From Candidatus Poriferisodalis sp. (lineage in GTDB: Bacteria > Actinomycetota > Acidimicrobiia > Acidimicrobiales > Poriferisodalaceae), in assembly GCF_965262965.1 (NCBI RefSeq), contig NZ_OZ253573.1, positions 954,817 through 1,018,816 on the forward strand: a DNA stretch of 64,000 bases, read 5' to 3'. Shown here in pieces: positions 1 through 64,000 of the stretch. Numbering within the stretch: position 1 is the stretch's first letter; each line of letters opens with the position of its first letter. The notes beneath the pieces were generated by a model. It saw only the letters and a program-made list of their open reading frames with translations. It was not told the origin of the DNA and searched no databases. The position numbers and the translations under genes were made by a program.

Positions 1-426
1 CCTGTGCCCGAGGGCTTGGTGGCTGCAGCGATCGAACTTGACGACAGCGACGGAATCCTGTCCTACGAACTGCTGGCGCCGCCTACCTCGCCCCTGACGC
101 TCACAGGGTCGGGCGACACGCTGCAGACCTACGAGGGGGATGTGGTGCTGCGGCTTCCGATCGCGCAGAACGCACGGCAGATGCAAAAGGATGACGACGG
201 TCGCTACGTCACGATCAGCGGTCGGCTTCGCTGGCAGGCCTGCGATGACGTCGAGTGCTTCTTGCCCGAGTCGATGCCGTTCAGCTTCCGTGTGGAGGCC
301 GGCTTCCCGGTACTGGGTGACATGGGACCCGGTGTGGGCAGGGTGCCAGCCATGAATGGCGCACAGCACTTCCAGAAGCTGATCGATCGCCGAGCCAGCT
401 ATGTATCCAGCGCCGACGACAAGTAG
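1..426 (+). CDS. C-terminal part of a DsbD-N-terminal-domain-like (thiol:disulfide interchange type) protein; 5' end outside window
   Basis: ORF 4..426 is open to the window edge. Segment RLRWQACDDVECFLP resembles the Cys-containing motif of DsbD-alpha/ScsB-type domains. TAG stop at 424-426. Confidence 0.4.
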   Translation, partial: PVPEGLVAAAIELDDSDGILSYELLAPPTSPLTLTGSGDTLQTYEGDVVLRLPIAQNARQMQKDDDGRYVTISGRLRWQACDDVECFLPESMPFSFRVEAGFPVLGDMGPGVGRVPAMNGAQHFQKLIDRRASYVSSADDK

Positions 427-575
427 CCCAGCAAGCTCCAGCTACGTCAGACCTACTGGGACGCCCACGGCGATTCCCGCTGGACTACCCCAGTCTCCTA
501 CTAGGCCGCCCCGCTGCTCCCCTGCACCAGTTCGAGGTCGGAGCGACTCGTCCGATACGAATAAGAAAGATCTTC

Positions 576-604
576 TTTAGACATCTCAAATACAGATGTC
601 TAAA
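576..604. promoter_or_regulatory. Perfect 11-bp inverted repeat TTTAGACATCT-N7-AGATGTCTAAA, probable operator of the downstream TA-like pair
   Basis: Read directly in an AT-rich patch 9 nt upstream of the ATG at 613. An AAGATCTT palindrome sits next to it. Confidence 0.5.
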
Positions 605-612
605 GTGGTGCA

Positions 613-1164
613 ATGGTGGCCCCGGCCCCGCGGGATATCTCTGCGGATGACTTTGCACGCGACCCGCACGCGGCCAAATACCGCGGCGAGCTCGGCCGGC
701 ATCCTGAGGCCTACCGGCGGCTGTTCGCTCTGCTCAATGACCGTGCGAATGAGCAGCGACTTGTCGATGCCGAAATGCATGGCTTGCCGGCACTCTGCGG
801 CGTAGTGCGGTTCATCGAGACCGACCCGAAAATCAGGATGGTGCTCGCGGTCGGCCCATCTAGTTTTCGGACTCGTCAGACCGTCGGAGTTGCCGTGAAG
901 CTCAAGATGGCGAAGCTCGGGTGGCGTGCCACCGGCAGGAAGGGTGCCGTTAAGGGCTCCGCGCACTTCACTAAGGCAGAGCGGTACGTTGCCGACGCCG
1001 CTATGCCCGCCACCGCCTCCCTCCCTGCCTCCCCATCATCCCGGGCGCTCGCGGCCCTCGACGCCGTGTCTGCAATCGGCGACGTCGACGAACGTGAGCA
1101 GACCAGCCGCAAGCTCTTCAAGGCGCTCGCCGCAACACGGCGCTCAGAGGGACGTCCCTTCTGA
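613..1164 (+). CDS. Hypothetical protein, putative antitoxin partner of the PIN gene
   Basis: 183-aa ORF whose TGA stop (1162-1164) lies 1 nt before the GTG of the PIN gene. No family recognised. Confidence 0.45.
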   Translation: MVAPAPRDISADDFARDPHAAKYRGELGRHPEAYRRLFALLNDRANEQRLVDAEMHGLPALCGVVRFIETDPKIRMVLAVGPSSFRTRQTVGVAVKLKMAKLGWRATGRKGAVKGSAHFTKAERYVADAAMPATASLPASPSSRALAALDAVSAIGDVDEREQTSRKLFKALAATRRSEGRPF

Positions 1165-1165
1165 C

Positions 1166-1615
1166 GTGCTGATCGTCCTCGACAGCGGGCCTCTCGGATT
1201 GCTCAGCAACCCGACACCCCGCGGAGCGGGATACGACGCCCAGCAATGGGCGCGCTACCACATCGCTGATGGAGTCCGGTTCGTTGTTCCCGAGATTGCT
1301 GACTACGAAGTCCGCCGAGAACTCATCCGTGCCCACAAAGACCTAGGAATCGCTCGGCTGAACGAACTGTGCGACGGTTTCGGCTACCAGCCGCTGTCCA
1401 CGCCGGTCTTACGTGCGGCCGCCGAACTCTGGGCGCTGGCACGCAACGAGGGTTACCCCACCGCCTACGATGCTGCACTCGACGGCGATGTGGTGCTCGC
1501 CGCCCAAGCCCGCAGCCTTCAGTCCGCTGCGTCCGGCGACCTGGTGGTTGTGGCAACTACCAACGTCGCCCATCTCGAGCGCTTCGTTGATGCCAAGCAC
1601 TGGACTGAGCTCTGA
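1166..1615 (+). CDS. PIN-domain nuclease (VapC-like toxin)
   Basis: The second half of ORF 926..1615 reads VLIVLDSGPLGLL...VVVATTNVAHLERF, a typical PIN acidic-residue pattern. In-frame GTG at 1166 immediately after the upstream stop. Confidence 0.7.
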   Translation: MLIVLDSGPLGLLSNPTPRGAGYDAQQWARYHIADGVRFVVPEIADYEVRRELIRAHKDLGIARLNELCDGFGYQPLSTPVLRAAAELWALARNEGYPTAYDAALDGDVVLAAQARSLQSAASGDLVVVATTNVAHLERFVDAKHWTEL

Positions 1616-1673
1616 CTCAGTCAGCAGGCGGGCGCCGGACACGCCCATTAGCGGCGTTGGCTGACGATCCCAG

Positions 1674-3137
1674 TCAAGCCGAGGGAGTCAGCTCGAGGTC
1701 GGTGCTCACGAGCGGCGTTTCAATCACGAGGCTGTGCTCGGTCCGCTCAACGGTGGAGCCTGGGGGTCCGGCAATCTGCCATGACCCCGGCGCAGCTCCG
1801 ATGACCCGGAACGTCGTTCGCTGCTGCGGGTTCTCCCGCAGCGGTGCCAGGCCGAGCCGGAGCGTGCTGTCGGCCCAGTCGGCCTGGCGGAGGGCGACCC
1901 GGGGAAAGTCGACGTCGACCACTTGGGGGCATCGTTCCAACGGGGCGGCCGACAGCGCAGTCCAGCGTCCCGGCCCGGCCGCCTCCGCCGTAGCCAAGAA
2001 GGCGTTGAACTGGCCGCGCGGGTGCTCCTCGTCCAGACCCATGCCCCAAGTGAACTCTCCCCTGGCGTTGTCCCAGGTCGGCTCGTACGACGCGTCGATA
2101 GCCGACGCCAGCCGTTCGGTGAGGTCGGTCATGCCCCACTCACGGGCCAGCACCAGCGCCGAGGGCACGCCGCGGCCAGCGACCAGGGGCAGATCCGGAT
2201 CTTGGTCGAGCCGGGCCGACCGGCAGGCCGCATCGAACAGGCGCTGGGCCTCCTCGGCCTCCTGGGGGGCCACGTAGAACGCCGTGGTCAGCGCGGCTCG
2301 CACCGGCAGGCGATGGTGCACGTCGACCTGGGGGTCGTAGTAGAAGGTGGTGGTCGTGGGCTCAGCCTCGCCGACCAGATCCAGATAGTGCTCTCGGGCG
2401 TACTCCCACCAGGGCCCAAAGGCCGCCTGGTGGTGGTCGGTGGCGTAGCGGTTGTCGTGAAGCCTCAGACCGAGGCCGGCTCCGGCCAGTCAGAACGGCC
2501 AGATCTTGGTGTTCTCTCAGTGGCAGCCGATCGGGGCGGCCAGCCACTGCTGCCGCAGGTGAGCGGCAATCTCCGAGTGAGCCCACGTGAACGTGTGCTC
2601 GCCGTCACGGATCATGTCGAACGGCTCGTTCCAGCGGCTCTCAGCGGCGATCATCTCGCGGATGCCGAGCAGCACCAAGAAGAAGCCCTTGTAGAAGAGC
2701 ATCCCGTCGGCTGCGACCGGGTCCATCTGGACACCCCAAGGCTCGACGCCGTTGGCTGTCCAGCCGGGCACGTCGTAGTCGCCCCACAGCTCGCGAGGGA
2801 TGAATGGCCTGTAGGCGTCGGGATAGTTGGCCCGGTCGGGATCGGGTCCGAACTGGGCGAGCCAGTCCGAGGCCGACCACCAGCCCGTGTGGCGTTCGAT
2901 CAGCTGGTCCAAGATCGCCACGTACCGCTCGGTCCACGCTGGCGTCCGGTGCGCCATCAAGCCGAGGGCGTAGGAAGAATCGACCAGGTCGAAGCGATGC
3001 CAGCTGGCCATCGGCGGATCGGAGCGGTCGTCCCAATGAGGATGAGGCTGGCCGGTGCGCGACCAGTCGTCGGGAGTGTGGACCTTGCGGTCAAGGTACC
3101 GGAGCCACCCCAGGCTGCGGTCGGACAGCATTGGCAC
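1674..3137 (-). CDS. Linalool dehydratase/isomerase (LDI)-family protein with two in-frame TGA codons (candidate selenocysteines; alternatively a pseudogene)
   Basis: ORFs 2517..3137 and 1674..2321 share one frame. The gap is open except for TGA at 2519-2517 and 2492-2490. It reads ...LAAPIGCH-U-ENTKIWPF-U-LAGAGLGLRLHD.... The N-terminal half carries the LFYKGFFLVLLG segment typical of the family. Confidence 0.55.
2462..2502 (-). promoter_or_regulatory. Two SECIS-like hairpins, one downstream of each in-frame UGA
   Basis: Hairpin 1 (2502-2482): 6-bp stem CUGGCC/GGCCGG with loop GUUCUGACU, starting 14 nt after UGA-1. Hairpin 2 (2476-2462): GCCUC-GGUCU-GAGGC, starting 13 nt after UGA-2. Folded by hand. 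Confidence 0.35.
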
Positions 3138-3158
3138 CTCCTCGCTGTTGTTGGGCAG

Positions 3159-4034
3159 CTACTCGGCGGTGTGGGCGAGGATCGCTTCGGTGACCTGCGG
3201 CCAGACCACCTCGGGAAGCTCGTGGCCGACCCGGTCCAGGGTCACCATGCGCGCCCCACCAATGGCCTCCACGGTGGCTTCACCGTGGGGGTACGGCAGG
3301 ATCGGATCCTCGGTTCCGTGGATGACGATCGTCGGCGTGGAGATGCCACGCAGTTTCTCGGCGCGGTTGTCCTCATCCATGAGCGCCATACCGTGGTTGT
3401 GCATTGCCGGCCAGTTGGCGGCCCGGTCGTACTCCCGCTCGAATATCGCCGTGAAGCACTCGACATCGAATTCGGCTCGGCTGCCAGCGAGCGCACCGAA
3501 ATTCTCCAACCGCGAACGCACCCGGTCTTCACGTGTGAGCGGCGGCTCCAACACCCACTTCAGCGTCAGTTCGATGTACTCCGGGAGCGGCGACGGCAGC
3601 TCTGGGGTCTCCCCCATGAAGATCGCCCGTGCGATCTCGCCGCCTGCAGGCGTCGACATGATCGACGTCATCGTCCGGATCCGGTCCGGATGATCCATCG
3701 CCACCTGCTGGCTGATCATCCCGCCCATCGAGGCCCCCACGAGGTGGGCGCTGTCAAGCCCGTAGGCGTCGAGCACTCCCACAGCGTCGTTCGCCATGTC
3801 CGCGAGGCCGTACGTCTCCTGTTCGAGGTCGAAGCAAGTGGTCTGTCCCGTATCCCGATTGTCGAACCGGATCACGTAGCGCCCGCCGTCGACGAGCCCG
3901 GCGATGAAGCCCTCTTCCCACAGGATCATCTGGGCGCTCGCGCCCATGACGAGGAGGATCGGAATGTCTCCCGGGTTGCCGAAGTCTTCGGTACAGATGT
4001 CGATCCCGTTGGCTTTGACCATGCGCTCTGCCAT
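3159..4034 (-). CDS. Alpha/beta-fold hydrolase
   Basis: 291-aa ORF with nucleophile elbow GASMGG and a typical N-terminal ILLVMGASAQ strand. Confidence 0.85.
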   Translation of the reverse strand: MAERMVKANGIDICTEDFGNPGDIPILLVMGASAQMILWEEGFIAGLVDGGRYVIRFDNRDTGQTTCFDLEQETYGLADMANDAVGVLDAYGLDSAHLVGASMGGMISQQVAMDHPDRIRTMTSIMSTPAGGEIARAIFMGETPELPSPLPEYIELTLKWVLEPPLTREDRVRSRLENFGALAGSRAEFDVECFTAIFEREYDRAANWPAMHNHGMALMDEDNRAEKLRGISTPTIVIHGTEDPILPYPHGEATVEAIGGARMVTLDRVGHELPEVVWPQVTEAILAHTAE

Positions 4035-4173
4035 GTCGCCCCCCGTGTCTGCGGTGATGCCGCGGTTCCGACGCTAGCCCTGACCCACGAGCAGCATCCC
4101 TGGTGGCGACACCCTCAAGCGGTTGCGAACGGCCACCGCAACAGCCAAGGGGCTCTGGAACTGACGGGCAGTC

Positions 4174-5199
4174 TCAGGCGCTGGCGAGCGCAACCACTTC
4201 GAAGAGCGACTCGTAGCCCCCCAGCCCAGGCGGATCGGTGCGCTGAGGCAACCGGTACAGGATGATCTCGTCGGCCTGGTCGTTGTAGTCGGCGATCCGT
4301 GCTGCGCACTGAGCGGGGGTGCCGGTGATGCTCATGGTGTCGACGACTTCGTCGGGCACCAGGTCCATCGCCTCACGCAGCTGCCCCTCGGGCATGAGAC
4401 GTGCAGCGGCGTCGGCGAATTCGTCGAAGCCGAGCTGGCGCAGTTGCGAGTCGTAATAGGGGTGCGGCACCGGGTGGAACAGGCCGCAAATGGTGGCTTG
4501 GGTGACCTTGCGTGCCAGCTCGGAGTCCTCGTTGATGCTGATGAACGACCCCATGGGGAAAGCCAGGCTGTCGGGATCGCGACCGGCGTCGCCGGCAGCC
4601 TCCCGTGCCGCCGGCCGGACAATGTCACGCATGAATTCGACCGACGACATCACCCCCACGCCGACCCCGTCGGCAACCTCGCCCGCGAGGCGGACCATCT
4701 TGGGTCCCGAAGCCGACAGGTACACCGGGATCGACGGCCGTGTCGGCTCCCATGTGGCCCGCCAGCGGATTCGATGGTGATCGCCCTCGTACCGCACCGG
4801 CTCCCCCGGCCGGCCGGCAACTGCACTGCGGACGATCTGTATGTAGTCGCGCAGCTTGCCGAGCGGGCGGAAGTCGTCGATGCCCATATACCACTCGTTG
4901 AAGTGGCGGTTGCCGGTGCCGAGCCCCAGCGTGAACCGCCCGCCGCTCATCTCGTCGAGATCGCGGGCTGCGATCGCCGTGAGCCAGGGTTCGCGGGCAT
5001 ACACGTTGGCGATGTAGGTGCCGACCGTCACTCGTTCGGTCGCTGCGATCACCGCGGCTGCCGAGACGAACGCGCTGCGACCGGCTTCGACGGTGTACAT
5101 CGACTCCATCCCGGCGGCCTCGCCTTGGCGGGCCAGCTCGACGAAGTCGGCCATCGAGTCCTCGAATCCGAGCAGCATTCCAAGCGCGGGTCTCGACAT
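4174..5199 (-). CDS. LLM-class (luciferase-like) flavin/F420-dependent oxidoreductase
   Basis: ORF 4174..5289. The internal start MSRPALGML at 5199 avoids overlap with the upstream gene. Motifs GRFTLGLGTG and SASGPKM are typical of LLM enzymes. Confidence 0.8.
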   Translation of the reverse strand: MSRPALGMLLGFEDSMADFVELARQGEAAGMESMYTVEAGRSAFVSAAAVIAATERVTVGTYIANVYAREPWLTAIAARDLDEMSGGRFTLGLGTGNRHFNEWYMGIDDFRPLGKLRDYIQIVRSAVAGRPGEPVRYEGDHHRIRWRATWEPTRPSIPVYLSASGPKMVRLAGEVADGVGVGVMSSVEFMRDIVRPAAREAAGDAGRDPDSLAFPMGSFISINEDSELARKVTQATICGLFHPVPHPYYDSQLRQLGFDEFADAAARLMPEGQLREAMDLVPDEVVDTMSITGTPAQCAARIADYNDQADEIILYRLPQRTDPPGLGGYESLFEVVALASA

Positions 5200-5224
5200 A
5201 TCAGGTTCTTCTCTGGGTACAGAA

Positions 5225-6058
5225 CTAGAAGATCTTGCCGACGAGGTCGGCGCGTTCGACGGCACCCATGAGATCGTTCCAGCCGTCATCGGTGGCCCGC
5301 ACCCACTTGGTGAGGTGCTCCATGCGCATCATCTCGGCGATCTCGGGTTCGTCGGGGTCCATCGCCACGAGCAGCTCCACGAATTGCTCGCAGGTGTCGT
5401 CGCTCAGGCCGGGGGCGGAGGTGAAGGCGCAGTGGCAGTAGGGACGGGTGCGCCACACCTCGACGATGTCCTCGTCGGCCAGCTCGTGGCGTCGCTTCAA
5501 GTACCCAAGCCACGGCTCGAAGATCACCCCGGCATCGGCTCGACCGTCCATGACGGCGCCGAAGATCGTCCGGTCGTCCACCCATGACGCCAGGTTGGAG
5601 TACTCCGTTGCTTCCAGCTCGACGAGCTCGCAGTCCGATTCGACATCAAACCCGTCCTCCGCGAGCTGAGCGGCCGGCAGCAGGTACAGCTCGCTGGAGA
5701 TGTCCACTCCCAGGGCCAGCCGCCGCCCCCGTAAGTCATCAAGACCGGCGATGGCAGCGTCGGCCCTGGCGACGATGAGCGAGTGGACGTCCTCGTCGGT
5801 GTCGCGCATCGCCAGCGTCCGGCACGTGCCCGGGGACCGCAGCAGCAGCTGGGCATGTGCCATCGGCGCGTTCCACGCGATGTCGACATGGCCATCGAGC
5901 ACCGCTGTGCACAACGCGTCGTAAGTGGAATACAGCGCGTACTCCGTCTCGAGGCCGGCTTCGTTGAAGTACTTGCGGATGGCGTTCCAGATGAAGACGG
6001 CTCGCTTCGGATCGGCTGCCGTGGAGCCGATCATGAGCGGTCGTGGGCGTGCGGTCAT
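5225..6058 (-). CDS. PhnD/SsuA-type substrate-binding-domain protein (no obvious signal peptide)
   Basis: 277 aa. The pattern YDALCTAVLDGHVDIAWNAPMAH resembles phosphonate-type periplasmic binding proteins. Confidence 0.5.
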   Translation of the reverse strand: MTARPRPLMIGSTAADPKRAVFIWNAIRKYFNEAGLETEYALYSTYDALCTAVLDGHVDIAWNAPMAHAQLLLRSPGTCRTLAMRDTDEDVHSLIVARADAAIAGLDDLRGRRLALGVDISSELYLLPAAQLAEDGFDVESDCELVELEATEYSNLASWVDDRTIFGAVMDGRADAGVIFEPWLGYLKRRHELADEDIVEVWRTRPYCHCAFTSAPGLSDDTCEQFVELLVAMDPDEPEIAEMMRMEHLTKWVRATDDGWNDLMGAVERADLVGKIF

Positions 6059-6106
6059 GGGCTTGTCCCCCGCCGCCCAACGTAGTGCCGCACTCGGGCG
6101 GTGGCT

Positions 6107-6328
<222 letters not shown>

Positions 6329-6418
6329 CTATCGCACGACTACTGGATAGAACATCGAGTGCGGGAAAAGAAAGCCAGCGCGCGCACTCTTCGAGGTGCG
6401 AAAGAGGGCGAACTCCAT
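6329..6418 (-). pseudogene. Possible C-terminal remnant of the parE toxin disrupted by IS30
   Basis: Immediately outside the left IS30 repeat. Reads MEFALFRTSKSARAGFLFPHSMFYPVVVR*. GF-FP--FY resembles the ParE core strand. Weak. Confidence 0.3.
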
Positions 6419-7459
6419 CGGTGGTTGCAAGTGAACGGTCATGATGGCCGTTGCCGACACATGCAGCCGACCGATGGAGGTGTCGAGTATGGCAGCGAGG
6501 CTGAGTTTGGATGAGCGGGTGTTCATCGAGTCGTCGCTGGGGGCGGGCCGCAGCGTCGCGGACGCAGCGGCCCGGCTGGGCCGTGATCGGTCCACGGTGC
6601 ATCGCGAGCTGGCCCGCTGCGGCGGGCGGGCGGGCTATGACGCCCGCGCTGGGGACGCGTGGGCGTGCGCGAGGGCGCGACGAGAGCGAACGCCCAAGCT
6701 GGCGCGCGACCCGGTGCTGGCCGCTGCGGTCGATGAGCGTCTGAGGCTGAGGTGGTCCCCGCACGCAGCGGCGGCGGACCTGCGCGAGGCGGGCATGAGC
6801 GTGTGCGCGGAGACGATCTATCGGGCGTGCTACGCGAACGACGCGCGCAGCGGCCTGCCCGCCGGCTCCTGGGCGAAGCTGCCGCGGCGCTGCCGGCGCC
6901 GTCGGCCGCGCAGCGTCGCGCAGGCCCAAAAGCCCAGCCCGCTGGGGCAATACCGGCCGATAGCCGACCGGCCCGCCGACGTCGAGGACCGTACAGAGCC
7001 CGGCCACTGGGACCGCGACCTCATCGTCGGCAAAGCGAACCTCACCGCCGCGGTCACCCTCGCCGAGCGCACCAGCCGCTACGCGGTCACCGCAGCGCTG
7101 CCCGACGGCTACAGCGCGCCCCAGGTCGCCGCCGCGGTCACCGCGGCGCTGGGCCGCCAGCCCGCAGCGCTCGTGCGCACCCTCACCTGGGACCAAGGCC
7201 GCGAGACGGCCCGCCGGGCCGACATCGAAGCAGCGCTCGGCATCGAGGTGTTCTTCTGCGAGCCGCGCTCGCCGTGGCAGCGACCCACCAACGAGCACAC
7301 CAACGCACTGCTGCGCCGATGGCTCCCCAAAGGCACCAGCCTCGACATCGCACAACTGCGGCTCTCGGTCATCGACGACAAACTCAACCACATGCCCCGC
7401 CGACTCCACCACTGGGCATCAGCACACGACATCTACACTCAACTCACTTGCAACCACCG
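6419..7459 (+). mobile_element. IS30-family insertion sequence
   Basis: 16-bp perfect terminal inverted repeats CGGTGGTTGCAAGTGA (6419-6434) and TCACTTGCAACCACCG (7444-7459) bracket the transposase ORF. Imperfect matches extend about 10 bp further out, so the true ends may be slightly wider. Confidence 0.75.
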
Positions 7460-7463
7460 CTAG
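6441..7463 (+). CDS. IS30-family transposase
   Basis: 340 aa with an N-terminal HTH (RSTVHRELAR) and a DDE region GHWDRDLIVGK...TWDQGRE...NEHTNALLRRWLPKG. The stop codon lies just outside the right repeat. Confidence 0.9.
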   Translation: MMAVADTCSRPMEVSSMAARLSLDERVFIESSLGAGRSVADAAARLGRDRSTVHRELARCGGRAGYDARAGDAWACARARRERTPKLARDPVLAAAVDERLRLRWSPHAAAADLREAGMSVCAETIYRACYANDARSGLPAGSWAKLPRRCRRRRPRSVAQAQKPSPLGQYRPIADRPADVEDRTEPGHWDRDLIVGKANLTAAVTLAERTSRYAVTAALPDGYSAPQVAAAVTAALGRQPAALVRTLTWDQGRETARRADIEAALGIEVFFCEPRSPWQRPTNEHTNALLRRWLPKGTSLDIAQLRLSVIDDKLNHMPRRLHHWASAHDIYTQLTCNHR

Positions 7464-7569
7464 AGCTTGCCAACCGACGGCCGAGTTCATCACCACCCTC
7501 GGACCGGTAGTACTCGCTCCGCTCAACCAAGTCCGCCTCGGCCAGCGGGCGCAGTCGGACTTCGCTCAC
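7460..7569 (-). pseudogene. 5' fragment of parE toxin truncated by IS30
   Basis: GTG at 7569-7567 overlaps the parD stop (GTGA). Reads VSEVRLRPLAEADLVERSEYYRSEGGDELGRRLASS, a typical ParE N-terminus, then runs into the IS30 right repeat. Confidence 0.6.
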
Positions 7570-7817
7570 TCCGCTCGGCCGAGCGCCCGGGCGCGAAGAT
7601 CATCGACAACCTCGGACGTCAACGGCCGGCCCTCACCCGACTCGAGCCCGTCAGTAATCAACAGGCGGAAACGACGCGCCGCCTCGTCTTGCTGATCACG
7701 CCGGATGAGTTCGCGCAGATACTCACTGGTATTGCCGTAGTCCCCGCCTCGAACGCGCTCGTCGATGTAGCTCCGCATCGACTCGGGAAGTGCAAAGCTC
7801 ATCGTGTTCCGGCTCAC
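7566..7817 (-). CDS. parD: ParD-family type II antitoxin (ribbon-helix-helix)
   Basis: 83 aa. MSFALPESMRSYIDERVRGGDYGNTSEYLRELIRRD is the canonical ParD/CopG-like N-terminus. Confidence 0.85.
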   Translation of the reverse strand: MSRNTMSFALPESMRSYIDERVRGGDYGNTSEYLRELIRRDQQDEAARRFRLLITDGLESGEGRPLTSEVVDDLRARALGRAE

Positions 7818-7867
7818 ATCGCCAGTCTCTACGAGTTAATAACTGTTGTCAACATTCGGCGACGGCC

Positions 7868-10545
<2,678 letters not shown>

Positions 10546-10566
10546 AATTCTGGATTTAATCCAAAT

Positions 10567-11700
10567 TCAGCAGCAGTCTGGAATCATCTGGTTTCCAAGC
10601 CCCAGCAACTGGCCGGCGCATTGACCGTCGGCAAAGTGAACCGACGCCCCCGAGCCCTCCAACACGAGGCCAACGGTCTGTATCGACATCCGAACCGTCT
10701 GCGCAGCCGCAAGTCGGGTTCGGCCCCGCTCGACGGCGTCGAACACCCCTTCCCCGTCGTAGGTCTCGCAAACATGATCCACAGCATCGTCCCAGAGCGT
10801 GCGCGCCGCCCGCACCGTCGCCAGCGCGTCCGCAAGGCGAATCTGGGATGCCGGTTGCGAAGCCTGACGGTCTCCCGCCGAATACGGCAGCACCCGTGAC
10901 GACACGAGTTCACGGAAGTGCTCGACTGCGGCTTCGGCCCCGCCCAACGCAGCTGCAGACGCCACGAGCGTCAGCACCGGCACCATTGGATAGCGCACGA
11001 ATGGGTCGGCGCAGATCTGAGCTCCAGGCGGCGAATTGCCGCCCCACTCGCTGGCGAGCAACGTCCTCTCCGACGGGACGAATGCCGCGTCTGCCACAAC
11101 GTCGTTGGTGCCGGTGCCTCTCATTCCCGAGGTGTCCCACACATCGACGACCGTCACATCGGAAATCGGCAACACGAAGAAGCGGGCCTCCGCGCCCTCC
11201 CCGCTGGAAACCAGTCCGCTGACCATCACCCAACCGGCGTGCTGCACCCCCGTTGCCCACTGCCACCGGCCGCTGATCTCGAAGCCCCCTTCAACTGGGA
11301 CTGCCTTGCCAGTCGGAGCGAGGGGGCACGGCATGAGCACGTAGGGCCGATCGCCCCAGACGGCATCCTGAAGTTCCTGAGAACCCCGGGCCACGAACCA
11401 GTTGTGCAACACCAGAAACAGCAGCGTCCACGCCGATGAGACGCATCCGTGGGCGAGGATTCGTGTCATCTCGCCGACCGACCGGAGCCCGAGACCGTGG
11501 CCGCCGCGCTCGGTGGGCACAAGTATCTCGAAGACACCGCTCGCAACAGCGTCATCCATCGTCGATTGGGGCAGCTCACGAAGCGCTGCAGTCTCAGCGG
11601 CTCGTTCAGACAAGCGCTCGACCATCGACGACGCCCACGCCACGACATCGTCGTGCGACAGCCGCGCACTCGATGGCCGGACCTCATGTGCCGCATTCAC
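10567..11700 (-). CDS. Acyl-CoA-dehydrogenase-fold flavin-dependent monooxygenase (HsaA/DszC-like); C-terminus looks shortened
   Basis: Inner part of ORF 10567..12285, with a candidate GTG start at 11700. Segments GGFEISGRWQWATG and DTSGMRGTGTNDV. The start is uncertain. Confidence 0.65.
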   Translation of the reverse strand: MNAAHEVRPSSARLSHDDVVAWASSMVERLSERAAETAALRELPQSTMDDAVASGVFEILVPTERGGHGLGLRSVGEMTRILAHGCVSSAWTLLFLVLHNWFVARGSQELQDAVWGDRPYVLMPCPLAPTGKAVPVEGGFEISGRWQWATGVQHAGWVMVSGLVSSGEGAEARFFVLPISDVTVVDVWDTSGMRGTGTNDVVADAAFVPSERTLLASEWGGNSPPGAQICADPFVRYPMVPVLTLVASAAALGGAEAAVEHFRELVSSRVLPYSAGDRQASQPASQIRLADALATVRAARTLWDDAVDHVCETYDGEGVFDAVERGRTRLAAAQTVRMSIQTVGLVLEGSGASVHFADGQCAGQLLGLGNQMIPDCC

Positions 11701-11766
11701 CGCATGGAAACTAGCTGTGTATCTGGCATCGACTAGCGAGGAACGCCCATTTGGGAAGATGCCGTT

Positions 11767-12375
11767 GTGGCTGGCGCCATCGACGAGCTGCTGCGGCGTA
11801 TCGCCGCATTCCATCGCAGCCGCCCGGTCGTCCCCGAGTACCCGATGGTCGCTGAGGTGCTCGAAGCACTCGATGCAGCCTCCAGCCCCACTCTGGTCGA
11901 AGCTCGCTACCTGCCGGTGCTGCGGCACCTCGAAGCAGTCGCGCTCAGCGGCGATGAGTCCGTTGATGCCGTGCTCGAGGAGTTCCTCTCCCTCGCCGCC
12001 TCCCTGCCCTGGATTCACACCGCCGGCTACCGCGGCGTGCTGAGCCAGGAATTTCACGACAACTACGGCTATGTCCAGCTGGTCGGTCCGAAGTCGATCG
12101 TCGAGCATCGCTGCGTGCGAGTCGGCATCGCCGTGTGGGGACCGAACCTGCACTACCCCAGCCACCACCACGAAGCCGAGGAGCTGTACCACGTGCTGGC
12201 TGGCGAGCCTTGCTTCAGCACCGATGATGTGCGCCGCACTACCAAACCCGGTGACGCGGTGCATCACGCGCCGTGGCAACCGCACCAGCAGGACTTCGGC
12301 GCCACACCGACGGTGCTCCTTTACTGCTGGACCGGGGCCGTGGTGGCCGACGCCGCGCTCGTGGGTGCGGATTGA
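11767..12375 (+). CDS. Cupin-domain protein resembling the DddL-type DMSP-lyase family
   Basis: 202 aa. Cupin metal motif YPSHHHEAEELYHVLAGE...AVHHAPWQPH. Family assignment is from memory of motifs only. Confidence 0.45.
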   Translation: MAGAIDELLRRIAAFHRSRPVVPEYPMVAEVLEALDAASSPTLVEARYLPVLRHLEAVALSGDESVDAVLEEFLSLAASLPWIHTAGYRGVLSQEFHDNYGYVQLVGPKSIVEHRCVRVGIAVWGPNLHYPSHHHEAEELYHVLAGEPCFSTDDVRRTTKPGDAVHHAPWQPHQQDFGATPTVLLYCWTGAVVADAALVGAD

Positions 12376-12506
12376 CCCACTGGAAGTCGAATGCCGCCGT
12401 CAAAGCACTGGCGGAAATTACCTAGACCGTCCGGAGCAGAAGCGACCAGACCGCTACGAAGGACTCGCTCGGCTCAGCGTCATCGGCGATGGGCCACGCA
12501 GTCTGG

Positions 12507-13715
12507 CTATGGGCTGCGGGCGGTAGCCGGCGCTCGGTTGGCGGGCTTGGTGTTGTGGGGTTCGGGCGGCAGCAGGCGGGGTCGCCCGTCGAGTGGTGTG
12601 TGGATGTAGCGGTCGTGTTGGTGGAGGTCTGTGTGGCAGTCCCAGCACAGAGATGCCAGATTCGGTATGTCGGTGAGGCCGCCGTTCTCGTAGTAGTCGA
12701 TGTAGTGGGCTTGGGTGTGTTCGCTGGTGAACTCGCAGCCGATACAGCCCCCATCGCGTGCAGCCAGGATCAGGCGCTGGGCGTCGCTGGCGTTGCGAGC
12801 CCGCCCCAGCGCCAGCTCGGACCAGTCGGCCTTGAAGATCGTCGGCAGTACTTTGGCGTCGACGGCGTGCTCTGCCAGCATCTGCGCGGACAACGGTGTG
12901 CCGTCGTCGAGGCGGGGATGGGCGAGCCGATCGTTCACGACGTCGTAGTCGGCAATGATCAGCAGGCTCGTGTTGGCCCGCCGCACGCGCTCTGGGCCGC
13001 CGATGAGGTCGCTGATCGCATCCGCGATGAGCTGCGCCTGGGTCGGCTCGACGTCGCCGCTGACGCTGCCGTCGAAGTCGATGCCCACTCCACCAGCGCC
13101 GCTGCCCCCGCTGTTGTGGTCCCCGGCGCGACGGCGCGCTGACCGCACTGCTGCTTGGATCACGGCATTGAGGTGCCGACCGGTCATGAAATCGAACTTG
13201 GCCCACAGATGCCACATTCCGTCGGTGCCCAGCCGCATCGATCCGCTCCGCTGAGCGCGCTGTAGTTCCAGCTCAGCGTCGATCGGGCCGAGGCCCTTTG
13301 CGGCCGCCTCGGCCTCGATATCCGCGTACACCTGCTGGCTCACATACGCGAATGGGTGACGGGCAACGGTTTCGGAGGGGTAGGCGCGGCACAGTTCGAT
13401 GAACTCGGTCTCGCTGCGACGATGCTTCTTGGGCACTTCACGGGCGATCACCCGCGCATGAGACGCCTGAATCTCGCCGGCCCGCAACGCATCGAGCGTG
13501 TCGGTTAATTGCTGCTCGGCCAGACTCTCGGCGAGGCGGGATTCCGAGCGCGCCTGCGAGCTGTTCATCCGCGCTTCTTCGCGCAGCACATGCGCAACAG
13601 CCTGAGAACCGTTGCGAGAAGCCATTTCGCCCACTGCAGCCAGGTACTCACCCTCGATACGGGATCGCTCAGCGACCAGGCGCAACACCCGATCCTTCAG
13701 ATCGCCGTCTCTCAA
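12507..13715 (-). CDS. DUF222 plus HNH endonuclease domain protein (13E12-repeat type)
   Basis: ORF 12507..14006. C-terminal HNH motif CIGCEFTSEHTQAHYIDYYENGG...CWDCHTDLH. The start must lie below 13774; a TTG at 13715 is a guess. Confidence 0.75.
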   Translation of the reverse strand: MRDGDLKDRVLRLVAERSRIEGEYLAAVGEMASRNGSQAVAHVLREEARMNSSQARSESRLAESLAEQQLTDTLDALRAGEIQASHARVIAREVPKKHRRSETEFIELCRAYPSETVARHPFAYVSQQVYADIEAEAAAKGLGPIDAELELQRAQRSGSMRLGTDGMWHLWAKFDFMTGRHLNAVIQAAVRSARRRAGDHNSGGSGAGGVGIDFDGSVSGDVEPTQAQLIADAISDLIGGPERVRRANTSLLIIADYDVVNDRLAHPRLDDGTPLSAQMLAEHAVDAKVLPTIFKADWSELALGRARNASDAQRLILAARDGGCIGCEFTSEHTQAHYIDYYENGGLTDIPNLASLCWDCHTDLHQHDRYIHTPLDGRPRLLPPEPHNTKPANRAPATARSP

Positions 13716-13773
13716 TGCACCGAGATTGCCCGCGGCAAGAACACCGATGGGCGGAGTCTCGAAGGCGCGGGTG

Positions 13774-14217
13774 TTAGGCCTCGGCGACAGCCTTGAGGTT
13801 CTCCAGCGTTTGGGCAATGTTCTGCACCAGGAGGCTGTGACGGTTGTGCTTCTGGAAGAACTCCATGTCGAGAATCGGCGAGTCGAAGCTCTCGGTGACC
13901 CGGCAGCCTGAGCCAGTTGCCTCGATCTCATAGCGCCATAGCGTGCGGCGGCCATCCTGGGCAGGCACTTCGAACGCCCACTCCCGACCTGGCTCGGCAG
14001 CCACAACGATGCAGCCGGCGTCCCACTTCATGTCGCCGTTCTGGTTGTAACCCCGGAACTTCGCCCCGACCTGGGGACCGGTCGAGCCGTCCTCCCACGC
14101 GGACTTGTAGCACTCGGGGCTGATCTCGCTGATCCGGGACAGGTCCGTCAGGATCCCGTACACCGCCTCTGGGCTCGCGGCAATGTCGATGCTGGTGCTT
14201 GCGGTGGTCTCAACCAT
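13774..14217 (-). CDS. SRPBCC-superfamily (polyketide cyclase/dehydrase-like) protein
   Basis: Start MVETTASTSIDIAASPEAVYGILTDL at 14217 inside ORF 13774..14523. Typical SRPBCC N-terminus. Confidence 0.7.
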   Translation of the reverse strand: MVETTASTSIDIAASPEAVYGILTDLSRISEISPECYKSAWEDGSTGPQVGAKFRGYNQNGDMKWDAGCIVVAAEPGREWAFEVPAQDGRRTLWRYEIEATGSGCRVTESFDSPILDMEFFQKHNRHSLLVQNIAQTLENLKAVAEA

Positions 14218-14280
14218 GTGCGTTGTCCTTCTTCGGGAGTGGGAGCAGCGAGAGGCCATCGACATGAAACCCTCGAAATT

Positions 14281-14658
14281 GCGTTCGATTCCAGATGAGG
14301 CCATCTGGCAACATGCCAAGCCCGACCAAGCCGTGACGGCCACCTCTCTGATGGATGAAGTCCTCGAGAGGCACAGGCCGTTTCCAAAGGCGCGCTGCAC
14401 CAAATGGCGGCCTCCGTCAACCGCGCACTTGAGAGCTCCCGGATCGTGGCCAACTGCATCAACCCGGGCCCGGTTGACACCGGGTACGCGACTGGCGACA
14501 TGCATAAAGCGGTGAGCGCGCAATTCCCCGACCAGCGGTGGGGCACCCCAAAGGACATCGCCGACCTCGTCGAGTTCCTAGTCACCGACAGTGGCGGCTG
14601 GATCCGAGGCCAAGTCATCGACGCCGAAGGCGGCTTCGACCGCGTCCGGCAACCCTGA
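14281..14658 (+). pseudogene. 5'-truncated, stop-interrupted short-chain dehydrogenase (SDR) remnant
   Basis: The frame reads ...GHLSDG*SPREAQAVSKGALHQMAASVNRALESSRIVANCINPGPVDTG...GQVIDAEGGF. In-frame TGA at 14356-14358. The catalytic Tyr of YxxxK is replaced by Gln, and there is no Rossmann N-terminus. Confidence 0.6.
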
Positions 14659-14740
14659 TCGGCCGATGACGAGTGCAATCGTTCCATCGAGACTGAGATC
14701 ATCTGCCGAGTTTGGCCAGTCGGGCTGCGGCGAAACCTGC

Positions 14741-14767
14741 TGGCTCGACGAGGGATTCGAACTCGCA
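14741..14767 (-). other. tRNA 3'-end-like remnant (possible relic att site)
   Basis: The minus strand reads GCGAGTTCGAATCCCTCGTCGAGCCA: a T-loop consensus GTTCGAATCC followed by an acceptor-like arm and CCA-like end. No matching 5' half was found. Confidence 0.25.
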
Positions 14768-14809
14768 CGCACTTGAGCAGGGCTGCGACGACGCTGCCCG
14801 TCGGCGACG

Positions 14810-15292
14810 TCAATCGAACTTGATCAGCGACCGGACGACCCTGCCTGCGCGCATGTCAGCGAAGCCGTCGTTGATCTGATCGAGGGTGATCACCGCCGAC
14901 ACCCATTCATCGAGATGCAACCGGCCTTGGAGATACATCTCGACGAGCCGCGGCATGTCAATGCGGAATCGGTTCGATCCCATCGCCGATCCCTTCAGCG
15001 TGCGGCCCCGCAACAGGTGCATCCCGTCAACGGAGATCTTCTGATCCGCCGGGATCATGCCGACGATGGTGGCGGTTCCGCCGAGGGCCAGCATGCCAAA
15101 TGCCTGCTCGGCAGTGGTGTTCATGCCCAGGCATTCGATTGCGTGGTGCACTCCCCCGCCGGTCAGGTCCAGCACCGCCTCGATAGGGTCCGATTCAAGC
15201 GGATTCACCGCATCGGTTGCGCCGAGCATGCGCGCCAGCTGCAGCTTGTCGGGATTCGTATCGATGGCAATTACTCGGCCCGGGCCGCTCTG
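14810..15292 (-). pseudogene. C-terminal half of a Zn-dependent alcohol dehydrogenase; N-terminal catalytic domain missing
   Basis: Reads QSGPGRVIAIDTNPDKLQLARMLGATDAVNP...GRVVRSLIKFD. Homology ends at an in-frame TGA (15295-15293), 44 nt from the stop of the next gene. Confidence 0.7.
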
Positions 15293-15338
15293 TCAGGGAG
15301 GTTGGCACAGAACATCGGACGCAGGTGCGGCCCACGGC

Positions 15339-16293
15339 TCAACGCGCAATCCACCAAGAGAGTGGTTCGCTGAACTGGCACACCCCGAAGCTGACCTCGG
15401 TGAGCTCTTGTGACGCGTCCCACGGCCGCCCTTGCAGCTCCGCATCACGTGACCGGTCGCTTGACGGCACCAAGACCGGATGGCCGCGCATCTCCATGAA
15501 GCCGTCCGGCCCGTAGAACTGGCCGCCGGAAGCGGCGGGATCGGTCGCGGCCCGCAGCGTCGCAAGGGCGCCCATGGCTGCGCTGTGCCGCAACGGCCCG
15601 ATCAGCGGACGGATAATCCGTATACCCGGGAAATGTCGCAGGATCCCCGTTTCGGACCAGCCCGGATGGGCCGCTAGCGCCACAGTCAGAGCCCCTGCGG
15701 CCACCAACCGGCGCTGCAGCTCGCGGGTGAACAGCAGGTTCGCCAGCTTCGAGCGCCCGTACGCGGCGGACTGGCTGCGACCCTGCTCAGTTCCGAGACG
15801 GTCGAAGTCGATTCGCGACCGGTACCGGTGAGCGTTGCTGCTCACCATCACCACCCGCGACCCGGCAACAGGCAGCACCCGCGGCAGCAGCAAGCCAGTC
15901 CAGGCGAAGTGGCCGAGATGGTTGGTGCCCATCCGGATCTCGAACCCGTCGGCGGTCTGGCGGCGCGGTGTGCGAAAGACCCCTGCGTTGTTGACGAGTA
16001 GGTCGATGCGCTCGAACCGATCGCGGATGGCCACGACCGCTTCGCGCACCGAGTCCAGCGACGCCAGGTCGAGCTCTTGCAGCACGAGGTCAGCACCGGG
16101 ATGTTCGGCCCGGATGGCATCGGCCGCCGCTCCCCCTTTGTCGAGATCTCGTACCGCAAGCACCACCATCGCACCACGGCCTGCCAAGGCCAGCGCCGTC
16201 TCGAGACCGTTCCCCGAGTTGGTGCCCGTCACAACCGCCACCCCCCCCCGATTGATCAGGAATGTCCGTAGCAGTCCACTTGTCGCTGGTCAC
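15339..16293 (-). CDS. SDR-family oxidoreductase (retinol-dehydrogenase-like) interrupted by a frameshift in a G9 tract
   Basis: The N-terminal 17 codons (GTG 16293, MTSDKWTATDIPDQSG) are in another frame from VAVVTGTNSGNGLE...YGRSK. The two frames meet in the homopolymer at 16241-16249. Confidence 0.75.
16241..16249. repeat. C9/G9 homopolymer at the frameshift site of the SDR gene
   Basis: Nine consecutive C on the plus strand, read directly. G7 or G10 would restore the frame. Confidence 0.9.
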
Positions 16294-16297
16294 AAGA

Positions 16298-18448
16298 TCA
16301 GTCAGTCTGGCGGTAGCCGGCGAAGCGTCGGAGGCGGAGGCTGTTCGTCACGACGAACAGTGACGACACGCCCATGGCGCCGGCGGCGATCATGGGGTTC
16401 AGGATGCCCAACGCCGCAAGCGGGATCGCGGCAGCGTTGTAGGCGAAGGCCCAGAACAAGTTGCCTTTGATCGTCGACAGCGTGCGGCGTGACAGCGCGA
16501 TGGCATCCGCGACAGCACGCAGATCGCCGCTCACGACGGTCAGATCGGAGGCCTCAATGGCCACGTCGGTGCCAGTCCCGACGGCAATGCCGAGATCGGC
16601 CTGAGCGAGCGCCGGGGCGTCGTTGATGCCATCGCCCACCATCGCCACGCGCTTCCCGTCGGCTTGGAGCCCTTGCACGACGGCGGCTTTGTCACCCGGA
16701 TAGACCTCGGCGATCACAGACTCGATGCCGACCTTGGCTGCGACCGTCCGGGCAGTGCGCTCGTTGTCGCCGGTGAGCAGCGTGACCGCCAGACCTTGGT
16801 CGTGCAGTGCCGCAATCGCCTCCTGCGAGGTCGACTTGATGCGGTCGGCGACCACCAGGACAAGCTCGGCTGCGCCATTGCGGCCGGCAAGGACGGCCGT
16901 CGCCCCTGCGGCCTCGGCGCTCCCGGCCAGTTCAGCGACAGGGCCGGGGACTCTGTCGAACAGGCTGCGTCGACCCACTCGGACCTCCACGCCGCCGATC
17001 GTCGCCGTCACTCCGGAGCCCGGCGTGGTCTCAAAGTCATCCACCTTGGCCAACCCGTCGACGGAACCGGCAATCGCTTGAGCAATCGGGTGTTCCGACA
17101 GCGCCTCGGCCGACGCCGCCAGCCGGTGTACCTCGTCACGCTCGGCGGCCGGAAGCTCGCCCGCATGAACGCCGGCGAGCGTCATGGCTCCCTCGGTGAG
17201 CGTGCCGGTCTTGTCCACCAGCACGATGTCCACCGAGCGTGTGTCCTCGAGGACTTCGCCGCCCTTGATGATGACCCCGAGCTGTGCGCCGCGACCGGTC
17301 CCCACCATGATCCCGAGCGGCGTCGCCAACCCGAGGGCACAGGGGCAGGCGATGATCAGTACCGCTACGGCCGCGCTGAACGCTTCACTCGCCGCGTTGC
17401 CCAGCGCCAACCCCGCCACCAGCGTCACGATTCCCGTTACAAGGGCGAAGGGCACGAACACCGCCGCGACCCGATCGGCGAGACGCTGCACCCCTGCCCG
17501 GCTGCCTTGGGCCTGGGTAACGAGCCGGATGATCTGGGCCAGCGCCGTGTCAGCGCCCACCTTCGTCGCCTCGACGACGAGCGAACCGTTCGCATTGATC
17601 GTCGAACCGATCACCTCATCGCCGGGCCCTACCTCGACCGGCACCGGTTCGCCGGTCACCATCGACGCATCGACTGCCGAGTGTCCGTCGACGACCACAC
17701 CGTCAGTGGCGATCCTCTCCCCCGGCCGGACCACGAACCGCATCCCGACCGCCAGATCAGCGAGCTCGATCTCACGCCCGTCGACCAGGCGGGCTGTCCG
17801 CACGCCAAGGTCGGCCAGCGCCCGGATGGCATCACCGGAGCGGCGCTTGGCCCGAAGCTCCAGCCACTTGCCCAGCAAGATCAACGTCACGATCACGGCG
17901 CCGGTCTCGAAGTACACATGGCCATCGCCGACACCGACAATCGACACAGCCAGTGACCAGGCCAGCGCCGACAGCGACCCCATCGACACGAGCGTGTCCA
18001 TCGTGGTGGCGCCGTGCCGCAGGTTCACCGCCGCAGCTCGATGGAACGGCCACCCCGACCCAACGATGACCACAGTTGCCAACGCAGCGACCGGCCATTC
18101 CCAGCCGCCGAACTGCAGCGCCGGGATCATCGAGATCAGCGCCGACGGGACCGCCAGCGCCACGCCGATGACCAGCCGGATCAGCAGGTCCGCCTGGCGT
18201 CGCTGCTCGGCTGCGTCGCCCTCATCGGGGGCGATGACGGAGTAGCCCAGTGCCTTGATCTCCGCTGCGACGAATGCCTCGTCGAGCAATCCGTTATGGG
18301 TGATCGTGGCCCGCCCGGTGGCGAAGTTCACGTTTGCCGTCGCCACGGCATCCATCTCGTCCAATCGGCGCTGAATCCGGCTCGCGCAGGCGGCGCATGT
18401 CATCCCATCGATCGCCAGGTCGGATCGGGCGGTCACATCGGTGGCCAT
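16298..18448 (-). CDS. copA: Copper-translocating P1B-type ATPase
   Basis: 716 aa. N-terminal [12 protein letters not shown] metal-binding domain, CPC transmembrane motif ([13 protein letters not shown]), DKTGTLT phosphorylation site and GDGINDAP. Confidence 0.9.
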
Positions 18449-18454
18449 GTGCCC

Positions 18455-18488
18455 ACCCTAAAGGTTCCACTTGACTGGAAGGTCAAGT
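18455..18488 (-). promoter_or_regulatory. MerR-type promoter/operator of copA with an over-long spacer; transcript probably leaderless
   Basis: The minus strand reads TTGACC-(19/20 nt)-TAGGGT, then 6 nt to the ATG. The spacer holds dyads ACTTGAC-N6-GTCAAGT and TTCCA-N6-TGGAA. Confidence 0.6.
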
Positions 18489-18491
18489 CCC

Positions 18492-18893
18492 CTATCGGGT
18501 CTGGCTGATCACCTGGCAGCGGTTGGGGTCAGTACACGACGCCGGGTCGAGACCCTGTGCCCGTTTCAGCAGTGCCGCCAGCTCCTTGCGGGCCGAAACG
18601 AGCTGGGCGATCTGGACGTCGATGGCATCCACTTGGGCCTCGATGAGCGCAGTGGTATGCGCGCACGAACGCTCGCCGACGCTCTTGAGCTCGAGCACCG
18701 AAGAGATCTCGGCCAATGTCAGGCCAGTCGCCTGCGCATCCCTGATGAACTGCAATCGCCCCACAGCGTCGCCCGCATACTCGCGGTACCCGCTCGCTGT
18801 GCGGCCTGGTTCATCGAGCAGACCGATCGACTCGTAATATCGAATCGTCTTCGTGCTCACCCCGCAGCGATCGCCCAATTCCCCGATTCTCAT
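18492..18893 (-). CDS. MerR-family heavy-metal (CueR-like) transcriptional regulator
   Basis: Start MRIGELGDRCGVSTKTIRYYESIGLL at 18893 inside ORF 18492..19127. C-terminal Cys residues (CAHTT..., ASCTDPNRC) could bind metal. Confidence 0.85.
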   Translation of the reverse strand: MRIGELGDRCGVSTKTIRYYESIGLLDEPGRTASGYREYAGDAVGRLQFIRDAQATGLTLAEISSVLELKSVGERSCAHTTALIEAQVDAIDVQIAQLVSARKELAALLKRAQGLDPASCTDPNRCQVISQTR

Positions 18894-18925
18894 ACGCACG
18901 ACCGTACTTGACCTCCCCGCCTCAA

Positions 18926-18941
18926 CCTTCCAGCTGGAAGG
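18926..18941. promoter_or_regulatory. Perfect 16-bp palindrome CCTTCCAGCTGGAAGG upstream of merR
   Basis: Read directly, 33 nt upstream of the merR ATG. It shares the TTCCA/TGGAA half-sites seen in the copA operator. Confidence 0.4.
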
Positions 18942-19020
18942 AATCCCGACGGAGGAATAGAGATGAGAATCACCGCTGTCGTGCTCTCCGAGGTCGGCGG
19001 TCCGCAAGGTCGCCTCGATT

Positions 19021-19443
19021 TCACTCCCGGACGAACTCGGCGACCGTCTCGACGTTGAGCTGACCGGCCAGCCCCGCGGTGCGGTGCATAGAGGCTGCGC
19101 GCCACTCCTCGGAGGACGACATCGCAAGGAGTGCGCCGCGGTTGGGGTACTTGGCGATGGCGACTTCGTCCCACAGGTCCTCGACCTGGCCGAGCGCCAG
19201 GAACGTCACGTCGGCAGCGAACTGGATCTCGCCGCCGTAGTCCCCGATGATCTTCATAACCGCTCGGCCGTACAGCTGGTACGCCTCGTAGCCGGTGAGA
19301 TCGGTTTCCCGCCCATCCTCGTACTCGGCCTTGTCCTTGAACTTCAGCAGGTTGACCATGTAGATCGGCCCGTCGGGACCGGGCTGCATCATCTCGTCGA
19401 TGCGTTCCCGGCGCGTGGGCATCACTTCGTTGACGACCTCCAT
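19021..19443 (-). CDS. DUF1330-like (dimeric alpha/beta-barrel) protein
   Basis: 140 aa. PIYMVNLLKFKDKAEYEDG...WDEVAIAKYPNRGALLAM resembles DUF1330. Confidence 0.55.
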   Translation of the reverse strand: MEVVNEVMPTRRERIDEMMQPGPDGPIYMVNLLKFKDKAEYEDGRETDLTGYEAYQLYGRAVMKIIGDYGGEIQFAADVTFLALGQVEDLWDEVAIAKYPNRGALLAMSSSEEWRAASMHRTAGLAGQLNVETVAEFVRE

Positions 19444-19539
19444 CGGGTCACCCTCCTGTCCTGGGCGTGGGCCCCATCAGTCAACAGCTTCCTTGAGCCA
19501 GAGATCTAGGGTCAGTTCCTCACGACATCGGGGGGACCC

Positions 19540-20565
19540 ATGGCCGATCTGGTGACACGAACCCAAGCAGCGCCCGTCGTGTTGGGTGCAATTGCCTTCG
19601 GTAAGCCCTCCGAAACGACTCGCGACCATCCCCTGGCAGCCGACGACTCGTGCAGTGACCTGCTGCGAGCCTTCGCGGCGCTCGGCGGCGAAGAACTCGA
19701 CACGTCGAGGATGTACCAGAACGGAAACAGCGAGGCGGTCATCGGCCGACTGCTAGCAGGCGCGGGCATCAGGGTGGGCACCAAGTACCACCCCAGCGTC
19801 GACGGAGGACCGGTTGCGCAGATGGAACAGTCGCTCATGGCCCTGCGACGCGACTCGGTGTCGATCTACTACATCCACATGCCCTCGACCGAGATCCCCC
19901 TCGAGGACACGCTCGCCGAGATCAACGACTGTCATGCCGCTGGCCAATTCGAGCGATTCGGCCTTTCGAACTTTCCCGCTTGGCAGGTCGTCGAGATCGC
20001 CCAATACTGCCAGCGCCACCGATACGTGATGCCGACCGTGTACCAGGGGGTGTACAACGCCCTGAATCGCACCGCGGAGTACGAACTCATCCCGGTGCTG
20101 CGCAACTACGGCATCAGCTACTACACGCACGGGTCGCTCGCGAGCGGGTTCCTCACGGGCAAGTACCGCAAGGGTGTCGCACCGGTGAAGGGGGTCGACC
20201 GCTTCGCTCAGTCACGCCGAATCAGGCAGTACGAGGAGCGCTACCTGCACCGCGACGAGATGTTCGCTGCGCTCGATGCCATCACCGCCGCCGCGTCAGA
20301 AGCTGAGCTCAGCACGCTCGAAGCGGCGGTGCGCTGGACCCAACATCACTCCGCAGTCGACGCATCGCTCGGCGATGCGGTGCTCGTCGGCGTGTCACGC
20401 ATCGAACAGCTCGCGCCCATTATGCGGGCGTCAAGGGGCGGCCCGCTGCCGGATGCCCTCGTCGAGGCGTTCGACGTGGCGAACGAGTGCGTGAAGATGA
20501 AGTCCGAGTACTACATGCAATACCCCTACCCCACCGAAGGCAGCCCCTGGCGCTCGCGCTTCTGA
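19540..20565 (+). CDS. Aldo/keto reductase (AKR7/aflatoxin-aldehyde-reductase-like)
   Basis: 341 aa. LDTSRMYQNGNSEAVIG, YYIHMP and GLSNFPAWQV motifs. Confidence 0.85.
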   Translation: MADLVTRTQAAPVVLGAIAFGKPSETTRDHPLAADDSCSDLLRAFAALGGEELDTSRMYQNGNSEAVIGRLLAGAGIRVGTKYHPSVDGGPVAQMEQSLMALRRDSVSIYYIHMPSTEIPLEDTLAEINDCHAAGQFERFGLSNFPAWQVVEIAQYCQRHRYVMPTVYQGVYNALNRTAEYELIPVLRNYGISYYTHGSLASGFLTGKYRKGVAPVKGVDRFAQSRRIRQYEERYLHRDEMFAALDAITAAASEAELSTLEAAVRWTQHHSAVDASLGDAVLVGVSRIEQLAPIMRASRGGPLPDALVEAFDVANECVKMKSEYYMQYPYPTEGSPWRSRF

Positions 20566-20589
20566 CGCGACGCAAGCCCTGCTTGTCGA

Positions 20590-20976
20590 TCAGCCCACCG
20601 CCACGTCGGTCTGCGAGAAATCGTCACCAACGAATAACAGTGGTTGCCCCAGCCGCCGGGAAAGGGCATACGAGAACGTGTCGCCAAAGTTCAGTCCCGC
20701 CTGATGGTTCCCCTTGCCGAACCGACGCCAGCACGCCACGGCTTCGGTTGCGAGGTCGACATCCACTGAGACGACCTCGATCCCAATTCGACTGAGAAGT
20801 TCCTCGAGCAACTGCGTCCCAGCAGGACCCGTCTTGGCCTCGATCACAATTCCCAACTCCACTCGTGTTGCCGCCGAGATCACACAGTGCTCCTCCAGCA
20901 GATGTCGTTCGAGTTCGGCACTGCCAGGCTCGCCGAACAAGACCGCCACGATCGCCGATGTGTCGACGACGATCAC
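20590..20976 (-). CDS. vapC: VapC toxin (PIN domain)
   Basis: 128 aa. MIVVDTSAIVAVL...GDTFSYALS...LLFVGDDFSQTD. Overlaps the vapB stop by 4 nt. Confidence 0.9.
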   Translation of the reverse strand: MIVVDTSAIVAVLFGEPGSAELERHLLEEHCVISAATRVELGIVIEAKTGPAGTQLLEELLSRIGIEVVSVDVDLATEAVACWRRFGKGNHQAGLNFGDTFSYALSRRLGQPLLFVGDDFSQTDVAVG

Positions 20977-21215
20977 GCTGGCAATCCATGCTCGTCGTAG
21001 CCGATGATGTCATCTAGGTCACATTGATCGCGCACCGGCAGACGGCGAAACCGTTCCACGATGTCGCCGAGTCCGAGCGCTCGGCGACGCCGAAGCTCAA
21101 CCTCGAGACGAGCTTCGAGCGAAGCCACTACCGCGTCAGTGATCGACTCCCCCGTCAACGCAGCGAGATCCCGCGCCAACTGGTCCGCTCTCTCGCTCTT
21201 GATGCTCAGTGCCAT
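20973..21215 (-). CDS. vapB: VapB-family antitoxin
   Basis: 80 aa. MALSIKSERADQLARDLAALTGESITDAV is typical of this antitoxin class. An AT-rich inverted repeat AACTA-N7-TAGTT lies directly upstream (21221-21237). Confidence 0.8.
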   Translation of the reverse strand: MALSIKSERADQLARDLAALTGESITDAVVASLEARLEVELRRRRALGLGDIVERFRRLPVRDQCDLDDIIGYDEHGLPA

Positions 21216-21309
21216 AGGAACTAATATATCTAGTTGGGTAGATAGGCGCCTACCATTTGCATGCTCCGCGGGTACCGATACCGCCCGGACCTGAAAGCGG
21301 CCCTACGAG

Positions 21310-21339
21310 GTTCGGTCCAGTTCGGTCCAGTTCGGTCCG
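21310..21339. repeat. Tandem 10-bp repeat GTTCGGTCCA x3
   Basis: Read directly between the methyltransferase stop and the vapBC promoter. Related degenerate units CTTGGTCAGG/CTTGACCGAC follow. Confidence 0.8.
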
Positions 21340-21345
21340 GCTTGG

Positions 21346-22473
21346 TCAGGCTTGACCGACGAGCAGGGTGAGCTGCCCGGCTTGCTGCTTGCCGGTCTGC
21401 AGGACTCGCCCTGTGGGCACCGTTTCGATGGTGACCCCGCCGTCATCGAACCCTGCACTGACGGCGTCGGCGACGAGGTCCATGTCGCGCATCGGGCCCC
21501 AGAAGGGCTCGTGGTTGTTGTAGGTGTCCCAGTCGATCATCGCCTGGGTGACTGGGTCGACGCCCTCGTATCCGGCGAAGTCGGCATGCACCATGAGCCC
21601 GCCCGCAGCGAGCAGGCGGCGGCATTCGGCCAGCGTTCTGCGCAGCGCCGCAGGCGACATCTCGTGCAGCACGATGTGCGACACGATGAGATTGAAATGA
21701 CCGTCGGGAAAGTCGGTGCACTCGGCGTTCTGCTGCGAGAAGTGCACCGCCCGACCCAGCGACTCCGCCCTCGCGTGCGCGTACCGCAGCACCGGTGCGC
21801 CCAAGTCGATGCCGTGGACTTCAGCGTCGGGATACGCGTCGACGTACGGCAGTGTGGAATTGCCGACCGTGCAGCCCATGTCGAGTATCCGGCGCGGCGC
21901 GAAGCCGGGATGCGCAGCCGCTAGGAGGTTCTGGCAGATCGAGTGGCCGTAGTCGTCGTTGAGTGCGCCCATCTGGCCCATCGCATAGACGTAGACGCCG
22001 CGGTCGTACACCGCACCCACCGACACGTCGCCAGCCATGTATTCGCCGCGGTAGCCCCCCGGCATTGCGTGGATGTCGACCTCGGCGTTGTACCAGGGGA
22101 TCTCGAGATCTGGGTCGAGACGCAGAGTCCCGAGCCCCGCATCGGCTGCCCGTGCCCGGGCTGCGAGGTCCTCGGCTTGGCGCGTCACGGCGTCGCCGAC
22201 CGAGCTCCACAACAGGTGCTGGCTCGATCGTCGAATCGAGCTCCACAGCCGGTAGTACGTGTCGGCGCTCAGTGCTTCGCGGACTTCGTGGCGGTCCGCC
22301 GGCTCGGCTCCGTGTTCCGAGACCCACCGGTTCCTAACCCGGTGGTCGTAGATCTCCCTCACGCCGGGGCTGACCCGGGTCGCAATGTGCGATTTCAACG
22401 CCTGAACGAAGCTCTCGCGTGCGAGCTCGTCGTGCGTCTCGGTGGGAAGAAGTTCGTGTCGTTGCTGGCTCAT
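21346..22473 (-). CDS. Class I SAM-dependent methyltransferase
   Basis: Start MSQQRHE at 22473 inside ORF 21346..22716. SAM motif ILDMGCTVGNST and GGLMVHADF. Confidence 0.8.
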   Translation of the reverse strand: MSQQRHELLPTETHDELARESFVQALKSHIATRVSPGVREIYDHRVRNRWVSEHGAEPADRHEVREALSADTYYRLWSSIRRSSQHLLWSSVGDAVTRQAEDLAARARAADAGLGTLRLDPDLEIPWYNAEVDIHAMPGGYRGEYMAGDVSVGAVYDRGVYVYAMGQMGALNDDYGHSICQNLLAAAHPGFAPRRILDMGCTVGNSTLPYVDAYPDAEVHGIDLGAPVLRYAHARAESLGRAVHFSQQNAECTDFPDGHFNLIVSHIVLHEMSPAALRRTLAECRRLLAAGGLMVHADFAGYEGVDPVTQAMIDWDTYNNHEPFWGPMRDMDLVADAVSAGFDDGGVTIETVPTGRVLQTGKQQAGQLTLLVGQA

Positions 22474-22501
22474 CGGTCTGTTCCCCCTGTTGTGCGGTCT
22501 G

Positions 22502-22891
22502 TCACAGCTCAGCGAGTGCGCGATCGACGACCTGGAGATACCGGTCTTGCGTCTCGCCGGCCAGCGCCTCTTCTCGCATCTCTTCGAAAACGCGGTACAC
22601 GCGACTGGCGAACGCCGTAGCTTCTGCAGCACGGGCGACGGCCGCATCGCCGTCGGGGCGGTGCGCCTCAATTGCCGCCGAGACGTCGATTCCCGCCGCG
22701 TCGAGCACCGCTTCAAGGCTGCTCTGCCGCTCCCGCAAGGCCCACACCTCGGCCGCCAAAGCCGTCACGATGGCCAAGACCGCATCGGTCGCGCCTTCGT
22801 CATCGAAGAACGTCGGCCTCGCGCCGCGTGCTTTGGTCGGAAAGGCTCGCCCCTCCACCGGCTGAGCTTGCGGTGCTGCCGGTTCGTCCAT
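22502..22891 (-). CDS. Hypothetical protein co-oriented with the methyltransferase
   Basis: Start MDEPAAPQAQ at 22891 inside ORF 22502..23119. It stops 29 nt before the methyltransferase start. No family recognised. Confidence 0.45.
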   Translation of the reverse strand: MDEPAAPQAQPVEGRAFPTKARGARPTFFDDEGATDAVLAIVTALAAEVWALRERQSSLEAVLDAAGIDVSAAIEAHRPDGDAAVARAAEATAFASRVYRVFEEMREEALAGETQDRYLQVVDRALAEL

Positions 22892-22927
22892 CACCCAAGC
22901 TTCCCAGAAACTCGTTGGCCAGGCGGA
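22844..22927. repeat. Copy A of a dispersed ~85-bp repeat (5' end plus leader of gene 22502..22891)
   Basis: Aligns by eye with 23937-24021 at roughly 85 percent identity (core ...CCCCTCCACCGG...GCTTCCCAGAAACTCGTT...). Confidence 0.7.
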
Positions 22928-23231
22928 CTGAGCTGCGCATCGGTTGAAGATCATCGCTTCTGCAGGCAGCGTGCCGCCCCGCGCTCCAAGCTCCAATAGG
23001 ACGGAAGGGCTCAGACCGCCGCGGCGGTGGCTGACCGGATACTCGAACCTGGTCGTCCGCTTGCGGCCCTTCGTGGCAGAGGCCGTGCCGACGGCCCCCT
23101 GTCCCAAGTGCCTCACCAACTGCAGCTGACCCAGAAATCCTTTTCCACATGGGCTGCTGGGATGCCCACACTCTGTTCAATCAGAGACGCCGCGACCCTG
23201 ACGGCATCAGGATCCTCACTGAGTCGCCACG

Positions 23232-23842
23232 TCATGTGGCGAAGCTCGCAGCCAACGGCGGTGTGGACGCGATCAGATCGCGCCAACGCTGCCGCGTCTC
23301 CATGTGAGGCTCATCACCGATCTGGCCGTCGAGCAACTGCGGGCGCAGTTCCCCGCGGTCATCCAGACCTCCGACAGCGACGGAGACCGCCGACCACGGA
23401 CCCTCGACGACTGCCGGGCCCGCCCGAAGCGCTTCGATCAACGCCACTTCGGTGGGCCACAGCTCGCGCAGCCGTCGTCCCAACGATCGTTGGCTGAAAC
23501 GGACCGATGTCCATCCCTTAGGCGCCCGAACCGGAACCGCAGTGACGAATGTGCCGGCACCTGCGTGGTCAGTCCGAGCCAATGAGCGGCAGCGATTCCC
23601 GCCGGGCCTGAACCCGGACCGCCCACCTCTAGGGCGACCTCCTCCACGGACGGACGCGACATCCCGAGCCGGGTCGAGACGCCCTTCCAGTACAAGCCCT
23701 TGCGAATCCACGCCACCCCTCCAGATGCGCACAGTCTCGACAGGGCCGTATCGGCCGCGCCACGTGACACGTCGAAATCGCTGGCACGCACAAACGAGTG
23801 CGTCGGCGAAGACTCAACCATTCCTTCGATCATGGAGGACAC
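23232..23842 (-). pseudogene. AbiEi/DUF6088-like antitoxin-type gene with a 1-nt frameshift
   Basis: ORF 23438..23842 (..FVRASDFDVSRGAADTALSRLCASGGVAWIRKGLY...HWLGLTTQVPA) continues in ORF 23232..23732 (GTFVTAVPVRAPKGW...EVALIEALR). The frames switch near 23551-23560. Confidence 0.55.
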
Positions 23843-23896
23843 CGAACCCCACCCACCGACGTCGCCTGAGACCGCCCAACCCGCAGCGTTCGACTG

Positions 23897-23947
23897 ATGT
23901 TCCTCCTCGACATCAACGTCGTCTCCGAGTTCAGAAGGCTCCGCCCC
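23897..23947 (+). pseudogene. N-terminal 17 codons of a FitB/VapC-type PIN toxin
   Basis: MFLLDINVVSEFRRLRP is a canonical PIN toxin N-terminus. The ATG overlaps an upstream stop (TGATG). Homology then stops at repeat copy B. Confidence 0.5.
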
Positions 23948-24021
23948 TCCACCGGTTGGGCTTGCGGCGCTGCCGGTCCGTCCATCACCTCAGCTTCCCA
24001 GAAACTCGTTCGCCTGGCCGA
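23937..24021. repeat. Copy B of the dispersed ~85-bp repeat
   Basis: See copy A. On the minus strand it encodes VMDGPAAPQAQPVEGR, against VMDEPAAPQAQPVEGR in copy A. Confidence 0.7.
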
Positions 24022-24075
24022 CTCTCCTGGGCTTACTCTGCCTCGTCGTTGCCGGTCCTCAGACGTGCTGGCGTT

Positions 24076-24106
24076 GTACACCTCTATACACCACTAGGTG
24101 TAAAAT
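24076..24106 (+). promoter_or_regulatory. vapBC promoter/operator: GTACACC half-site, inverted repeat TACACC-ACTA-GGTGTA, -10 TAAAAT
   Basis: Read directly. TAAAAT (24101-24106) lies 6 nt before the GTG at 24113, suggesting a leaderless transcript. Confidence 0.55.
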
Positions 24107-24112
24107 CCTCGT

Positions 24113-24355
24113 GTGGGCCGGACCAACATTGACATCGACGACGAGCTGATCGGACGAGCAATGAGCATGTACGGGCTAAGAACCAAGCGCGAAGCAGTGC
24201 ATCTTGCGCTCACGGAACTCGTCGGAGGCGAGCCGATGAGCATCGAAGAACAACTCGCCATGGAAGGCGTCGGATGGGAAGGCGACCTCGACGCAATGCG
24301 CGCCAAGCGATTCGAAGACTGGGGGTATGACGAGGACTTCGATGCTGCTGGCTGA
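24113..24355 (+). CDS. vapB: VapB-family antitoxin
   Basis: 80 aa. [33 protein letters not shown] is the typical N-terminus of this antitoxin class. Confidence 0.8.
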
Positions 24356-24734
24356 CAGCTCCACCTGGGTCGAGTTCCTCAGGGGCACCGGTTCACCGGC
24401 AGCGATTCGCATGCGCGCAGCGATTTCCGACGACGAGGTGACAGTAATCGACCCGATACTGCTCGAGGTGATGGCTGGCACTCGATCAGCGATAGTCGAT
24501 CGCACGCTGCGATTGATTGAAGCCCAGCACTTCGAGGCTTTGGAGCCCCGGCGCGACTGGCTCTCCGCGGCATCGATCTACCGGGAGCTGCGGCGGCGAG
24601 GCATCACCATTCGCTCTCAGTTGGACGCCGTGATCGCCGTAGTGGCCATCCGGCTCGACATTCCTGTCCTCCACCGCGACCGCGACTTCGACCTCATCGC
24701 GCAGCACACCCCCCTGCGTGTCGCAGTCATCTGA
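24342..24734 (+). CDS. vapC: VapC toxin (PIN domain)
   Basis: ATG at 24342 overlaps the vapB 3' end by 14 nt. [13 protein letters not shown]...DAVIAVVAI...VLHRDRDFD. Confidence 0.85.
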
Positions 24735-24736
24735 TC

Positions 24737-24907
24737 ACGGCCGAGATCGCCCGTCGCGCAACGGCGCTGCACGTTCTCGACCCTGCACCCTTCCGAGACA
24801 CGCTCATCGCCGCCACTGCCCTGCACCACGACATGACCGTCATCACCAGAAACGTCAACGGCTTCGAGCGATTTCATCAACTCCAAGTCAGCAATCCCTG
24901 GAATTGA
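24737..24907 (+). pseudogene. C-terminal ~57 codons of a FitB/VapC-type PIN toxin (probable other half of the fragment at 23897)
   Basis: Reads TAEIARRATALHVLDPAPFRDTLIAATALHHDMTVITRNVNGFERFHQLQVSNPWN*, with no start codon and no N-terminal half. Confidence 0.6.
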
Positions 24908-25012
24908 ATCCGAGAGTGGTCACCGGCGTTCTTGTTGGCGAAATCACACTCGCGCCGGAGGCCGCCTTCGAGATCCGCTGACAGCTGCTCGAGGCCGCGA
25001 GGGGGTGATGCG

Positions 25013-25864
25013 ATGTCTTCGTCGCCCGGTGGCGGCCACACGATGTGGAACTACACGCCGGAGCTGCCGCTGCGGTCGGCGCCGTTCCTGCACTGGCCCC
25101 CCCGACCGGGTGCCATCGCAACGCACCTGGTGCGTACCTGGCTCCCGCTGCGGTCCCGCTTCTTCATGCTGGCTGTGTCGTTCGGGATCTGGGCATGGTT
25201 CATGCCGTCGCTCGAGCGCACCAAGCACTTCGAACTCGGCTGGATCTTCGAGGCGTGGCTTCGCAACCTGATTCTCGTGACGGTCGTTGCAGGCGGGCTT
25301 CACGTCTGGCTCTAGGTCATGGGTCGCCAGGGAGACTCCCTGCGCTATGACGCCCGGCCGTTCGGCCGGAACAAGCGGGTGTTCCTGTTCGGAAATCAGG
25401 TGCGGGAGAACATCTTCCTCACGCTCGTACCCGCCGTCGTGGTCTGGACCGGGTTCGAATCATTGCTGTTGTGGGCCTACGCCAACGGGTACGCACCATC
25501 GATCACGATTGGCGACAACCCCGCCTTGTTCGTGGTGTTCCTGGCGATCATCCCGTGGTGGTCCGTCCTGTACTTCTCGGCTCACCATCGGTTGCTGCAC
25601 ACCGGCTTCGACGCCCTGTTGCTGGGGCCGCAGAAGCGCCGGCAGGCCCGCTTCGAGCTGGGCGATTTCCACCATCAGCTCCACCACCGGTTCATCGAGT
25701 GCAACTACGGCGGACTCGAGTCGCCGCTGGACGAGATGATCGGCTCGTTCCACGACGGGACTCCGCAAGGCGACGCAGCGCTCGCGCACCGCCGTCACGA
25801 GCGGTTGAGCACCCGCACGGCCCGCAAGGACACCGGAGGGGATCACCGTGCCGGAGCCGGCTGA
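25013..25864 (+). pseudogene. Fatty-acid-hydroxylase/sterol-desaturase-family gene with an in-frame TAG and an apparent in-frame internal deletion
   Basis: ORFs 24932..25315 and 25319..25864 share a frame: ...GGLHVWL*VMGRQGDSLRYD.... After YFSAHHRLLH the sequence jumps straight to TGFDA...FHHQLHHRF...NYG...DEMIGSFHDG, so the middle His box is missing. Confidence 0.6.
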
Positions 25865-25879
25865 GCGGGGGGCTCACAG

Positions 25880-26626
25880 ATGCTCTTGATCCTGTGGGCC
25901 ACACCCCGCTCGATCTCGACGGCGTTCGAGTGGATGATGCGCCAGCGAGGCGACTTCGAGTGCTTCCACGAGCCCTGGAACGAGCTCTACTACTACGGCG
26001 AGGACCGCCGGTCCCAGCGCGACGGCCACGTCCCCGCACGACCGGGCCACCACTATGCATCGTTCTGGGACGAGATCTCAGTGCTCGCCCAGGCACAGAA
26101 CATGTTCGTGAAGGACTTCGCCTATTCGGTCGAGCACCACCTCGACGACGCCAAGCTCTCGGCGATGACCCACACGTTCCTGATCCGGGACCCGAAGCGA
26201 GTGGTCCAGGGGCTGGGCCATCACTGGCCCGACTGCACGTGGGACGAGGTCGGGTTCGGGCCGCTGCACCGCCTGTTCGCACAGATCGCCGACCGCGACG
26301 GCACTCCCCCGCCCGTCATCGACGCTTCCGACCTCATCGGCGACCCCGAAGGAACGATCCGGGCCTATTGCGACGCGGTCGGCATCCGGTTCGTCGCCGA
26401 GGCGCTCGAGTGGTCCCAGGGCGAACGCACCGAAGTGAGCTGGTACGGCGAGGGTTCCGGCCCTTGGCACGATGCGCTGCGCCAGAGCTCCGGCTTTCAC
26501 AAACCCCCCACGGAATATCCGCCCTTGGAGGACACTCCTCGCCTCCAGGGGCTCTACGAGCGAAGCCTGCCCCTCTACGCAGACATGCTCGCCCACAAAC
26601 TCGGTCCCGCCGCGCTGCTGGGTTGA
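25880..26626 (+). CDS. Sulfotransferase-family protein
   Basis: 248 aa. 5'-PSB-like loop ILWATPRSISTAF and 3'-PB-like FLIRDPKRVV. Sits next to PAPS synthesis genes. Confidence 0.65.
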   Translation: MLLILWATPRSISTAFEWMMRQRGDFECFHEPWNELYYYGEDRRSQRDGHVPARPGHHYASFWDEISVLAQAQNMFVKDFAYSVEHHLDDAKLSAMTHTFLIRDPKRVVQGLGHHWPDCTWDEVGFGPLHRLFAQIADRDGTPPPVIDASDLIGDPEGTIRAYCDAVGIRFVAEALEWSQGERTEVSWYGEGSGPWHDALRQSSGFHKPPTEYPPLEDTPRLQGLYERSLPLYADMLAHKLGPAALLG

Positions 26627-26737
26627 CTTGCCCGGTCTTGTGGTCCTGCCGGTGAGGAGGCAACCGTGTTGACGATGGAACGGCAGCGAGCTGGGCAGGA
26701 GTTGCTGTCGGGCCGCTCGCGTCTGTAAAGGTGCGCC

Positions 26738-27916
26738 ATGCGACGGTTCGCCATCGGTCTCCTTGCGGCGTTTCGAAGGGTCTCGCTGTTCGTCTTGAGA
26801 GTGCGCGGCAAGACGCACGACGATGTGGCCGCCCAGCGCGTCGTCAGCGGCCAATCCTGGAACGAATTCTGCGACTCGTTGAAAGCGGCGGGTGCTGCGC
26901 TGAATTTCCCCGGCACGCCGCAGGACTCGTTCAGCCAAGCCGAGGGGTATCGCTACCTCAGCCGTCTCGCTCGTGCCGGCCTGAATGCGTTCGTTGAGCA
27001 CGCCGACCCCAACGCACCTGTGCTGCATCGCGTCGTCGACGAGACCACCAAGCTGGGGGCGGACAATCCCGACAACTTCTATCTGACGGCTGCGTTGGAC
27101 GGGAGCTACGAGTACAAGATCACCGGTCGGCGCAACGACATCGTCTATCTGAGCTTCGGAACACAATCCGGCAACTACGGCCAGGGCGGCGGCCTGCCCC
27201 CCACGGGGTACATCGAATCCGACGAGATCAAGATGGACCCCGACGGGGGCTTCGAGCTGGTGCTCAGCAGCACTCCCCAGGTCAGCAACTGGCTCCCGAT
27301 GACGCCCGAGACCGGCACGCTGGTGGTCCGCCAGACGTTCGGGGACCGCACCACGGAGACCCCTGCAGAGCTGAGCATTGAGCGCATCAACTGTCCTCCC
27401 GACGAGCGGCGCCCTTCCCACCTGACGGCACGGGCGCTCGATGAGGGGTTGAAGAAGGCAGGGGCGCTGGTGATGGGCGCACCATTGCTGTTCGCCAAGT
27501 GGGCGCGCGACTTCTCCAAGCACAGCAACGAGCTGCCGATGTTCGATCCGGACGTGTCGCTGGCCGCCGACGGGGACCCGAACATCACCTACTACCACAG
27601 CCACTGGGCACTGGCGCCCGACGAGGCTCTGCTCATCGAGGCCACGCCTCCCGAATGCGAGCACTGGAACTTCCAGCTGAACAACTACTGGATGGAATCG
27701 CTGGACTATCGCCACTTCACGATCCACACCAACAAGCATCACGCCCACTACGAAGCCGACGGTTCTGTGCGCTTGATCGTGGCGCACGAAGATCCCGGCC
27801 TGCCGAACTGGCTCGACACCGCAGGCCACACGTCGGGCACGATGTGCTTTCGGTGGGTGCGCGCCGCCGAGCACCCCCAACCGGGGTGCCGAGTGGTCAA
27901 GCTGAGCAGCTTGTGA
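26738..27916 (+). CDS. Conserved hypothetical protein, DUF1214-like
   Basis: 392 aa. AEGYRYLSRL...HWNFQLNNYWMESLDY...DPGLPNWLDTAGHTSGTMCFRW. An alternative GTG start lies at 26801. Confidence 0.5.
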   Translation: MRRFAIGLLAAFRRVSLFVLRVRGKTHDDVAAQRVVSGQSWNEFCDSLKAAGAALNFPGTPQDSFSQAEGYRYLSRLARAGLNAFVEHADPNAPVLHRVVDETTKLGADNPDNFYLTAALDGSYEYKITGRRNDIVYLSFGTQSGNYGQGGGLPPTGYIESDEIKMDPDGGFELVLSSTPQVSNWLPMTPETGTLVVRQTFGDRTTETPAELSIERINCPPDERRPSHLTARALDEGLKKAGALVMGAPLLFAKWARDFSKHSNELPMFDPDVSLAADGDPNITYYHSHWALAPDEALLIEATPPECEHWNFQLNNYWMESLDYRHFTIHTNKHHAHYEADGSVRLIVAHEDPGLPNWLDTAGHTSGTMCFRWVRAAEHPQPGCRVVKLSSL

Positions 27917-27958
27917 AGCTAGCCCAGTGACAGAACGCTCCTGCAGCCGGAAGGTGTC

Positions 27959-30265
27959 GTGACTTCCACGGACTATGAGAACCCCTATCGCCCTGTACCC
28001 ATCAGGATCTTCAACCGGCTCGGCCGGGCAGGTCTGCATATCGGGCTCTCGGACCGCCTGGACGTCGGTGCATTGCGTGAGGCTGCGCAACGCAAGACCG
28101 GCCTGACGGACTTCGGCGACGACGGGCATTTGCGTGCTCTCAACGTGCTCGTCGCCTCGATCAACAGCGAAGCCCGCCTGACCCCGACCGGCCGGCAGAT
28201 ACAGCAGTCGCGGCTCGTCGCCGCGCTGGTTCACCGGCTGCGTATCGAGGATCTGCTCAAGCGGCACCCCGAGATCGACGACATCGGCCTCGGCACAATC
28301 ATCCTCGTCACGGGCTTGCAGCGCACCGGCACCACGTTGCTGCAGCGCCTCCTGAACTCCCATCCGGAGGTGCGGGGCATCTCGGGCGCGGAAGCGCTGG
28401 TGCCGGTGTCGACAGCCGACGGGACCGAACGCGCGCAGCGAACTCGCCAATGGCGTGCCGTGCTTGCCCAGAAGACGATCTCCTACCTGGCACCTGAGTT
28501 CATGGCGATCCATCCGATCGGCCACGACCAGGCCGAAGAAGACGTCCTGCTGCTCGATCTGAACTTCATGAGCCAGTCAGCCGAAGCCATCATGCATGTG
28601 CCGAGTTATTCCCGCTGGCTGGAAGAACAGGACCACACGCAGACCTACCATTACTTCCGCCGAGTCCTGAAAGTGCTGTCGTGGCAGCGCCCCGGGCGCG
28701 CCTGGGTGCTCAAGACTCCGCACCACATGGAGTACCTCGACGTGTTCGGGAAGGTGTTCGATGGCGCGACCATCGTGCAGACCCACCGCGACCCCCGAGT
28801 GACGCTCGCATCGTTTTGCAGCATGGTTGCCCACGGCCGCGGCATCTTCAGCGACTTGGTCGATCCGGCCGAAATCGGGCAGCACTGGTGCTACAAGACG
28901 CACAGGATGGTTGACGTGGCCATGCAGACCCGGGCCGAGTCGCCGGCCGGTCGATTTGTCGATGTTTCCTATTACGACCTGACGAACGACCCGATCGCCG
29001 AGGTGAGGCGGATCTGCGGTCTGGCGGGGATCGGCTTCGATGCCGAAGCTGAGCGAGAAGCCGGGCAGTACATGGCGGCAAACCCGCAGAACCAATTCGG
29101 CAAGCATGAATACAAGCTCAGCGATTTCGGACTGAGCGAGCAGATCGTCGACGAAGCCTTTTCCTCCTACCGGGAGGCCTATGCAATCCCGTTCGAAGAG
29201 GCCCCGAGCCAGCCATCGAGCGCTCATGATCAACCCACCGGCGAGGCACCTTCTGGCATGACACGAGAGAAGCAAACGTTCCCTGGCAGCGCCATCGTCA
29301 ACGCCATGAGCGCGGCCCTCCGGGACCTCCGAGATTCGAAGAACCCCGACCTCAGCCCTGTCCCAGATGACGTGCGGATCGACGGCAAGACGTGCCTCGT
29401 GACCGGCGCCAACAGCGGAGTGGGTCGAGCTGCGGCGGTTGATCTCGCACGGCGCGGCGGGAACATGATCCTGGCCTGCCGCCCCGGTCATGTCGGCATC
29501 TGCGACGAGATCAAGCGACAGTCCGGGTCCGAGACCGTGGAATTGATCGAGGTGGACCTCGCCGATCTCCGTTCCGTGCATCGCTGCTGCGACCAGCTGC
29601 ACGAGCGCGGCATCCGCATCGACATTGCGCTCATGAATGCCGGCCTCTTGTCGCGCAGATCGAGGCAGACCCCGCAGGGATACGAAGTCATGTTCGCGGT
29701 CAATTTCCTAGCCAAACGGGTGATGATCGACCGATGGCTGACCGACGGCGTCATTCGCCCGTCGAGCCACCCCAGCGAGACTCCGCGGATCGTGTTCGTC
29801 GCATCGGAATCTCACCGGTCCTGCGACCCCATCGATTTCGATCGCTTCGGTGCCTACACCGAACACGCGATGACCGAGAGCATGCAGAGATACGGCCAAA
29901 GCAAGCTGACTCTCTGCACGTTCACAACCGAGCTGTCCCGACGCCTGAATCAGGGCGAGAGCATCGATGTCGCAGTGCACGCGTTGTGCCCGGGAGGCGT
30001 GGCCACCAATATCGCCAGGGAATCGCCGACACTGCTGAAGCCGATCATCAGCCCGGTGCTGCGATTGTTCTTTCAGTCTCCCGAAAAGGCCATCGGACCG
30101 GTCGTGTACCTGTGCTGCGCCGAAGAAGCGGGCAGCTCCACTGGGATGTACCTGCACATGATGCATCGCAAGCAGGTGTCGCCCCCGGCGTCGGACCCGG
30201 AAAATGGGACCAAGCTGTGGGAGGCCAGCGAGGCATTGGTGGCGGAATCGAGCGAATTCAGATGA
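27959..30265 (+). CDS. Fusion protein: N-terminal sulfotransferase domain plus C-terminal SDR domain
   Basis: 768 aa. Sulfotransferase motifs [16 protein letters not shown] and [14 protein letters not shown]; SDR motifs [13 protein letters not shown]...YGQSK. The stop overlaps the cysD ATG (ATGA). Confidence 0.75.
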
Positions 30266-31185
30266 GCGCCTCAGTGCCGGTCGAGCTGCGGCTGACCCAT
30301 CTCCAGCAGCTGGAGTCCGAGGCGATCCACATCATGCGCGAGGTGGTCGCCCAGTGTGAGCGGCCGATGATGCTGTATGCGATCGGCGAGGACTCATCCG
30401 TCCTGCTGCACCTCGCCCGCAAGGCCTTCTACCCAGGGAGGATCCCGTTCCCGCTCTTGCACGTCGACACGACGTGGAAGTTCTCCGAGATGATCTCGTT
30501 TCGGGAGCGGATGGCTGACGAGATCGGCTTCGAGCTGATCGTCCACACCAACGCCGAGGGTGTGGCCCAAGGGATCAACCCGTTCGACCACGGTTCGAAG
30601 AACTACACCGACATCATGAAGACCCAGGCGCTCCGCCAGGCGCTGGACGCGGGCGGGTTTGACGCGGCGTTCGGGGGTGCTCGGCGTGACGAGGAGAAGT
30701 CACGGGCGAAGGAGCGGGTGTTCAGCTTCCGCGATTCGCATCATCGCTGGGATCCGAAGAATCAACGTCCCGAGCTATGGCACCTCTATAACGGGCGGGT
30801 CAAGGCGGGCGAATCGATCCGGGTGTTCCCGCTGAGCAACTGGACCGAACTCGACGTGTGGCAGTACATCGGTCTCGAGGACATCCCCATTGTTCCCCTC
30901 TATTTCTCGGCGATGCGGCCGGTGGTGGAGCGTGACGGCGTGCTGATCATGGTGGATGACGACCGGTTCGTCTTCGACCAAGGCGAGGTGGCGGAGCTGC
31001 GCTCGGTGCGGTTCCGCACACTTGGCTGCTACCCGCTGTCGGGTGCGATCGAATCGACGGCAACGACGCTGCCCGAGATCATTCAGGAGATGCTGCTCGC
31101 CACCCGCTCTGAGCGCGAAGGCCGGGTGATCGACTACGACCAGTCAGGCTCCATGGAAGAGAAAAAGCGCGAGGGGTACTTCTGA
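30262..31185 (+). CDS. cysD: Sulfate adenylyltransferase subunit 2
   Basis: 307 aa, nearly colinear with remembered E. coli CysD (..[56 protein letters not shown]). Confidence 0.95.
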
Positions 31186-33131
31186 TGGCCCCTGCATCCG
31201 GTCTGGCTGCCTCTGGATTCGTCGAGTCTGACTTTGACGCCTACCTGGCCTCCCATCAACAAAAGGACCTGCTGCGCCTGTTGACCTGCGGCAGCGTGGA
31301 CGACGGCAAGTCGACGCTGATCGGCCGGCTGCTGCACGACTCCCAGCTCATCTACGAGGACGTGCTGGCCAGCCTTGAGGCCGACTCTGCGACGCAGGGT
31401 TCGGCGGGCAGCCGGGTCGACCTGGCGCTGCTTATGGACGGTCTGCGGGCCGAGCGGGAGCAGGGCATCACAATCGACGTCGCCTACCGCTGCTTCTCCA
31501 GGGCCCGGCGCACATTCATCATCGCCGACACCCCGGGCCACGAGCAGTACACCCGCAACATGGCGACGGGCGCGTCGACCTGTCAGCTGGCGGTGATCCT
31601 GGTCGACGCCCGCCACGGGGTGCTGCCCCAGACCAAGCGCCACAGCTACATCGCCAGCCTGCTGGGCATCCGCCATGTGGTGGTGGCGGTCAACAAGATG
31701 GATCTCGTGGACTGGTCGGCGGACCGCTTCGCTGCGATCTGTGAGGACTTTCGAGCGTTCTCCAAGACGCTCGAGTTCGGCGAGCCGTACTTCTTGCCGA
31801 CCTCCGCCCTGCTGGGCGACAACGTGGTCGACGGGGGCGACAACCTCGACTGGTTCGACGGACCACCGCTCTTGGAGCACCTCGAAACCGTGGACGTCGA
31901 CGCCGGTGTCGATCTCGAGCACTTCCGTATGCCGGTGCAGATGGTCAGCCGGCCGAATCCGGACTTCCGCGGGTTCTGCGGCACTGTTGCTTCCGGGGCC
32001 ATTCGGCCCGGCGATGAGGTCGCGGCCCTGCCATCAGGGCTCGGCTCGACGGTGGAACGGCTTGTGACCTTCGACGGCGACCTCGACGTTGCCGGGCCGG
32101 GTCGAGCGGTCACCGTCACCCTCGCCGATGAGATCGACATCAGCCGCGGTGACATGTTGGTGAGACGTGGCGATGAGCCGCTGCGTGCCCACGAGCTCGA
32201 CGCGATGGTGGTGTGGATGGCCGAGGCCAAGATGGAGCCCGGCAGCTCGTATCTGCTCCAGTCCACCAGCGGCATCTCAAACTGCACGATCCGCAGCCTG
32301 CGCCACCGCGTCGACATCGACACGCTCGGAAACGAGCAAGCGCTGGCACTGGGACTCAACGACATCGGACGCTGCGTGGTCGCGTCGAACCGGGAGTTGC
32401 TGTTCGACCCCTACAGCAGCAATCGCACGACAGGGTCGTTCGTGCTGGTCGATCGGCTCTCGAACGCCACTGTGGCCGCTGGCATGTTCATCGGCGCGGC
32501 GTCGGCGTGGGACCACTCGCCAGACGCGGCGCTCGTACGGCAGATCTCGGAGATCAGCGACGCCGAGCGGGCCATCCGGTTCGGCCAGCAGCCCTGCACC
32601 ATCCTGCTCACGGGACTCACCGCTGCGGGCAAGTCCACCCTCGCCACCGCGCTTGAGCGTGAGCTGTTCGACCGGGGCAAGGTGTCGATCCGTCTCGACG
32701 GCGAGAACGTTCGCATGGGCATCTCCCGGGATCTGGGCTTCAGCGCCCAGGAACGATCGGAGAACCTGCGCCGTGTGTCGGAAGTCGCTCGGCTGGTGAA
32801 CGGACAGGGGCTGATCGCGATTGCCGCCCTGGTGGCGCCCAACGGCGAGGTCCGCCAGCGTGCCCGTGACCTGGTGGGCGCCGACCGCTACGTGGAGGTA
32901 TTCGTCGACACACCGATCGAGGTGTGCCGCGACCGTGACCCCCACGGCCTGTACGCCATGGCCGACAACGGAGAGATCCCCCGGTTCCCCGGCGTTTCGG
33001 CCGGCTACGACCGGCCAGCGGACGCCGACCTGCGTGTCGACACGTCCGCCCAAGGCGTGGACGAGTGCGTGGCGGCGATCGTGCGGGTGCTGACCGAGCG
33101 CGGCTTCCTCCGAGGACCGAGCACGCCATGA
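31185..33131 (+). CDS. cysNC: Bifunctional sulfate adenylyltransferase subunit 1 (GTPase) fused to an APS-kinase-like domain
   Basis: 648 aa. GTPase motifs GSVDDGKST, DTPGHEQY and NKMD. C-terminal kinase-like domain GLTAAGKST...LDGENVR...RDPHGLY. The ATG overlaps the cysD stop (TGATG). Confidence 0.9.
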   Translation: MAPASGLAASGFVESDFDAYLASHQQKDLLRLLTCGSVDDGKSTLIGRLLHDSQLIYEDVLASLEADSATQGSAGSRVDLALLMDGLRAEREQGITIDVAYRCFSRARRTFIIADTPGHEQYTRNMATGASTCQLAVILVDARHGVLPQTKRHSYIASLLGIRHVVVAVNKMDLVDWSADRFAAICEDFRAFSKTLEFGEPYFLPTSALLGDNVVDGGDNLDWFDGPPLLEHLETVDVDAGVDLEHFRMPVQMVSRPNPDFRGFCGTVASGAIRPGDEVAALPSGLGSTVERLVTFDGDLDVAGPGRAVTVTLADEIDISRGDMLVRRGDEPLRAHELDAMVVWMAEAKMEPGSSYLLQSTSGISNCTIRSLRHRVDIDTLGNEQALALGLNDIGRCVVASNRELLFDPYSSNRTTGSFVLVDRLSNATVAAGMFIGAASAWDHSPDAALVRQISEISDAERAIRFGQQPCTILLTGLTAAGKSTLATALERELFDRGKVSIRLDGENVRMGISRDLGFSAQERSENLRRVSEVARLVNGQGLIAIAALVAPNGEVRQRARDLVGADRYVEVFVDTPIEVCRDRDPHGLYAMADNGEIPRFPGVSAGYDRPADADLRVDTSAQGVDECVAAIVRVLTERGFLRGPSTP

Positions 33132-33156
33132 ATGAGGGCCCGGGGATGGGAACGCC

Positions 33157-33753
33157 GTGAACGAACCCGTCTCGCGCAACATCGTTCGGGCAGAGGGACG
33201 GGTCAGCGGAACGGACCGGGCGGCCCACTTCGGCCACCGCGCGGTGACGGTGTGGTTCACCGGGCTCTCGGGCAGCGGCAAGTCCACCCTTGCCTTCGCC
33301 CTCGAAGAAGCGCTGCTGGAGCGTGGCATCGCCGCCTACGTGCTCGACGGCGACAACGTCCGCTTCGGGCTCAACCGCGATCTCGGCTTCTCACCTGAGG
33401 ACCGCACCGAGAACATCCGCCGGATCGGCGAGGTGTGCCGCCTCTTCGGTGATGCGGGCATTGTCGTGCTGACGGCATTCATCTCGCCATATGCCACGGA
33501 CCGCGACCAAATGCGTGCAATCCACCCCGAAGGCACGTTCGTCGAGGTCTACGTCGACACGCCCCTCGATGTCTGCGAAGCCCGCGACCCCAAAGGCCTC
33601 TACGTGAAAGCCAGAGCCGGCGAGATCCCAGATTTCAGCGGCATCTCCGCCCCCTACGAGCCCCCGCCCTCGCCCGAGATCACCATCGACACGACCCAGC
33701 CCCTCGACGACTGCATCGCCCACCTCCTCGCCACGCTTGGCGCAGCGCTTTGA
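33157..33753 (+). CDS. cysC: Adenylyl-sulfate (APS) kinase, stand-alone
   Basis: 198 aa with canonical motifs [33 protein letters not shown] and RDPKGLY. Confidence 0.9.
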
Positions 33754-33756
33754 GTC

Positions 33757-33984
33757 TCATTCCTTGCAGATCTTGGCGATCGTTTGGGGCGAAGCGTTCG
33801 CGACAGCGGCGATATCCCGCAGCGATGCTCCGTTCGCCTGGGCAAGCCGGATCGCAGTTGCCCATTGCGATGCCAGATCTTCCTTTTGACGGGTCAGTCT
33901 GCGAACGACGTTGAGAGCTGCCCCCTCTGAACTCGTGGCCATGTCGAGGCCAGAGAGATCCCAAATCGACTTGACGTTGCTCAT
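33757..33984 (-). CDS. Small helix-turn-helix protein
   Basis: 75 aa. The C-terminal segment GASLRDIAAVANASPQTIAKI looks like an HTH. The ATG overlaps the stop of the small upstream ORF (ATGA). Confidence 0.45.
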   Translation of the reverse strand: MSNVKSIWDLSGLDMATSSEGAALNVVRRLTRQKEDLASQWATAIRLAQANGASLRDIAAVANASPQTIAKICKE

Positions 33985-34145
33985 CGTGCCTCCTCGATGC
34001 TGCGCAGCAGCTTCGCGATCACGTCTCGGATGATCACCGCTGCTGCCAGTTCGTCACTCCGGCGTTCCACGATCTCGACGACCGCACCGAGTGCCTCCAG
34101 AGTGTGCGCCAGTTCTGACTCGTCGAGGTCGACAGTGATCCGCAC
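33981..34145 (-). CDS. Small hypothetical ORF (54 aa) translationally coupled to the HTH gene
   Basis: Not in the ORF track (under 60 aa). GTG at 34145, VRITVDLDESELAHTLEALGAVVEIVERRSDELAAAVIIRDVIAKLLRSIEEAR*. A TAGACT -10 lies 6 nt upstream. Confidence 0.3.
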   Translation of the reverse strand: MRITVDLDESELAHTLEALGAVVEIVERRSDELAAAVIIRDVIAKLLRSIEEAR

Positions 34146-34162
34146 GCCAAGAGTCTAACTAA

Positions 34163-34177
34163 TGGACATAGTGTCCA
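34163..34177. promoter_or_regulatory. Palindrome TGGACA-TAG-TGTCCA between divergent small operons
   Basis: Read directly in an AT-rich stretch just upstream of the GTG at 34145. Confidence 0.4.
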
Positions 34178-34301
34178 ATCGGCGAACAGGCGGATCGGTG
34201 GCACGACGATGTCGCGTGCCAGCACACGTTCTTCGCCCCGCTCGACGGCTGGGTCGCCGCTCTGCTTGCCGCCGCGCCGCGCGACGTCAATCCTCGACAA
34301 A

Positions 34302-34330
34302 TTGACTTGCCATACATATATGGCTCAAAT
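34302..34330 (+). promoter_or_regulatory. Sigma-70-like promoter TTGACT-17 nt-TCAAAT with embedded inverted repeat GCCATA-N4-TATGGC
   Basis: Read directly. The -10 ends 11 nt before the ATG at 34342. Confidence 0.55.
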
Positions 34331-34341
34331 ACTGTGCGCGT

Positions 34342-34587
34342 ATGGCCACCAAGACGACCATCAACTTCGATGATGAGATGGAGGCGGCGCTCGCCGAGCT
34401 CGTGGCGATGGACGGCACCAAGAAGCTCGCAATCAAACGGTCGCTTCTTGCCGAGGTGAAGCGTCGCCGCCGCAGCCAGGCCATGCTGGACATGATCGCC
34501 TCCTGGGAAGCAGACGAAGGCCTGATCGACCGCGACCACCTCGACTGGGCCGACGCAGTCCTCGACCGTCAGGGCGTCGGTCGTTGA
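34342..34587 (+). CDS. Putative antitoxin of the downstream PIN toxin
   Basis: 81 aa. N-terminus TTINFDDEMEAALAEL is RHH/VapB-like. The stop overlaps the toxin start (TTGA). Confidence 0.55.
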   Translation: MATKTTINFDDEMEAALAELVAMDGTKKLAIKRSLLAEVKRRRRSQAMLDMIASWEADEGLIDRDHLDWADAVLDRQGVGR

Positions 34588-34937
34588 TCATCGACGCAGG
34601 ACCCTTCATCACCGGCGGCGAGTGCCTGAACTCTCGGCTGTGGGCACTGTTCAAGCGGGCAATCGAACGAGGCGATGAGCTGCATACGACCCACCCAGTG
34701 CTCGCTCAAGTTTGGCGTGACCCTGCACGACAAGCCAATCTGGCCCGGGCACTACGCCACTTCGAAATCCATCCTCTCGACGAATCGATCTCGGTTGGGC
34801 GCCGGTTGGCGACGTCGGGCACTTCTGACGTCGTCGACGCGCACCTTGCAGTCGTCGCCGAGCGGCTCGGCACCTTCATCCTCACCACCGACCCCGGCGA
34901 CATGTCAGGACTCAACGCCCGCTTCGAGACCTATTGA
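34584..34937 (+). CDS. PIN-domain toxin
   Basis: 117 aa. IIDAGPFI...SDVVDAHLAVVAE...ILTTDPGDM. Confidence 0.65.
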   Translation: MIIDAGPFITGGECLNSRLWALFKRAIERGDELHTTHPVLAQVWRDPARQANLARALRHFEIHPLDESISVGRRLATSGTSDVVDAHLAVVAERLGTFILTTDPGDMSGLNARFETY

Positions 34938-34953
34938 CAGCGACAACTCACCG

Positions 34954-35706
34954 CTAGTCCCAGGTGCCGAATTGGAAAGCCTCGCTGGGCAGTGCTCGCC
35001 ACTGCTCCCATACCGTTGGGTCACCGTCGGTGACGTCGATCCCGGAGTGGGGTCGGCCCCACAATCCGAACAGCACTTGGACCGGCGGCCCTTCGATGAC
35101 CACAGCGGCTGGCGACGTTGACTGGGGCAGCGCCTCGACGTTGACAGTGCCGACCGCGTCGCCGGCATCGACGAGCCGCGCAGTTAGCCGACCAGGGTCT
35201 CGTTCGAGCACGCGACGCATCGCCTGCAGGAAGAACCGGCACGTGTAGTCGGCTGCGTCCAGCGCCTGGGTCGGCGTCATCGAGTGCTCGTGACCCAGGG
35301 CCATCTCGACATCGAGGCGGTGCATGCCCAGCTCTGATGCCGCGTGCCAGGCCCACAACCCTGCGGTGCCTTCCCCGCCGGTCATCGAGAAGTAGCAGCG
35401 CCGATCGAGATCGTCGGTGAGTTGGTTGATGGCCGAATGCGCCCACGTTGCGAGTTCCGCCGTCGAGGTACCAGCGGGCTTGAGGCCAGCACGCTCGTAC
35501 CCCCGTGCCCGGGACTCGGGATCCTCCGGCACCGAGGTGATCATCTCTTCCCAGGCGATCCCCACGCGGCCGATGTGCGACGCTGCGTTGTAGACCGTCC
35601 AGCCCGGGCAGTTCGGAACTAGCGCCGCCTGTTCTTCGTCGCCGCGGCCGCAGATGTAGTCGATGGCCGACCGCGCCGCCGCAACCCGCTCAGCATGATC
35701 CAGCAT
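34954..35706 (-). CDS. Mycothiol-dependent maleylpyruvate-isomerase-family (DinB-like) protein
   Basis: Start MLDHAERV at 35706 inside ORF 34954..35814. PGWTVYNAASHIG and the overall pattern match this actinobacterial family. Confidence 0.7.
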   Translation of the reverse strand: MLDHAERVAAARSAIDYICGRGDEEQAALVPNCPGWTVYNAASHIGRVGIAWEEMITSVPEDPESRARGYERAGLKPAGTSTAELATWAHSAINQLTDDLDRRCYFSMTGGEGTAGLWAWHAASELGMHRLDVEMALGHEHSMTPTQALDAADYTCRFFLQAMRRVLERDPGRLTARLVDAGDAVGTVNVEALPQSTSPAAVVIEGPPVQVLFGLWGRPHSGIDVTDGDPTVWEQWRALPSEAFQFGTWD

Positions 35707-35746
35707 TGTTGACCCCTCTCCGCTTCCGCTGGTGTTGGACGCATAG

Positions 35747-35929
35747 CTATTCCCAGTCGAGATCGATGTCGATGGATACCAACTCGATGGCACCGTCAGC
35801 CGCGAGCTGGCCAACCACGTTCAACGCCCGCACGAGTACGCCGCTGGTTATCAGAATCCGGTAGTCCTGACGATCGGGAATCAATTCCGGCAGGTCATCG
35901 AATTGCCCGGCGAACCTATCGACGATCAG
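35747..35929 (-). pseudogene. RelE/ParE-like toxin C-terminal segment with no start codon
   Basis: 60 codons (LIVDRFAGQFDDLPELIPDRQDYRILITSG...IELVSIDIDLDWE*) follow directly, in the same frame, after the TGA of the small ORF 35930..36109. Confidence 0.3.
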
Positions 35930-36109
35930 TCAAGTTTGCTGAGTCGACTCTGTTTCGTCGATTCGACGCATGATCCGCTTACGGGACCGGGCCAGCAGGT
36001 CTTGTGGGGCATCGGCAACATCCCAGATGATGCTGTCTTCGAAGATGGCGTCGACCTCAGACGGGGCCATCGCCGCCAGCTCAGCTGCGGTCCACACCCG
36101 CCGGGTCAT
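35930..36109 (-). CDS. Small hypothetical protein, possibly antitoxin-like
   Basis: 59 aa, MTRRVWTAAELAAMAPSEVDAIFEDSII... The rest of ORF 35930..36592 is antisense to the AhpD-like gene and is discounted. Confidence 0.35.
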   Translation of the reverse strand: MTRRVWTAAELAAMAPSEVDAIFEDSIIWDVADAPQDLLARSRKRIMRRIDETESTQQT

Positions 36110-36252
36110 GAGCCCACGATACTCGGAACCGGTCACATCGTCGGGTAGCCGAATCGTTGGCGATCCGCAGTACGGTGGCCGACGTCGACTCGGTGGGCCG
36201 GTCATCTCGACAAGAAAGCTCGACCGCCCGCGCATCCCCTCAGGAGATGGAC

Positions 36253-37022
36253 ATGTACGACACAGATCTGCCGATCCGCAGCGACCTGCGGGAGGCTCAT
36301 GCGGCAGTTGTCGACCGTTGGACCCGCCCCGGCACCTGGTGGACCGCCCAAGAGCGCTTGGCAATCGTCGCCGAAGTCCGTCGAGCGCGTGATGCCGCAG
36401 AGATCCCCCGGCATGGGTTCGGGCATCACAGGTCAACGGTGCGATTCGCGAAGGGCATCCGCTGCCTGCCGCAGCCATTGACGTGATCTGGCGGCTGACC
36501 AACCACTCCGGGACGCTGACGGCCGAGTGGTGCGAGATGGTCATCGACGGCTTCGGTGAGGCCTCCGGTGCGATCACCCCTGGCCAGTACACAGAGCTCG
36601 TGGCGCTCGTCGCTCAGGCAAACTGCATCGACCGATTCGCCGAAGGTCTGTCCCTTGACCGTCCGGCGCCTGGAGAGCCAATCTCCGGCGAGCCGAACCG
36701 CACGGTGCCCGGCAACGCAGCCATGCGGGACCACTGGGTGCCGACCGTTCCAAGCGACTATCCGGCGGTCGTCCAAGCACTCAGCGGTGTGCCCGCCGAG
36801 AACGCTGCCATGCTCCTGCTGTCGGATGCCCAGTACCTCCCGGTCGACGAGATGTTTGACCTGACGAGCGACCGGAACGCACTCTCCCGCATGCAAGTCG
36901 AGTTGGTGGCCGCACGCACGTCGGTGCTGAACGAGTGCTTCTACTGAACGACCGGCCATTCGATGCTGCTCAGTCTGAGCGGCCGAAGCCAAGAGGCCCT
37001 CCGCTTGCTCGCACACAGTTGA
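36253..37022 (+). CDS. AhpD/CMD-domain alkylhydroperoxidase-like protein with in-frame TGA (CxxU, candidate Sec) and a 1-nt frameshift in a C5 run
   Basis: ORFs 36157..36486 and 36483..36947 join at CCCCC (36405-36409). C6 would give ...AAEIPPAWVRASQ.... TGA at 36945-36947 falls in NECFY-U-TTGH (family motif N-x-C-x-Y-C-x-x-x-H). The frame stays open for 24 more codons to TGA at 37020-37022. Confidence 0.55.
36965..36983 (+). promoter_or_regulatory. SECIS-like hairpin downstream of the AhpD-like UGA
   Basis: GCUGCUCA-GUC-UGAGCGGC: an 8-bp stem with one G-U pair and apical loop GUC, starting 17 nt after the UGA. Folded by hand. Confidence 0.35.
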
Positions 37023-37114
37023 GCTCTAGCGCCCGCAGCGCGGCATGGACATGTCCGGCGCCGTCTGACAGGCTTCGCTTGGGCCACAGAGCCTGCAACT
37101 GAGGGGGTCACAAG

Positions 37115-37531
37115 ATGTCACAGATGAACGAGACAGCCGCCGCATTCTTCGACGCATGCGAGACCGGTCAGGGCTGGGACGGCTGTGCCCAGTACTGCAC
37201 CCCCGATGCGTCGTTCGCTGCGCAGTCCGAAGCCATCGGCGACCTCACCGACCTCCGCTCCTACACCGAGTGGATGAAAGGCATCCTGACGATCCTCGAA
37301 GACGGCTCGTACGACCTGAAGTCGTGGGCCGTCGACGAGGAGCGCAGCAGCGTGCTGGCCTACGCCGTATTCAACGGCACCCACACCGGCGACGGCGGTC
37401 CGGTTCCGCCGACGGGGAAGGCGGCCAGCTCGGACTACGTGTACGACATGCGGTTCGAGGGCGGCAAGATCGCTCACATGACCAAGATCTGGCACTCCGG
37501 CGTCGCCCTGCAGCAGCTCGGCTGGGCCTGA
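37115..37531 (+). CDS. SnoaL-like (NTF2-fold) protein
   Basis: 138 aa. AAFFDACETGQGWDGC...YVYDMRFEGGKIAHMTKIW is typical of the ester-cyclase/SnoaL-like fold. Confidence 0.7.
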   Translation: MSQMNETAAAFFDACETGQGWDGCAQYCTPDASFAAQSEAIGDLTDLRSYTEWMKGILTILEDGSYDLKSWAVDEERSSVLAYAVFNGTHTGDGGPVPPTGKAASSDYVYDMRFEGGKIAHMTKIWHSGVALQQLGWA

Positions 37532-37592
37532 ACTCCGACGCCAGTCCTACCACCAGATCCGCCGGGGTCTAGATGTGCCAGGAGACCAGATC

Positions 37593-39611
37593 GTGACGCC
37601 AATGCGGACGAACTGCCCACGTGACTGCTACGACAACTGCGGGATCGTGGTGCGCTCCGGCAAGGACGGTCGGGTCATCGTCCAAGGCGATCCCGAGCAT
37701 CCAGTCAGCCGAGGAACGCTGTGCACGAAGTGTGCAACGGCCTACAACGGAGTGTGGCAGGACCCCGAGGCCCGCCTCGGGACTCCGCTCCGCCGGGTCG
37801 GCCCGAAGGGCGAAGGCGCATTCGCACCCATCAGCTGGGAAGACGCTCTGGCCGAGACCGCGGAACGCACGCAGCAGGTCGTCGACGAGCGCGGCCCCGC
37901 GGCCGTGCTCCACACCCACTACTCGGGAACGATGTCGATGCTGGCGTTCATGTTCCCGCTGCGGTTCTTTCACCGCTTGGGCGCGACCGAAGTAGAGCCG
38001 GATTCGATCTGCAATCTGGCCGGACATATCGCGTGGTCGTACATGTTCGGCACGTCCGTCGCTGGATTCGACCCGCGTACCGCGGTCGATTCATCGTGCA
38101 TTCTCGTGTGGGGTGCCAACCCCTCTCACAGCGCCCCGCACATGGACCGGAACTGGCTGGGAGACTTCAACGGGTCCGTCATCGTCGTGGATCCGATACG
38201 CACGGCGACCGCGGCCCGGGCCGATCTTCATCTCCAGCCTTACCCCGGCACCGACGCTGCGCTGGCGTTTTCCATAGCGCACGAACTCGGCGCCATGGCG
38301 GCCTTCGACACCGAGTTCATCGCTGACCATGTCCAAGGCGTCGACGAAGTGCTCCCCGTCATCGAGACGTGCACGCCCGAATGGGGTGAGGAACAAACGG
38401 GTGTCCCGGCTGGTGACATCAGGCAGGCTGCCCGGCTCTATGGGGCCGGACCGGCGCTTCTGTGGGCCGGTCAAGGACTCCAACGTCAGCCCACGGGCGC
38501 AAATGTCATGCGCGCCGTCGGCTTGCTGCCGGCGCTGACTGGCAACATCGGCAAGCCCGGCGCAGGGATCAGCTACCTCAATGTTGCGGCGGCCGTGCTC
38601 GGCGCGGACTTCGACGAGCTGTCCGGCACGTCACTGGCCCCCAACGGCGCTCCCAAGGTCAATCACATCGGCCTTGCAGCCAAGCTCGAGGACCCCGAAC
38701 GATTCGGAGCGTTGTTCAGCTGGAACACGAACCCGGTCGCCTCGGCTGCCGAGCAGGACAGGCTCCGCGCGGCACTGTGCCGACAGGACCTGTTCACCGT
38801 CGTCGTGGACTGCTTCCCAACTGACACGGTCGACTACGCCGACATCGTGCTGCCCGCCGCGAGCTTCCTGGAATTCGACGACCTCACGTTCAGCTATATG
38901 TCACCGATCGTGGGAGCGCAACAGAAGGTCCGAGAGCCGATCGGCGAGGCGCTGTCGAATCAAGAGATCTTCCGTCGGCTCGCTGGGGCGATGGGCCTCG
39001 ACGAGCCAGAGCTCCACGTGACCGACGATATGTTGATCCAGCGGCTCCTCGACCAGCTCGACCTCGGTCTTTCCTTCGCGGAGCTGGCAGAGCGAGGCCA
39101 CGTGTATCTGGCCCGTGAGCCAGTCGACTTCTTCGCCGACCGACGCTTCCGCACCCCGTCGGGTCGCATCGAAATCGCATCCGACGCTGCATCGGCGGCA
39201 GGCTTGCGACGGGCTCCGGTTCCGACGGCTGACGCCCGTGAAGCCGACGGGATCTTCCGGCTGCTGTCGCCTGCCTCACAGTGGCGGCTCAACGACTCCC
39301 ACGCCAACGACCGCACCATCGCCCGGCGATCAGGTCCTGCAACCGTCACGATCCACCCCGCGGACGCGGCCGATCTCGGCATCGCCCACGGCGACCAGGT
39401 CCGAATGCGCAACAGCGCAGGCCAACTCGAGGTCGAGGCAAACGTGGAGAACGTCACACCTCGTGGCGTTCTCGTCAGCTACAAGGGACGTTGGCCCAAG
39501 CTGGAACCCGGCGGGGCCAACGTCAATGTCCTCCACGAGGCCATATCGTCCGACATCGAGGGCTGCAGCGCAGTGCACGCCACGCGAGTGACGCTCGAAT
39601 TAGCGCATTGA
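37593..39611 (+). CDS. Molybdopterin (bis-MGD) oxidoreductase, MopB superfamily
   Basis: ORF 37575..39611. GTG at 37593 lies 7 nt after AGGAGA. N-terminal 4Fe-4S motif CPRDCYDNCG...C..C and a C-terminal MopB barrel. Confidence 0.85.
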   Translation: MTPMRTNCPRDCYDNCGIVVRSGKDGRVIVQGDPEHPVSRGTLCTKCATAYNGVWQDPEARLGTPLRRVGPKGEGAFAPISWEDALAETAERTQQVVDERGPAAVLHTHYSGTMSMLAFMFPLRFFHRLGATEVEPDSICNLAGHIAWSYMFGTSVAGFDPRTAVDSSCILVWGANPSHSAPHMDRNWLGDFNGSVIVVDPIRTATAARADLHLQPYPGTDAALAFSIAHELGAMAAFDTEFIADHVQGVDEVLPVIETCTPEWGEEQTGVPAGDIRQAARLYGAGPALLWAGQGLQRQPTGANVMRAVGLLPALTGNIGKPGAGISYLNVAAAVLGADFDELSGTSLAPNGAPKVNHIGLAAKLEDPERFGALFSWNTNPVASAAEQDRLRAALCRQDLFTVVVDCFPTDTVDYADIVLPAASFLEFDDLTFSYMSPIVGAQQKVREPIGEALSNQEIFRRLAGAMGLDEPELHVTDDMLIQRLLDQLDLGLSFAELAERGHVYLAREPVDFFADRRFRTPSGRIEIASDAASAAGLRRAPVPTADAREADGIFRLLSPASQWRLNDSHANDRTIARRSGPATVTIHPADAADLGIAHGDQVRMRNSAGQLEVEANVENVTPRGVLVSYKGRWPKLEPGGANVNVLHEAISSDIEGCSAVHATRVTLELAH

Positions 39612-39662
39612 CGCACTCGAATCCCGCTCGGTGGTGGTCGGCGACGTGGGTCGCCTAGACCG

Positions 39663-41039
39663 ATGAGTCGTGGCGAGATGCATCTGAGTGCATTCATCCA
39701 GGCGTCGCCAAATCATCAGATCAAGGGGATGTGGAAACACCCTGCGGACGAGACGTCGTGGGGCTACCGGACTTTGAGCTGGTGGCAGGACCTCGTGCGC
39801 ACCCTGGAGAGGGGCTGCTTCGACGGGATCTTCTTCGCAGACGTCTTGGGCACATACGACGTCTACGGGGCGAGTCGCGAGGCTGCCTTGCGTGGTGCGG
39901 TCCAGATTCCCGGCATCGACCCCACCCTGCTGATCCCGGCGTTGGCGGCGTGCACCGAGAACCTCGGCTTCGCAGTGACTATGTCGACCAGCCACCACGC
40001 CCCCTACCACACGGCCCGGCTGTTCTCGACCCTCGACCACCTCACCGCAGGCCGTGTCGGCTGGAACATCGTGACCTCGTACCTGTCCGATGCCGAACGC
40101 CAGGGACTCGGCGAGATCCTGCCCCACGACGCTCGTTACGACCGGGCCGACGAGTACGTCGATGTCTGCCTGAAGCTGTGGGAACGCAGCTGGGAGGACG
40201 GCGCGATCGTCCTCGATGCCGAGGCCGACACGTTCACCGACCCGGCGAAGGTGCACGAGATCAACCATTCCGGTGATTGGTTCACCGTCGAAGGCCCCCA
40301 CATGGTCGAACCCTCCCCTCAGCGCACACCAGTGCTGTACCAGGCAGGAAACTCGGCGCGCGGTGTCGAGTTCGCTGCGAACACGGGAGAGGTCGTGTTC
40401 ATGTCTGTGCCAGGCAACGACCGGGGTGCCGCTGTTGTGGCATCGCTGCGCGAACATGCCGCGGCAGCCGGCCGAGATCCCGAACAGATCAGGGCCCTGC
40501 AGGTGGCGCGGGTCGTGGTCGCCGAGACCGATGCGCAAGCCCGGGCGATGCGCGACGAGTGGTCACGGTTGTTCTCCGTCGACGGCTACCTCGCTCTCTA
40601 CGGTGGCTGGACGGGCATCGACTTAGGCGGCCACCCGCCGGACACACCGATCGATGACATCGAAGCGAACGCGATCCGCACCCAGGTCGAGCGCTGGAAA
40701 CTGGAAGATCCCGAGAGGACCTGGACCGTCGGCGATGTCGCCCGACGGCTTTCGGAGACCGCCGGCGGGCTGGGATTTGTGGGTTCACCGGCCGCCGTTG
40801 CCGATCAGATGGAGGCGTTCATGGAGACCACCGGCGTCGACGGGTTCAACGTGACGACGGCTCCGGTCCCGTTGGGGTTCACCCAAGTGGTCGACTTGCT
40901 GGTGCCCGAGCTCCAGCGGCGTGGTCGATTCCGCACCAGCTACGAGGGCAGTACTTTCCGGGAGAACTTCTTCGGTGCCGGCCAGCGGCACCTGCACCCC
41001 ACCTACCCCCGTCCGAAACGCAACGAGATCAGCCCATGA
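39663..41039 (+). CDS. NtaA/SnaA/DszA-family LLM flavin monooxygenase
   Basis: 458 aa. HLSAFIQASPNHQIKGMWKHP...GRVGWNIVTSY... Confidence 0.85.
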   Translation: MSRGEMHLSAFIQASPNHQIKGMWKHPADETSWGYRTLSWWQDLVRTLERGCFDGIFFADVLGTYDVYGASREAALRGAVQIPGIDPTLLIPALAACTENLGFAVTMSTSHHAPYHTARLFSTLDHLTAGRVGWNIVTSYLSDAERQGLGEILPHDARYDRADEYVDVCLKLWERSWEDGAIVLDAEADTFTDPAKVHEINHSGDWFTVEGPHMVEPSPQRTPVLYQAGNSARGVEFAANTGEVVFMSVPGNDRGAAVVASLREHAAAAGRDPEQIRALQVARVVVAETDAQARAMRDEWSRLFSVDGYLALYGGWTGIDLGGHPPDTPIDDIEANAIRTQVERWKLEDPERTWTVGDVARRLSETAGGLGFVGSPAAVADQMEAFMETTGVDGFNVTTAPVPLGFTQVVDLLVPELQRRGRFRTSYEGSTFRENFFGAGQRHLHPTYPRPKRNEISP

Positions 41040-41701
41040 CGCCTGCCGCCAACTCGTCGATCGACTCAGCCCGCGTCCGGGCCCTCGTCGTCGAAGCCGT
41101 CACCCAATCGGCCGAACTCATCGACACCCCGGCCACAGCCGAGCTATGGGACCAGCCCTCGGCCCTCGAAGGCATGACGGTCGGAGCACTCTGCGCCCAC
41201 CTCGTACGCGCCGCCGGCGCGACGATCGCCTACCTGGACCGCACCCCACCCGACCGGCGCGCCGACGGCGACCTCCTCACCGCGGTCACCTACTTCCACG
41301 CCGCGGTCGACTCCCCCGTCCACGAACAGATCAAGGACGTCTCCGCATCCGAATCGGCCATCGGTCACCAAGCCACCGCAGACAAGTGCCGCCAACTGGC
41401 CGACGACCTGCAAACACGACTGGCTGACGAACCCGCCGACCGCCTCGTCGCCGCACTGGGAGGCCGACTCCTCACCCTCGACGATTTCTGCCGCACCAGG
41501 CTGATAGAAGTCCTCCTCCATCTCGACGACCTCGCCATCAGCACCGGCCAGACTCGCCCGACCACCGACCCACTCGGCCCAGCGATCATCATCGAGATCT
41601 GCATCGACATCGCCCGCAACCGCAACGGCGACTGGAACGTCCTCTACGCCCTGACCCGAGCAGAACGCTCAAGCGACCCCGCAGTATTCCCCGTCTTCTA
41701 A
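41036..41701 (+). CDS. DinB/maleylpyruvate-isomerase N-terminal-domain family protein
   Basis: 221 aa. Overlaps the upstream stop by 4 nt. MTVGALCAHLVRA and the helical-bundle pattern. Confidence 0.6.
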   Translation: MTPAANSSIDSARVRALVVEAVTQSAELIDTPATAELWDQPSALEGMTVGALCAHLVRAAGATIAYLDRTPPDRRADGDLLTAVTYFHAAVDSPVHEQIKDVSASESAIGHQATADKCRQLADDLQTRLADEPADRLVAALGGRLLTLDDFCRTRLIEVLLHLDDLAISTGQTRPTTDPLGPAIIIEICIDIARNRNGDWNVLYALTRAERSSDPAVFPVF

Positions 41702-41743
41702 TCCCCACCCCACAACGCACCCACCTGCGCTGAGCACCCCGTT

Positions 41744-42445
41744 GTGGTCACCAACATGCGCGGCGTGTACAACGACCACATCGCCACCCACGTGATGGCG
41801 TTCCTGCTCGCCTTCGCCCGAAGGTTGCCGCACTACGCACACGACCAGCGCAACCGGGAGTATCGACGTGGAATTGCCCCGGTCCTGCACCTTGCAGACT
41901 CGACCGTGCTGTTCATCGGCGCCGGCGGTGTCGCCCACCAGGCAGCCCACTACCTGCAGCCATGGGGGCCGAGAATCGTGGCCGTCGACGCCCGCCCCGA
42001 GACCACATCGGGCGGGGCGATCGACGCCGTGTTCGGCACCGACGACCTCGAAGCTCAGCTTCCGATGGCCGACGCAATCGTGATGACGGTTCCCCACACA
42101 CCCGACAGCGAGGGGATGCTGGGCCGTCGACAGTTCGCGCTGATGAAGCCCACGGCCGTGTTCATCAACATCGGGCGCGGCATGACCGTCGTGCTCGACG
42201 ATCTCGTCAACGCGCTGGAGGCCGGTGATCTCGCCGGCACAGGCCTCGACGTCTTCGACCAGGAGCCGCTGCCACCGGACCACCGGATCTGGGCACTGCC
42301 CAACGTGCTCATCACACCGCACGTGGCCATGGTCGGCCCCGACATCGACCAACGGCGATTCGACCTCATCGCCGACAACTGTCGTCGCCTGCTCGCCGAC
42401 GAACCGCTCCACTACGTCGTCGCCGACAAGATCCTCGGCTTCTAA
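41744..42445 (+). CDS. D-isomer-specific 2-hydroxyacid dehydrogenase, NAD-binding and C-terminal part only (N-terminal ~90 aa absent)
   Basis: 233 aa. VLFIGAGGVAHQ, INIGRG, GLDVFDQEPLP, ITPHVA. The reading frame is closed 15 codons upstream by the TAA of the preceding gene. Confidence 0.7.
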   Translation: MVTNMRGVYNDHIATHVMAFLLAFARRLPHYAHDQRNREYRRGIAPVLHLADSTVLFIGAGGVAHQAAHYLQPWGPRIVAVDARPETTSGGAIDAVFGTDDLEAQLPMADAIVMTVPHTPDSEGMLGRRQFALMKPTAVFINIGRGMTVVLDDLVNALEAGDLAGTGLDVFDQEPLPPDHRIWALPNVLITPHVAMVGPDIDQRRFDLIADNCRRLLADEPLHYVVADKILGF

Positions 42446-42561
42446 CCCGGACCGCAGTCAGACTCGCCCCGACCAGGGGCTTCCGGGCATCGAACGGGGA
42501 CACGAACCCGACATACATGGCCCCAAGGGACCCGAGACGCCGTCATGGCCCTGACATTGGA

Positions 42562-43978
42562 GGCTCTTCGCGTTTTAGGGTGGAGTGAGGGTGTCGAGGA
42601 GTGTCCAGTCGGGTTTGCCGGCGTAGAGGAGTGCTCGGATTCGGTAGTGCTCGAAGTTGGTGAGACCGGACGCGTTGCGTTTGATGAGCTTGGCGAGATT
42701 GTTCGCTGCCTCGGTGGGTCCGTTGGTGACGCGTGAGAGGTGCCAGTTGGCGATCTGGGTGCGCCAGCGTCCAAGGGTGCGGCCGAGCCTGTTCATCTCC
42801 GGGGACCAGGCGGGATCGCGCAGATCGAGGGCGAGCGCGTCGAGGGCTCGTCGGGCGAGGCGGTGGCTGGGGATCTGGTAGGTCTGGCGCAGGGTCTCTT
42901 TGGCGTGCCAGGCGTCTCGCAGCTCACCGCGGGGATCGCCGGCTGCGAGCAGGCCGCGCAGCTTCGCGTCGCTGTCTGTGCTGAGGCGTTCGTGGGCCAT
43001 GGTGAGCGGCTTGCGGACCCGGTACAGCGGGCCGTTTTTGGTGCCCCGCCCGCCGAGGGTGTCGTTCTGGACGCGGCGGCGCACCTCGTCGACCATCTGG
43101 TTGCCCAAGCGCACGACGTGGAACGGGTCCGCGACCTGGCGTGCGTGCGCCAGCGCGGTGTCGAACGCCTTGCGGTACGGACCTGACAGGTCCATCACCG
43201 CCCAGCGGACCGCCCGGCGCCACTGCGGCGTGCTTGCCTCCAGCCATTTGATCGCCGGATTGGCTGTGCGGCCTGCGACGATGTCGAGCAGGATCCCGCG
43301 GCGGGCGTCCACGATCGTGGTGCCCCACCGTTTGCGCCGGTACTTGCCGTGGCGCCACATCAAGATCTCGTCGAGCCCCAGCGCGGTGACGCCGTCGATG
43401 CGGCCGCGGTCCGCGGCGAGCAGCGCTGTTCCCCAGCGCCGCACTTCGCCCATCACGGTGTGCCAATTGCAGCCCAGCTCCGCGGCGATCTCTTTGACGG
43501 TGCGGCCCCGCCCCACCCGACGCGTCGCCCGGCGCGCTGCCCGCGACGTCAAACGCGCCCGCGGCGGCGCTATCTCTGGCGACTGCTCAGTAAACGTCCC
43601 CACCGCGCAGTCCCCATTCGGACAGCGCCAGCGGCGCTTTGCCAACACCAGCCGCACCGGCCGCCCGAACGACCCCAGGTCCACCAGCTCCGCACGCCTG
43701 ACGCCGCTCGACCACACAGACCCGCCGCAGGACCCGCACACCGGTCGCGGCGAACGAAGCCGCACCAGGACCCTCAACGGCCGGCCCGGCTCGTCGCCCA
43801 CCGACACCACTTCCACATCGGCGCCGAGTCCGACCAGCAGCTCATTGACACGCGTAGGGTCGCTCTCCACGGGGATCCTCCAGGACTCGGCGGCATAGAC
43901 ACCTCCGATTCTGGGGGATCCCCCGCGTTCACACCGGGACCCTCACACCACCAACTCCACCCTCAAACGCGAAGCGCC
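42562..43978 (-). mobile_element. ISL3-family insertion sequence without a recognisable target duplication
   Basis: Terminal repeats GGCTCTTCGCGTTTTAGGGTGG (42562-) and CCACCCTCAAACGCGAAGCGCC (-43978), about 19/22 matching. The flanking 8-mers differ (ACATTGGA and CCGTTTCC). Confidence 0.75.
42575..43870 (-). CDS. ISL3-family transposase
   Basis: 431 aa. Zinc-ribbon CGSCGG...CPNGDC, DEILMWRHGK..., DLSGPYRKA, NGPTEAANNLAKLIKR. Confidence 0.9.
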   Translation of the reverse strand: MESDPTRVNELLVGLGADVEVVSVGDEPGRPLRVLVRLRSPRPVCGSCGGSVWSSGVRRAELVDLGSFGRPVRLVLAKRRWRCPNGDCAVGTFTEQSPEIAPPRARLTSRAARRATRRVGRGRTVKEIAAELGCNWHTVMGEVRRWGTALLAADRGRIDGVTALGLDEILMWRHGKYRRKRWGTTIVDARRGILLDIVAGRTANPAIKWLEASTPQWRRAVRWAVMDLSGPYRKAFDTALAHARQVADPFHVVRLGNQMVDEVRRRVQNDTLGGRGTKNGPLYRVRKPLTMAHERLSTDSDAKLRGLLAAGDPRGELRDAWHAKETLRQTYQIPSHRLARRALDALALDLRDPAWSPEMNRLGRTLGRWRTQIANWHLSRVTNGPTEAANNLAKLIKRNASGLTNFEHYRIRALLYAGKPDWTLLDTLTPP

Positions 43979-44055
43979 CCGTTTCCGCTATCACGACGCA
44001 GCCGGGCACTCCGCCTGCTGGCAAGGACCAGAACCCGCTCTTCTGCGGCACCCGA

Positions 44056-44370
44056 CTACTCGGCGCCCACCGACAGTTCCGCCTGCCGCAGCACAAGCTG
44101 GGTAGCGCCTTCCGCCAGGTCTGGCGGATAGCCGTACTTGGCCAGCAGCCGGCGGTCGTTGCGACGCAGGTTCGCACGCACCGACTCACGCTCGGTCCAG
44201 TCGAGCTTTGGCATCGCCTTGACAATTTCGGTCAGCTCCCGCGCCATCAGCCTCAGTGCGTCGCTCTGCATGACTTCGATTGCCGACTCGTTGTCTGCGA
44301 GCGCATCGTAGAACGCGGTCTCTTCGGTCTCGACGAGGAACGGGAGCCGCTCGGTCCGATGCAGGCGCAT
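44056..44370 (-). pseudogene. C-terminal remnant of a type I restriction enzyme R subunit (HsdR, DUF3387 region)
   Basis: ...ETAFYDALADNESAIEVMQSDALRLMARELTEIVKAMPKLDWTERESVRANLRRNDRRLLAKYGYPPDLAEGATQLVLRQAE. No helicase or nuclease domains upstream. Confidence 0.7.
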
Positions 44371-44511
44371 GACGGCTGGCAGCCCGGCCGGAGTCGCAAT
44401 CAGAAGCGCTCCATGACTCAAGCGCGGAGATCGGAGACAGAGCCGTACTCGCACTCTTCCCTGTACAAGAGGGCGAACAGCAGCAAGAGATCCAAGACAA
44501 CGACGAACCGG

Positions 44512-44574
44512 CGCCGCCTACTCGCCGGCGAGCCGCTCCACTACGTTGTCGCGGACAAGATCCTCGGCTTCTGA
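44512..44574 (+). pseudogene. Orphan 3' end (about 20 codons) of a paralogous 2-hydroxyacid dehydrogenase
   Basis: ..RRLLAGEPLHYVVADKILGF* compares with ..RRLLADEPLHYVVADKILGF* at 42383-42445. About 57 bp with 6 mismatches. Confidence 0.6.
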
Positions 44575-44769
44575 CCACAGCCGCATCGCCTATGTCGATG
44601 CACTCGACGATAAAAAGGCCAGGATTGTGGCCATTGGAGCCCTGTCCCTCAGCAAGAAAACGGCCACTGGGCTCATCACGCCCCGCGACATACTGGCTCT
44701 CGCTCGACGCATCAGACTCCAGTGTTCCTCGTTTGAGGTACACTCGTGTGGCACGCAGGAGATCGCGCT

Positions 44770-45024
44770 ATGGCCAAGACCGAGATGATCCGAGCTCGGG
44801 TCGAACCGGATCTGAAGGTGCAAGCCGAGCGTGTCCTTCGCGAACTCGGATTGTCGGCCACTGAGGCGATCACTCTGTTCTACAAGCAAGTAGTCCTGCG
44901 GCAAGGCGTTCCGTTTGACGTCAGCATCCCGAACGCCGAAACCGTCGAAGCCCTGCGACAGGCCCGGGAGCCCGACGAGCTGACCGAGTACTCAAGCCTC
45001 GACGAACTCAAAGCCACGCTGTAG
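44770..45024 (+). CDS. dinJ: RelB/DinJ-family antitoxin
   Basis: MAKTEMIRARVEPDLKVQAERVLRELGLSATEAITLFYKQV is the canonical DinJ N-terminus. AGGAG lies upstream. Confidence 0.85.
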   Translation: MAKTEMIRARVEPDLKVQAERVLRELGLSATEAITLFYKQVVLRQGVPFDVSIPNAETVEALRQAREPDELTEYSSLDELKATL

Positions 45025-45030
45025 CCCGCA

Positions 45031-45297
45031 GTGACTCTGCGGACGACGAATCGCTTCGAAAGGGACCTCAAGCGCGTCAAGCGGCGCGGCAAGGACCTCA
45101 ACAAGCTGTGGGCCGTGCTGGAGATTCTCATGGCGGGCGACGAACTACATTCCCGTCACCGACCGCACCGCTTGTCGGGACAGTGGTCGGATTTCTGGGA
45201 ATGCCACATCGAGCCTGACTGGCTGCTGATCTGGGACCGCCAGGAACACGCGCTCGTGCTTGTCCGAACGGGCACACACAGCGATCTCTTTGGCTGA
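45031..45297 (+). CDS. yafQ: YafQ-family mRNA interferase toxin
   Basis: 88 aa. RFERDLKRVKRRGKDL...HRLSGQWSDFWECHIEPDWLLIW...RTGTHSDLF. Confidence 0.85.
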   Translation: MTLRTTNRFERDLKRVKRRGKDLNKLWAVLEILMAGDELHSRHRPHRLSGQWSDFWECHIEPDWLLIWDRQEHALVLVRTGTHSDLFG

Positions 45298-45313
45298 TCA
45301 CAGCCCACTACTA

Positions 45314-46484
45314 GTGTCTTGTTTGGCTAGTTCGGCGCGTTATCATGGTGGGGCGGCAGCGTGGCTGCGGCAGGCGATGATCGGAGGCGGACATGGGTGC
45401 ACGGCGGGGACGGCCGACGGTCGCGATCGTGCTGGACGGCGAGGAACGCGAGACGCTCGAGCGGTGGGCGCGGCGGCCCAAGTCGTCCCAGGCGCTGGCG
45501 CTGCGGTGCCGCATCGTGCTGGGCGCGGCCGAGGGCCGCCCCAACAAGGAGATCGCTGCGGGGCTGGGGTGCCATCCCGCGACGGTGTCCAAGTGGCGCC
45601 GCCGGTTCGCCGAGCGCCGCCTCGACGGGCTCTGCGACGACCCGCGGCCGGGCCCGCCGCGCACCATCGACGACGCCGCCGTCGAGAGGGTGATCGTGCT
45701 CACCCTGGAGAGCACGCCGGCGGACGCGACGCACTGGTCGGTGCGGTCGATGGCCAAAGCGGCGGGCATCTCGCCGTCGTCGGTGCATGCCATCTGGCAG
45801 GCGTTCGGGCTCAAGCCCCACCTCGCCGAGGAGTCCGAGCTGTCCCCGGACCCGCAGTTCATCGACAAGGTCCGCGACGTGGCCGGGCTGTACCTGAACC
45901 CCCCCGAGGCCGCGGTGGTGCTGTGCGTGGACGAAAAGACCCAGATACAGGCACTGGACCGCACCGCCCCGATCCTGCCGCTGATGCCCGGCACACCCCA
46001 GAGGCGCACCCACGACTACCGCCGCCACGGCACCACCGACCTGTTCGCGGCCCTCGACACCGCCTCGGGCAAGGTCATCACCTCGATGACGCCGCGGCAC
46101 CGCGCCGAGGAGTTCCGCAAGTTCTTGAACCTCATCGACAAAGAGATCCCGCAGCACCTCGACGTGCACATCGTGCTCGACAACGTCTCCACCCACAAAA
46201 CGCCCTCCATCAAGCGCTGGCTGCTGCGCCACCCCCGCTTCAAGCTCCACTTCACCCCCACCTACAGCTCCTGGATGAACCTCGTCGAGCGCTGGTTCTC
46301 CGAGCTGACCACCAAATGGCTCCGCCGCGGCACCCACACCAGCGTCACAGACCTCAAAGACTCCATCAACGCCTGGGTCGACAACTGGAACAACGACCCC
46401 AAACCCTTCATATGGCGCAAGACCGCCGACGAGATACTCGACAGCCTCGCCACATATATCCAACGAATTCCCCAAACAGGACAC
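45314..46484 (+). mobile_element. IS630-family insertion sequence flanked by TA
   Basis: Ends GTGTCTTGTTTGGCTAGTTC... and ...GAATTCCCCAAACAGGACAC (about 19/23 inverted match). TA on both sides (45312-45313 and 46485-46486). Confidence 0.75.
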
Positions 46485-46487
46485 TAG
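45393..46487 (+). CDS. IS630-family transposase
   Basis: 364 aa. HTH region, CVDEKTQIQALDR, IVLDNVSTHKT, TPTYSSWMNLVERWF. Confidence 0.9.
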   Translation: MGARRGRPTVAIVLDGEERETLERWARRPKSSQALALRCRIVLGAAEGRPNKEIAAGLGCHPATVSKWRRRFAERRLDGLCDDPRPGPPRTIDDAAVERVIVLTLESTPADATHWSVRSMAKAAGISPSSVHAIWQAFGLKPHLAEESELSPDPQFIDKVRDVAGLYLNPPEAAVVLCVDEKTQIQALDRTAPILPLMPGTPQRRTHDYRRHGTTDLFAALDTASGKVITSMTPRHRAEEFRKFLNLIDKEIPQHLDVHIVLDNVSTHKTPSIKRWLLRHPRFKLHFTPTYSSWMNLVERWFSELTTKWLRRGTHTSVTDLKDSINAWVDNWNNDPKPFIWRKTADEILDSLATYIQRIPQTGH

Positions 46488-48230
46488 GAGGGTGGTCGGC
46501 AATTGGGGTGTGGTGTGTGTTGTTTGTTGTGCGTGCGCGGTTGTCTGGTTGGTGGTTCGGGGTGGGTTGGGCGCGGGTGTTCTGCGTGATGATGCCCAGG
46601 CACATCGTCGGTCGGCCAGTGGGGCCCGGGGTCGCTGGTCGGGGCGGGTGTTCTGCCTGATGATGCCGAGGCGGCCGGCGCGGTCGAGGTTGAGGGCGGC
46701 GATGCGCAGGTCGAGCCACAGGTTGGCTTTGTCGAGGCCGCGCCAGGGGACGTTTTTGGTGCGGGACTTGATCTGGGCGATCTTGCGTTCGGCCTGGGAT
46801 CGCAGTCGGTATCTGGCGAGGAATTCGGGTTCGTGGCGTTGTGCTCTCGCGGGGGCGAGGAGTTCTTCATATGGGTTGATCTCGATGATGCGGCCGCCGT
46901 CGCGTGTGGTGCATCGCGCCTTGAGCTCGCATTGGGAGCAGTCCGTTGCCGCGAACCGCACCTGGCGCCGTTTGGCGCCGCGCGGCGGGATGGGTGCGGT
47001 GTTTGCCTGCGGGCAGGTGACCGTCGCTGCTTCGAGGTCGATGTCGAAGTCGGCTTTGGTGAGCATGCCTTCGCGGGCCGGGATCGGCGCGGCGGGCGCG
47101 ACGAGGTCGATGCCTCGGTCGGCCATCGCTCGGCGGGTGGGCCCGGATCCGTAGTGGGTGTCGGCGATGATCTCCGCGACCGGGACCGGGTCGGCGTCGA
47201 TGAGGTCACCGATCACAGCGGCGTCGTGGACGGTCGCGAGCGTCGCGGTCGCTGAGCAGATCAGGTCCGAGTCCACATCCGCGGACACGTGCAGCTTGTA
47301 GCCGTCGTAGCGGTCGGTGCGCGAACGGTGCCCGTGCCGGGCGTCGGGATCGACTGTGGAGACGACCCGGCCCGGGGCCACCCTTTGAGCTATCCGTGCT
47401 GTTTCGGCTCCGTCGTCGGCGGCGGCGATCTCGATGTCCTGGCCCGCCACGACCCTCAACAGCTCGACCGCTGCTGCCAGGCCGGGATCGTCGAAACGGG
47501 CGCAGAACCCGATGACGGTCTCGGCGTCGCCGAACAGCTCCGCGACCAAAGCAGCCCGCGCCCGGGGGTCTGCCCACATGACCTGCGGCTTGCCTTGCCG
47601 CCCGTAGTCGTCGCGCGACAACAGCCCGGCCAGCACCGCTGCGGCCCCGGCATCGGCGTCGAGCGCTGCCAGCGCCCCGAGGCACTTGCGGACCCCGGAC
47701 CTGATCAGCGTGATCGTGTCCTGGGTCAGCACGCAGTCCGCCACACCGGTCGAGTCCATCGTGCGGCGATGGCCGATCACCCCAGCGCGCTTGGCCGCGA
47801 TCTTGACACGATCCCCCAAAAACGACTCCATCCCGGCGCGCACCAGACGCGCCCGGAACTCCACCAGCACCACATGCGCGATCCCGCGATGCTCCAACGG
47901 CAGACCCAGCGCCGCTTTCCACGACATGTCGAACCGCGACCGCCGCTCAGCCTCACGGTCCGACACCCCATAGAACAACCCCAACAACAACAACGCCGCC
48001 ACCACCGACGGCGGATGCGACCGCCGACCACGGCCCGACGCATACAACGCATCAAAATCGGCATCACAGAACAACTCGCCCCGAGCCTGCCCCAACGTCG
48101 CCAAAAAACCCTCAGAGTCGAGCAGGCCGCCCACCATCACCCCGACATCGAAAATCGAACCCTGACCATCAGCCGAACCGCGCACCCCACCATCATCCGC
48201 GATCACGCCCCCCAACACCAGGACCCACAC
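46488..48230 (-). CDS. IS5/IS1182-type DDE transposase; no stop codon inside the element
   Basis: Upper part of ORF 45327..48230. InsH-like N-terminus (SHPPSVVAALLLLGLFYGVSDREAE), VDPDARHGHRS..YDGYKLHV and IIADTHYG. The frame runs out of the element into antisense IS630. Start uncertain (GTG 48230 or ATG 48137). Confidence 0.7.
46573..46667. repeat. Two 24-bp direct repeats GCGGGTGTTCTGC(G/C)TGATGATGCC, 71 bp apart, near the IS left end
   Basis: Read directly at 46573-46596 and 46644-46667, 23/24 identical. Confidence 0.8.
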
Positions 48231-48255
48231 CCGAACTTTCCGACCACCCTCCTAG

Positions 48256-48470
48256 AGGGAGCTCGTCGAGGACTTCAAGACGTTCAGGCCAGAATTGCCT
48301 CGCCATACCTTGAGACTCGAGGTGGTCGGTCAGGTCGCGCACGCTCGGGACCGACCCCGCATTGACGAGTGCCGCCAGGGGCAGATTCTTCCAGCCGCAA
48401 CTACATTGAGCCGAGGCGGGAAGCGAACGTGGCGTCACGTCAATTCGACTCAACAATTCCAAGGCACTGC
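48256..48470 (-). pseudogene. Possible C-terminal fragment of an AMP-dependent synthetase/ligase
   Basis: ..GWKNLPLAALVNAGSVPSVRDLTDHLESQGMARQFWPERLEVLDELPL resembles the segment preceding the final GK motif of acyl-CoA synthetases. Truncated at the IS junction. Weak. Confidence 0.35.
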
Positions 48471-48475
48471 GACGC

Positions 48476-49648
48476 ATGAACGTGAGCGAAGAAACCCCCA
48501 GTGAGCTTCTGACCGCTTCGGAGGCCGCTCTTGAGTGGATCAACGCAACGCAGGAGTCGCACTACGAGATCACCGGAGTCATCGACGCCGTAGACACCGT
48601 GGCACGAGCACGAGAAGGGTCCTTCGAACTGGGCTTGGTGCTGTGCGACGGCGACGTCTGTGCCCGTGAGCAGGTAGTGGTCGAACGATCGGCCGAGGGC
48701 CTTCGAGTGTCGGCCGCCGACGTTGGCGATCCGCTGATCCCGCCGCTGCTCGACCCGCCGATCGGGGTACGCACCGGGTGGCTAAACGCCCAACTCGACA
48801 AGCACAAGTTTGTCGTCCTGGTGTTCTACCGCGGCTTGTGGTGACCTCCATGCCGCCGCGAGTTGCGCGGCTTTGGAAAGTCGGGAGTCGTCGAGGAGAT
48901 CCGGGCTGCGGGCGGCGGGATCTTCGCCGTCTCCAGTGAACCCCAGAGTCTCGCGAGCGAAGCACAGGACACATGGGAATTGGAATATCAAGCGGTAGGC
49001 GACCCGCACCACGAGATCCTCGGAGACTGCCGCGAGACTGACCGATTCGACCTCTACATCGGCGACACAGCAGTATTGGAGCGACACTGGTCCTCGCACC
49101 CGAACGGCATCTTCCAAGCCGGGATTCTGGCCCTCACCGAGGACCATCGAGTGCTGTACCGGTGGCACTGTCGCCCAACTCATCAGAATCGTGGTGGCGC
49201 CTCCGGTCGAGTCACCGCGTCGCATGTGTGGTCTCGCATCCGAGACGGACTAGCCAGCGACACCGACGCCGCATGGGATACCGATCCCCCACTCGACGCC
49301 CCAGAGGCCTTCTGGCCGTACTTCGTCGCTCAGCTGTTTGCCCATGGATGGTTCATCAAGCCGAAGCGGTTCCCACTCGGCCGATCCGACGACAAGCCGA
49401 CTGCGCGCGTGTCCGCGATGAAACCACGACTCATTGGATTCGCCGCGGCGTGGGCCATCTGCTTCGTGCTCCTGCCAGCTCGCCGAGTCCTCCTCGCTCT
49501 GGCCGGCTACGCCGTGGCTATCACACCGGCCGTCCGCCGAGTGAATCGCGAGTTCTCGCACATTCCCGCCGGCAGCACGCCCGAGCCAGGCGGGCGAAGC
49601 CTCGGCACCGAGCCCCCGAAGCCCCACCCTCGACAGCCGAGTCGCTGA
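48476..49648 (+). CDS. Peroxiredoxin-like (AhpC/TSA-redoxin fold) membrane-anchored protein with in-frame TGA in a UxxC motif (candidate selenoprotein)
   Basis: ORFs 48476..48844 and 48863..49648 share a frame. The junction reads KFVVLVFYRGLW-U-PPCRRELRGFGK...IFAVSSEPQ...AVGDPHHEI, with TGA at 48842-48844 where WCPxC is expected. The C-terminus has hydrophobic segments. Confidence 0.65.
48855..48871 (+). promoter_or_regulatory. SECIS-like 17-nt hairpin downstream of the peroxiredoxin-like UGA
   Basis: GCCGCG-AGUUG-CGCGGC: a 6-bp GC stem with a GU-containing loop, separated from the UGA by 10 nt. Folded by hand. Confidence 0.4.
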
Positions 49649-49733
49649 GACGATCTCGAACCGACTGACCGAGTTGGAGGCAGAAGCTTGAGATCGCGCC
49701 GCCTTGCACCAAGTGGCGGAAGGGCGAGTCGAG

Positions 49734-50897
49734 TTACTCGAAGGTGCGCCTAGCCGTTTCCCAAGCGTTGATCTTGTCCCAGTCGTACTCCACTCCCAGC
49801 CCGGGGCCGGTGGGTACAGCGACGTATCCATCAGCATCCACATCGTCGAGGCCATCGCCATAACCGTCTGCGTAGATCGGCGGTTGCAGGCAGTTTTGCG
49901 ATGTGTCGGGATTGACCAAGCCGAGTTCGTAGAAAAGCGTGTTGGGTATGGCGGACATGCAGTGTCGGTGCATCGGGCCGGCCGTGTGGAGCTGTACCTC
50001 CATGCCGATGGCGTCGCAGAAGTGGGCCAGTCTCATCGTGCCGGTGATGCCGCCGTCCAACTCGGGATCGATGTGCATGATGTCGGTGCCACGAGCGAGC
50101 ACGAAGTCGGCCTTTTGCTCGAATCCTCGGATGTGCTCGGCAATGAGCATCGGTGTGCGGACGAAGTCTCGCAGACGCTTGTGAGCGGCGGCGCTCGAAG
50201 AGGCATCGCGGTACGGGTCTTCGTACCAGAGGAATCCCAAGTCATCGCAAGCCCGACCGACTTCTACGGCATCCATGAATGACCCCAAGGACGACGCGGG
50301 GTCTGTCATCAACTTCATCGTGGACCCGACGCGATCGCGAACCGCTGTCATGATGTCGATCTCGTTGTCCACGTCGCCGTCGAAGAAACCGTGAATCTTG
50401 AACGCCGGGAAACCGCGTTGCTGGCATTCCTCCGCGAAGTCTGCGTACTTGTCGATGCTGTCTAGGCCGCCGGGCGTCTTTTGGCCCGGTGTCGTGCTCG
50501 CATATGTCGGCAGCCGTTCCCGGTACCCGCCCAACAACTGGCTGATGGAGGCGCCGTACTTCTTGCCCGCGAGGTCCCACAGGGCTGTGTTTAATGCTGC
50601 GATACCGACCTTGTCGTAGTGCCGGAACTGCAGTTTGAGGAGCTCGAATATCCGTTCGCGCTGCTCTGGGTCCCTACCGATCAGGAGTGGCGCCATATCG
50701 CTGACCTGCGCCATTGCGTGTTCGGTTGCGCCGAAGTGGGGTGCGTAGCTTCCCGTGTGACCGTCGTCGGTCTCGATCGACACCATGAACTTCGAGACGC
50801 TCAGCTCTGCCCCAGGCGAGTAGGTCACGATCGACGGACCGACGTCGGGGAGTTGATACGTGTAGGCCTGAACGACGATGCGGCTGATCTTGCTCAC
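49734..50897 (-). CDS. Enolase-superfamily enzyme (mandelate racemase/muconate lactonizing family)
   Basis: GTG at 50897 overlaps the upstream stop (GTGA). ..AALNTALWDLAGK..., FKIHGF, MTDPAS, YEDP and HIDPELDGGITG. Confidence 0.85.
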   Translation of the reverse strand: MSKISRIVVQAYTYQLPDVGPSIVTYSPGAELSVSKFMVSIETDDGHTGSYAPHFGATEHAMAQVSDMAPLLIGRDPEQRERIFELLKLQFRHYDKVGIAALNTALWDLAGKKYGASISQLLGGYRERLPTYASTTPGQKTPGGLDSIDKYADFAEECQQRGFPAFKIHGFFDGDVDNEIDIMTAVRDRVGSTMKLMTDPASSLGSFMDAVEVGRACDDLGFLWYEDPYRDASSSAAAHKRLRDFVRTPMLIAEHIRGFEQKADFVLARGTDIMHIDPELDGGITGTMRLAHFCDAIGMEVQLHTAGPMHRHCMSAIPNTLFYELGLVNPDTSQNCLQPPIYADGYGDGLDDVDADGYVAVPTGPGLGVEYDWDKINAWETARRTFE

Positions 50898-51688
50898 GAT
50901 GCACCTCGGCGAGATTTCTGTTGAAGCAGGCGCCGGGCGGCCTCGACGACCACGCTGACTGCCCGCTCCTCGATGGCAGCGATGCGGGCCTCGTCGACGA
51001 CGGCCTCCGACTCGGTCCGCTGAGCGATCACACCGGCGACGCACCCGGCCCGCCAGCCGCTGGCAGCGCACATCGTGAACAAGGTGGCCGACTCCATCTC
51101 GTAGTTGAGCACGCCGATGCGACGCCACTCGGCCAGACTGCCCCGCAGCCACGGCACGACGTCGCCGGCCACGGTGTCGTAGCGCTCCTGGCCGGGGTAG
51201 AACGTGTCGCTCGACGCCGTGATCCCGACCTGATGGGGAGCGTCGAGGGCGACCGCGGCATCGACCAGGGCCCGGGTGCACTCGAACGAGGAGGCAGCGG
51301 GGTATTCCAGCGGTGCGAAGTGGCGGCTCGCCCCGTCGAGGCGGACCGCGGCCTGGGTGATGACCAGGTGACCGATCAACAGATCGGGCTGGATGGATCC
51401 GGTGGTGCCGACCCGCAGGAACGTCCGCACGCCGAGCTGGGCCAGCTCCTCGACCGCCACCGAGGTCGACGGCCCGCCGACGCCGGTCGAGCAGACCACC
51501 ACCAGCTGGCCGTCGATCAACGCCCGATAGCTCGTGAACTCCCGGGTCGAGGCCAAGTGGGTCGGCTCAGCCATCGTCTCGGCGATCCTCGCTACCCGCG
51601 CAGGGTCGCCCGGCACGATGGCGAGCGTGGCCCCACCCAGATCGGCGGCTGTCACATCCAGGTGCATCACGCGCTCGTCACTCATCAC
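50894..51688 (-). CDS. Nucleoside (uridine-type) phosphorylase, PNP/UDP family 1
   Basis: 264 aa. VCSTGVGGPSTSVAVEEL..., RVGTTGS and NYEMESATLF. Confidence 0.8.
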   Translation of the reverse strand: MMSDERVMHLDVTAADLGGATLAIVPGDPARVARIAETMAEPTHLASTREFTSYRALIDGQLVVVCSTGVGGPSTSVAVEELAQLGVRTFLRVGTTGSIQPDLLIGHLVITQAAVRLDGASRHFAPLEYPAASSFECTRALVDAAVALDAPHQVGITASSDTFYPGQERYDTVAGDVVPWLRGSLAEWRRIGVLNYEMESATLFTMCAASGWRAGCVAGVIAQRTESEAVVDEARIAAIEERAVSVVVEAARRLLQQKSRRGAS

Positions 51689-52021
51689 CCGACCCTATTT
51701 CTCAGCCGTCGACTGGGTGACCGATGGCGTGCGACTGGTTTTGCGAAGTTCCGGAGCGCGGCAAGCACCATAGATGTAAGGCAAATGGCGTTTACCTAAA
51801 CATTGGGCGTAGAGGTTTAGGTTTGCAGTTGAGCCTGCAAGCACTCACACCCGCTCCGAGCTGACTTCTTGGGTGTCGGGGCCAGGACTGCGGTTGGTCC
51901 CCGCCGAGGTCACTGCTGCTCGTCGATACGGACGGTGAGCTCGAGGCCTCCCGCGAAGGGAAGGGTCATCGTGCGGAGCTTGTTGGCGGGGTCGTTCAGG
52001 AACTCGGCTGCTGACCGATGG

Positions 52022-52339
52022 TCACAGATCCAGGACGGCTCGCAGTCCGTCATCGATGGCATCCACCAGAGCCCGTGGCAGTCGGCCCGCACGCTCCCCC
52101 AGCCATGAGCGATCGACCAGCTCCAATCCGAGCGGCACCGCAACGGAGTCGGTGGGCAGCCCGGTCACCGCAGCGTCGAGCAGGACATTGCCGGCCAGAC
52201 CGGCCCGATCGAGATTCGAGGTCAGCGGCACAAGATGGGTTTGCCAGACGTCGGCATCGAGAACGTCGTCGCAGGACACGACGACACAAGGCCGACGCTT
52301 GTCGAGATCGATCCAGTACACCCCGCCACGCACTACCAC
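52022..52339 (-). CDS. mazF: MazF/PemK-family toxin
   Basis: 105 aa. VRGGVYWIDL..RRPCVVVS...LVPLTSN. Confidence 0.75.
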   Translation of the reverse strand: MVVRGGVYWIDLDKRRPCVVVSCDDVLDADVWQTHLVPLTSNLDRAGLAGNVLLDAAVTGLPTDSVAVPLGLELVDRSWLGERAGRLPRALVDAIDDGLRAVLDL

Positions 52340-52563
52340 GGCGCAGATCGCTCCATCCGCTCGCCAACCGCCATGGCGTCCTCGGCCGTTAGTCCCTCGG
52401 GCGCGACGAGCGCCGCATCCGCCACGAGCTGATCGGTGAAGGACCTAGTCGACTGGGCCGCATGGCGCCGGAGCTGATCGGTCACCCACCTCGAGAACGG
52501 CACGTGCAGGCTCTCGATGATCGGCAAGACGTCATCGGGCACACTGATCGTCTTATTAGGCAC
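52333..52563 (-). CDS. Putative antitoxin of the MazF-like toxin
   Basis: GTG at 52563 inside ORF 52333..52638. VPNKTISVPDDVLPIIESL... Overlaps the toxin start. Confidence 0.5.
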   Translation of the reverse strand: MPNKTISVPDDVLPIIESLHVPFSRWVTDQLRRHAAQSTRSFTDQLVADAALVAPEGLTAEDAMAVGERMERSAPW

Positions 52564-52569
52564 GTATGT

Positions 52570-52575
52570 ATTATA
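52570..52575 (-). promoter_or_regulatory. Perfect TATAAT -10 box, 6 nt upstream of the antitoxin GTG (leaderless)
   Basis: The minus strand reads ...GTACGTATAATACATACGTG. AT-rich, with short inverted repeats around it. Confidence 0.5.
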
Positions 52576-52699
52576 CGTACATATCTCAACAAACGCTCTG
52601 CAGGAGGCCGTAGCTTTCCAAAATCCGGCGTGATGCACTCAGGCCGACGACAACACCAGGGCAGTTCAGCAGGCCTCGAACTCACCTAGAGTTCTCGGC

Positions 52700-53002
52700 A
52701 TGGACGTGTCACTGCCGCCTCAGGCTGTCGAGGTCGAAGCGCGGCAGCCGTTCAAGCTGTGGATCAGATTTGACGATGGTGTGAGCGGCATTGTGGACCT
52801 CGCCCAGTGGTCGACCCGAGGAAACTTCGCTACCTGGTCGGATGTGGCCTTCTTCAAGACAGCGCATCTGCGGCCAGACGGCGCTATCGCATGGGGAAAG
52901 GACGACAACCTCGAACTCGATCCCTCTGCGATGTATTCGGATCTCACCGGCAAGTGCTTCGAAGACCTGCACCCGAAACCGTGGCCCCAGCTGGCTGGCT
53001 GA
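52700..53002 (+). CDS. DUF2442-domain protein
   Basis: 100 aa. KLWIRFDDGVSGIVDL...DGAIAWGKDDNLELDP. Confidence 0.7.
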   Translation: MDVSLPPQAVEVEARQPFKLWIRFDDGVSGIVDLAQWSTRGNFATWSDVAFFKTAHLRPDGAIAWGKDDNLELDPSAMYSDLTGKCFEDLHPKPWPQLAG

Positions 53003-53020
53003 GATCAACGCAATTCCGTC

Positions 53021-53281
53021 ATGGCCGAACTCAGCCGCTTCTACGGGATCGTCATTCGCATGTACGGCAACGATCACGCTCCGCCACACTTTCATGCCGT
53101 CTACGCGGATCGATCAGCGCTCGTGGAAATAGCGACTCTTCGGATGATTCGTGGGAATCTGCCGCGTCGCGCGCGAAGCCTCGTTGCTGAATGGGCCAAG
53201 ATCCACCAGACCGAGCTTGCCGAGTCGTGGCAGCAACTCAACCGAGGCGAGACCCCACCAAAGATCGATCCGCTGGACTAA
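53021..53281 (+). CDS. DUF4160-domain protein
   Basis: 86 aa. FYGIVIRMYGNDHAPPHFHAVYAD. Confidence 0.8.
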   Translation: MAELSRFYGIVIRMYGNDHAPPHFHAVYADRSALVEIATLRMIRGNLPRRARSLVAEWAKIHQTELAESWQQLNRGETPPKIDPLD

Positions 53282-53357
53282 ACGCTGGTAGCTCTCGGCA
53301 AGCACCGGTTGAAGCCGGCGCCGCCATACTGCGAGGCAGGCGATCGAAGGGACAGCA

Positions 53358-54971
53358 ATGAGCGATTCCCGCCAGAGCGAAGTGGCGGTGCTGGGTGCTG
53401 GGGTGTCGGGCATCTACCAGATCAAGCGCCTCGTGGACCTCGGCATCGACGCCGTGGTCCTCGAAGCCGAGGACGACCTCGGCGGCACCTGGCACCGCAA
53501 CCGCTACCCGGGCTGCCGGTTCGACTCCGAGAGCTACACCTACGGCTACTCGTTCTCCAAAGAACTGCTGGACGAATGGCACTGGAAGGAGCGCTTCAGC
53601 TCCCAGCCCGAGAACCTGCGCTACCTGAACTACGTGGCCGACAAGTTCGACTTGCGCCGCCACATGCGCTTCAACAAGCGGGTCGAAGCCATGACGTGGG
53701 ACGAGAGCGAACGCCGCTGGCACCTCTCGCTCGCCGACGGCGACACCCACACCGCTCGCTTCGTGGTCACCAGCCTCGGTCCGCTGTCGGCACCGACCCT
53801 GCCTGCCTACCCCGGCATGGACGAGTTCGAAGGCCCGTCATTTCACACGTTCTTCTGGCCCAACGAACCCGTGGAGCTCGCCGGGCAGCGCGTCGGCGTC
53901 ATCGGCACCGGGGCCACCGGCATTCAGGTGATCGGCGAGATCGCAGACAAGGTCAGCGAGCTCAAGGTGTTCCAGCGCCGGCCCAACTGGAGCACGCCGC
54001 TGAACAACTCCCCCATCTCCGAAGCAGAGATGGACGCAATCCGCGATCGCTACGACGAGATCTTCGCCAACTGCGCTGCCTCGCCCCAAGGATTCGAGCA
54101 CGTGCCCCGCTGGGGATTCTGGGACATGACCGCCGCCGAGCGCCGCGAGCTGTGGGATGAGCTGTACACCCGGTCTGGTTTCGCCATCCTGGCGGGCAAC
54201 TTCGCTGAGATCTTCGTGGACGAGGCCGCGAACCGGGAGATGTCGGAGTACATCGCCGACCGGATCCGCCAACGGGTCCACGACCCTGCCGTGGCGGAGA
54301 AGCTCATCCCCACCGACCACGGCTTCGGACTGCAGCGGCTGCCGCTGGAGACCGACTACTTCGAGGCCTACAACCGCCCCAACGTTGAGCTGGTGGATCT
54401 GTCGGAGACACCCATCGAACGCCTGACCGCAACCGGCATCCAAACCGCCGACCGCCACTACGACTTGGACCTGATCGTCTACGCCACCGGCTTCGACGCC
54501 ATTACCGGGGCATTCGACCGGGTGGACATCCGCGGAGTCGACGGCACCTCGCTCGGCGAGAAATGGCGTGACGGACCCAGCACATACTGCGGCCTGCTGT
54601 CGCACGGTTTCCCCAACATGGCGATGGTGGCCGGACCCCAGAGCGTGTCGGGCTCCACAAACTTCCCACGGGCCATCGAGGGCGGCGTCGACTGGGTGAC
54701 GGGATTGCTCGAATACCTGCGCGAGCACGGATACAGCCGGGTGGAGGCGCAGCCCGAGGCCGAGCAGGAATGGGTGGACGAGGTGATGCGGTTCCACGAA
54801 CGGCTGCTGTTCCGGCGCAGCAAGGGCTGGTTCACCGGCTACAACTCCAATGTCGCCGGCCACGAGGAAGGCAACGTCCGCTATCAGGCCTACTTCGGCG
54901 GGGCCACCCGCTACACCGCCAAGGTCACCGAGCTTGCTGCGAACGGCTACCCCGGCCTCACTATGGCCTGA
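53358..54971 (+). CDS. Baeyer-Villiger-type flavin monooxygenase
   Basis: 537 aa. GAGVSGI, GGTWHRNRYPG, the BVMO fingerprint FEGPSFHTFFWP and a second Rossmann motif GTGATG. Confidence 0.9.
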   Translation: MSDSRQSEVAVLGAGVSGIYQIKRLVDLGIDAVVLEAEDDLGGTWHRNRYPGCRFDSESYTYGYSFSKELLDEWHWKERFSSQPENLRYLNYVADKFDLRRHMRFNKRVEAMTWDESERRWHLSLADGDTHTARFVVTSLGPLSAPTLPAYPGMDEFEGPSFHTFFWPNEPVELAGQRVGVIGTGATGIQVIGEIADKVSELKVFQRRPNWSTPLNNSPISEAEMDAIRDRYDEIFANCAASPQGFEHVPRWGFWDMTAAERRELWDELYTRSGFAILAGNFAEIFVDEAANREMSEYIADRIRQRVHDPAVAEKLIPTDHGFGLQRLPLETDYFEAYNRPNVELVDLSETPIERLTATGIQTADRHYDLDLIVYATGFDAITGAFDRVDIRGVDGTSLGEKWRDGPSTYCGLLSHGFPNMAMVAGPQSVSGSTNFPRAIEGGVDWVTGLLEYLREHGYSRVEAQPEAEQEWVDEVMRFHERLLFRRSKGWFTGYNSNVAGHEEGNVRYQAYFGGATRYTAKVTELAANGYPGLTMA

Positions 54972-55225
54972 ACCGTCCCGGCAGGTGCGCGCGCCACAGA
55001 GGATTCCTCTCCTACCCAGTAGCGGTTTGAACTGGGTCGCACTTCCTCGGGTCGCCTGAGCAATCGAGCCAAGGACTTACACTCGCTTCGGAGCGCCACG
55101 GCCGACAGCCCACAGGGCCCGGACGGTGGGAGTGACGTTCGCCATGGCGGTAGCTGATGTCCTGCTACGTTTCGGATAGCGGCGTGAATTTCACAATGCG
55201 GAACCGTGGGGAATGGAGGGACGTG

Positions 55226-56359
55226 ATGTCCGATTCGTCCGAGGTAGATCCGGCAGGGACCAGGGTCGCGTTGGACCAGGCGACCCATGCGCCGGGCGCG
55301 ATCTATGCCAGCCCGGAGATCTTCCGTCGCGAGGTGGCCGAGTACTTCAAACGCGAATGGCTCTACGTGGGACGGGTCGAGGAGCTGGCCGATCCCGGCG
55401 ACTACATGGCGCTGCGCCTGGTTGGCGAGCCCATACTGCTCTCGCGCGATCGAGACGGTCAGCTGCACGCCAGCTACAACATGTGTGTCCACCGAGGTGT
55501 CGAGATTGCATACGGATCGGGCAATCTCAAGGCGTTCAGCTGCCCGTACCACGGCTGGGTATACGGCCTCGACGGCCAGCTGAAGGGGGCCGCCTACATG
55601 GCCGAGACCAAGGGCTTCGACGTCGCCGATTGCGCCCTGACACCACTGCGGCTCGACGTCTGGCGGGGCAACATCTTCATCAACTTCGATCACGATGCCG
55701 GGCCGCTGGCTGACGCGATGGCCGGGATCGACGAGGAGTTCTCTTTCCTCGGGTGGGAGAAATGCCGCCTGGGCAACAAGATCGAAATCGACCTCGCGTG
55801 CAACTGGAAGTTCATACACGAGAACTTGATGGACTTCTACCACGTCGGGGTGCTGCACGCGGACAGCTTCGGCGCCAACTTCAAGTTCGAGCCCGACCAC
55901 GTGAACGTCAAACCCGACGGCGGTCTTTCGATCTTTTACGATGCCGGCCCTCCCACGCCGGGGGCCGAGCCGCTGCTGGGCAAAATGCCGTGGCTTACCG
56001 ACAGGCCGCACAGTTTTGCCTGCACTGCGTTCACTTCGCCCAACCTGACATTTTTCGGCCGCATCGATTGCATTCGGCCGATGATCTCGTGGCCGATCGA
56101 CGAGGGCCGCACCCGGGTGGTCGTCTACCACTTGTTTCCCGAGGAGTTCTTCGACAGGCCGGACTTCGCCGAGACGCTGAAGATCTACCACGACTATCAG
56201 ATCCTGGTGCTCGAAGAAGACCGGCTCATGATCGAGTCGATGCAACAGGCGATGAGTTCACCCGCCTACCGGCCCGGGCGTATGAGCACCCTGGAGAAGG
56301 GCGTTCACAACTTCCTCAACGGCTATCTGGACCGCGTGATCGGTGGAGCGACCCCATGA
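55226..56359 (+). CDS. Rieske non-heme iron oxygenase, alpha subunit
   Basis: ATG at 55226 after GGAGGG. Rieske motif CVHRG...CPYHGW and the mononuclear iron region DFYHVGVLH. Confidence 0.85.
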   Translation: MSDSSEVDPAGTRVALDQATHAPGAIYASPEIFRREVAEYFKREWLYVGRVEELADPGDYMALRLVGEPILLSRDRDGQLHASYNMCVHRGVEIAYGSGNLKAFSCPYHGWVYGLDGQLKGAAYMAETKGFDVADCALTPLRLDVWRGNIFINFDHDAGPLADAMAGIDEEFSFLGWEKCRLGNKIEIDLACNWKFIHENLMDFYHVGVLHADSFGANFKFEPDHVNVKPDGGLSIFYDAGPPTPGAEPLLGKMPWLTDRPHSFACTAFTSPNLTFFGRIDCIRPMISWPIDEGRTRVVVYHLFPEEFFDRPDFAETLKIYHDYQILVLEEDRLMIESMQQAMSSPAYRPGRMSTLEKGVHNFLNGYLDRVIGGATP

Positions 56360-57384
56360 CGGCCGCTGTTGCCGGCGCAGCCGACGTGCTGATGCGCGAC
56401 TACATGGCGCTGGAGCCGAACGAGACCGTCCTGATCACCGCCGACACCGACAGCGACGAGGTGGTGTGGCAGGCGGTACTCCAAGCATCACTGCTCGCCG
56501 GTGCCAATGCATCGGTCATGTTGATCCCGCCGCTTCCGTTTCAAGGCCGCCTTGCCGACCCGTACCTCACCCCGGCCGTTTCGGCCGCAGCGCTGGCCGC
56601 CGATGTGTGGATCGATCTCACGTTCCCCTACCTCGCCGGCTCGGAGCTTCACGATCAGGCGATGGAGGGCGAACACATCCGCTATCTGCTGGGTGCCGAC
56701 CTGAACGCCGGGGGCCTGTTGAGGCTGTTCGGGCGGGTCGATCTCGACCAGTACTTCGCGGTACACCATGGGTTTGACGCGCTGGTGAACGAAGCGGTCG
56801 GCAAGACCGTGCGCATCACGGACAACGCCGGCACCGACGTGAGCTTCGTTCTCGGGCAGCGTGGATTCGACAAGCCGCGACGAGCCGACAAACCAGGGAC
56901 GGTCTTGGTGCCGGGGCAATGCACGTTGTTCCCCGATGTCGAAACGGTGAAGGGGCGCATCGAGGTCGGAGCCATCTTCCACGAGTACTACACACCGCTC
57001 GCTGTACCCATGACCCTCGAGATCGATGGCCGCATTCGGGCCATTGCGGGCGGAGGCAATGAGCGATTTGTCGCCGATCGAGCGCTGCGGCGGGCGGGTT
57101 CGGACGGCGACTACGGATATGTCATTCACTTCACCCACGGCATCCATCCCACGGCCCGAGTCACCGGCGACTCGTTCATCGAGGACACCCGTGCCCAGGG
57201 CAACAACGCCATCGGCATGGGCATGCCGTGGTGGGACCCCGGCGGCGGTGAGAACCACCCCGACGCTGTCTTGTTCTTGCACACCATCGACATCGATGGT
57301 CGACGTGTCGTCGAAGACGGCGCCATCGTGGGCCCTGAGTCGCTGGTGGCTCTCGCGGCCGAGCTGCAGCCCGTCGTCGGCTGA
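56356..57384 (+). CDS. M29-aminopeptidase-fold protein, possibly a NicX-like ring-cleavage dioxygenase
   Basis: The ATG overlaps the upstream stop (ATGA). Last 342 aa of ORF 55753..57384. Overall resemblance to the aminopeptidase T/NicX family, judged from memory only. Confidence 0.45.
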   Translation: MTAAVAGAADVLMRDYMALEPNETVLITADTDSDEVVWQAVLQASLLAGANASVMLIPPLPFQGRLADPYLTPAVSAAALAADVWIDLTFPYLAGSELHDQAMEGEHIRYLLGADLNAGGLLRLFGRVDLDQYFAVHHGFDALVNEAVGKTVRITDNAGTDVSFVLGQRGFDKPRRADKPGTVLVPGQCTLFPDVETVKGRIEVGAIFHEYYTPLAVPMTLEIDGRIRAIAGGGNERFVADRALRRAGSDGDYGYVIHFTHGIHPTARVTGDSFIEDTRAQGNNAIGMGMPWWDPGGGENHPDAVLFLHTIDIDGRRVVEDGAIVGPESLVALAAELQPVVG

Positions 57385-57390
57385 GTCTCC

Positions 57391-58248
57391 ATGAAACCCG
57401 CTCCGTTCTCGTTTGTTGCTCCCGAGTCGCTCGACGCGGTGGTCCGAGTCATGGCCGAGTACGGCGATGACGCTCGGATTCTCGCAGGCGGCCAGAGCCT
57501 GGTTCCGCTCATGAATCTCCGGCTGGCCCGACCCGAGGTGCTCGTGTCGATCAACCGCTGTCGAGAGCTCGACTACATCGCGCTCTCGGACGATCGCCTC
57601 GTCGTCGGTGCGCTCGTGCGCCAGATCGATGCCGAGACCAACCCGCTGGTCGAAGCCGAGTGCCCGTTGTTGGCCAAGGCGCTCCCCCACGTCGGGCTGC
57701 CCGCCACGCGCAACCGTGGCACCGTCTGCGGCAGTCTGGCCCACTGCGACCCGCTAGCCGAGTTGCCGGCCGTTGCGCTCGCGTTGGAGGCCGAGCTGGT
57801 GCTCACGAGTGCCGTCGGCGAACGTCGGGTTCCGGCCCAAGACTTCTTCGTAGCTGAAATGACCACCAGCATCGAGACAGGTGAGGTCATTTCGGCGGTC
57901 ACGTTCAGACGCCAGGATCCAAGCGAGCGAAGCGCCCTGGCTGAAGTCTCGAACGGGGGCCACGTGTTCCCGGTGGGCGGGGTCGCACTGCGGTGGGCCA
58001 GCGTGGACGGCGTCTGCACGATGGCACGCATCGCGGCGTTCGGCGTTGGGTCGGCGGCCCAGCGTTTGATCGACGCCGAGGGCGCGCTGGTCGGCTCCGA
58101 CCTCGGCCCGCCGGCAATCGCAGCCGCCGTCGCGGCGGCCCGCGGTGCAGTCAATCCGACCGGCGACATCGCCGCCGACGCCGAGTACCGACGACACCTC
58201 GTCGGCGTCCTTGTTGAACGCGGCCTGCTGGAAGGGGAGGCTCCATGA
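57391..58248 (+). CDS. Molybdenum hydroxylase FAD-binding (medium) subunit
   Basis: 285 aa. ILAGGQSLVPLMNLR, GTVCGSLAH. Confidence 0.85.
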   Translation: MKPAPFSFVAPESLDAVVRVMAEYGDDARILAGGQSLVPLMNLRLARPEVLVSINRCRELDYIALSDDRLVVGALVRQIDAETNPLVEAECPLLAKALPHVGLPATRNRGTVCGSLAHCDPLAELPAVALALEAELVLTSAVGERRVPAQDFFVAEMTTSIETGEVISAVTFRRQDPSERSALAEVSNGGHVFPVGGVALRWASVDGVCTMARIAAFGVGSAAQRLIDAEGALVGSDLGPPAIAAAVAAARGAVNPTGDIAADAEYRRHLVGVLVERGLLEGEAP

Positions 58249-58733
58249 CAGACGAGTACCAGGTGACCGTCACCGTCAACGGGCGACGCCGAGAATGCCG
58301 TGTGGAGGCTCGGCGGTTGCTCGCCGACTTCCTGCGACACGATCTCGGCCTAACCGGCACCCACATCGGCTGTGAGCAAGGAGTGTGCGGTGCATGCACG
58401 GTGTTGCTCGACGGCCGCACCGCCCGCAGCTGCCTGCACTTCGCTGTGGCGGTTGACGGATCGGACATCCGCACCGTGGAAGACCTCGCAGGCCTCGATG
58501 AGCTCCATCCGATCCAAGAGATGTTCCACCAAAAACATGCCCTCCAGTGCGGTTTCTGCACGCCGGGATTCCTGCTCACGGCGGTCGAGCTGCTGGAACG
58601 CAACGCCGACCCCGACGAGGCCACCATCCGGGAGGCACTGATGAACAACGTCTGTCGCTGCACCGGCTACGCCAACATCGTCGATGCGATAGCTGAGGCC
58701 GCGGTGGAGCTGCGACGAGGGCAGCGAGCATGA
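58245..58733 (+). CDS. Molybdenum hydroxylase [2Fe-2S] (small) subunit
   Basis: 162 aa. GCEQGVCGACTV, CGFCTPG and CRCTGY. Confidence 0.9.
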   Translation: MTDEYQVTVTVNGRRRECRVEARRLLADFLRHDLGLTGTHIGCEQGVCGACTVLLDGRTARSCLHFAVAVDGSDIRTVEDLAGLDELHPIQEMFHQKHALQCGFCTPGFLLTAVELLERNADPDEATIREALMNNVCRCTGYANIVDAIAEAAVELRRGQRA

Positions 58734-61123
58734 GCAGCGACCGGCAAGGCGCTGTTGGGCACGGCGTTGTTGGGCACGGCGTTGTTGGGCAGAGTGTCTT
58801 GCGTCGAGAGGACGACTACCTCCTACGAGGCCAGGGCCGCTTCGTCGACGATCTGCCCGCGCCGATCAACACCCTGCACCTTGCCTTCGTGCTCAGCCCG
58901 TACGCCCACGCCCGAATCTTGTCGATCGACGTGAGCGAGGCGCGCGCGCTCGACGGCGTGGTCGACGTCCTCACCGGCGAGGATCTGGCAGCCCTGGTGA
59001 AGCCGATCGCCGCTCAGATCGAGCTGCCCGGCTACCACCTCAACAGCCGCGACGTGCTGGCTGTCGGCGAAGTGCGGTTTGCGGGCGAGGCGGTGGCCGT
59101 GGTCGTGGCCGAGAGCCAGTACCTCGCCGAAGACGGCATCGAGCTGGTCCACGTCGACTACGAGCCGCTTCCTGTGGTCGTGGGGATCGAAGAAGCGACC
59201 GATCCCGCCGCCCCGCAGGTCAATCCGACAGTGCCGGGCAACGTCTACTACGAGGGTCGATTCAGAACCGATGGCGTGGCCGCTGGTTTCGAAGCGGCGG
59301 CCCATGTCATCTCCGAAGACTTCCGCTCGAACCGTGTGACCGCTGTTCCGATTGAACCCCGAGGGTGTCTTGCTGTGCCCGAGCAGGCGGGCAACCTTGT
59401 CTTCTACTCCTCGACCCAGATACACCATCTTCTACGGACTGCCCTAGCCGAGTTCCTCGACGTTTCAGAGTCAACCCTGCGGGTCGTGGTTCCCGATGTC
59501 GGCGGCGGATTCGGCATCAAGGCGGCCCTCTACCCCGAAGAGTTCGTCTGCGCCGCGCTCGCCCTGCGTTTGCGCCGGCCCGTGAAGTGGATTCAGGACC
59601 GGTACGGAGCCCTGCTCACCGATGTACACGCCCGTGACAACCGCTACCGGGTTGAGGCCGCGGTCGATGATGACGGCATCGTCCTCGCGCTCAGGGCCGA
59701 GATTCGAACCAATGGCGGCGCCTACTCAGCGTTGCCCTTCGGCTGCACCCTGGAGACCACTGGTGGCGCCCGCATGATCGTTGGGCCGTACCGGATCGAG
59801 GAGTACGAGTACACGGCCACCGCCGTCGCAACCCACACCGCGCCGGTGTTGGCCTATAGGGGCGTGGCCCAACCGGTTTGCTTCATGGCGATCGAGGGCA
59901 TCATGGACCGAATTGCCCGCCGGCTCGAGCTCGATCCAGCTGAGGTTCGGCTGAGAAACATGGTGCCCACCTCAGAGCTCCCGTGGACCAACGTCGTCGG
60001 TGTCCGCTACGACACAGGCAGTTTCATAGAGTCGCTCAACCAAGCGATGGAGATGGCGAAATACGATGAGTTCCGCGCCCGCCAGGCTCAGGGCCGACTC
60101 GTCGACGGCAAGTACCGGGGCATCGGTATCTGCAGTTTCACGGAGGTGAGCGGGACGGGAGCCCCAGGGTGGCGTGCCCGCGGGCTGACCCGTCTACCCG
60201 GGTTCGACAGCGGGACGGTGAAGGTGGAGCCCACCGGCAAGGTGACGGCCTTCGTGAGCCACGCTCATTCGGGGCAAGGCCACTTCACGACGTTCGCGCA
60301 GGTCGTCGCCGACGAGCTCGGGGCCCGATTGGAGGATGTGACTGTCTTCGAGGGCGACACCGCCGCCGGGCCCTACGGCACGAACACCTTCGCCAGCCGC
60401 AGCGCAGTCACGGGCGGCGGAGCGCTGGTGCGGGCGTCGGAGAAGGCCAGGCTGAAGCTGGCGCGGATCGCAGCGTTCATGCTCGAGTCCACGCCCGAAG
60501 ACATCGTGGTCTCCGACGGCCAGATGTACGTCGCTGGCGTGCCTAGCCGAGCGCTCACATTCGGGGAGGTCGCCGAGACGGCTTACGCGATGAACACATT
60601 CGACCTCCCCGAAGGCGAGAGCTTTGGCATCGAGGAGACCGACTTCTACGACCCGCCCCTTGTCACGATGGCCAATGCCACCCACATTGCACAGGTGGCT
60701 GTCGATGCCGGAGACGGGACAGTCGACATCGAGGGCTACACCGTCGTACACGACTGCGGTCGCATCATCAACCCGATGATCGTCGATGGTCAGGTGATGG
60801 GCGGTGTGGCACAAGGCATCGGCGAGGCGCTCATGGAAGAGTTTGTGTACGACCCCGACGGCCAGGTCCGCACGGCGACTCTGGCCGACTATCTCCTGCC
60901 CAGCTCGGTGGACGTTCCCAACTTCCAGATCGCTCACATCGAGTCTCCGTCGATCGATGCCGTCGGTGGGTTCAAGGGCGTGGGGGAAGGCGGTGTGATC
61001 GGAGCCGTACCCGCGCTCGTCAACGCAGTCGCCGACGCTCTGTTCGATCTCGACGTCAACGTCAACACCAAGCCACTTCGACCCGCGCTGCTGTCAGGCC
61101 TCATTCGAGAGGCCGGAGGGTGA
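58730..61123 (+). CDS. Molybdenum hydroxylase molybdopterin-binding (large) subunit, xanthine dehydrogenase/CoxL family
   Basis: 797 aa, with an a/b hammerhead and Moco domains (..GGGFG.K.., ..VGEGG..). Confidence 0.9.
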   Translation: MSSDRQGAVGHGVVGHGVVGQSVLRREDDYLLRGQGRFVDDLPAPINTLHLAFVLSPYAHARILSIDVSEARALDGVVDVLTGEDLAALVKPIAAQIELPGYHLNSRDVLAVGEVRFAGEAVAVVVAESQYLAEDGIELVHVDYEPLPVVVGIEEATDPAAPQVNPTVPGNVYYEGRFRTDGVAAGFEAAAHVISEDFRSNRVTAVPIEPRGCLAVPEQAGNLVFYSSTQIHHLLRTALAEFLDVSESTLRVVVPDVGGGFGIKAALYPEEFVCAALALRLRRPVKWIQDRYGALLTDVHARDNRYRVEAAVDDDGIVLALRAEIRTNGGAYSALPFGCTLETTGGARMIVGPYRIEEYEYTATAVATHTAPVLAYRGVAQPVCFMAIEGIMDRIARRLELDPAEVRLRNMVPTSELPWTNVVGVRYDTGSFIESLNQAMEMAKYDEFRARQAQGRLVDGKYRGIGICSFTEVSGTGAPGWRARGLTRLPGFDSGTVKVEPTGKVTAFVSHAHSGQGHFTTFAQVVADELGARLEDVTVFEGDTAAGPYGTNTFASRSAVTGGGALVRASEKARLKLARIAAFMLESTPEDIVVSDGQMYVAGVPSRALTFGEVAETAYAMNTFDLPEGESFGIEETDFYDPPLVTMANATHIAQVAVDAGDGTVDIEGYTVVHDCGRIINPMIVDGQVMGGVAQGIGEALMEEFVYDPDGQVRTATLADYLLPSSVDVPNFQIAHIESPSIDAVGGFKGVGEGGVIGAVPALVNAVADALFDLDVNVNTKPLRPALLSGLIREAGG
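58748..58792 (+). repeat. Three tandem 15-bp units inside the 5' end of the large-subunit gene
   Basis: GGCGCTGTTGGGCAC / GGCGTTGTTGGGCAC / GGCGTTGTTGGGCAG, encoding GAVGH-GVVGH-GVVGQ. Confidence 0.85.
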
Positions 61124-61914
61124 CTGCGGCTGCGGCCAGCCAAGGGGTGAAGTCCATCGAGGTTGGTGCCCGGGTGCTGGCCGCGCTCGCCGAGGCTCCC
61201 GGTGCCCTCCCCCTCGGCGAGCTTGCGTCGCGGGCTGACATGATGCCCCCCAAGGCGCACCGATATCTCGTCAGCCTGATCCGCTGCGACCTCGTGCTCC
61301 AGGATCCGATCACCGGTCGCTACGATCTCGGCCCCGGCGCGTTGCAGTTGGGCTTGGCCGGTCTGCGGCGGCTTGACGCGGTTCGCTTCGCGACCGACGC
61401 GTTGGTCGAGCTCAACCAACGCCTCGATGTAACCACCGCGCTCTCGGTGTGGGGCCAGCACGGGCCGGTGATCATTGGCTGGCGCGATGCCAGCGAGGTC
61501 GTTCACTGCAACTTGCACATCGGTTCCGTGCTGCCGCTCATCGGAACGGCAACCGGCAGGATCTTCTTAGCCTATGAGCCAGGGAGAATGATTGACGGCA
61601 GGGTCGCCGAAGAGCTCGAACGGCTGGCGGGTTCTCCTCTTGGTGATCGCTTTGGTGATGCTGGCGCGGTGCGGGAGCTGATCGATCAGGTTCGCCGAGA
61701 AGGGTTGGCCATCTCCCGCGGCGACTATTTGCCCGGGCTCAGCGCCGTCGCCGCACCGGTGTTCGATCATCAAGGTCGACTTGTTGCGTCGACCGCAGTT
61801 CTGGGTCGGAGTGGGACGATGGATGGTGTCGGCCCAGATTCCCCCGCAGCGGCTCTTCGCCAGGCGTCGGAGGAGATCTCCCACAAACTCGGCTATTCCG
61901 CCACGTTCGACTGA
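61120..61914 (+). CDS. IclR-family transcriptional regulator
   Basis: 264 aa. N-terminal wHTH (SIEVGARVLAALAEAPGALPLGELA) and a C-terminal effector domain. Confidence 0.85.
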   Translation: MTAAAASQGVKSIEVGARVLAALAEAPGALPLGELASRADMMPPKAHRYLVSLIRCDLVLQDPITGRYDLGPGALQLGLAGLRRLDAVRFATDALVELNQRLDVTTALSVWGQHGPVIIGWRDASEVVHCNLHIGSVLPLIGTATGRIFLAYEPGRMIDGRVAEELERLAGSPLGDRFGDAGAVRELIDQVRREGLAISRGDYLPGLSAVAAPVFDHQGRLVASTAVLGRSGTMDGVGPDSPAAALRQASEEISHKLGYSATFD

Positions 61915-61962
61915 CGGCGCACGGCACCGTTGCGATGGTCAACGGAATCGGACGCCTGTTCG

Positions 61963-62046
61963 TGTCGGAGGGGGGACTTGAACCCCCACACCCTTTCGGG
62001 CACTAGATCCTTAATCTAGCGCGTCTGCCAATTCCGCCACTCCGAC
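61963..62046 (-). tRNA. tRNA-Leu (class II, long variable arm); the anticodon reads AAG by manual folding
   Basis: Minus strand: GTCGGAG-TG-GCGGAATTGGCAGACGC-G-CTAGA-TTAAGGA-TCTAG-TGCCCGAAAGGGTGT-GGGGG-TTCAAGT-CCCCC-CTCCGAC-A. 7-bp acceptor stem. CCA is not encoded. Confidence 0.85.
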
Positions 62047-62126
62047 TGGACGCCCGCAAACGCTGCATGTGCAGGGATTTCGGGGCGCGTCAGCATAGCG
62101 CTGCTGTCTCGATTGTTCGATGGTGC

Positions 62127-62966
62127 TCAGACCTCGTCGATGGCCGTTGCCAGGGCATCGAGACTCACCGGATTGAGCTCGCCTCGCCATGACCACACGA
62201 CGATGTCGACCCCAGCATCGAAGAAGTCCTGCGCCCCTGCCACGGCCTTGTCGATGTCGCCGTCGGCCTCGAATCCGAGGTGCACCGACCGGTCGATCTC
62301 GGCCTCGTCACGGCCCACGCGTCCGCAGTGCGCCCGCAGAATCTCGTCCAGCTCCTGCCACGCTGCGACATCGGGCGGAAACGTCATGTCCCACTGATCG
62401 GCGTACTTCGCAGCGGTGCGCAGGGTCCGCACCCGGCCCTGCCCGCCGATGACGATTGGGATGCGCTCCTGGATCGGCTTGGGCTCGCACCAAGCATCGG
62501 TGAGTTCGAAGAAGCGTCCCTTGTGCGTAGTCGTGGTCTCGGTCAACAGCTTGACGATGACCTCCATGCCCTCTTCGAGCCGATCCGAGCGGTCCCGCAG
62601 CGGCCCGAGATCGATGCCGTAGGCGTCGCTCTCCCCGAAGTTCCAGCCGGCGCCCATCCCCAGCTCGAAGCGACCATTCGAGATGTGATCAAGCGTGGCG
62701 GCCATGTTGGCGGTTACCGCCGGATGGCGGTGATGCATGCCGTTGACCATGGCGCCGAGACGGACCCGCGTCGTGGCCTGCGCTAGCGCCGCCAGCATCG
62801 TCCAGCCCTCAAGGTTGGGGCCGTCGTACGGCGGCGCCAAGGGATAGAAGTGGTCCCAGTTCCACGCCGACTCGAAGACCTCGAACTCGTCAGCGGCTTG
62901 CCAGATCGCCAGATACTCCGGCCAGCTGGCATGGTGCGGCGGGGTCTTGATTGCGTGACGTCCCAT
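62127..62966 (-). CDS. LLM-class F420-dependent oxidoreductase
   Basis: 279 aa. GWTMLAALAQATTRVRLGAMV, GRFELGMGAGW and IVIGGQG. Confidence 0.8.
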   Translation of the reverse strand: MGRHAIKTPPHHASWPEYLAIWQAADEFEVFESAWNWDHFYPLAPPYDGPNLEGWTMLAALAQATTRVRLGAMVNGMHHRHPAVTANMAATLDHISNGRFELGMGAGWNFGESDAYGIDLGPLRDRSDRLEEGMEVIVKLLTETTTTHKGRFFELTDAWCEPKPIQERIPIVIGGQGRVRTLRTAAKYADQWDMTFPPDVAAWQELDEILRAHCGRVGRDEAEIDRSVHLGFEADGDIDKAVAGAQDFFDAGVDIVVWSWRGELNPVSLDALATAIDEV

Positions 62967-63040
62967 TTGGGCTCCTTGTCGCAGACGACCCGAACGATAC
63001 GTGGTGAACTTGCGACCTTGACCTGGTTGGGAAAGGGCTC

Positions 63041-64000
63041 ATGGCAGAGATCGACAAAGCGGACTTGATCATCCGCGACGCCCGCTTGATTGATGGAACC
63101 GGCGCTCCGTCGACCCATGGCGACATCGCAGTTGCCGATGACAGGATCGTCGGGCTGGGCGATCTCGGCCATGCCGAAGGCGCCGTCGAGATCGATGCGG
63201 GCGGCAAAGCGGTGGCCCCCGGCTTCATCGACGTGCACACCCACGACGACCGTGCGCTGCTGGTCGACCCCCTGATGGCACCCAAGGTCAGCCAGGGCGT
63301 CACCACGGTCATCACCGGCAACTGCGGGGTCAGCTTGGCGCCGCTGCGCACCATCGGACGGCCGCCGGCACCGCTCGATCTCGTTTGCCCCGACGGCGAG
63401 GGTTTCTTCTCGGAATTCGATGACTACCTCGCCGCCCTCGATGCAGAGCCGGCAGCTGTCAACGCACTCTGCCTGGTCGGCCACGCCTCTCTGCGGGTTG
63501 AGGCCATGGACAATCTGCACCGCCCGGCGACTGGAGATGAGATCACGGCCATGCGGGGCCGCCTGGAGCGAGCATTGGAGGCCGGGGCTATCGGCCTGTC
63601 GACGGGTCTCTACTATGCGCCGGCCGCGGCTGCACCGACCGAGGAGATCATCGAGCTGGCCAGAGCAGTCCGGGCCGCGGGCGGCATCCACACGACCCAC
63701 ATGCGAGACGAAGCCGACCGTGTCAGCGAGTCGTTGGAAGAGACATTCACTATCGGCCGCGAAGCCGGCGTTCCAGTGGTGATCTCGCATCACAAGTGCT
63801 CCGGGCAGGCCAACCACGGCCGCTCAACAGAGACTCTGGCGCTGATCGAAGCAGCACGGCACCGCCAACGAATCAGCCTCGACGCCTACCCCTACATCGC
63901 CAGCTCGACGACTTTGGGTTCAACCAGGCTGGCGGATGCCAGCAAGGTGCTGGTGACTTGGTCCAAAGCGCAGCCCGAGGCTGCTGGGCGGGATCTCGCC
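63041..64000 (+). CDS. N-acyl-D-amino-acid deacylase (D-aminoacylase) family amidohydrolase; 3' end outside window
   Basis: Not in the ORF track because it has no stop before the window end. ATG at 63041. MAEIDKADLIIRDARLIDGTG...APGFIDVHTHDD...VTTVITGNCG. Confidence 0.8.
   Translation, partial: MAEIDKADLIIRDARLIDGTGAPSTHGDIAVADDRIVGLGDLGHAEGAVEIDAGGKAVAPGFIDVHTHDDRALLVDPLMAPKVSQGVTTVITGNCGVSLAPLRTIGRPPAPLDLVCPDGEGFFSEFDDYLAALDAEPAAVNALCLVGHASLRVEAMDNLHRPATGDEITAMRGRLERALEAGAIGLSTGLYYAPAAAAPTEEIIELARAVRAAGGIHTTHMRDEADRVSESLEETFTIGREAGVPVVISHHKCSGQANHGRSTETLALIEAARHRQRISLDAYPYIASSTTLGSTRLADASKVLVTWSKAQPEAAGRDLA

Follow-up and report, generated by a model that had tools for sequence, protein, structure and literature searches.

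AhpD-like selenoproteins with a CxxU motif have been published since 2005, when 27 sequences were reported from the Sargasso Sea; in the GOS data the type 'AhpD-like 1' (COG2128, CxxU) comprised 299 sequences (PMC1088965, PMC2398784). NCBIfam curates such proteins as the equivalog NF041238, 'AhpD_rel_CFYUT, alkylhydroperoxidase-related (seleno)protein', a model of 357 positions. The solved proteins of the wider AhpD/CMD group (PDB 6k40, 2pfx and 2oyo) carry Cys instead of Sec and are ~180-200 residues long, whereas the selenoprotein family adds an N-terminal region of ~190 residues.

In bacterial SECIS elements of the E. coli fdhF type, a hairpin follows soon after the UGA and has a small apical loop, GGUC(U) or GUC.

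We analysed a gene at 36253-37022 in a 64,000-nt stretch of the genome of Candidatus Poriferisodalis sp. (the whole stretch is called the window). No literature was found under the name Poriferisodalis. The gene is a copy of the already catalogued AhpD-like selenoprotein family and is not new; its kind is known because the family is curated as NF041238 and the AhpD-like CxxU class is published. A sequence-only reading of the window had recognized an AhpD/CMD-type gene with CxxU and had called AhpD-like CxxU selenoproteins an established class. The first statement is borne out by the NF041238 match and by the CFYUT motif in the model's name, and the second by the publications since 2005 and the curated model.

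The window gene resembles NF041238 in having CFYUT with a UGA at the U and an N-terminal region of ~230 residues, but differs from it by a deletion of 104 codons and by a frame broken at codon 52. With the AhpD-like CxxU proteins of marine metagenomes (Zhang, Gladyshev and co-workers, 2005, 2008) it has in common the CxxU, the AhpD/CMD-type domain, a bacterial SECIS hairpin 3' of the UGA and an origin among marine microbes. Motif and domain are what suggest its equivalence with the published AhpD-like subfamily 1 or 2, of which it would be a truncated copy. It shares the signature N-x-C-x-Y-C-x-x-x-H and the all-helical domain with the solved AhpD/CMD proteins, with Sec for the second Cys, but unlike them it is without the second half of the domain. 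In our view, a known selenoprotein gene is probably present here as a redundant copy that is decaying stepwise toward a pseudogene.

Gene layout and family assignment

Read from the window, all sequence statements of the earlier reading hold at their coordinates. Frame 1 from the start codon (ATG, 36253-36255) encodes MYDTDLPIRSDLREAHAAVVDRWTRPGTWWTAQERLAIVAEVRRARDAAEIP, that is MYDTDLPIR...DAAEIP, and then runs off frame to a TGA at 36484-36486. Residues 1-52 are those of the intact orthologue P0001. Frame 0 continues with PPAWVRASQ...RTSVLNECFY, the TGA at 36945-36947, TTGHSMLLSLSGRSQEALRLLAHS and a TGA at 37020-37022. The parts of the gene are as follows.

36242-36246, plus strand: Shine-Dalgarno-like AGGAG, 6 nt 5' of the ATG (same in L001)
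36253-36409, plus strand: N-terminal coding segment, codons 1-52, frame 1, through the C run (translation)
36405-36409, plus strand: C5 homopolymer, site of the 1-nt deletion that shifts the frame; C6 in L001, L088 and L089 (alignments)
36410-36944, plus strand: rest of the coding region before the UGA, to codon 231, frame 0, ending in ...TSVLNECFY (translation)
36930-36959, plus strand: redox motif N-E-C-F-Y-U-T-T-G-H (CxxU and conserved His)
36945-36947, plus strand: in-frame UGA, the probable selenocysteine codon of the family (TGA in 89 of 89 instances)
36948-37022, plus strand: residual 24-codon tail after the UGA and native stop TGA (37020-37022)
36965-36983, plus strand: SECIS-like hairpin of 8 bp with loop GUC; the lower stem extends to about 36954-36990
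36988-36999, plus strand: junction of a deletion within a 12-nt imperfect microhomology, GCCAAGAGGCCC (alignment)

The TGA at 36945-36947 lies within NECFY-U-TTGH, as had been read. Adding one C to the C5 run joins frames 1 and 0 in translation, as also claimed, and three sister contigs have C6 at this site. The proposal that one extra C repairs the gene is right for the frame; the product is not a full-length family member, since 312 nt (104 codons) are gone further downstream. A GTG-started piece of 154 aa from the window is deposited as 'hypothetical protein [Candidatus Poriferisodalis sp.]' (P0013, WP_428120522.1), and this record sits on a contig of 4,095,755 bp.

For searches, the frame was repaired and U was written as C. 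In a profile HMM comparison the repaired product matched NF041238 with 225 bits (curated cutoff: 175; E=1.6e-66) at positions 1-255 of 357 only, which is not the full-length architecture. The CFYUT motif with its U from an in-frame UGA is present in the window gene (NECFY-TGA-TTGH); an uninterrupted reading frame is not (C5 vs C6 in L001, L088 and L089). The read-through product of the syntenic orthologue L082 covers NF041238 positions 1-356 at 344 bits. The Pfam CMD domain (PF02627) scored 24.7 bits (gathering score: 23), covering profile positions 11-60 of 84 only, and the AhpD core domain TIGR00778 remained slightly under its cutoff (27.2 vs 27.8). A protein search with the repaired product retrieved 467 relatives, nearly all of 227-237 residues and covering 90% of the query, and names of the type 'AhpD_rel_CFYUT' are carried by the close orthologues too. 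Since 127 of 129 retrieved homologues end in CFY, gene callers evidently stop at the UGA of the family.

In the alignment with PDB 6k40, LNECFY[U]TTGH of the query faces LNRCVYCAVSH, so that the UGA takes the place of the second Cys of CxxC. This coincidence of the CxxC column with the UGA had been named as a check, and the aligned signature also agrees with the earlier claim that the second Cys of N-x-C-x-Y-C-x-x-x-H is replaced. The read-through product of L082 aligns without a break to this AhpD chain over residues 191-324, with the His four residues past the UGA. The Cys-x-x-Sec pair is presumed to be the catalytic centre of the intact members, and the family would perform peroxidase or thiol-reductase chemistry.

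Probable selenocysteine codon and downstream hairpin

The scan, with one genome per species, gave 208 relatives, and the best 80 loci of these 208 were examined; they belonged mostly to Acidimicrobiales and Candidatus Poriferisodalis, with a few from Myxococcota. The codon after NECFY was TGA in all instances (89/89, window and loci together), and neither TAA, TAG nor a sense codon was found there. In the relatives (best 80 of 208) the frame after the UGA is open for ~113-138 residues and conserved, reading TTSHALLLGLSG...GDGGVxHGxLL...AVSANFHMMTRIADGTGTPLD. Between L082 and L086, dN/dS was 0.21 for this tail and 0.18 for the N-terminal part. Judged by such ratios, the tail of the relatives is under purifying selection. 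Constrained in-frame coding after the UGA is thus a property of the relatives; the window keeps 24 codons only. These 24 codons up to the TGA at 37020-37022 had been read at the right coordinates, but they do not stand as a normal C-terminus of the family, given the ~113-138 codons of the relatives.

The hairpin, GCUGCUCA-GUC-UGAGCGGC, begins 17 nt 3' of the UGA. For the 50 nt counted from the UGA, the folding energy is -18.8 kcal/mol (z=-2.7 vs dinucleotide shuffles). Among the relatives, all 75 distinct sequences 3' of the UGA keep the hairpin, and the paired cells amount to 98.8%; when the 3' partners were slid by 1-3 columns, pairing fell to 31-45%. Covariation occurs at two of the eight pairs, namely the outermost pair 21-39 (GC 51, UA 8, GU 6, CG 2, UG 2) and pair 24-36 (GC, GU and one AU). 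Part of this conservation reflects the encoded peptide LLLGLSG, but the third-position covariation goes beyond coding. Most members have the apical loop GGUCU; in the clade of the window an A-U pair closes the loop, leaving GUC or GUU. Compared by sequence alone, the window hairpin is like the E. coli fdhF-type SECIS in its position after the UGA and in its GGUC(U)/GUC loop. No SECIS or other relevant RNA family was matched in Rfam, either in the region at a permissive E-value or in the whole window at the gathering score. The earlier description of an 8-bp hairpin with a GUC loop 17 nt past the UGA is confirmed, and the hairpin can now be called conserved, SECIS-like and covarying.

Insertion of selenocysteine at the UGA is well supported for the family by comparative evidence, because the codon is TGA only, the tail is constrained, the domain extends across the UGA and the hairpin covaries. 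The reading of the UGA as an ordinary stop between two genes, one for a 231-aa protein and the other for a separate protein of ~120 aa, agrees with the gene callers and with most database entries, in which the protein ends at CFY and the tail is a 119-123-aa ORF from the Met of HSMLL. We regard this reading as very improbable. The UGA coincides with the second Cys in the CxxC of AhpD, and the His that belongs to the motif follows four codons on, upstream of where the second gene would start; both parts are covered by one and the same AhpD domain alignment. An ordinary stop would also have to be TGA and never TAA or TAG in 89 instances, and to be followed at SECIS distance by a covarying hairpin with a GGUCU/GUC loop. 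Moreover, the NCBI curation treats the family as a selenoprotein, and the class has been described in print (PMC1088965, PMC2398784).

An in-frame deletion of 312 nt behind the hairpin

Alignments were made of the window with L082-84, syntenic orthologues of 88% protein identity, and with L086. The 3' neighbours of L082-84 match those of the window, namely the SnoaL-like, molybdopterin-oxidoreductase and luciferase-like genes. Compared with L082-84 and L086, the window is without 312 nt, equal to 104 codons and in frame. L082 reads ...SLSGQSQ[DAQVSF...VNDMASGQ]EALRLLTHR-stop, with the missing part in brackets, and the window reads ...SLSGRSQEALRLLAHS-stop. The tail segment after the deletion is SGRSQEALRLLAHS, and the last codons of the window gene (QEALRLLAHS, then the stop) match the native C-terminus GQEALRLLTHR of the full-length L082. 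This deletion was missed by the earlier reading.

The two BLAST segments obtained with L082, and likewise those obtained with L090, overlap on window positions 36988-36999. The 12-nt imperfect direct repeat at the junction points to a microhomology-mediated deletion. The deletion starts ~10 nt 3' of the hairpin and takes out NF041238 positions 256-356, the C-terminal ~45% of the AhpD-like domain. In the 197-residue AhpD chain 6k40 the lost part, which includes the AVSANFHMMTRIADG helix, corresponds to roughly positions 110-185.

Each of the four contigs in the clade with ~98% identity carries the deletion: the window, L001 (named 16x), L088 (46x, on a 2.24-Mb contig) and L089 (14x). It is absent from the next relatives, L090 (90%), L082-84 (88%), L087 (87%) and L086, and the tails of L090, L082-84 and L087 have 123 codons. 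Its presence throughout the clade and its absence from the next relatives indicate that the deletion is real and fixed in a species-level lineage.

The C5 run, constraint and redundancy

The C5 run occurs in the window only; L001, L088 and L089 have C6 and an open frame. A comparison with orthologues had been named as a check on the one-base deletion, and it found the C run intact, at C6, in the three sister contigs; the reading of C5 as a one-base deletion is upheld. Each sister contig can be compared with the window over 6.4-11.8 kb (~98% identity), where C5/C6 is the sole difference in homopolymer length. Remaining gaps consist of one compensated pair within a cluster of substitutions and of larger insertions or deletions; a small cluster of non-homopolymer gaps near 35775-35858 appeared in the L088 comparison only. 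With a single homopolymer-length difference in the kilobases shared, homopolymer errors are not widespread in the assembly. The earlier reading had offered mis-sequencing or recent inactivation, and either may apply; we infer that the frameshift in the window genome is probably real. Since the deletion is shared and C5 is confined to the window, the copy was truncated in the lineage before the (apparent) frameshift arose.

Between the window and L001 we counted six synonymous and three non-synonymous differences (omega 0.17). Among the four clade strains, the variable sites are six synonymous and six non-synonymous, small counts from four strains. In L089, the Tyr directly before the Sec codon is replaced by His (Y231H); this Tyr is invariant in 127 complete homologues.

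An intact paralogue, P0034, whose UGA comes after 237 residues, is found on the same chromosome-size contig of 4,095,755 bp. The identical gene on L085, from which it was read, possesses TGA and hairpin as well as a tail of 141 residues, and matches NF041238 at positions 1-356 with 350 bits. With an intact paralogue on the same contig redundancy is available, and the window copy is most likely redundant and decaying.

Tandem copies of the selenoprotein gene were also seen elsewhere. L021, a Poriferisodalis-type genome, has copies at 4673 and 5926. Further tandem copies were found in L038 (437-530) and L044 (2534-2630); the upstream copy in isolate 72822ac6 reaches a stop 31 codons past the UGA and looks like another decaying paralogue.

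If C5 were an assembly or consensus error, the gene would yield an internally deleted protein of 256 residues, which might be expressed as a functional short variant of the selenoprotein. A homopolymer is the classic site of such errors, and all three sisters show C6 with the frame open. The deletion itself is in frame and retains the start, the CxxU, the SECIS hairpin and the native stop, and the dN/dS of 0.17 between window and L001 is near the 0.18 of the family and would fit ongoing constraint. On the other side, no further homopolymer error shows up in comparisons that extend over as much as 11.8 kb. The short form has lost the portion aligned with about residues 110-185 of 6k40 (NF041238 256-356), and among the best 80 of 208 relatives no other has the deleted architecture as its sole copy. 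The four strains together show as many non-synonymous as synonymous variable sites, including the loss of the Tyr beside the Sec. A consensus error in a gene for an expressed, functional short variant is therefore unlikely in our judgement. The more specific proposal, that the deletion created a shortened selenoprotein (N-terminal domain, CxxU, 24-residue tail and hairpin) that is still made and used, with C5 as a sequencing error, we hold to be more doubtful still. We infer instead a loss of function of the short form.

The C run might also be a site of programmed ribosomal frameshifting, with the gene expressed as written. A slippery-looking homopolymer is present, and nothing more speaks for this idea. 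The three sisters and all more distant orthologues encode EIPPAW in one frame, with C6 or an equivalent, so the family does not use frameshifting there. Because relatives read the site in a single frame, we rejected programmed frameshifting as hardly credible. Stepwise decay of a redundant copy is the reading that we retain.

Genomic neighbourhood

Several features of the surrounding DNA were recorded. Within a minus-strand ORF at 34954-35814, the window has 283 nt (35094-35376) that are absent from L001, L088 and L089. The MDMPI-like gene of the window has 286 aa with N and C domains; in the sister contigs a gene of 172 aa only is called. With these 283 nt absent in the sisters, the MDMPI-like neighbour is damaged where the selenoprotein frame is intact. 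Elsewhere, a strain-level indel sits between the molybdopterin oxidoreductase and the luciferase-like gene, with ~20 nt in the window (39632-39652) and about 500 nt in L001 (9338-9839).

The window also contains an ISL3 family transposase gene (42575-43870, minus strand) and a DDE_Tnp_1/DUF772 transposase gene (45327-48230, minus strand) with an unusually long ORF of 967 aa. An IS30-like element at 6407-7471 has an ORF with HTH_38 and rve domains (6441-7463) between inverted repeats (6407-6434 and 7444-7471). Together these elements mark a mobile-element-rich region. Next to the IS30-like element, at 6097-6328 (minus strand), lies a 166-nt duplicate of the katG 3' end, 84% identical; the whole katG gene occupies 7868-10261, also on the minus strand. 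A second copy of katG appears to have left the segment 6097-6328 as its remnant.

Upstream of the selenoprotein gene, a sulfation-related cluster extends over 25880-33753 (plus strand). It includes two genes with sulfotransferase domains, one of them fused to a short-chain dehydrogenase, as well as PAPS-reductase-like/CysD, CysN-CysC and a separate APS kinase.

Probable selenocysteine decoding and a second candidate gene

ARAGORN found no tRNA-Sec in the 64-kb window and 27 loci, and no SelA, SelB or SelD genes were found in the window and the short loci. Indirectly, the intact paralogue and a second gene with an in-frame TGA point to selenocysteine decoding in the window genome.

A crude gene call based on GC3 flagged adjoining pairs of ORFs in the same frame in the window as places where further in-frame TGAs or frameshifts might occur, and three pairs were translated. 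Two were rejected as selenocysteine genes: pair 5225-6328 is the katG 3' remnant beside a separate gene, and pair 52634-53281 is two small genes. Only 48476-49648 stood as a candidate.

This second candidate selenoprotein gene is on the plus strand, with its ATG at 48476, its end at 49648 and a TGA at 48842-48844. It reads ...VLVFYRGLW-U-PPCRRELRGF..., that is KFVVLVFYRGLW-U-PPCRRELRGF, a UxxC motif. The predicted product joins a Prx-like/AhpC-TSA domain to a hydrophobic region at the C-terminus, and the Pfam AhpC/TSA match (38 bits) crosses the TGA. GC3 values are high before as well as after the TGA. Four of four metagenomic orthologues, with 89-93% identity, retain the TGA. In the three that are complete, the 268-codon frame also continues to the stop, and the fourth, matched to query residue 379, is open as far as read. 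A hairpin, GCCGC-C-GC/GAGUU/GC-GCGGC, begins 10 nt 3' of the UGA. A PDB sequence search with this candidate gave no match at E<=0.01.

Proposed history of the locus and its meaning

We propose the following course of events. In intact members, the UGA after NECFY would be recoded as selenocysteine with the aid of the hairpin 17 nt downstream, and translation would run on for ~113-138 residues, completing an AhpD-like all-helical redox domain. In the lineage of the window, a 312-nt deletion between short imperfect direct repeats has cut out 104 codons just past the hairpin. Later damage appears to have been independent by strain: Y231H in one (L089), and in the window genome alone a change from C6 to C5, which would have added the frameshift after codon 52. 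The host is a sponge symbiont of the Acidimicrobiia, Candidatus Poriferisodalis sp., in which the intact paralogue makes this copy most likely redundant.

The value of these results lies mainly in annotation. WP_428120522.1 (154 aa) is a fragment of a frameshifted and internally deleted selenoprotein gene, for which a pseudogene flag is due, and nearly all database entries of the AhpD_rel_CFYUT family are truncated at the UGA. There is little discovery in the gene as such, as the family, its Sec codon and a SECIS-type hairpin are already curated (NF041238) and published. If the short form were nevertheless in use, a CxxU centre would be able to function when the second half of the AhpD fold is missing. 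Under the reading that we prefer, decay of a redundant copy, the locus would be a small, clean example of how a sponge symbiont loses a redundant selenoprotein paralogue step by step.
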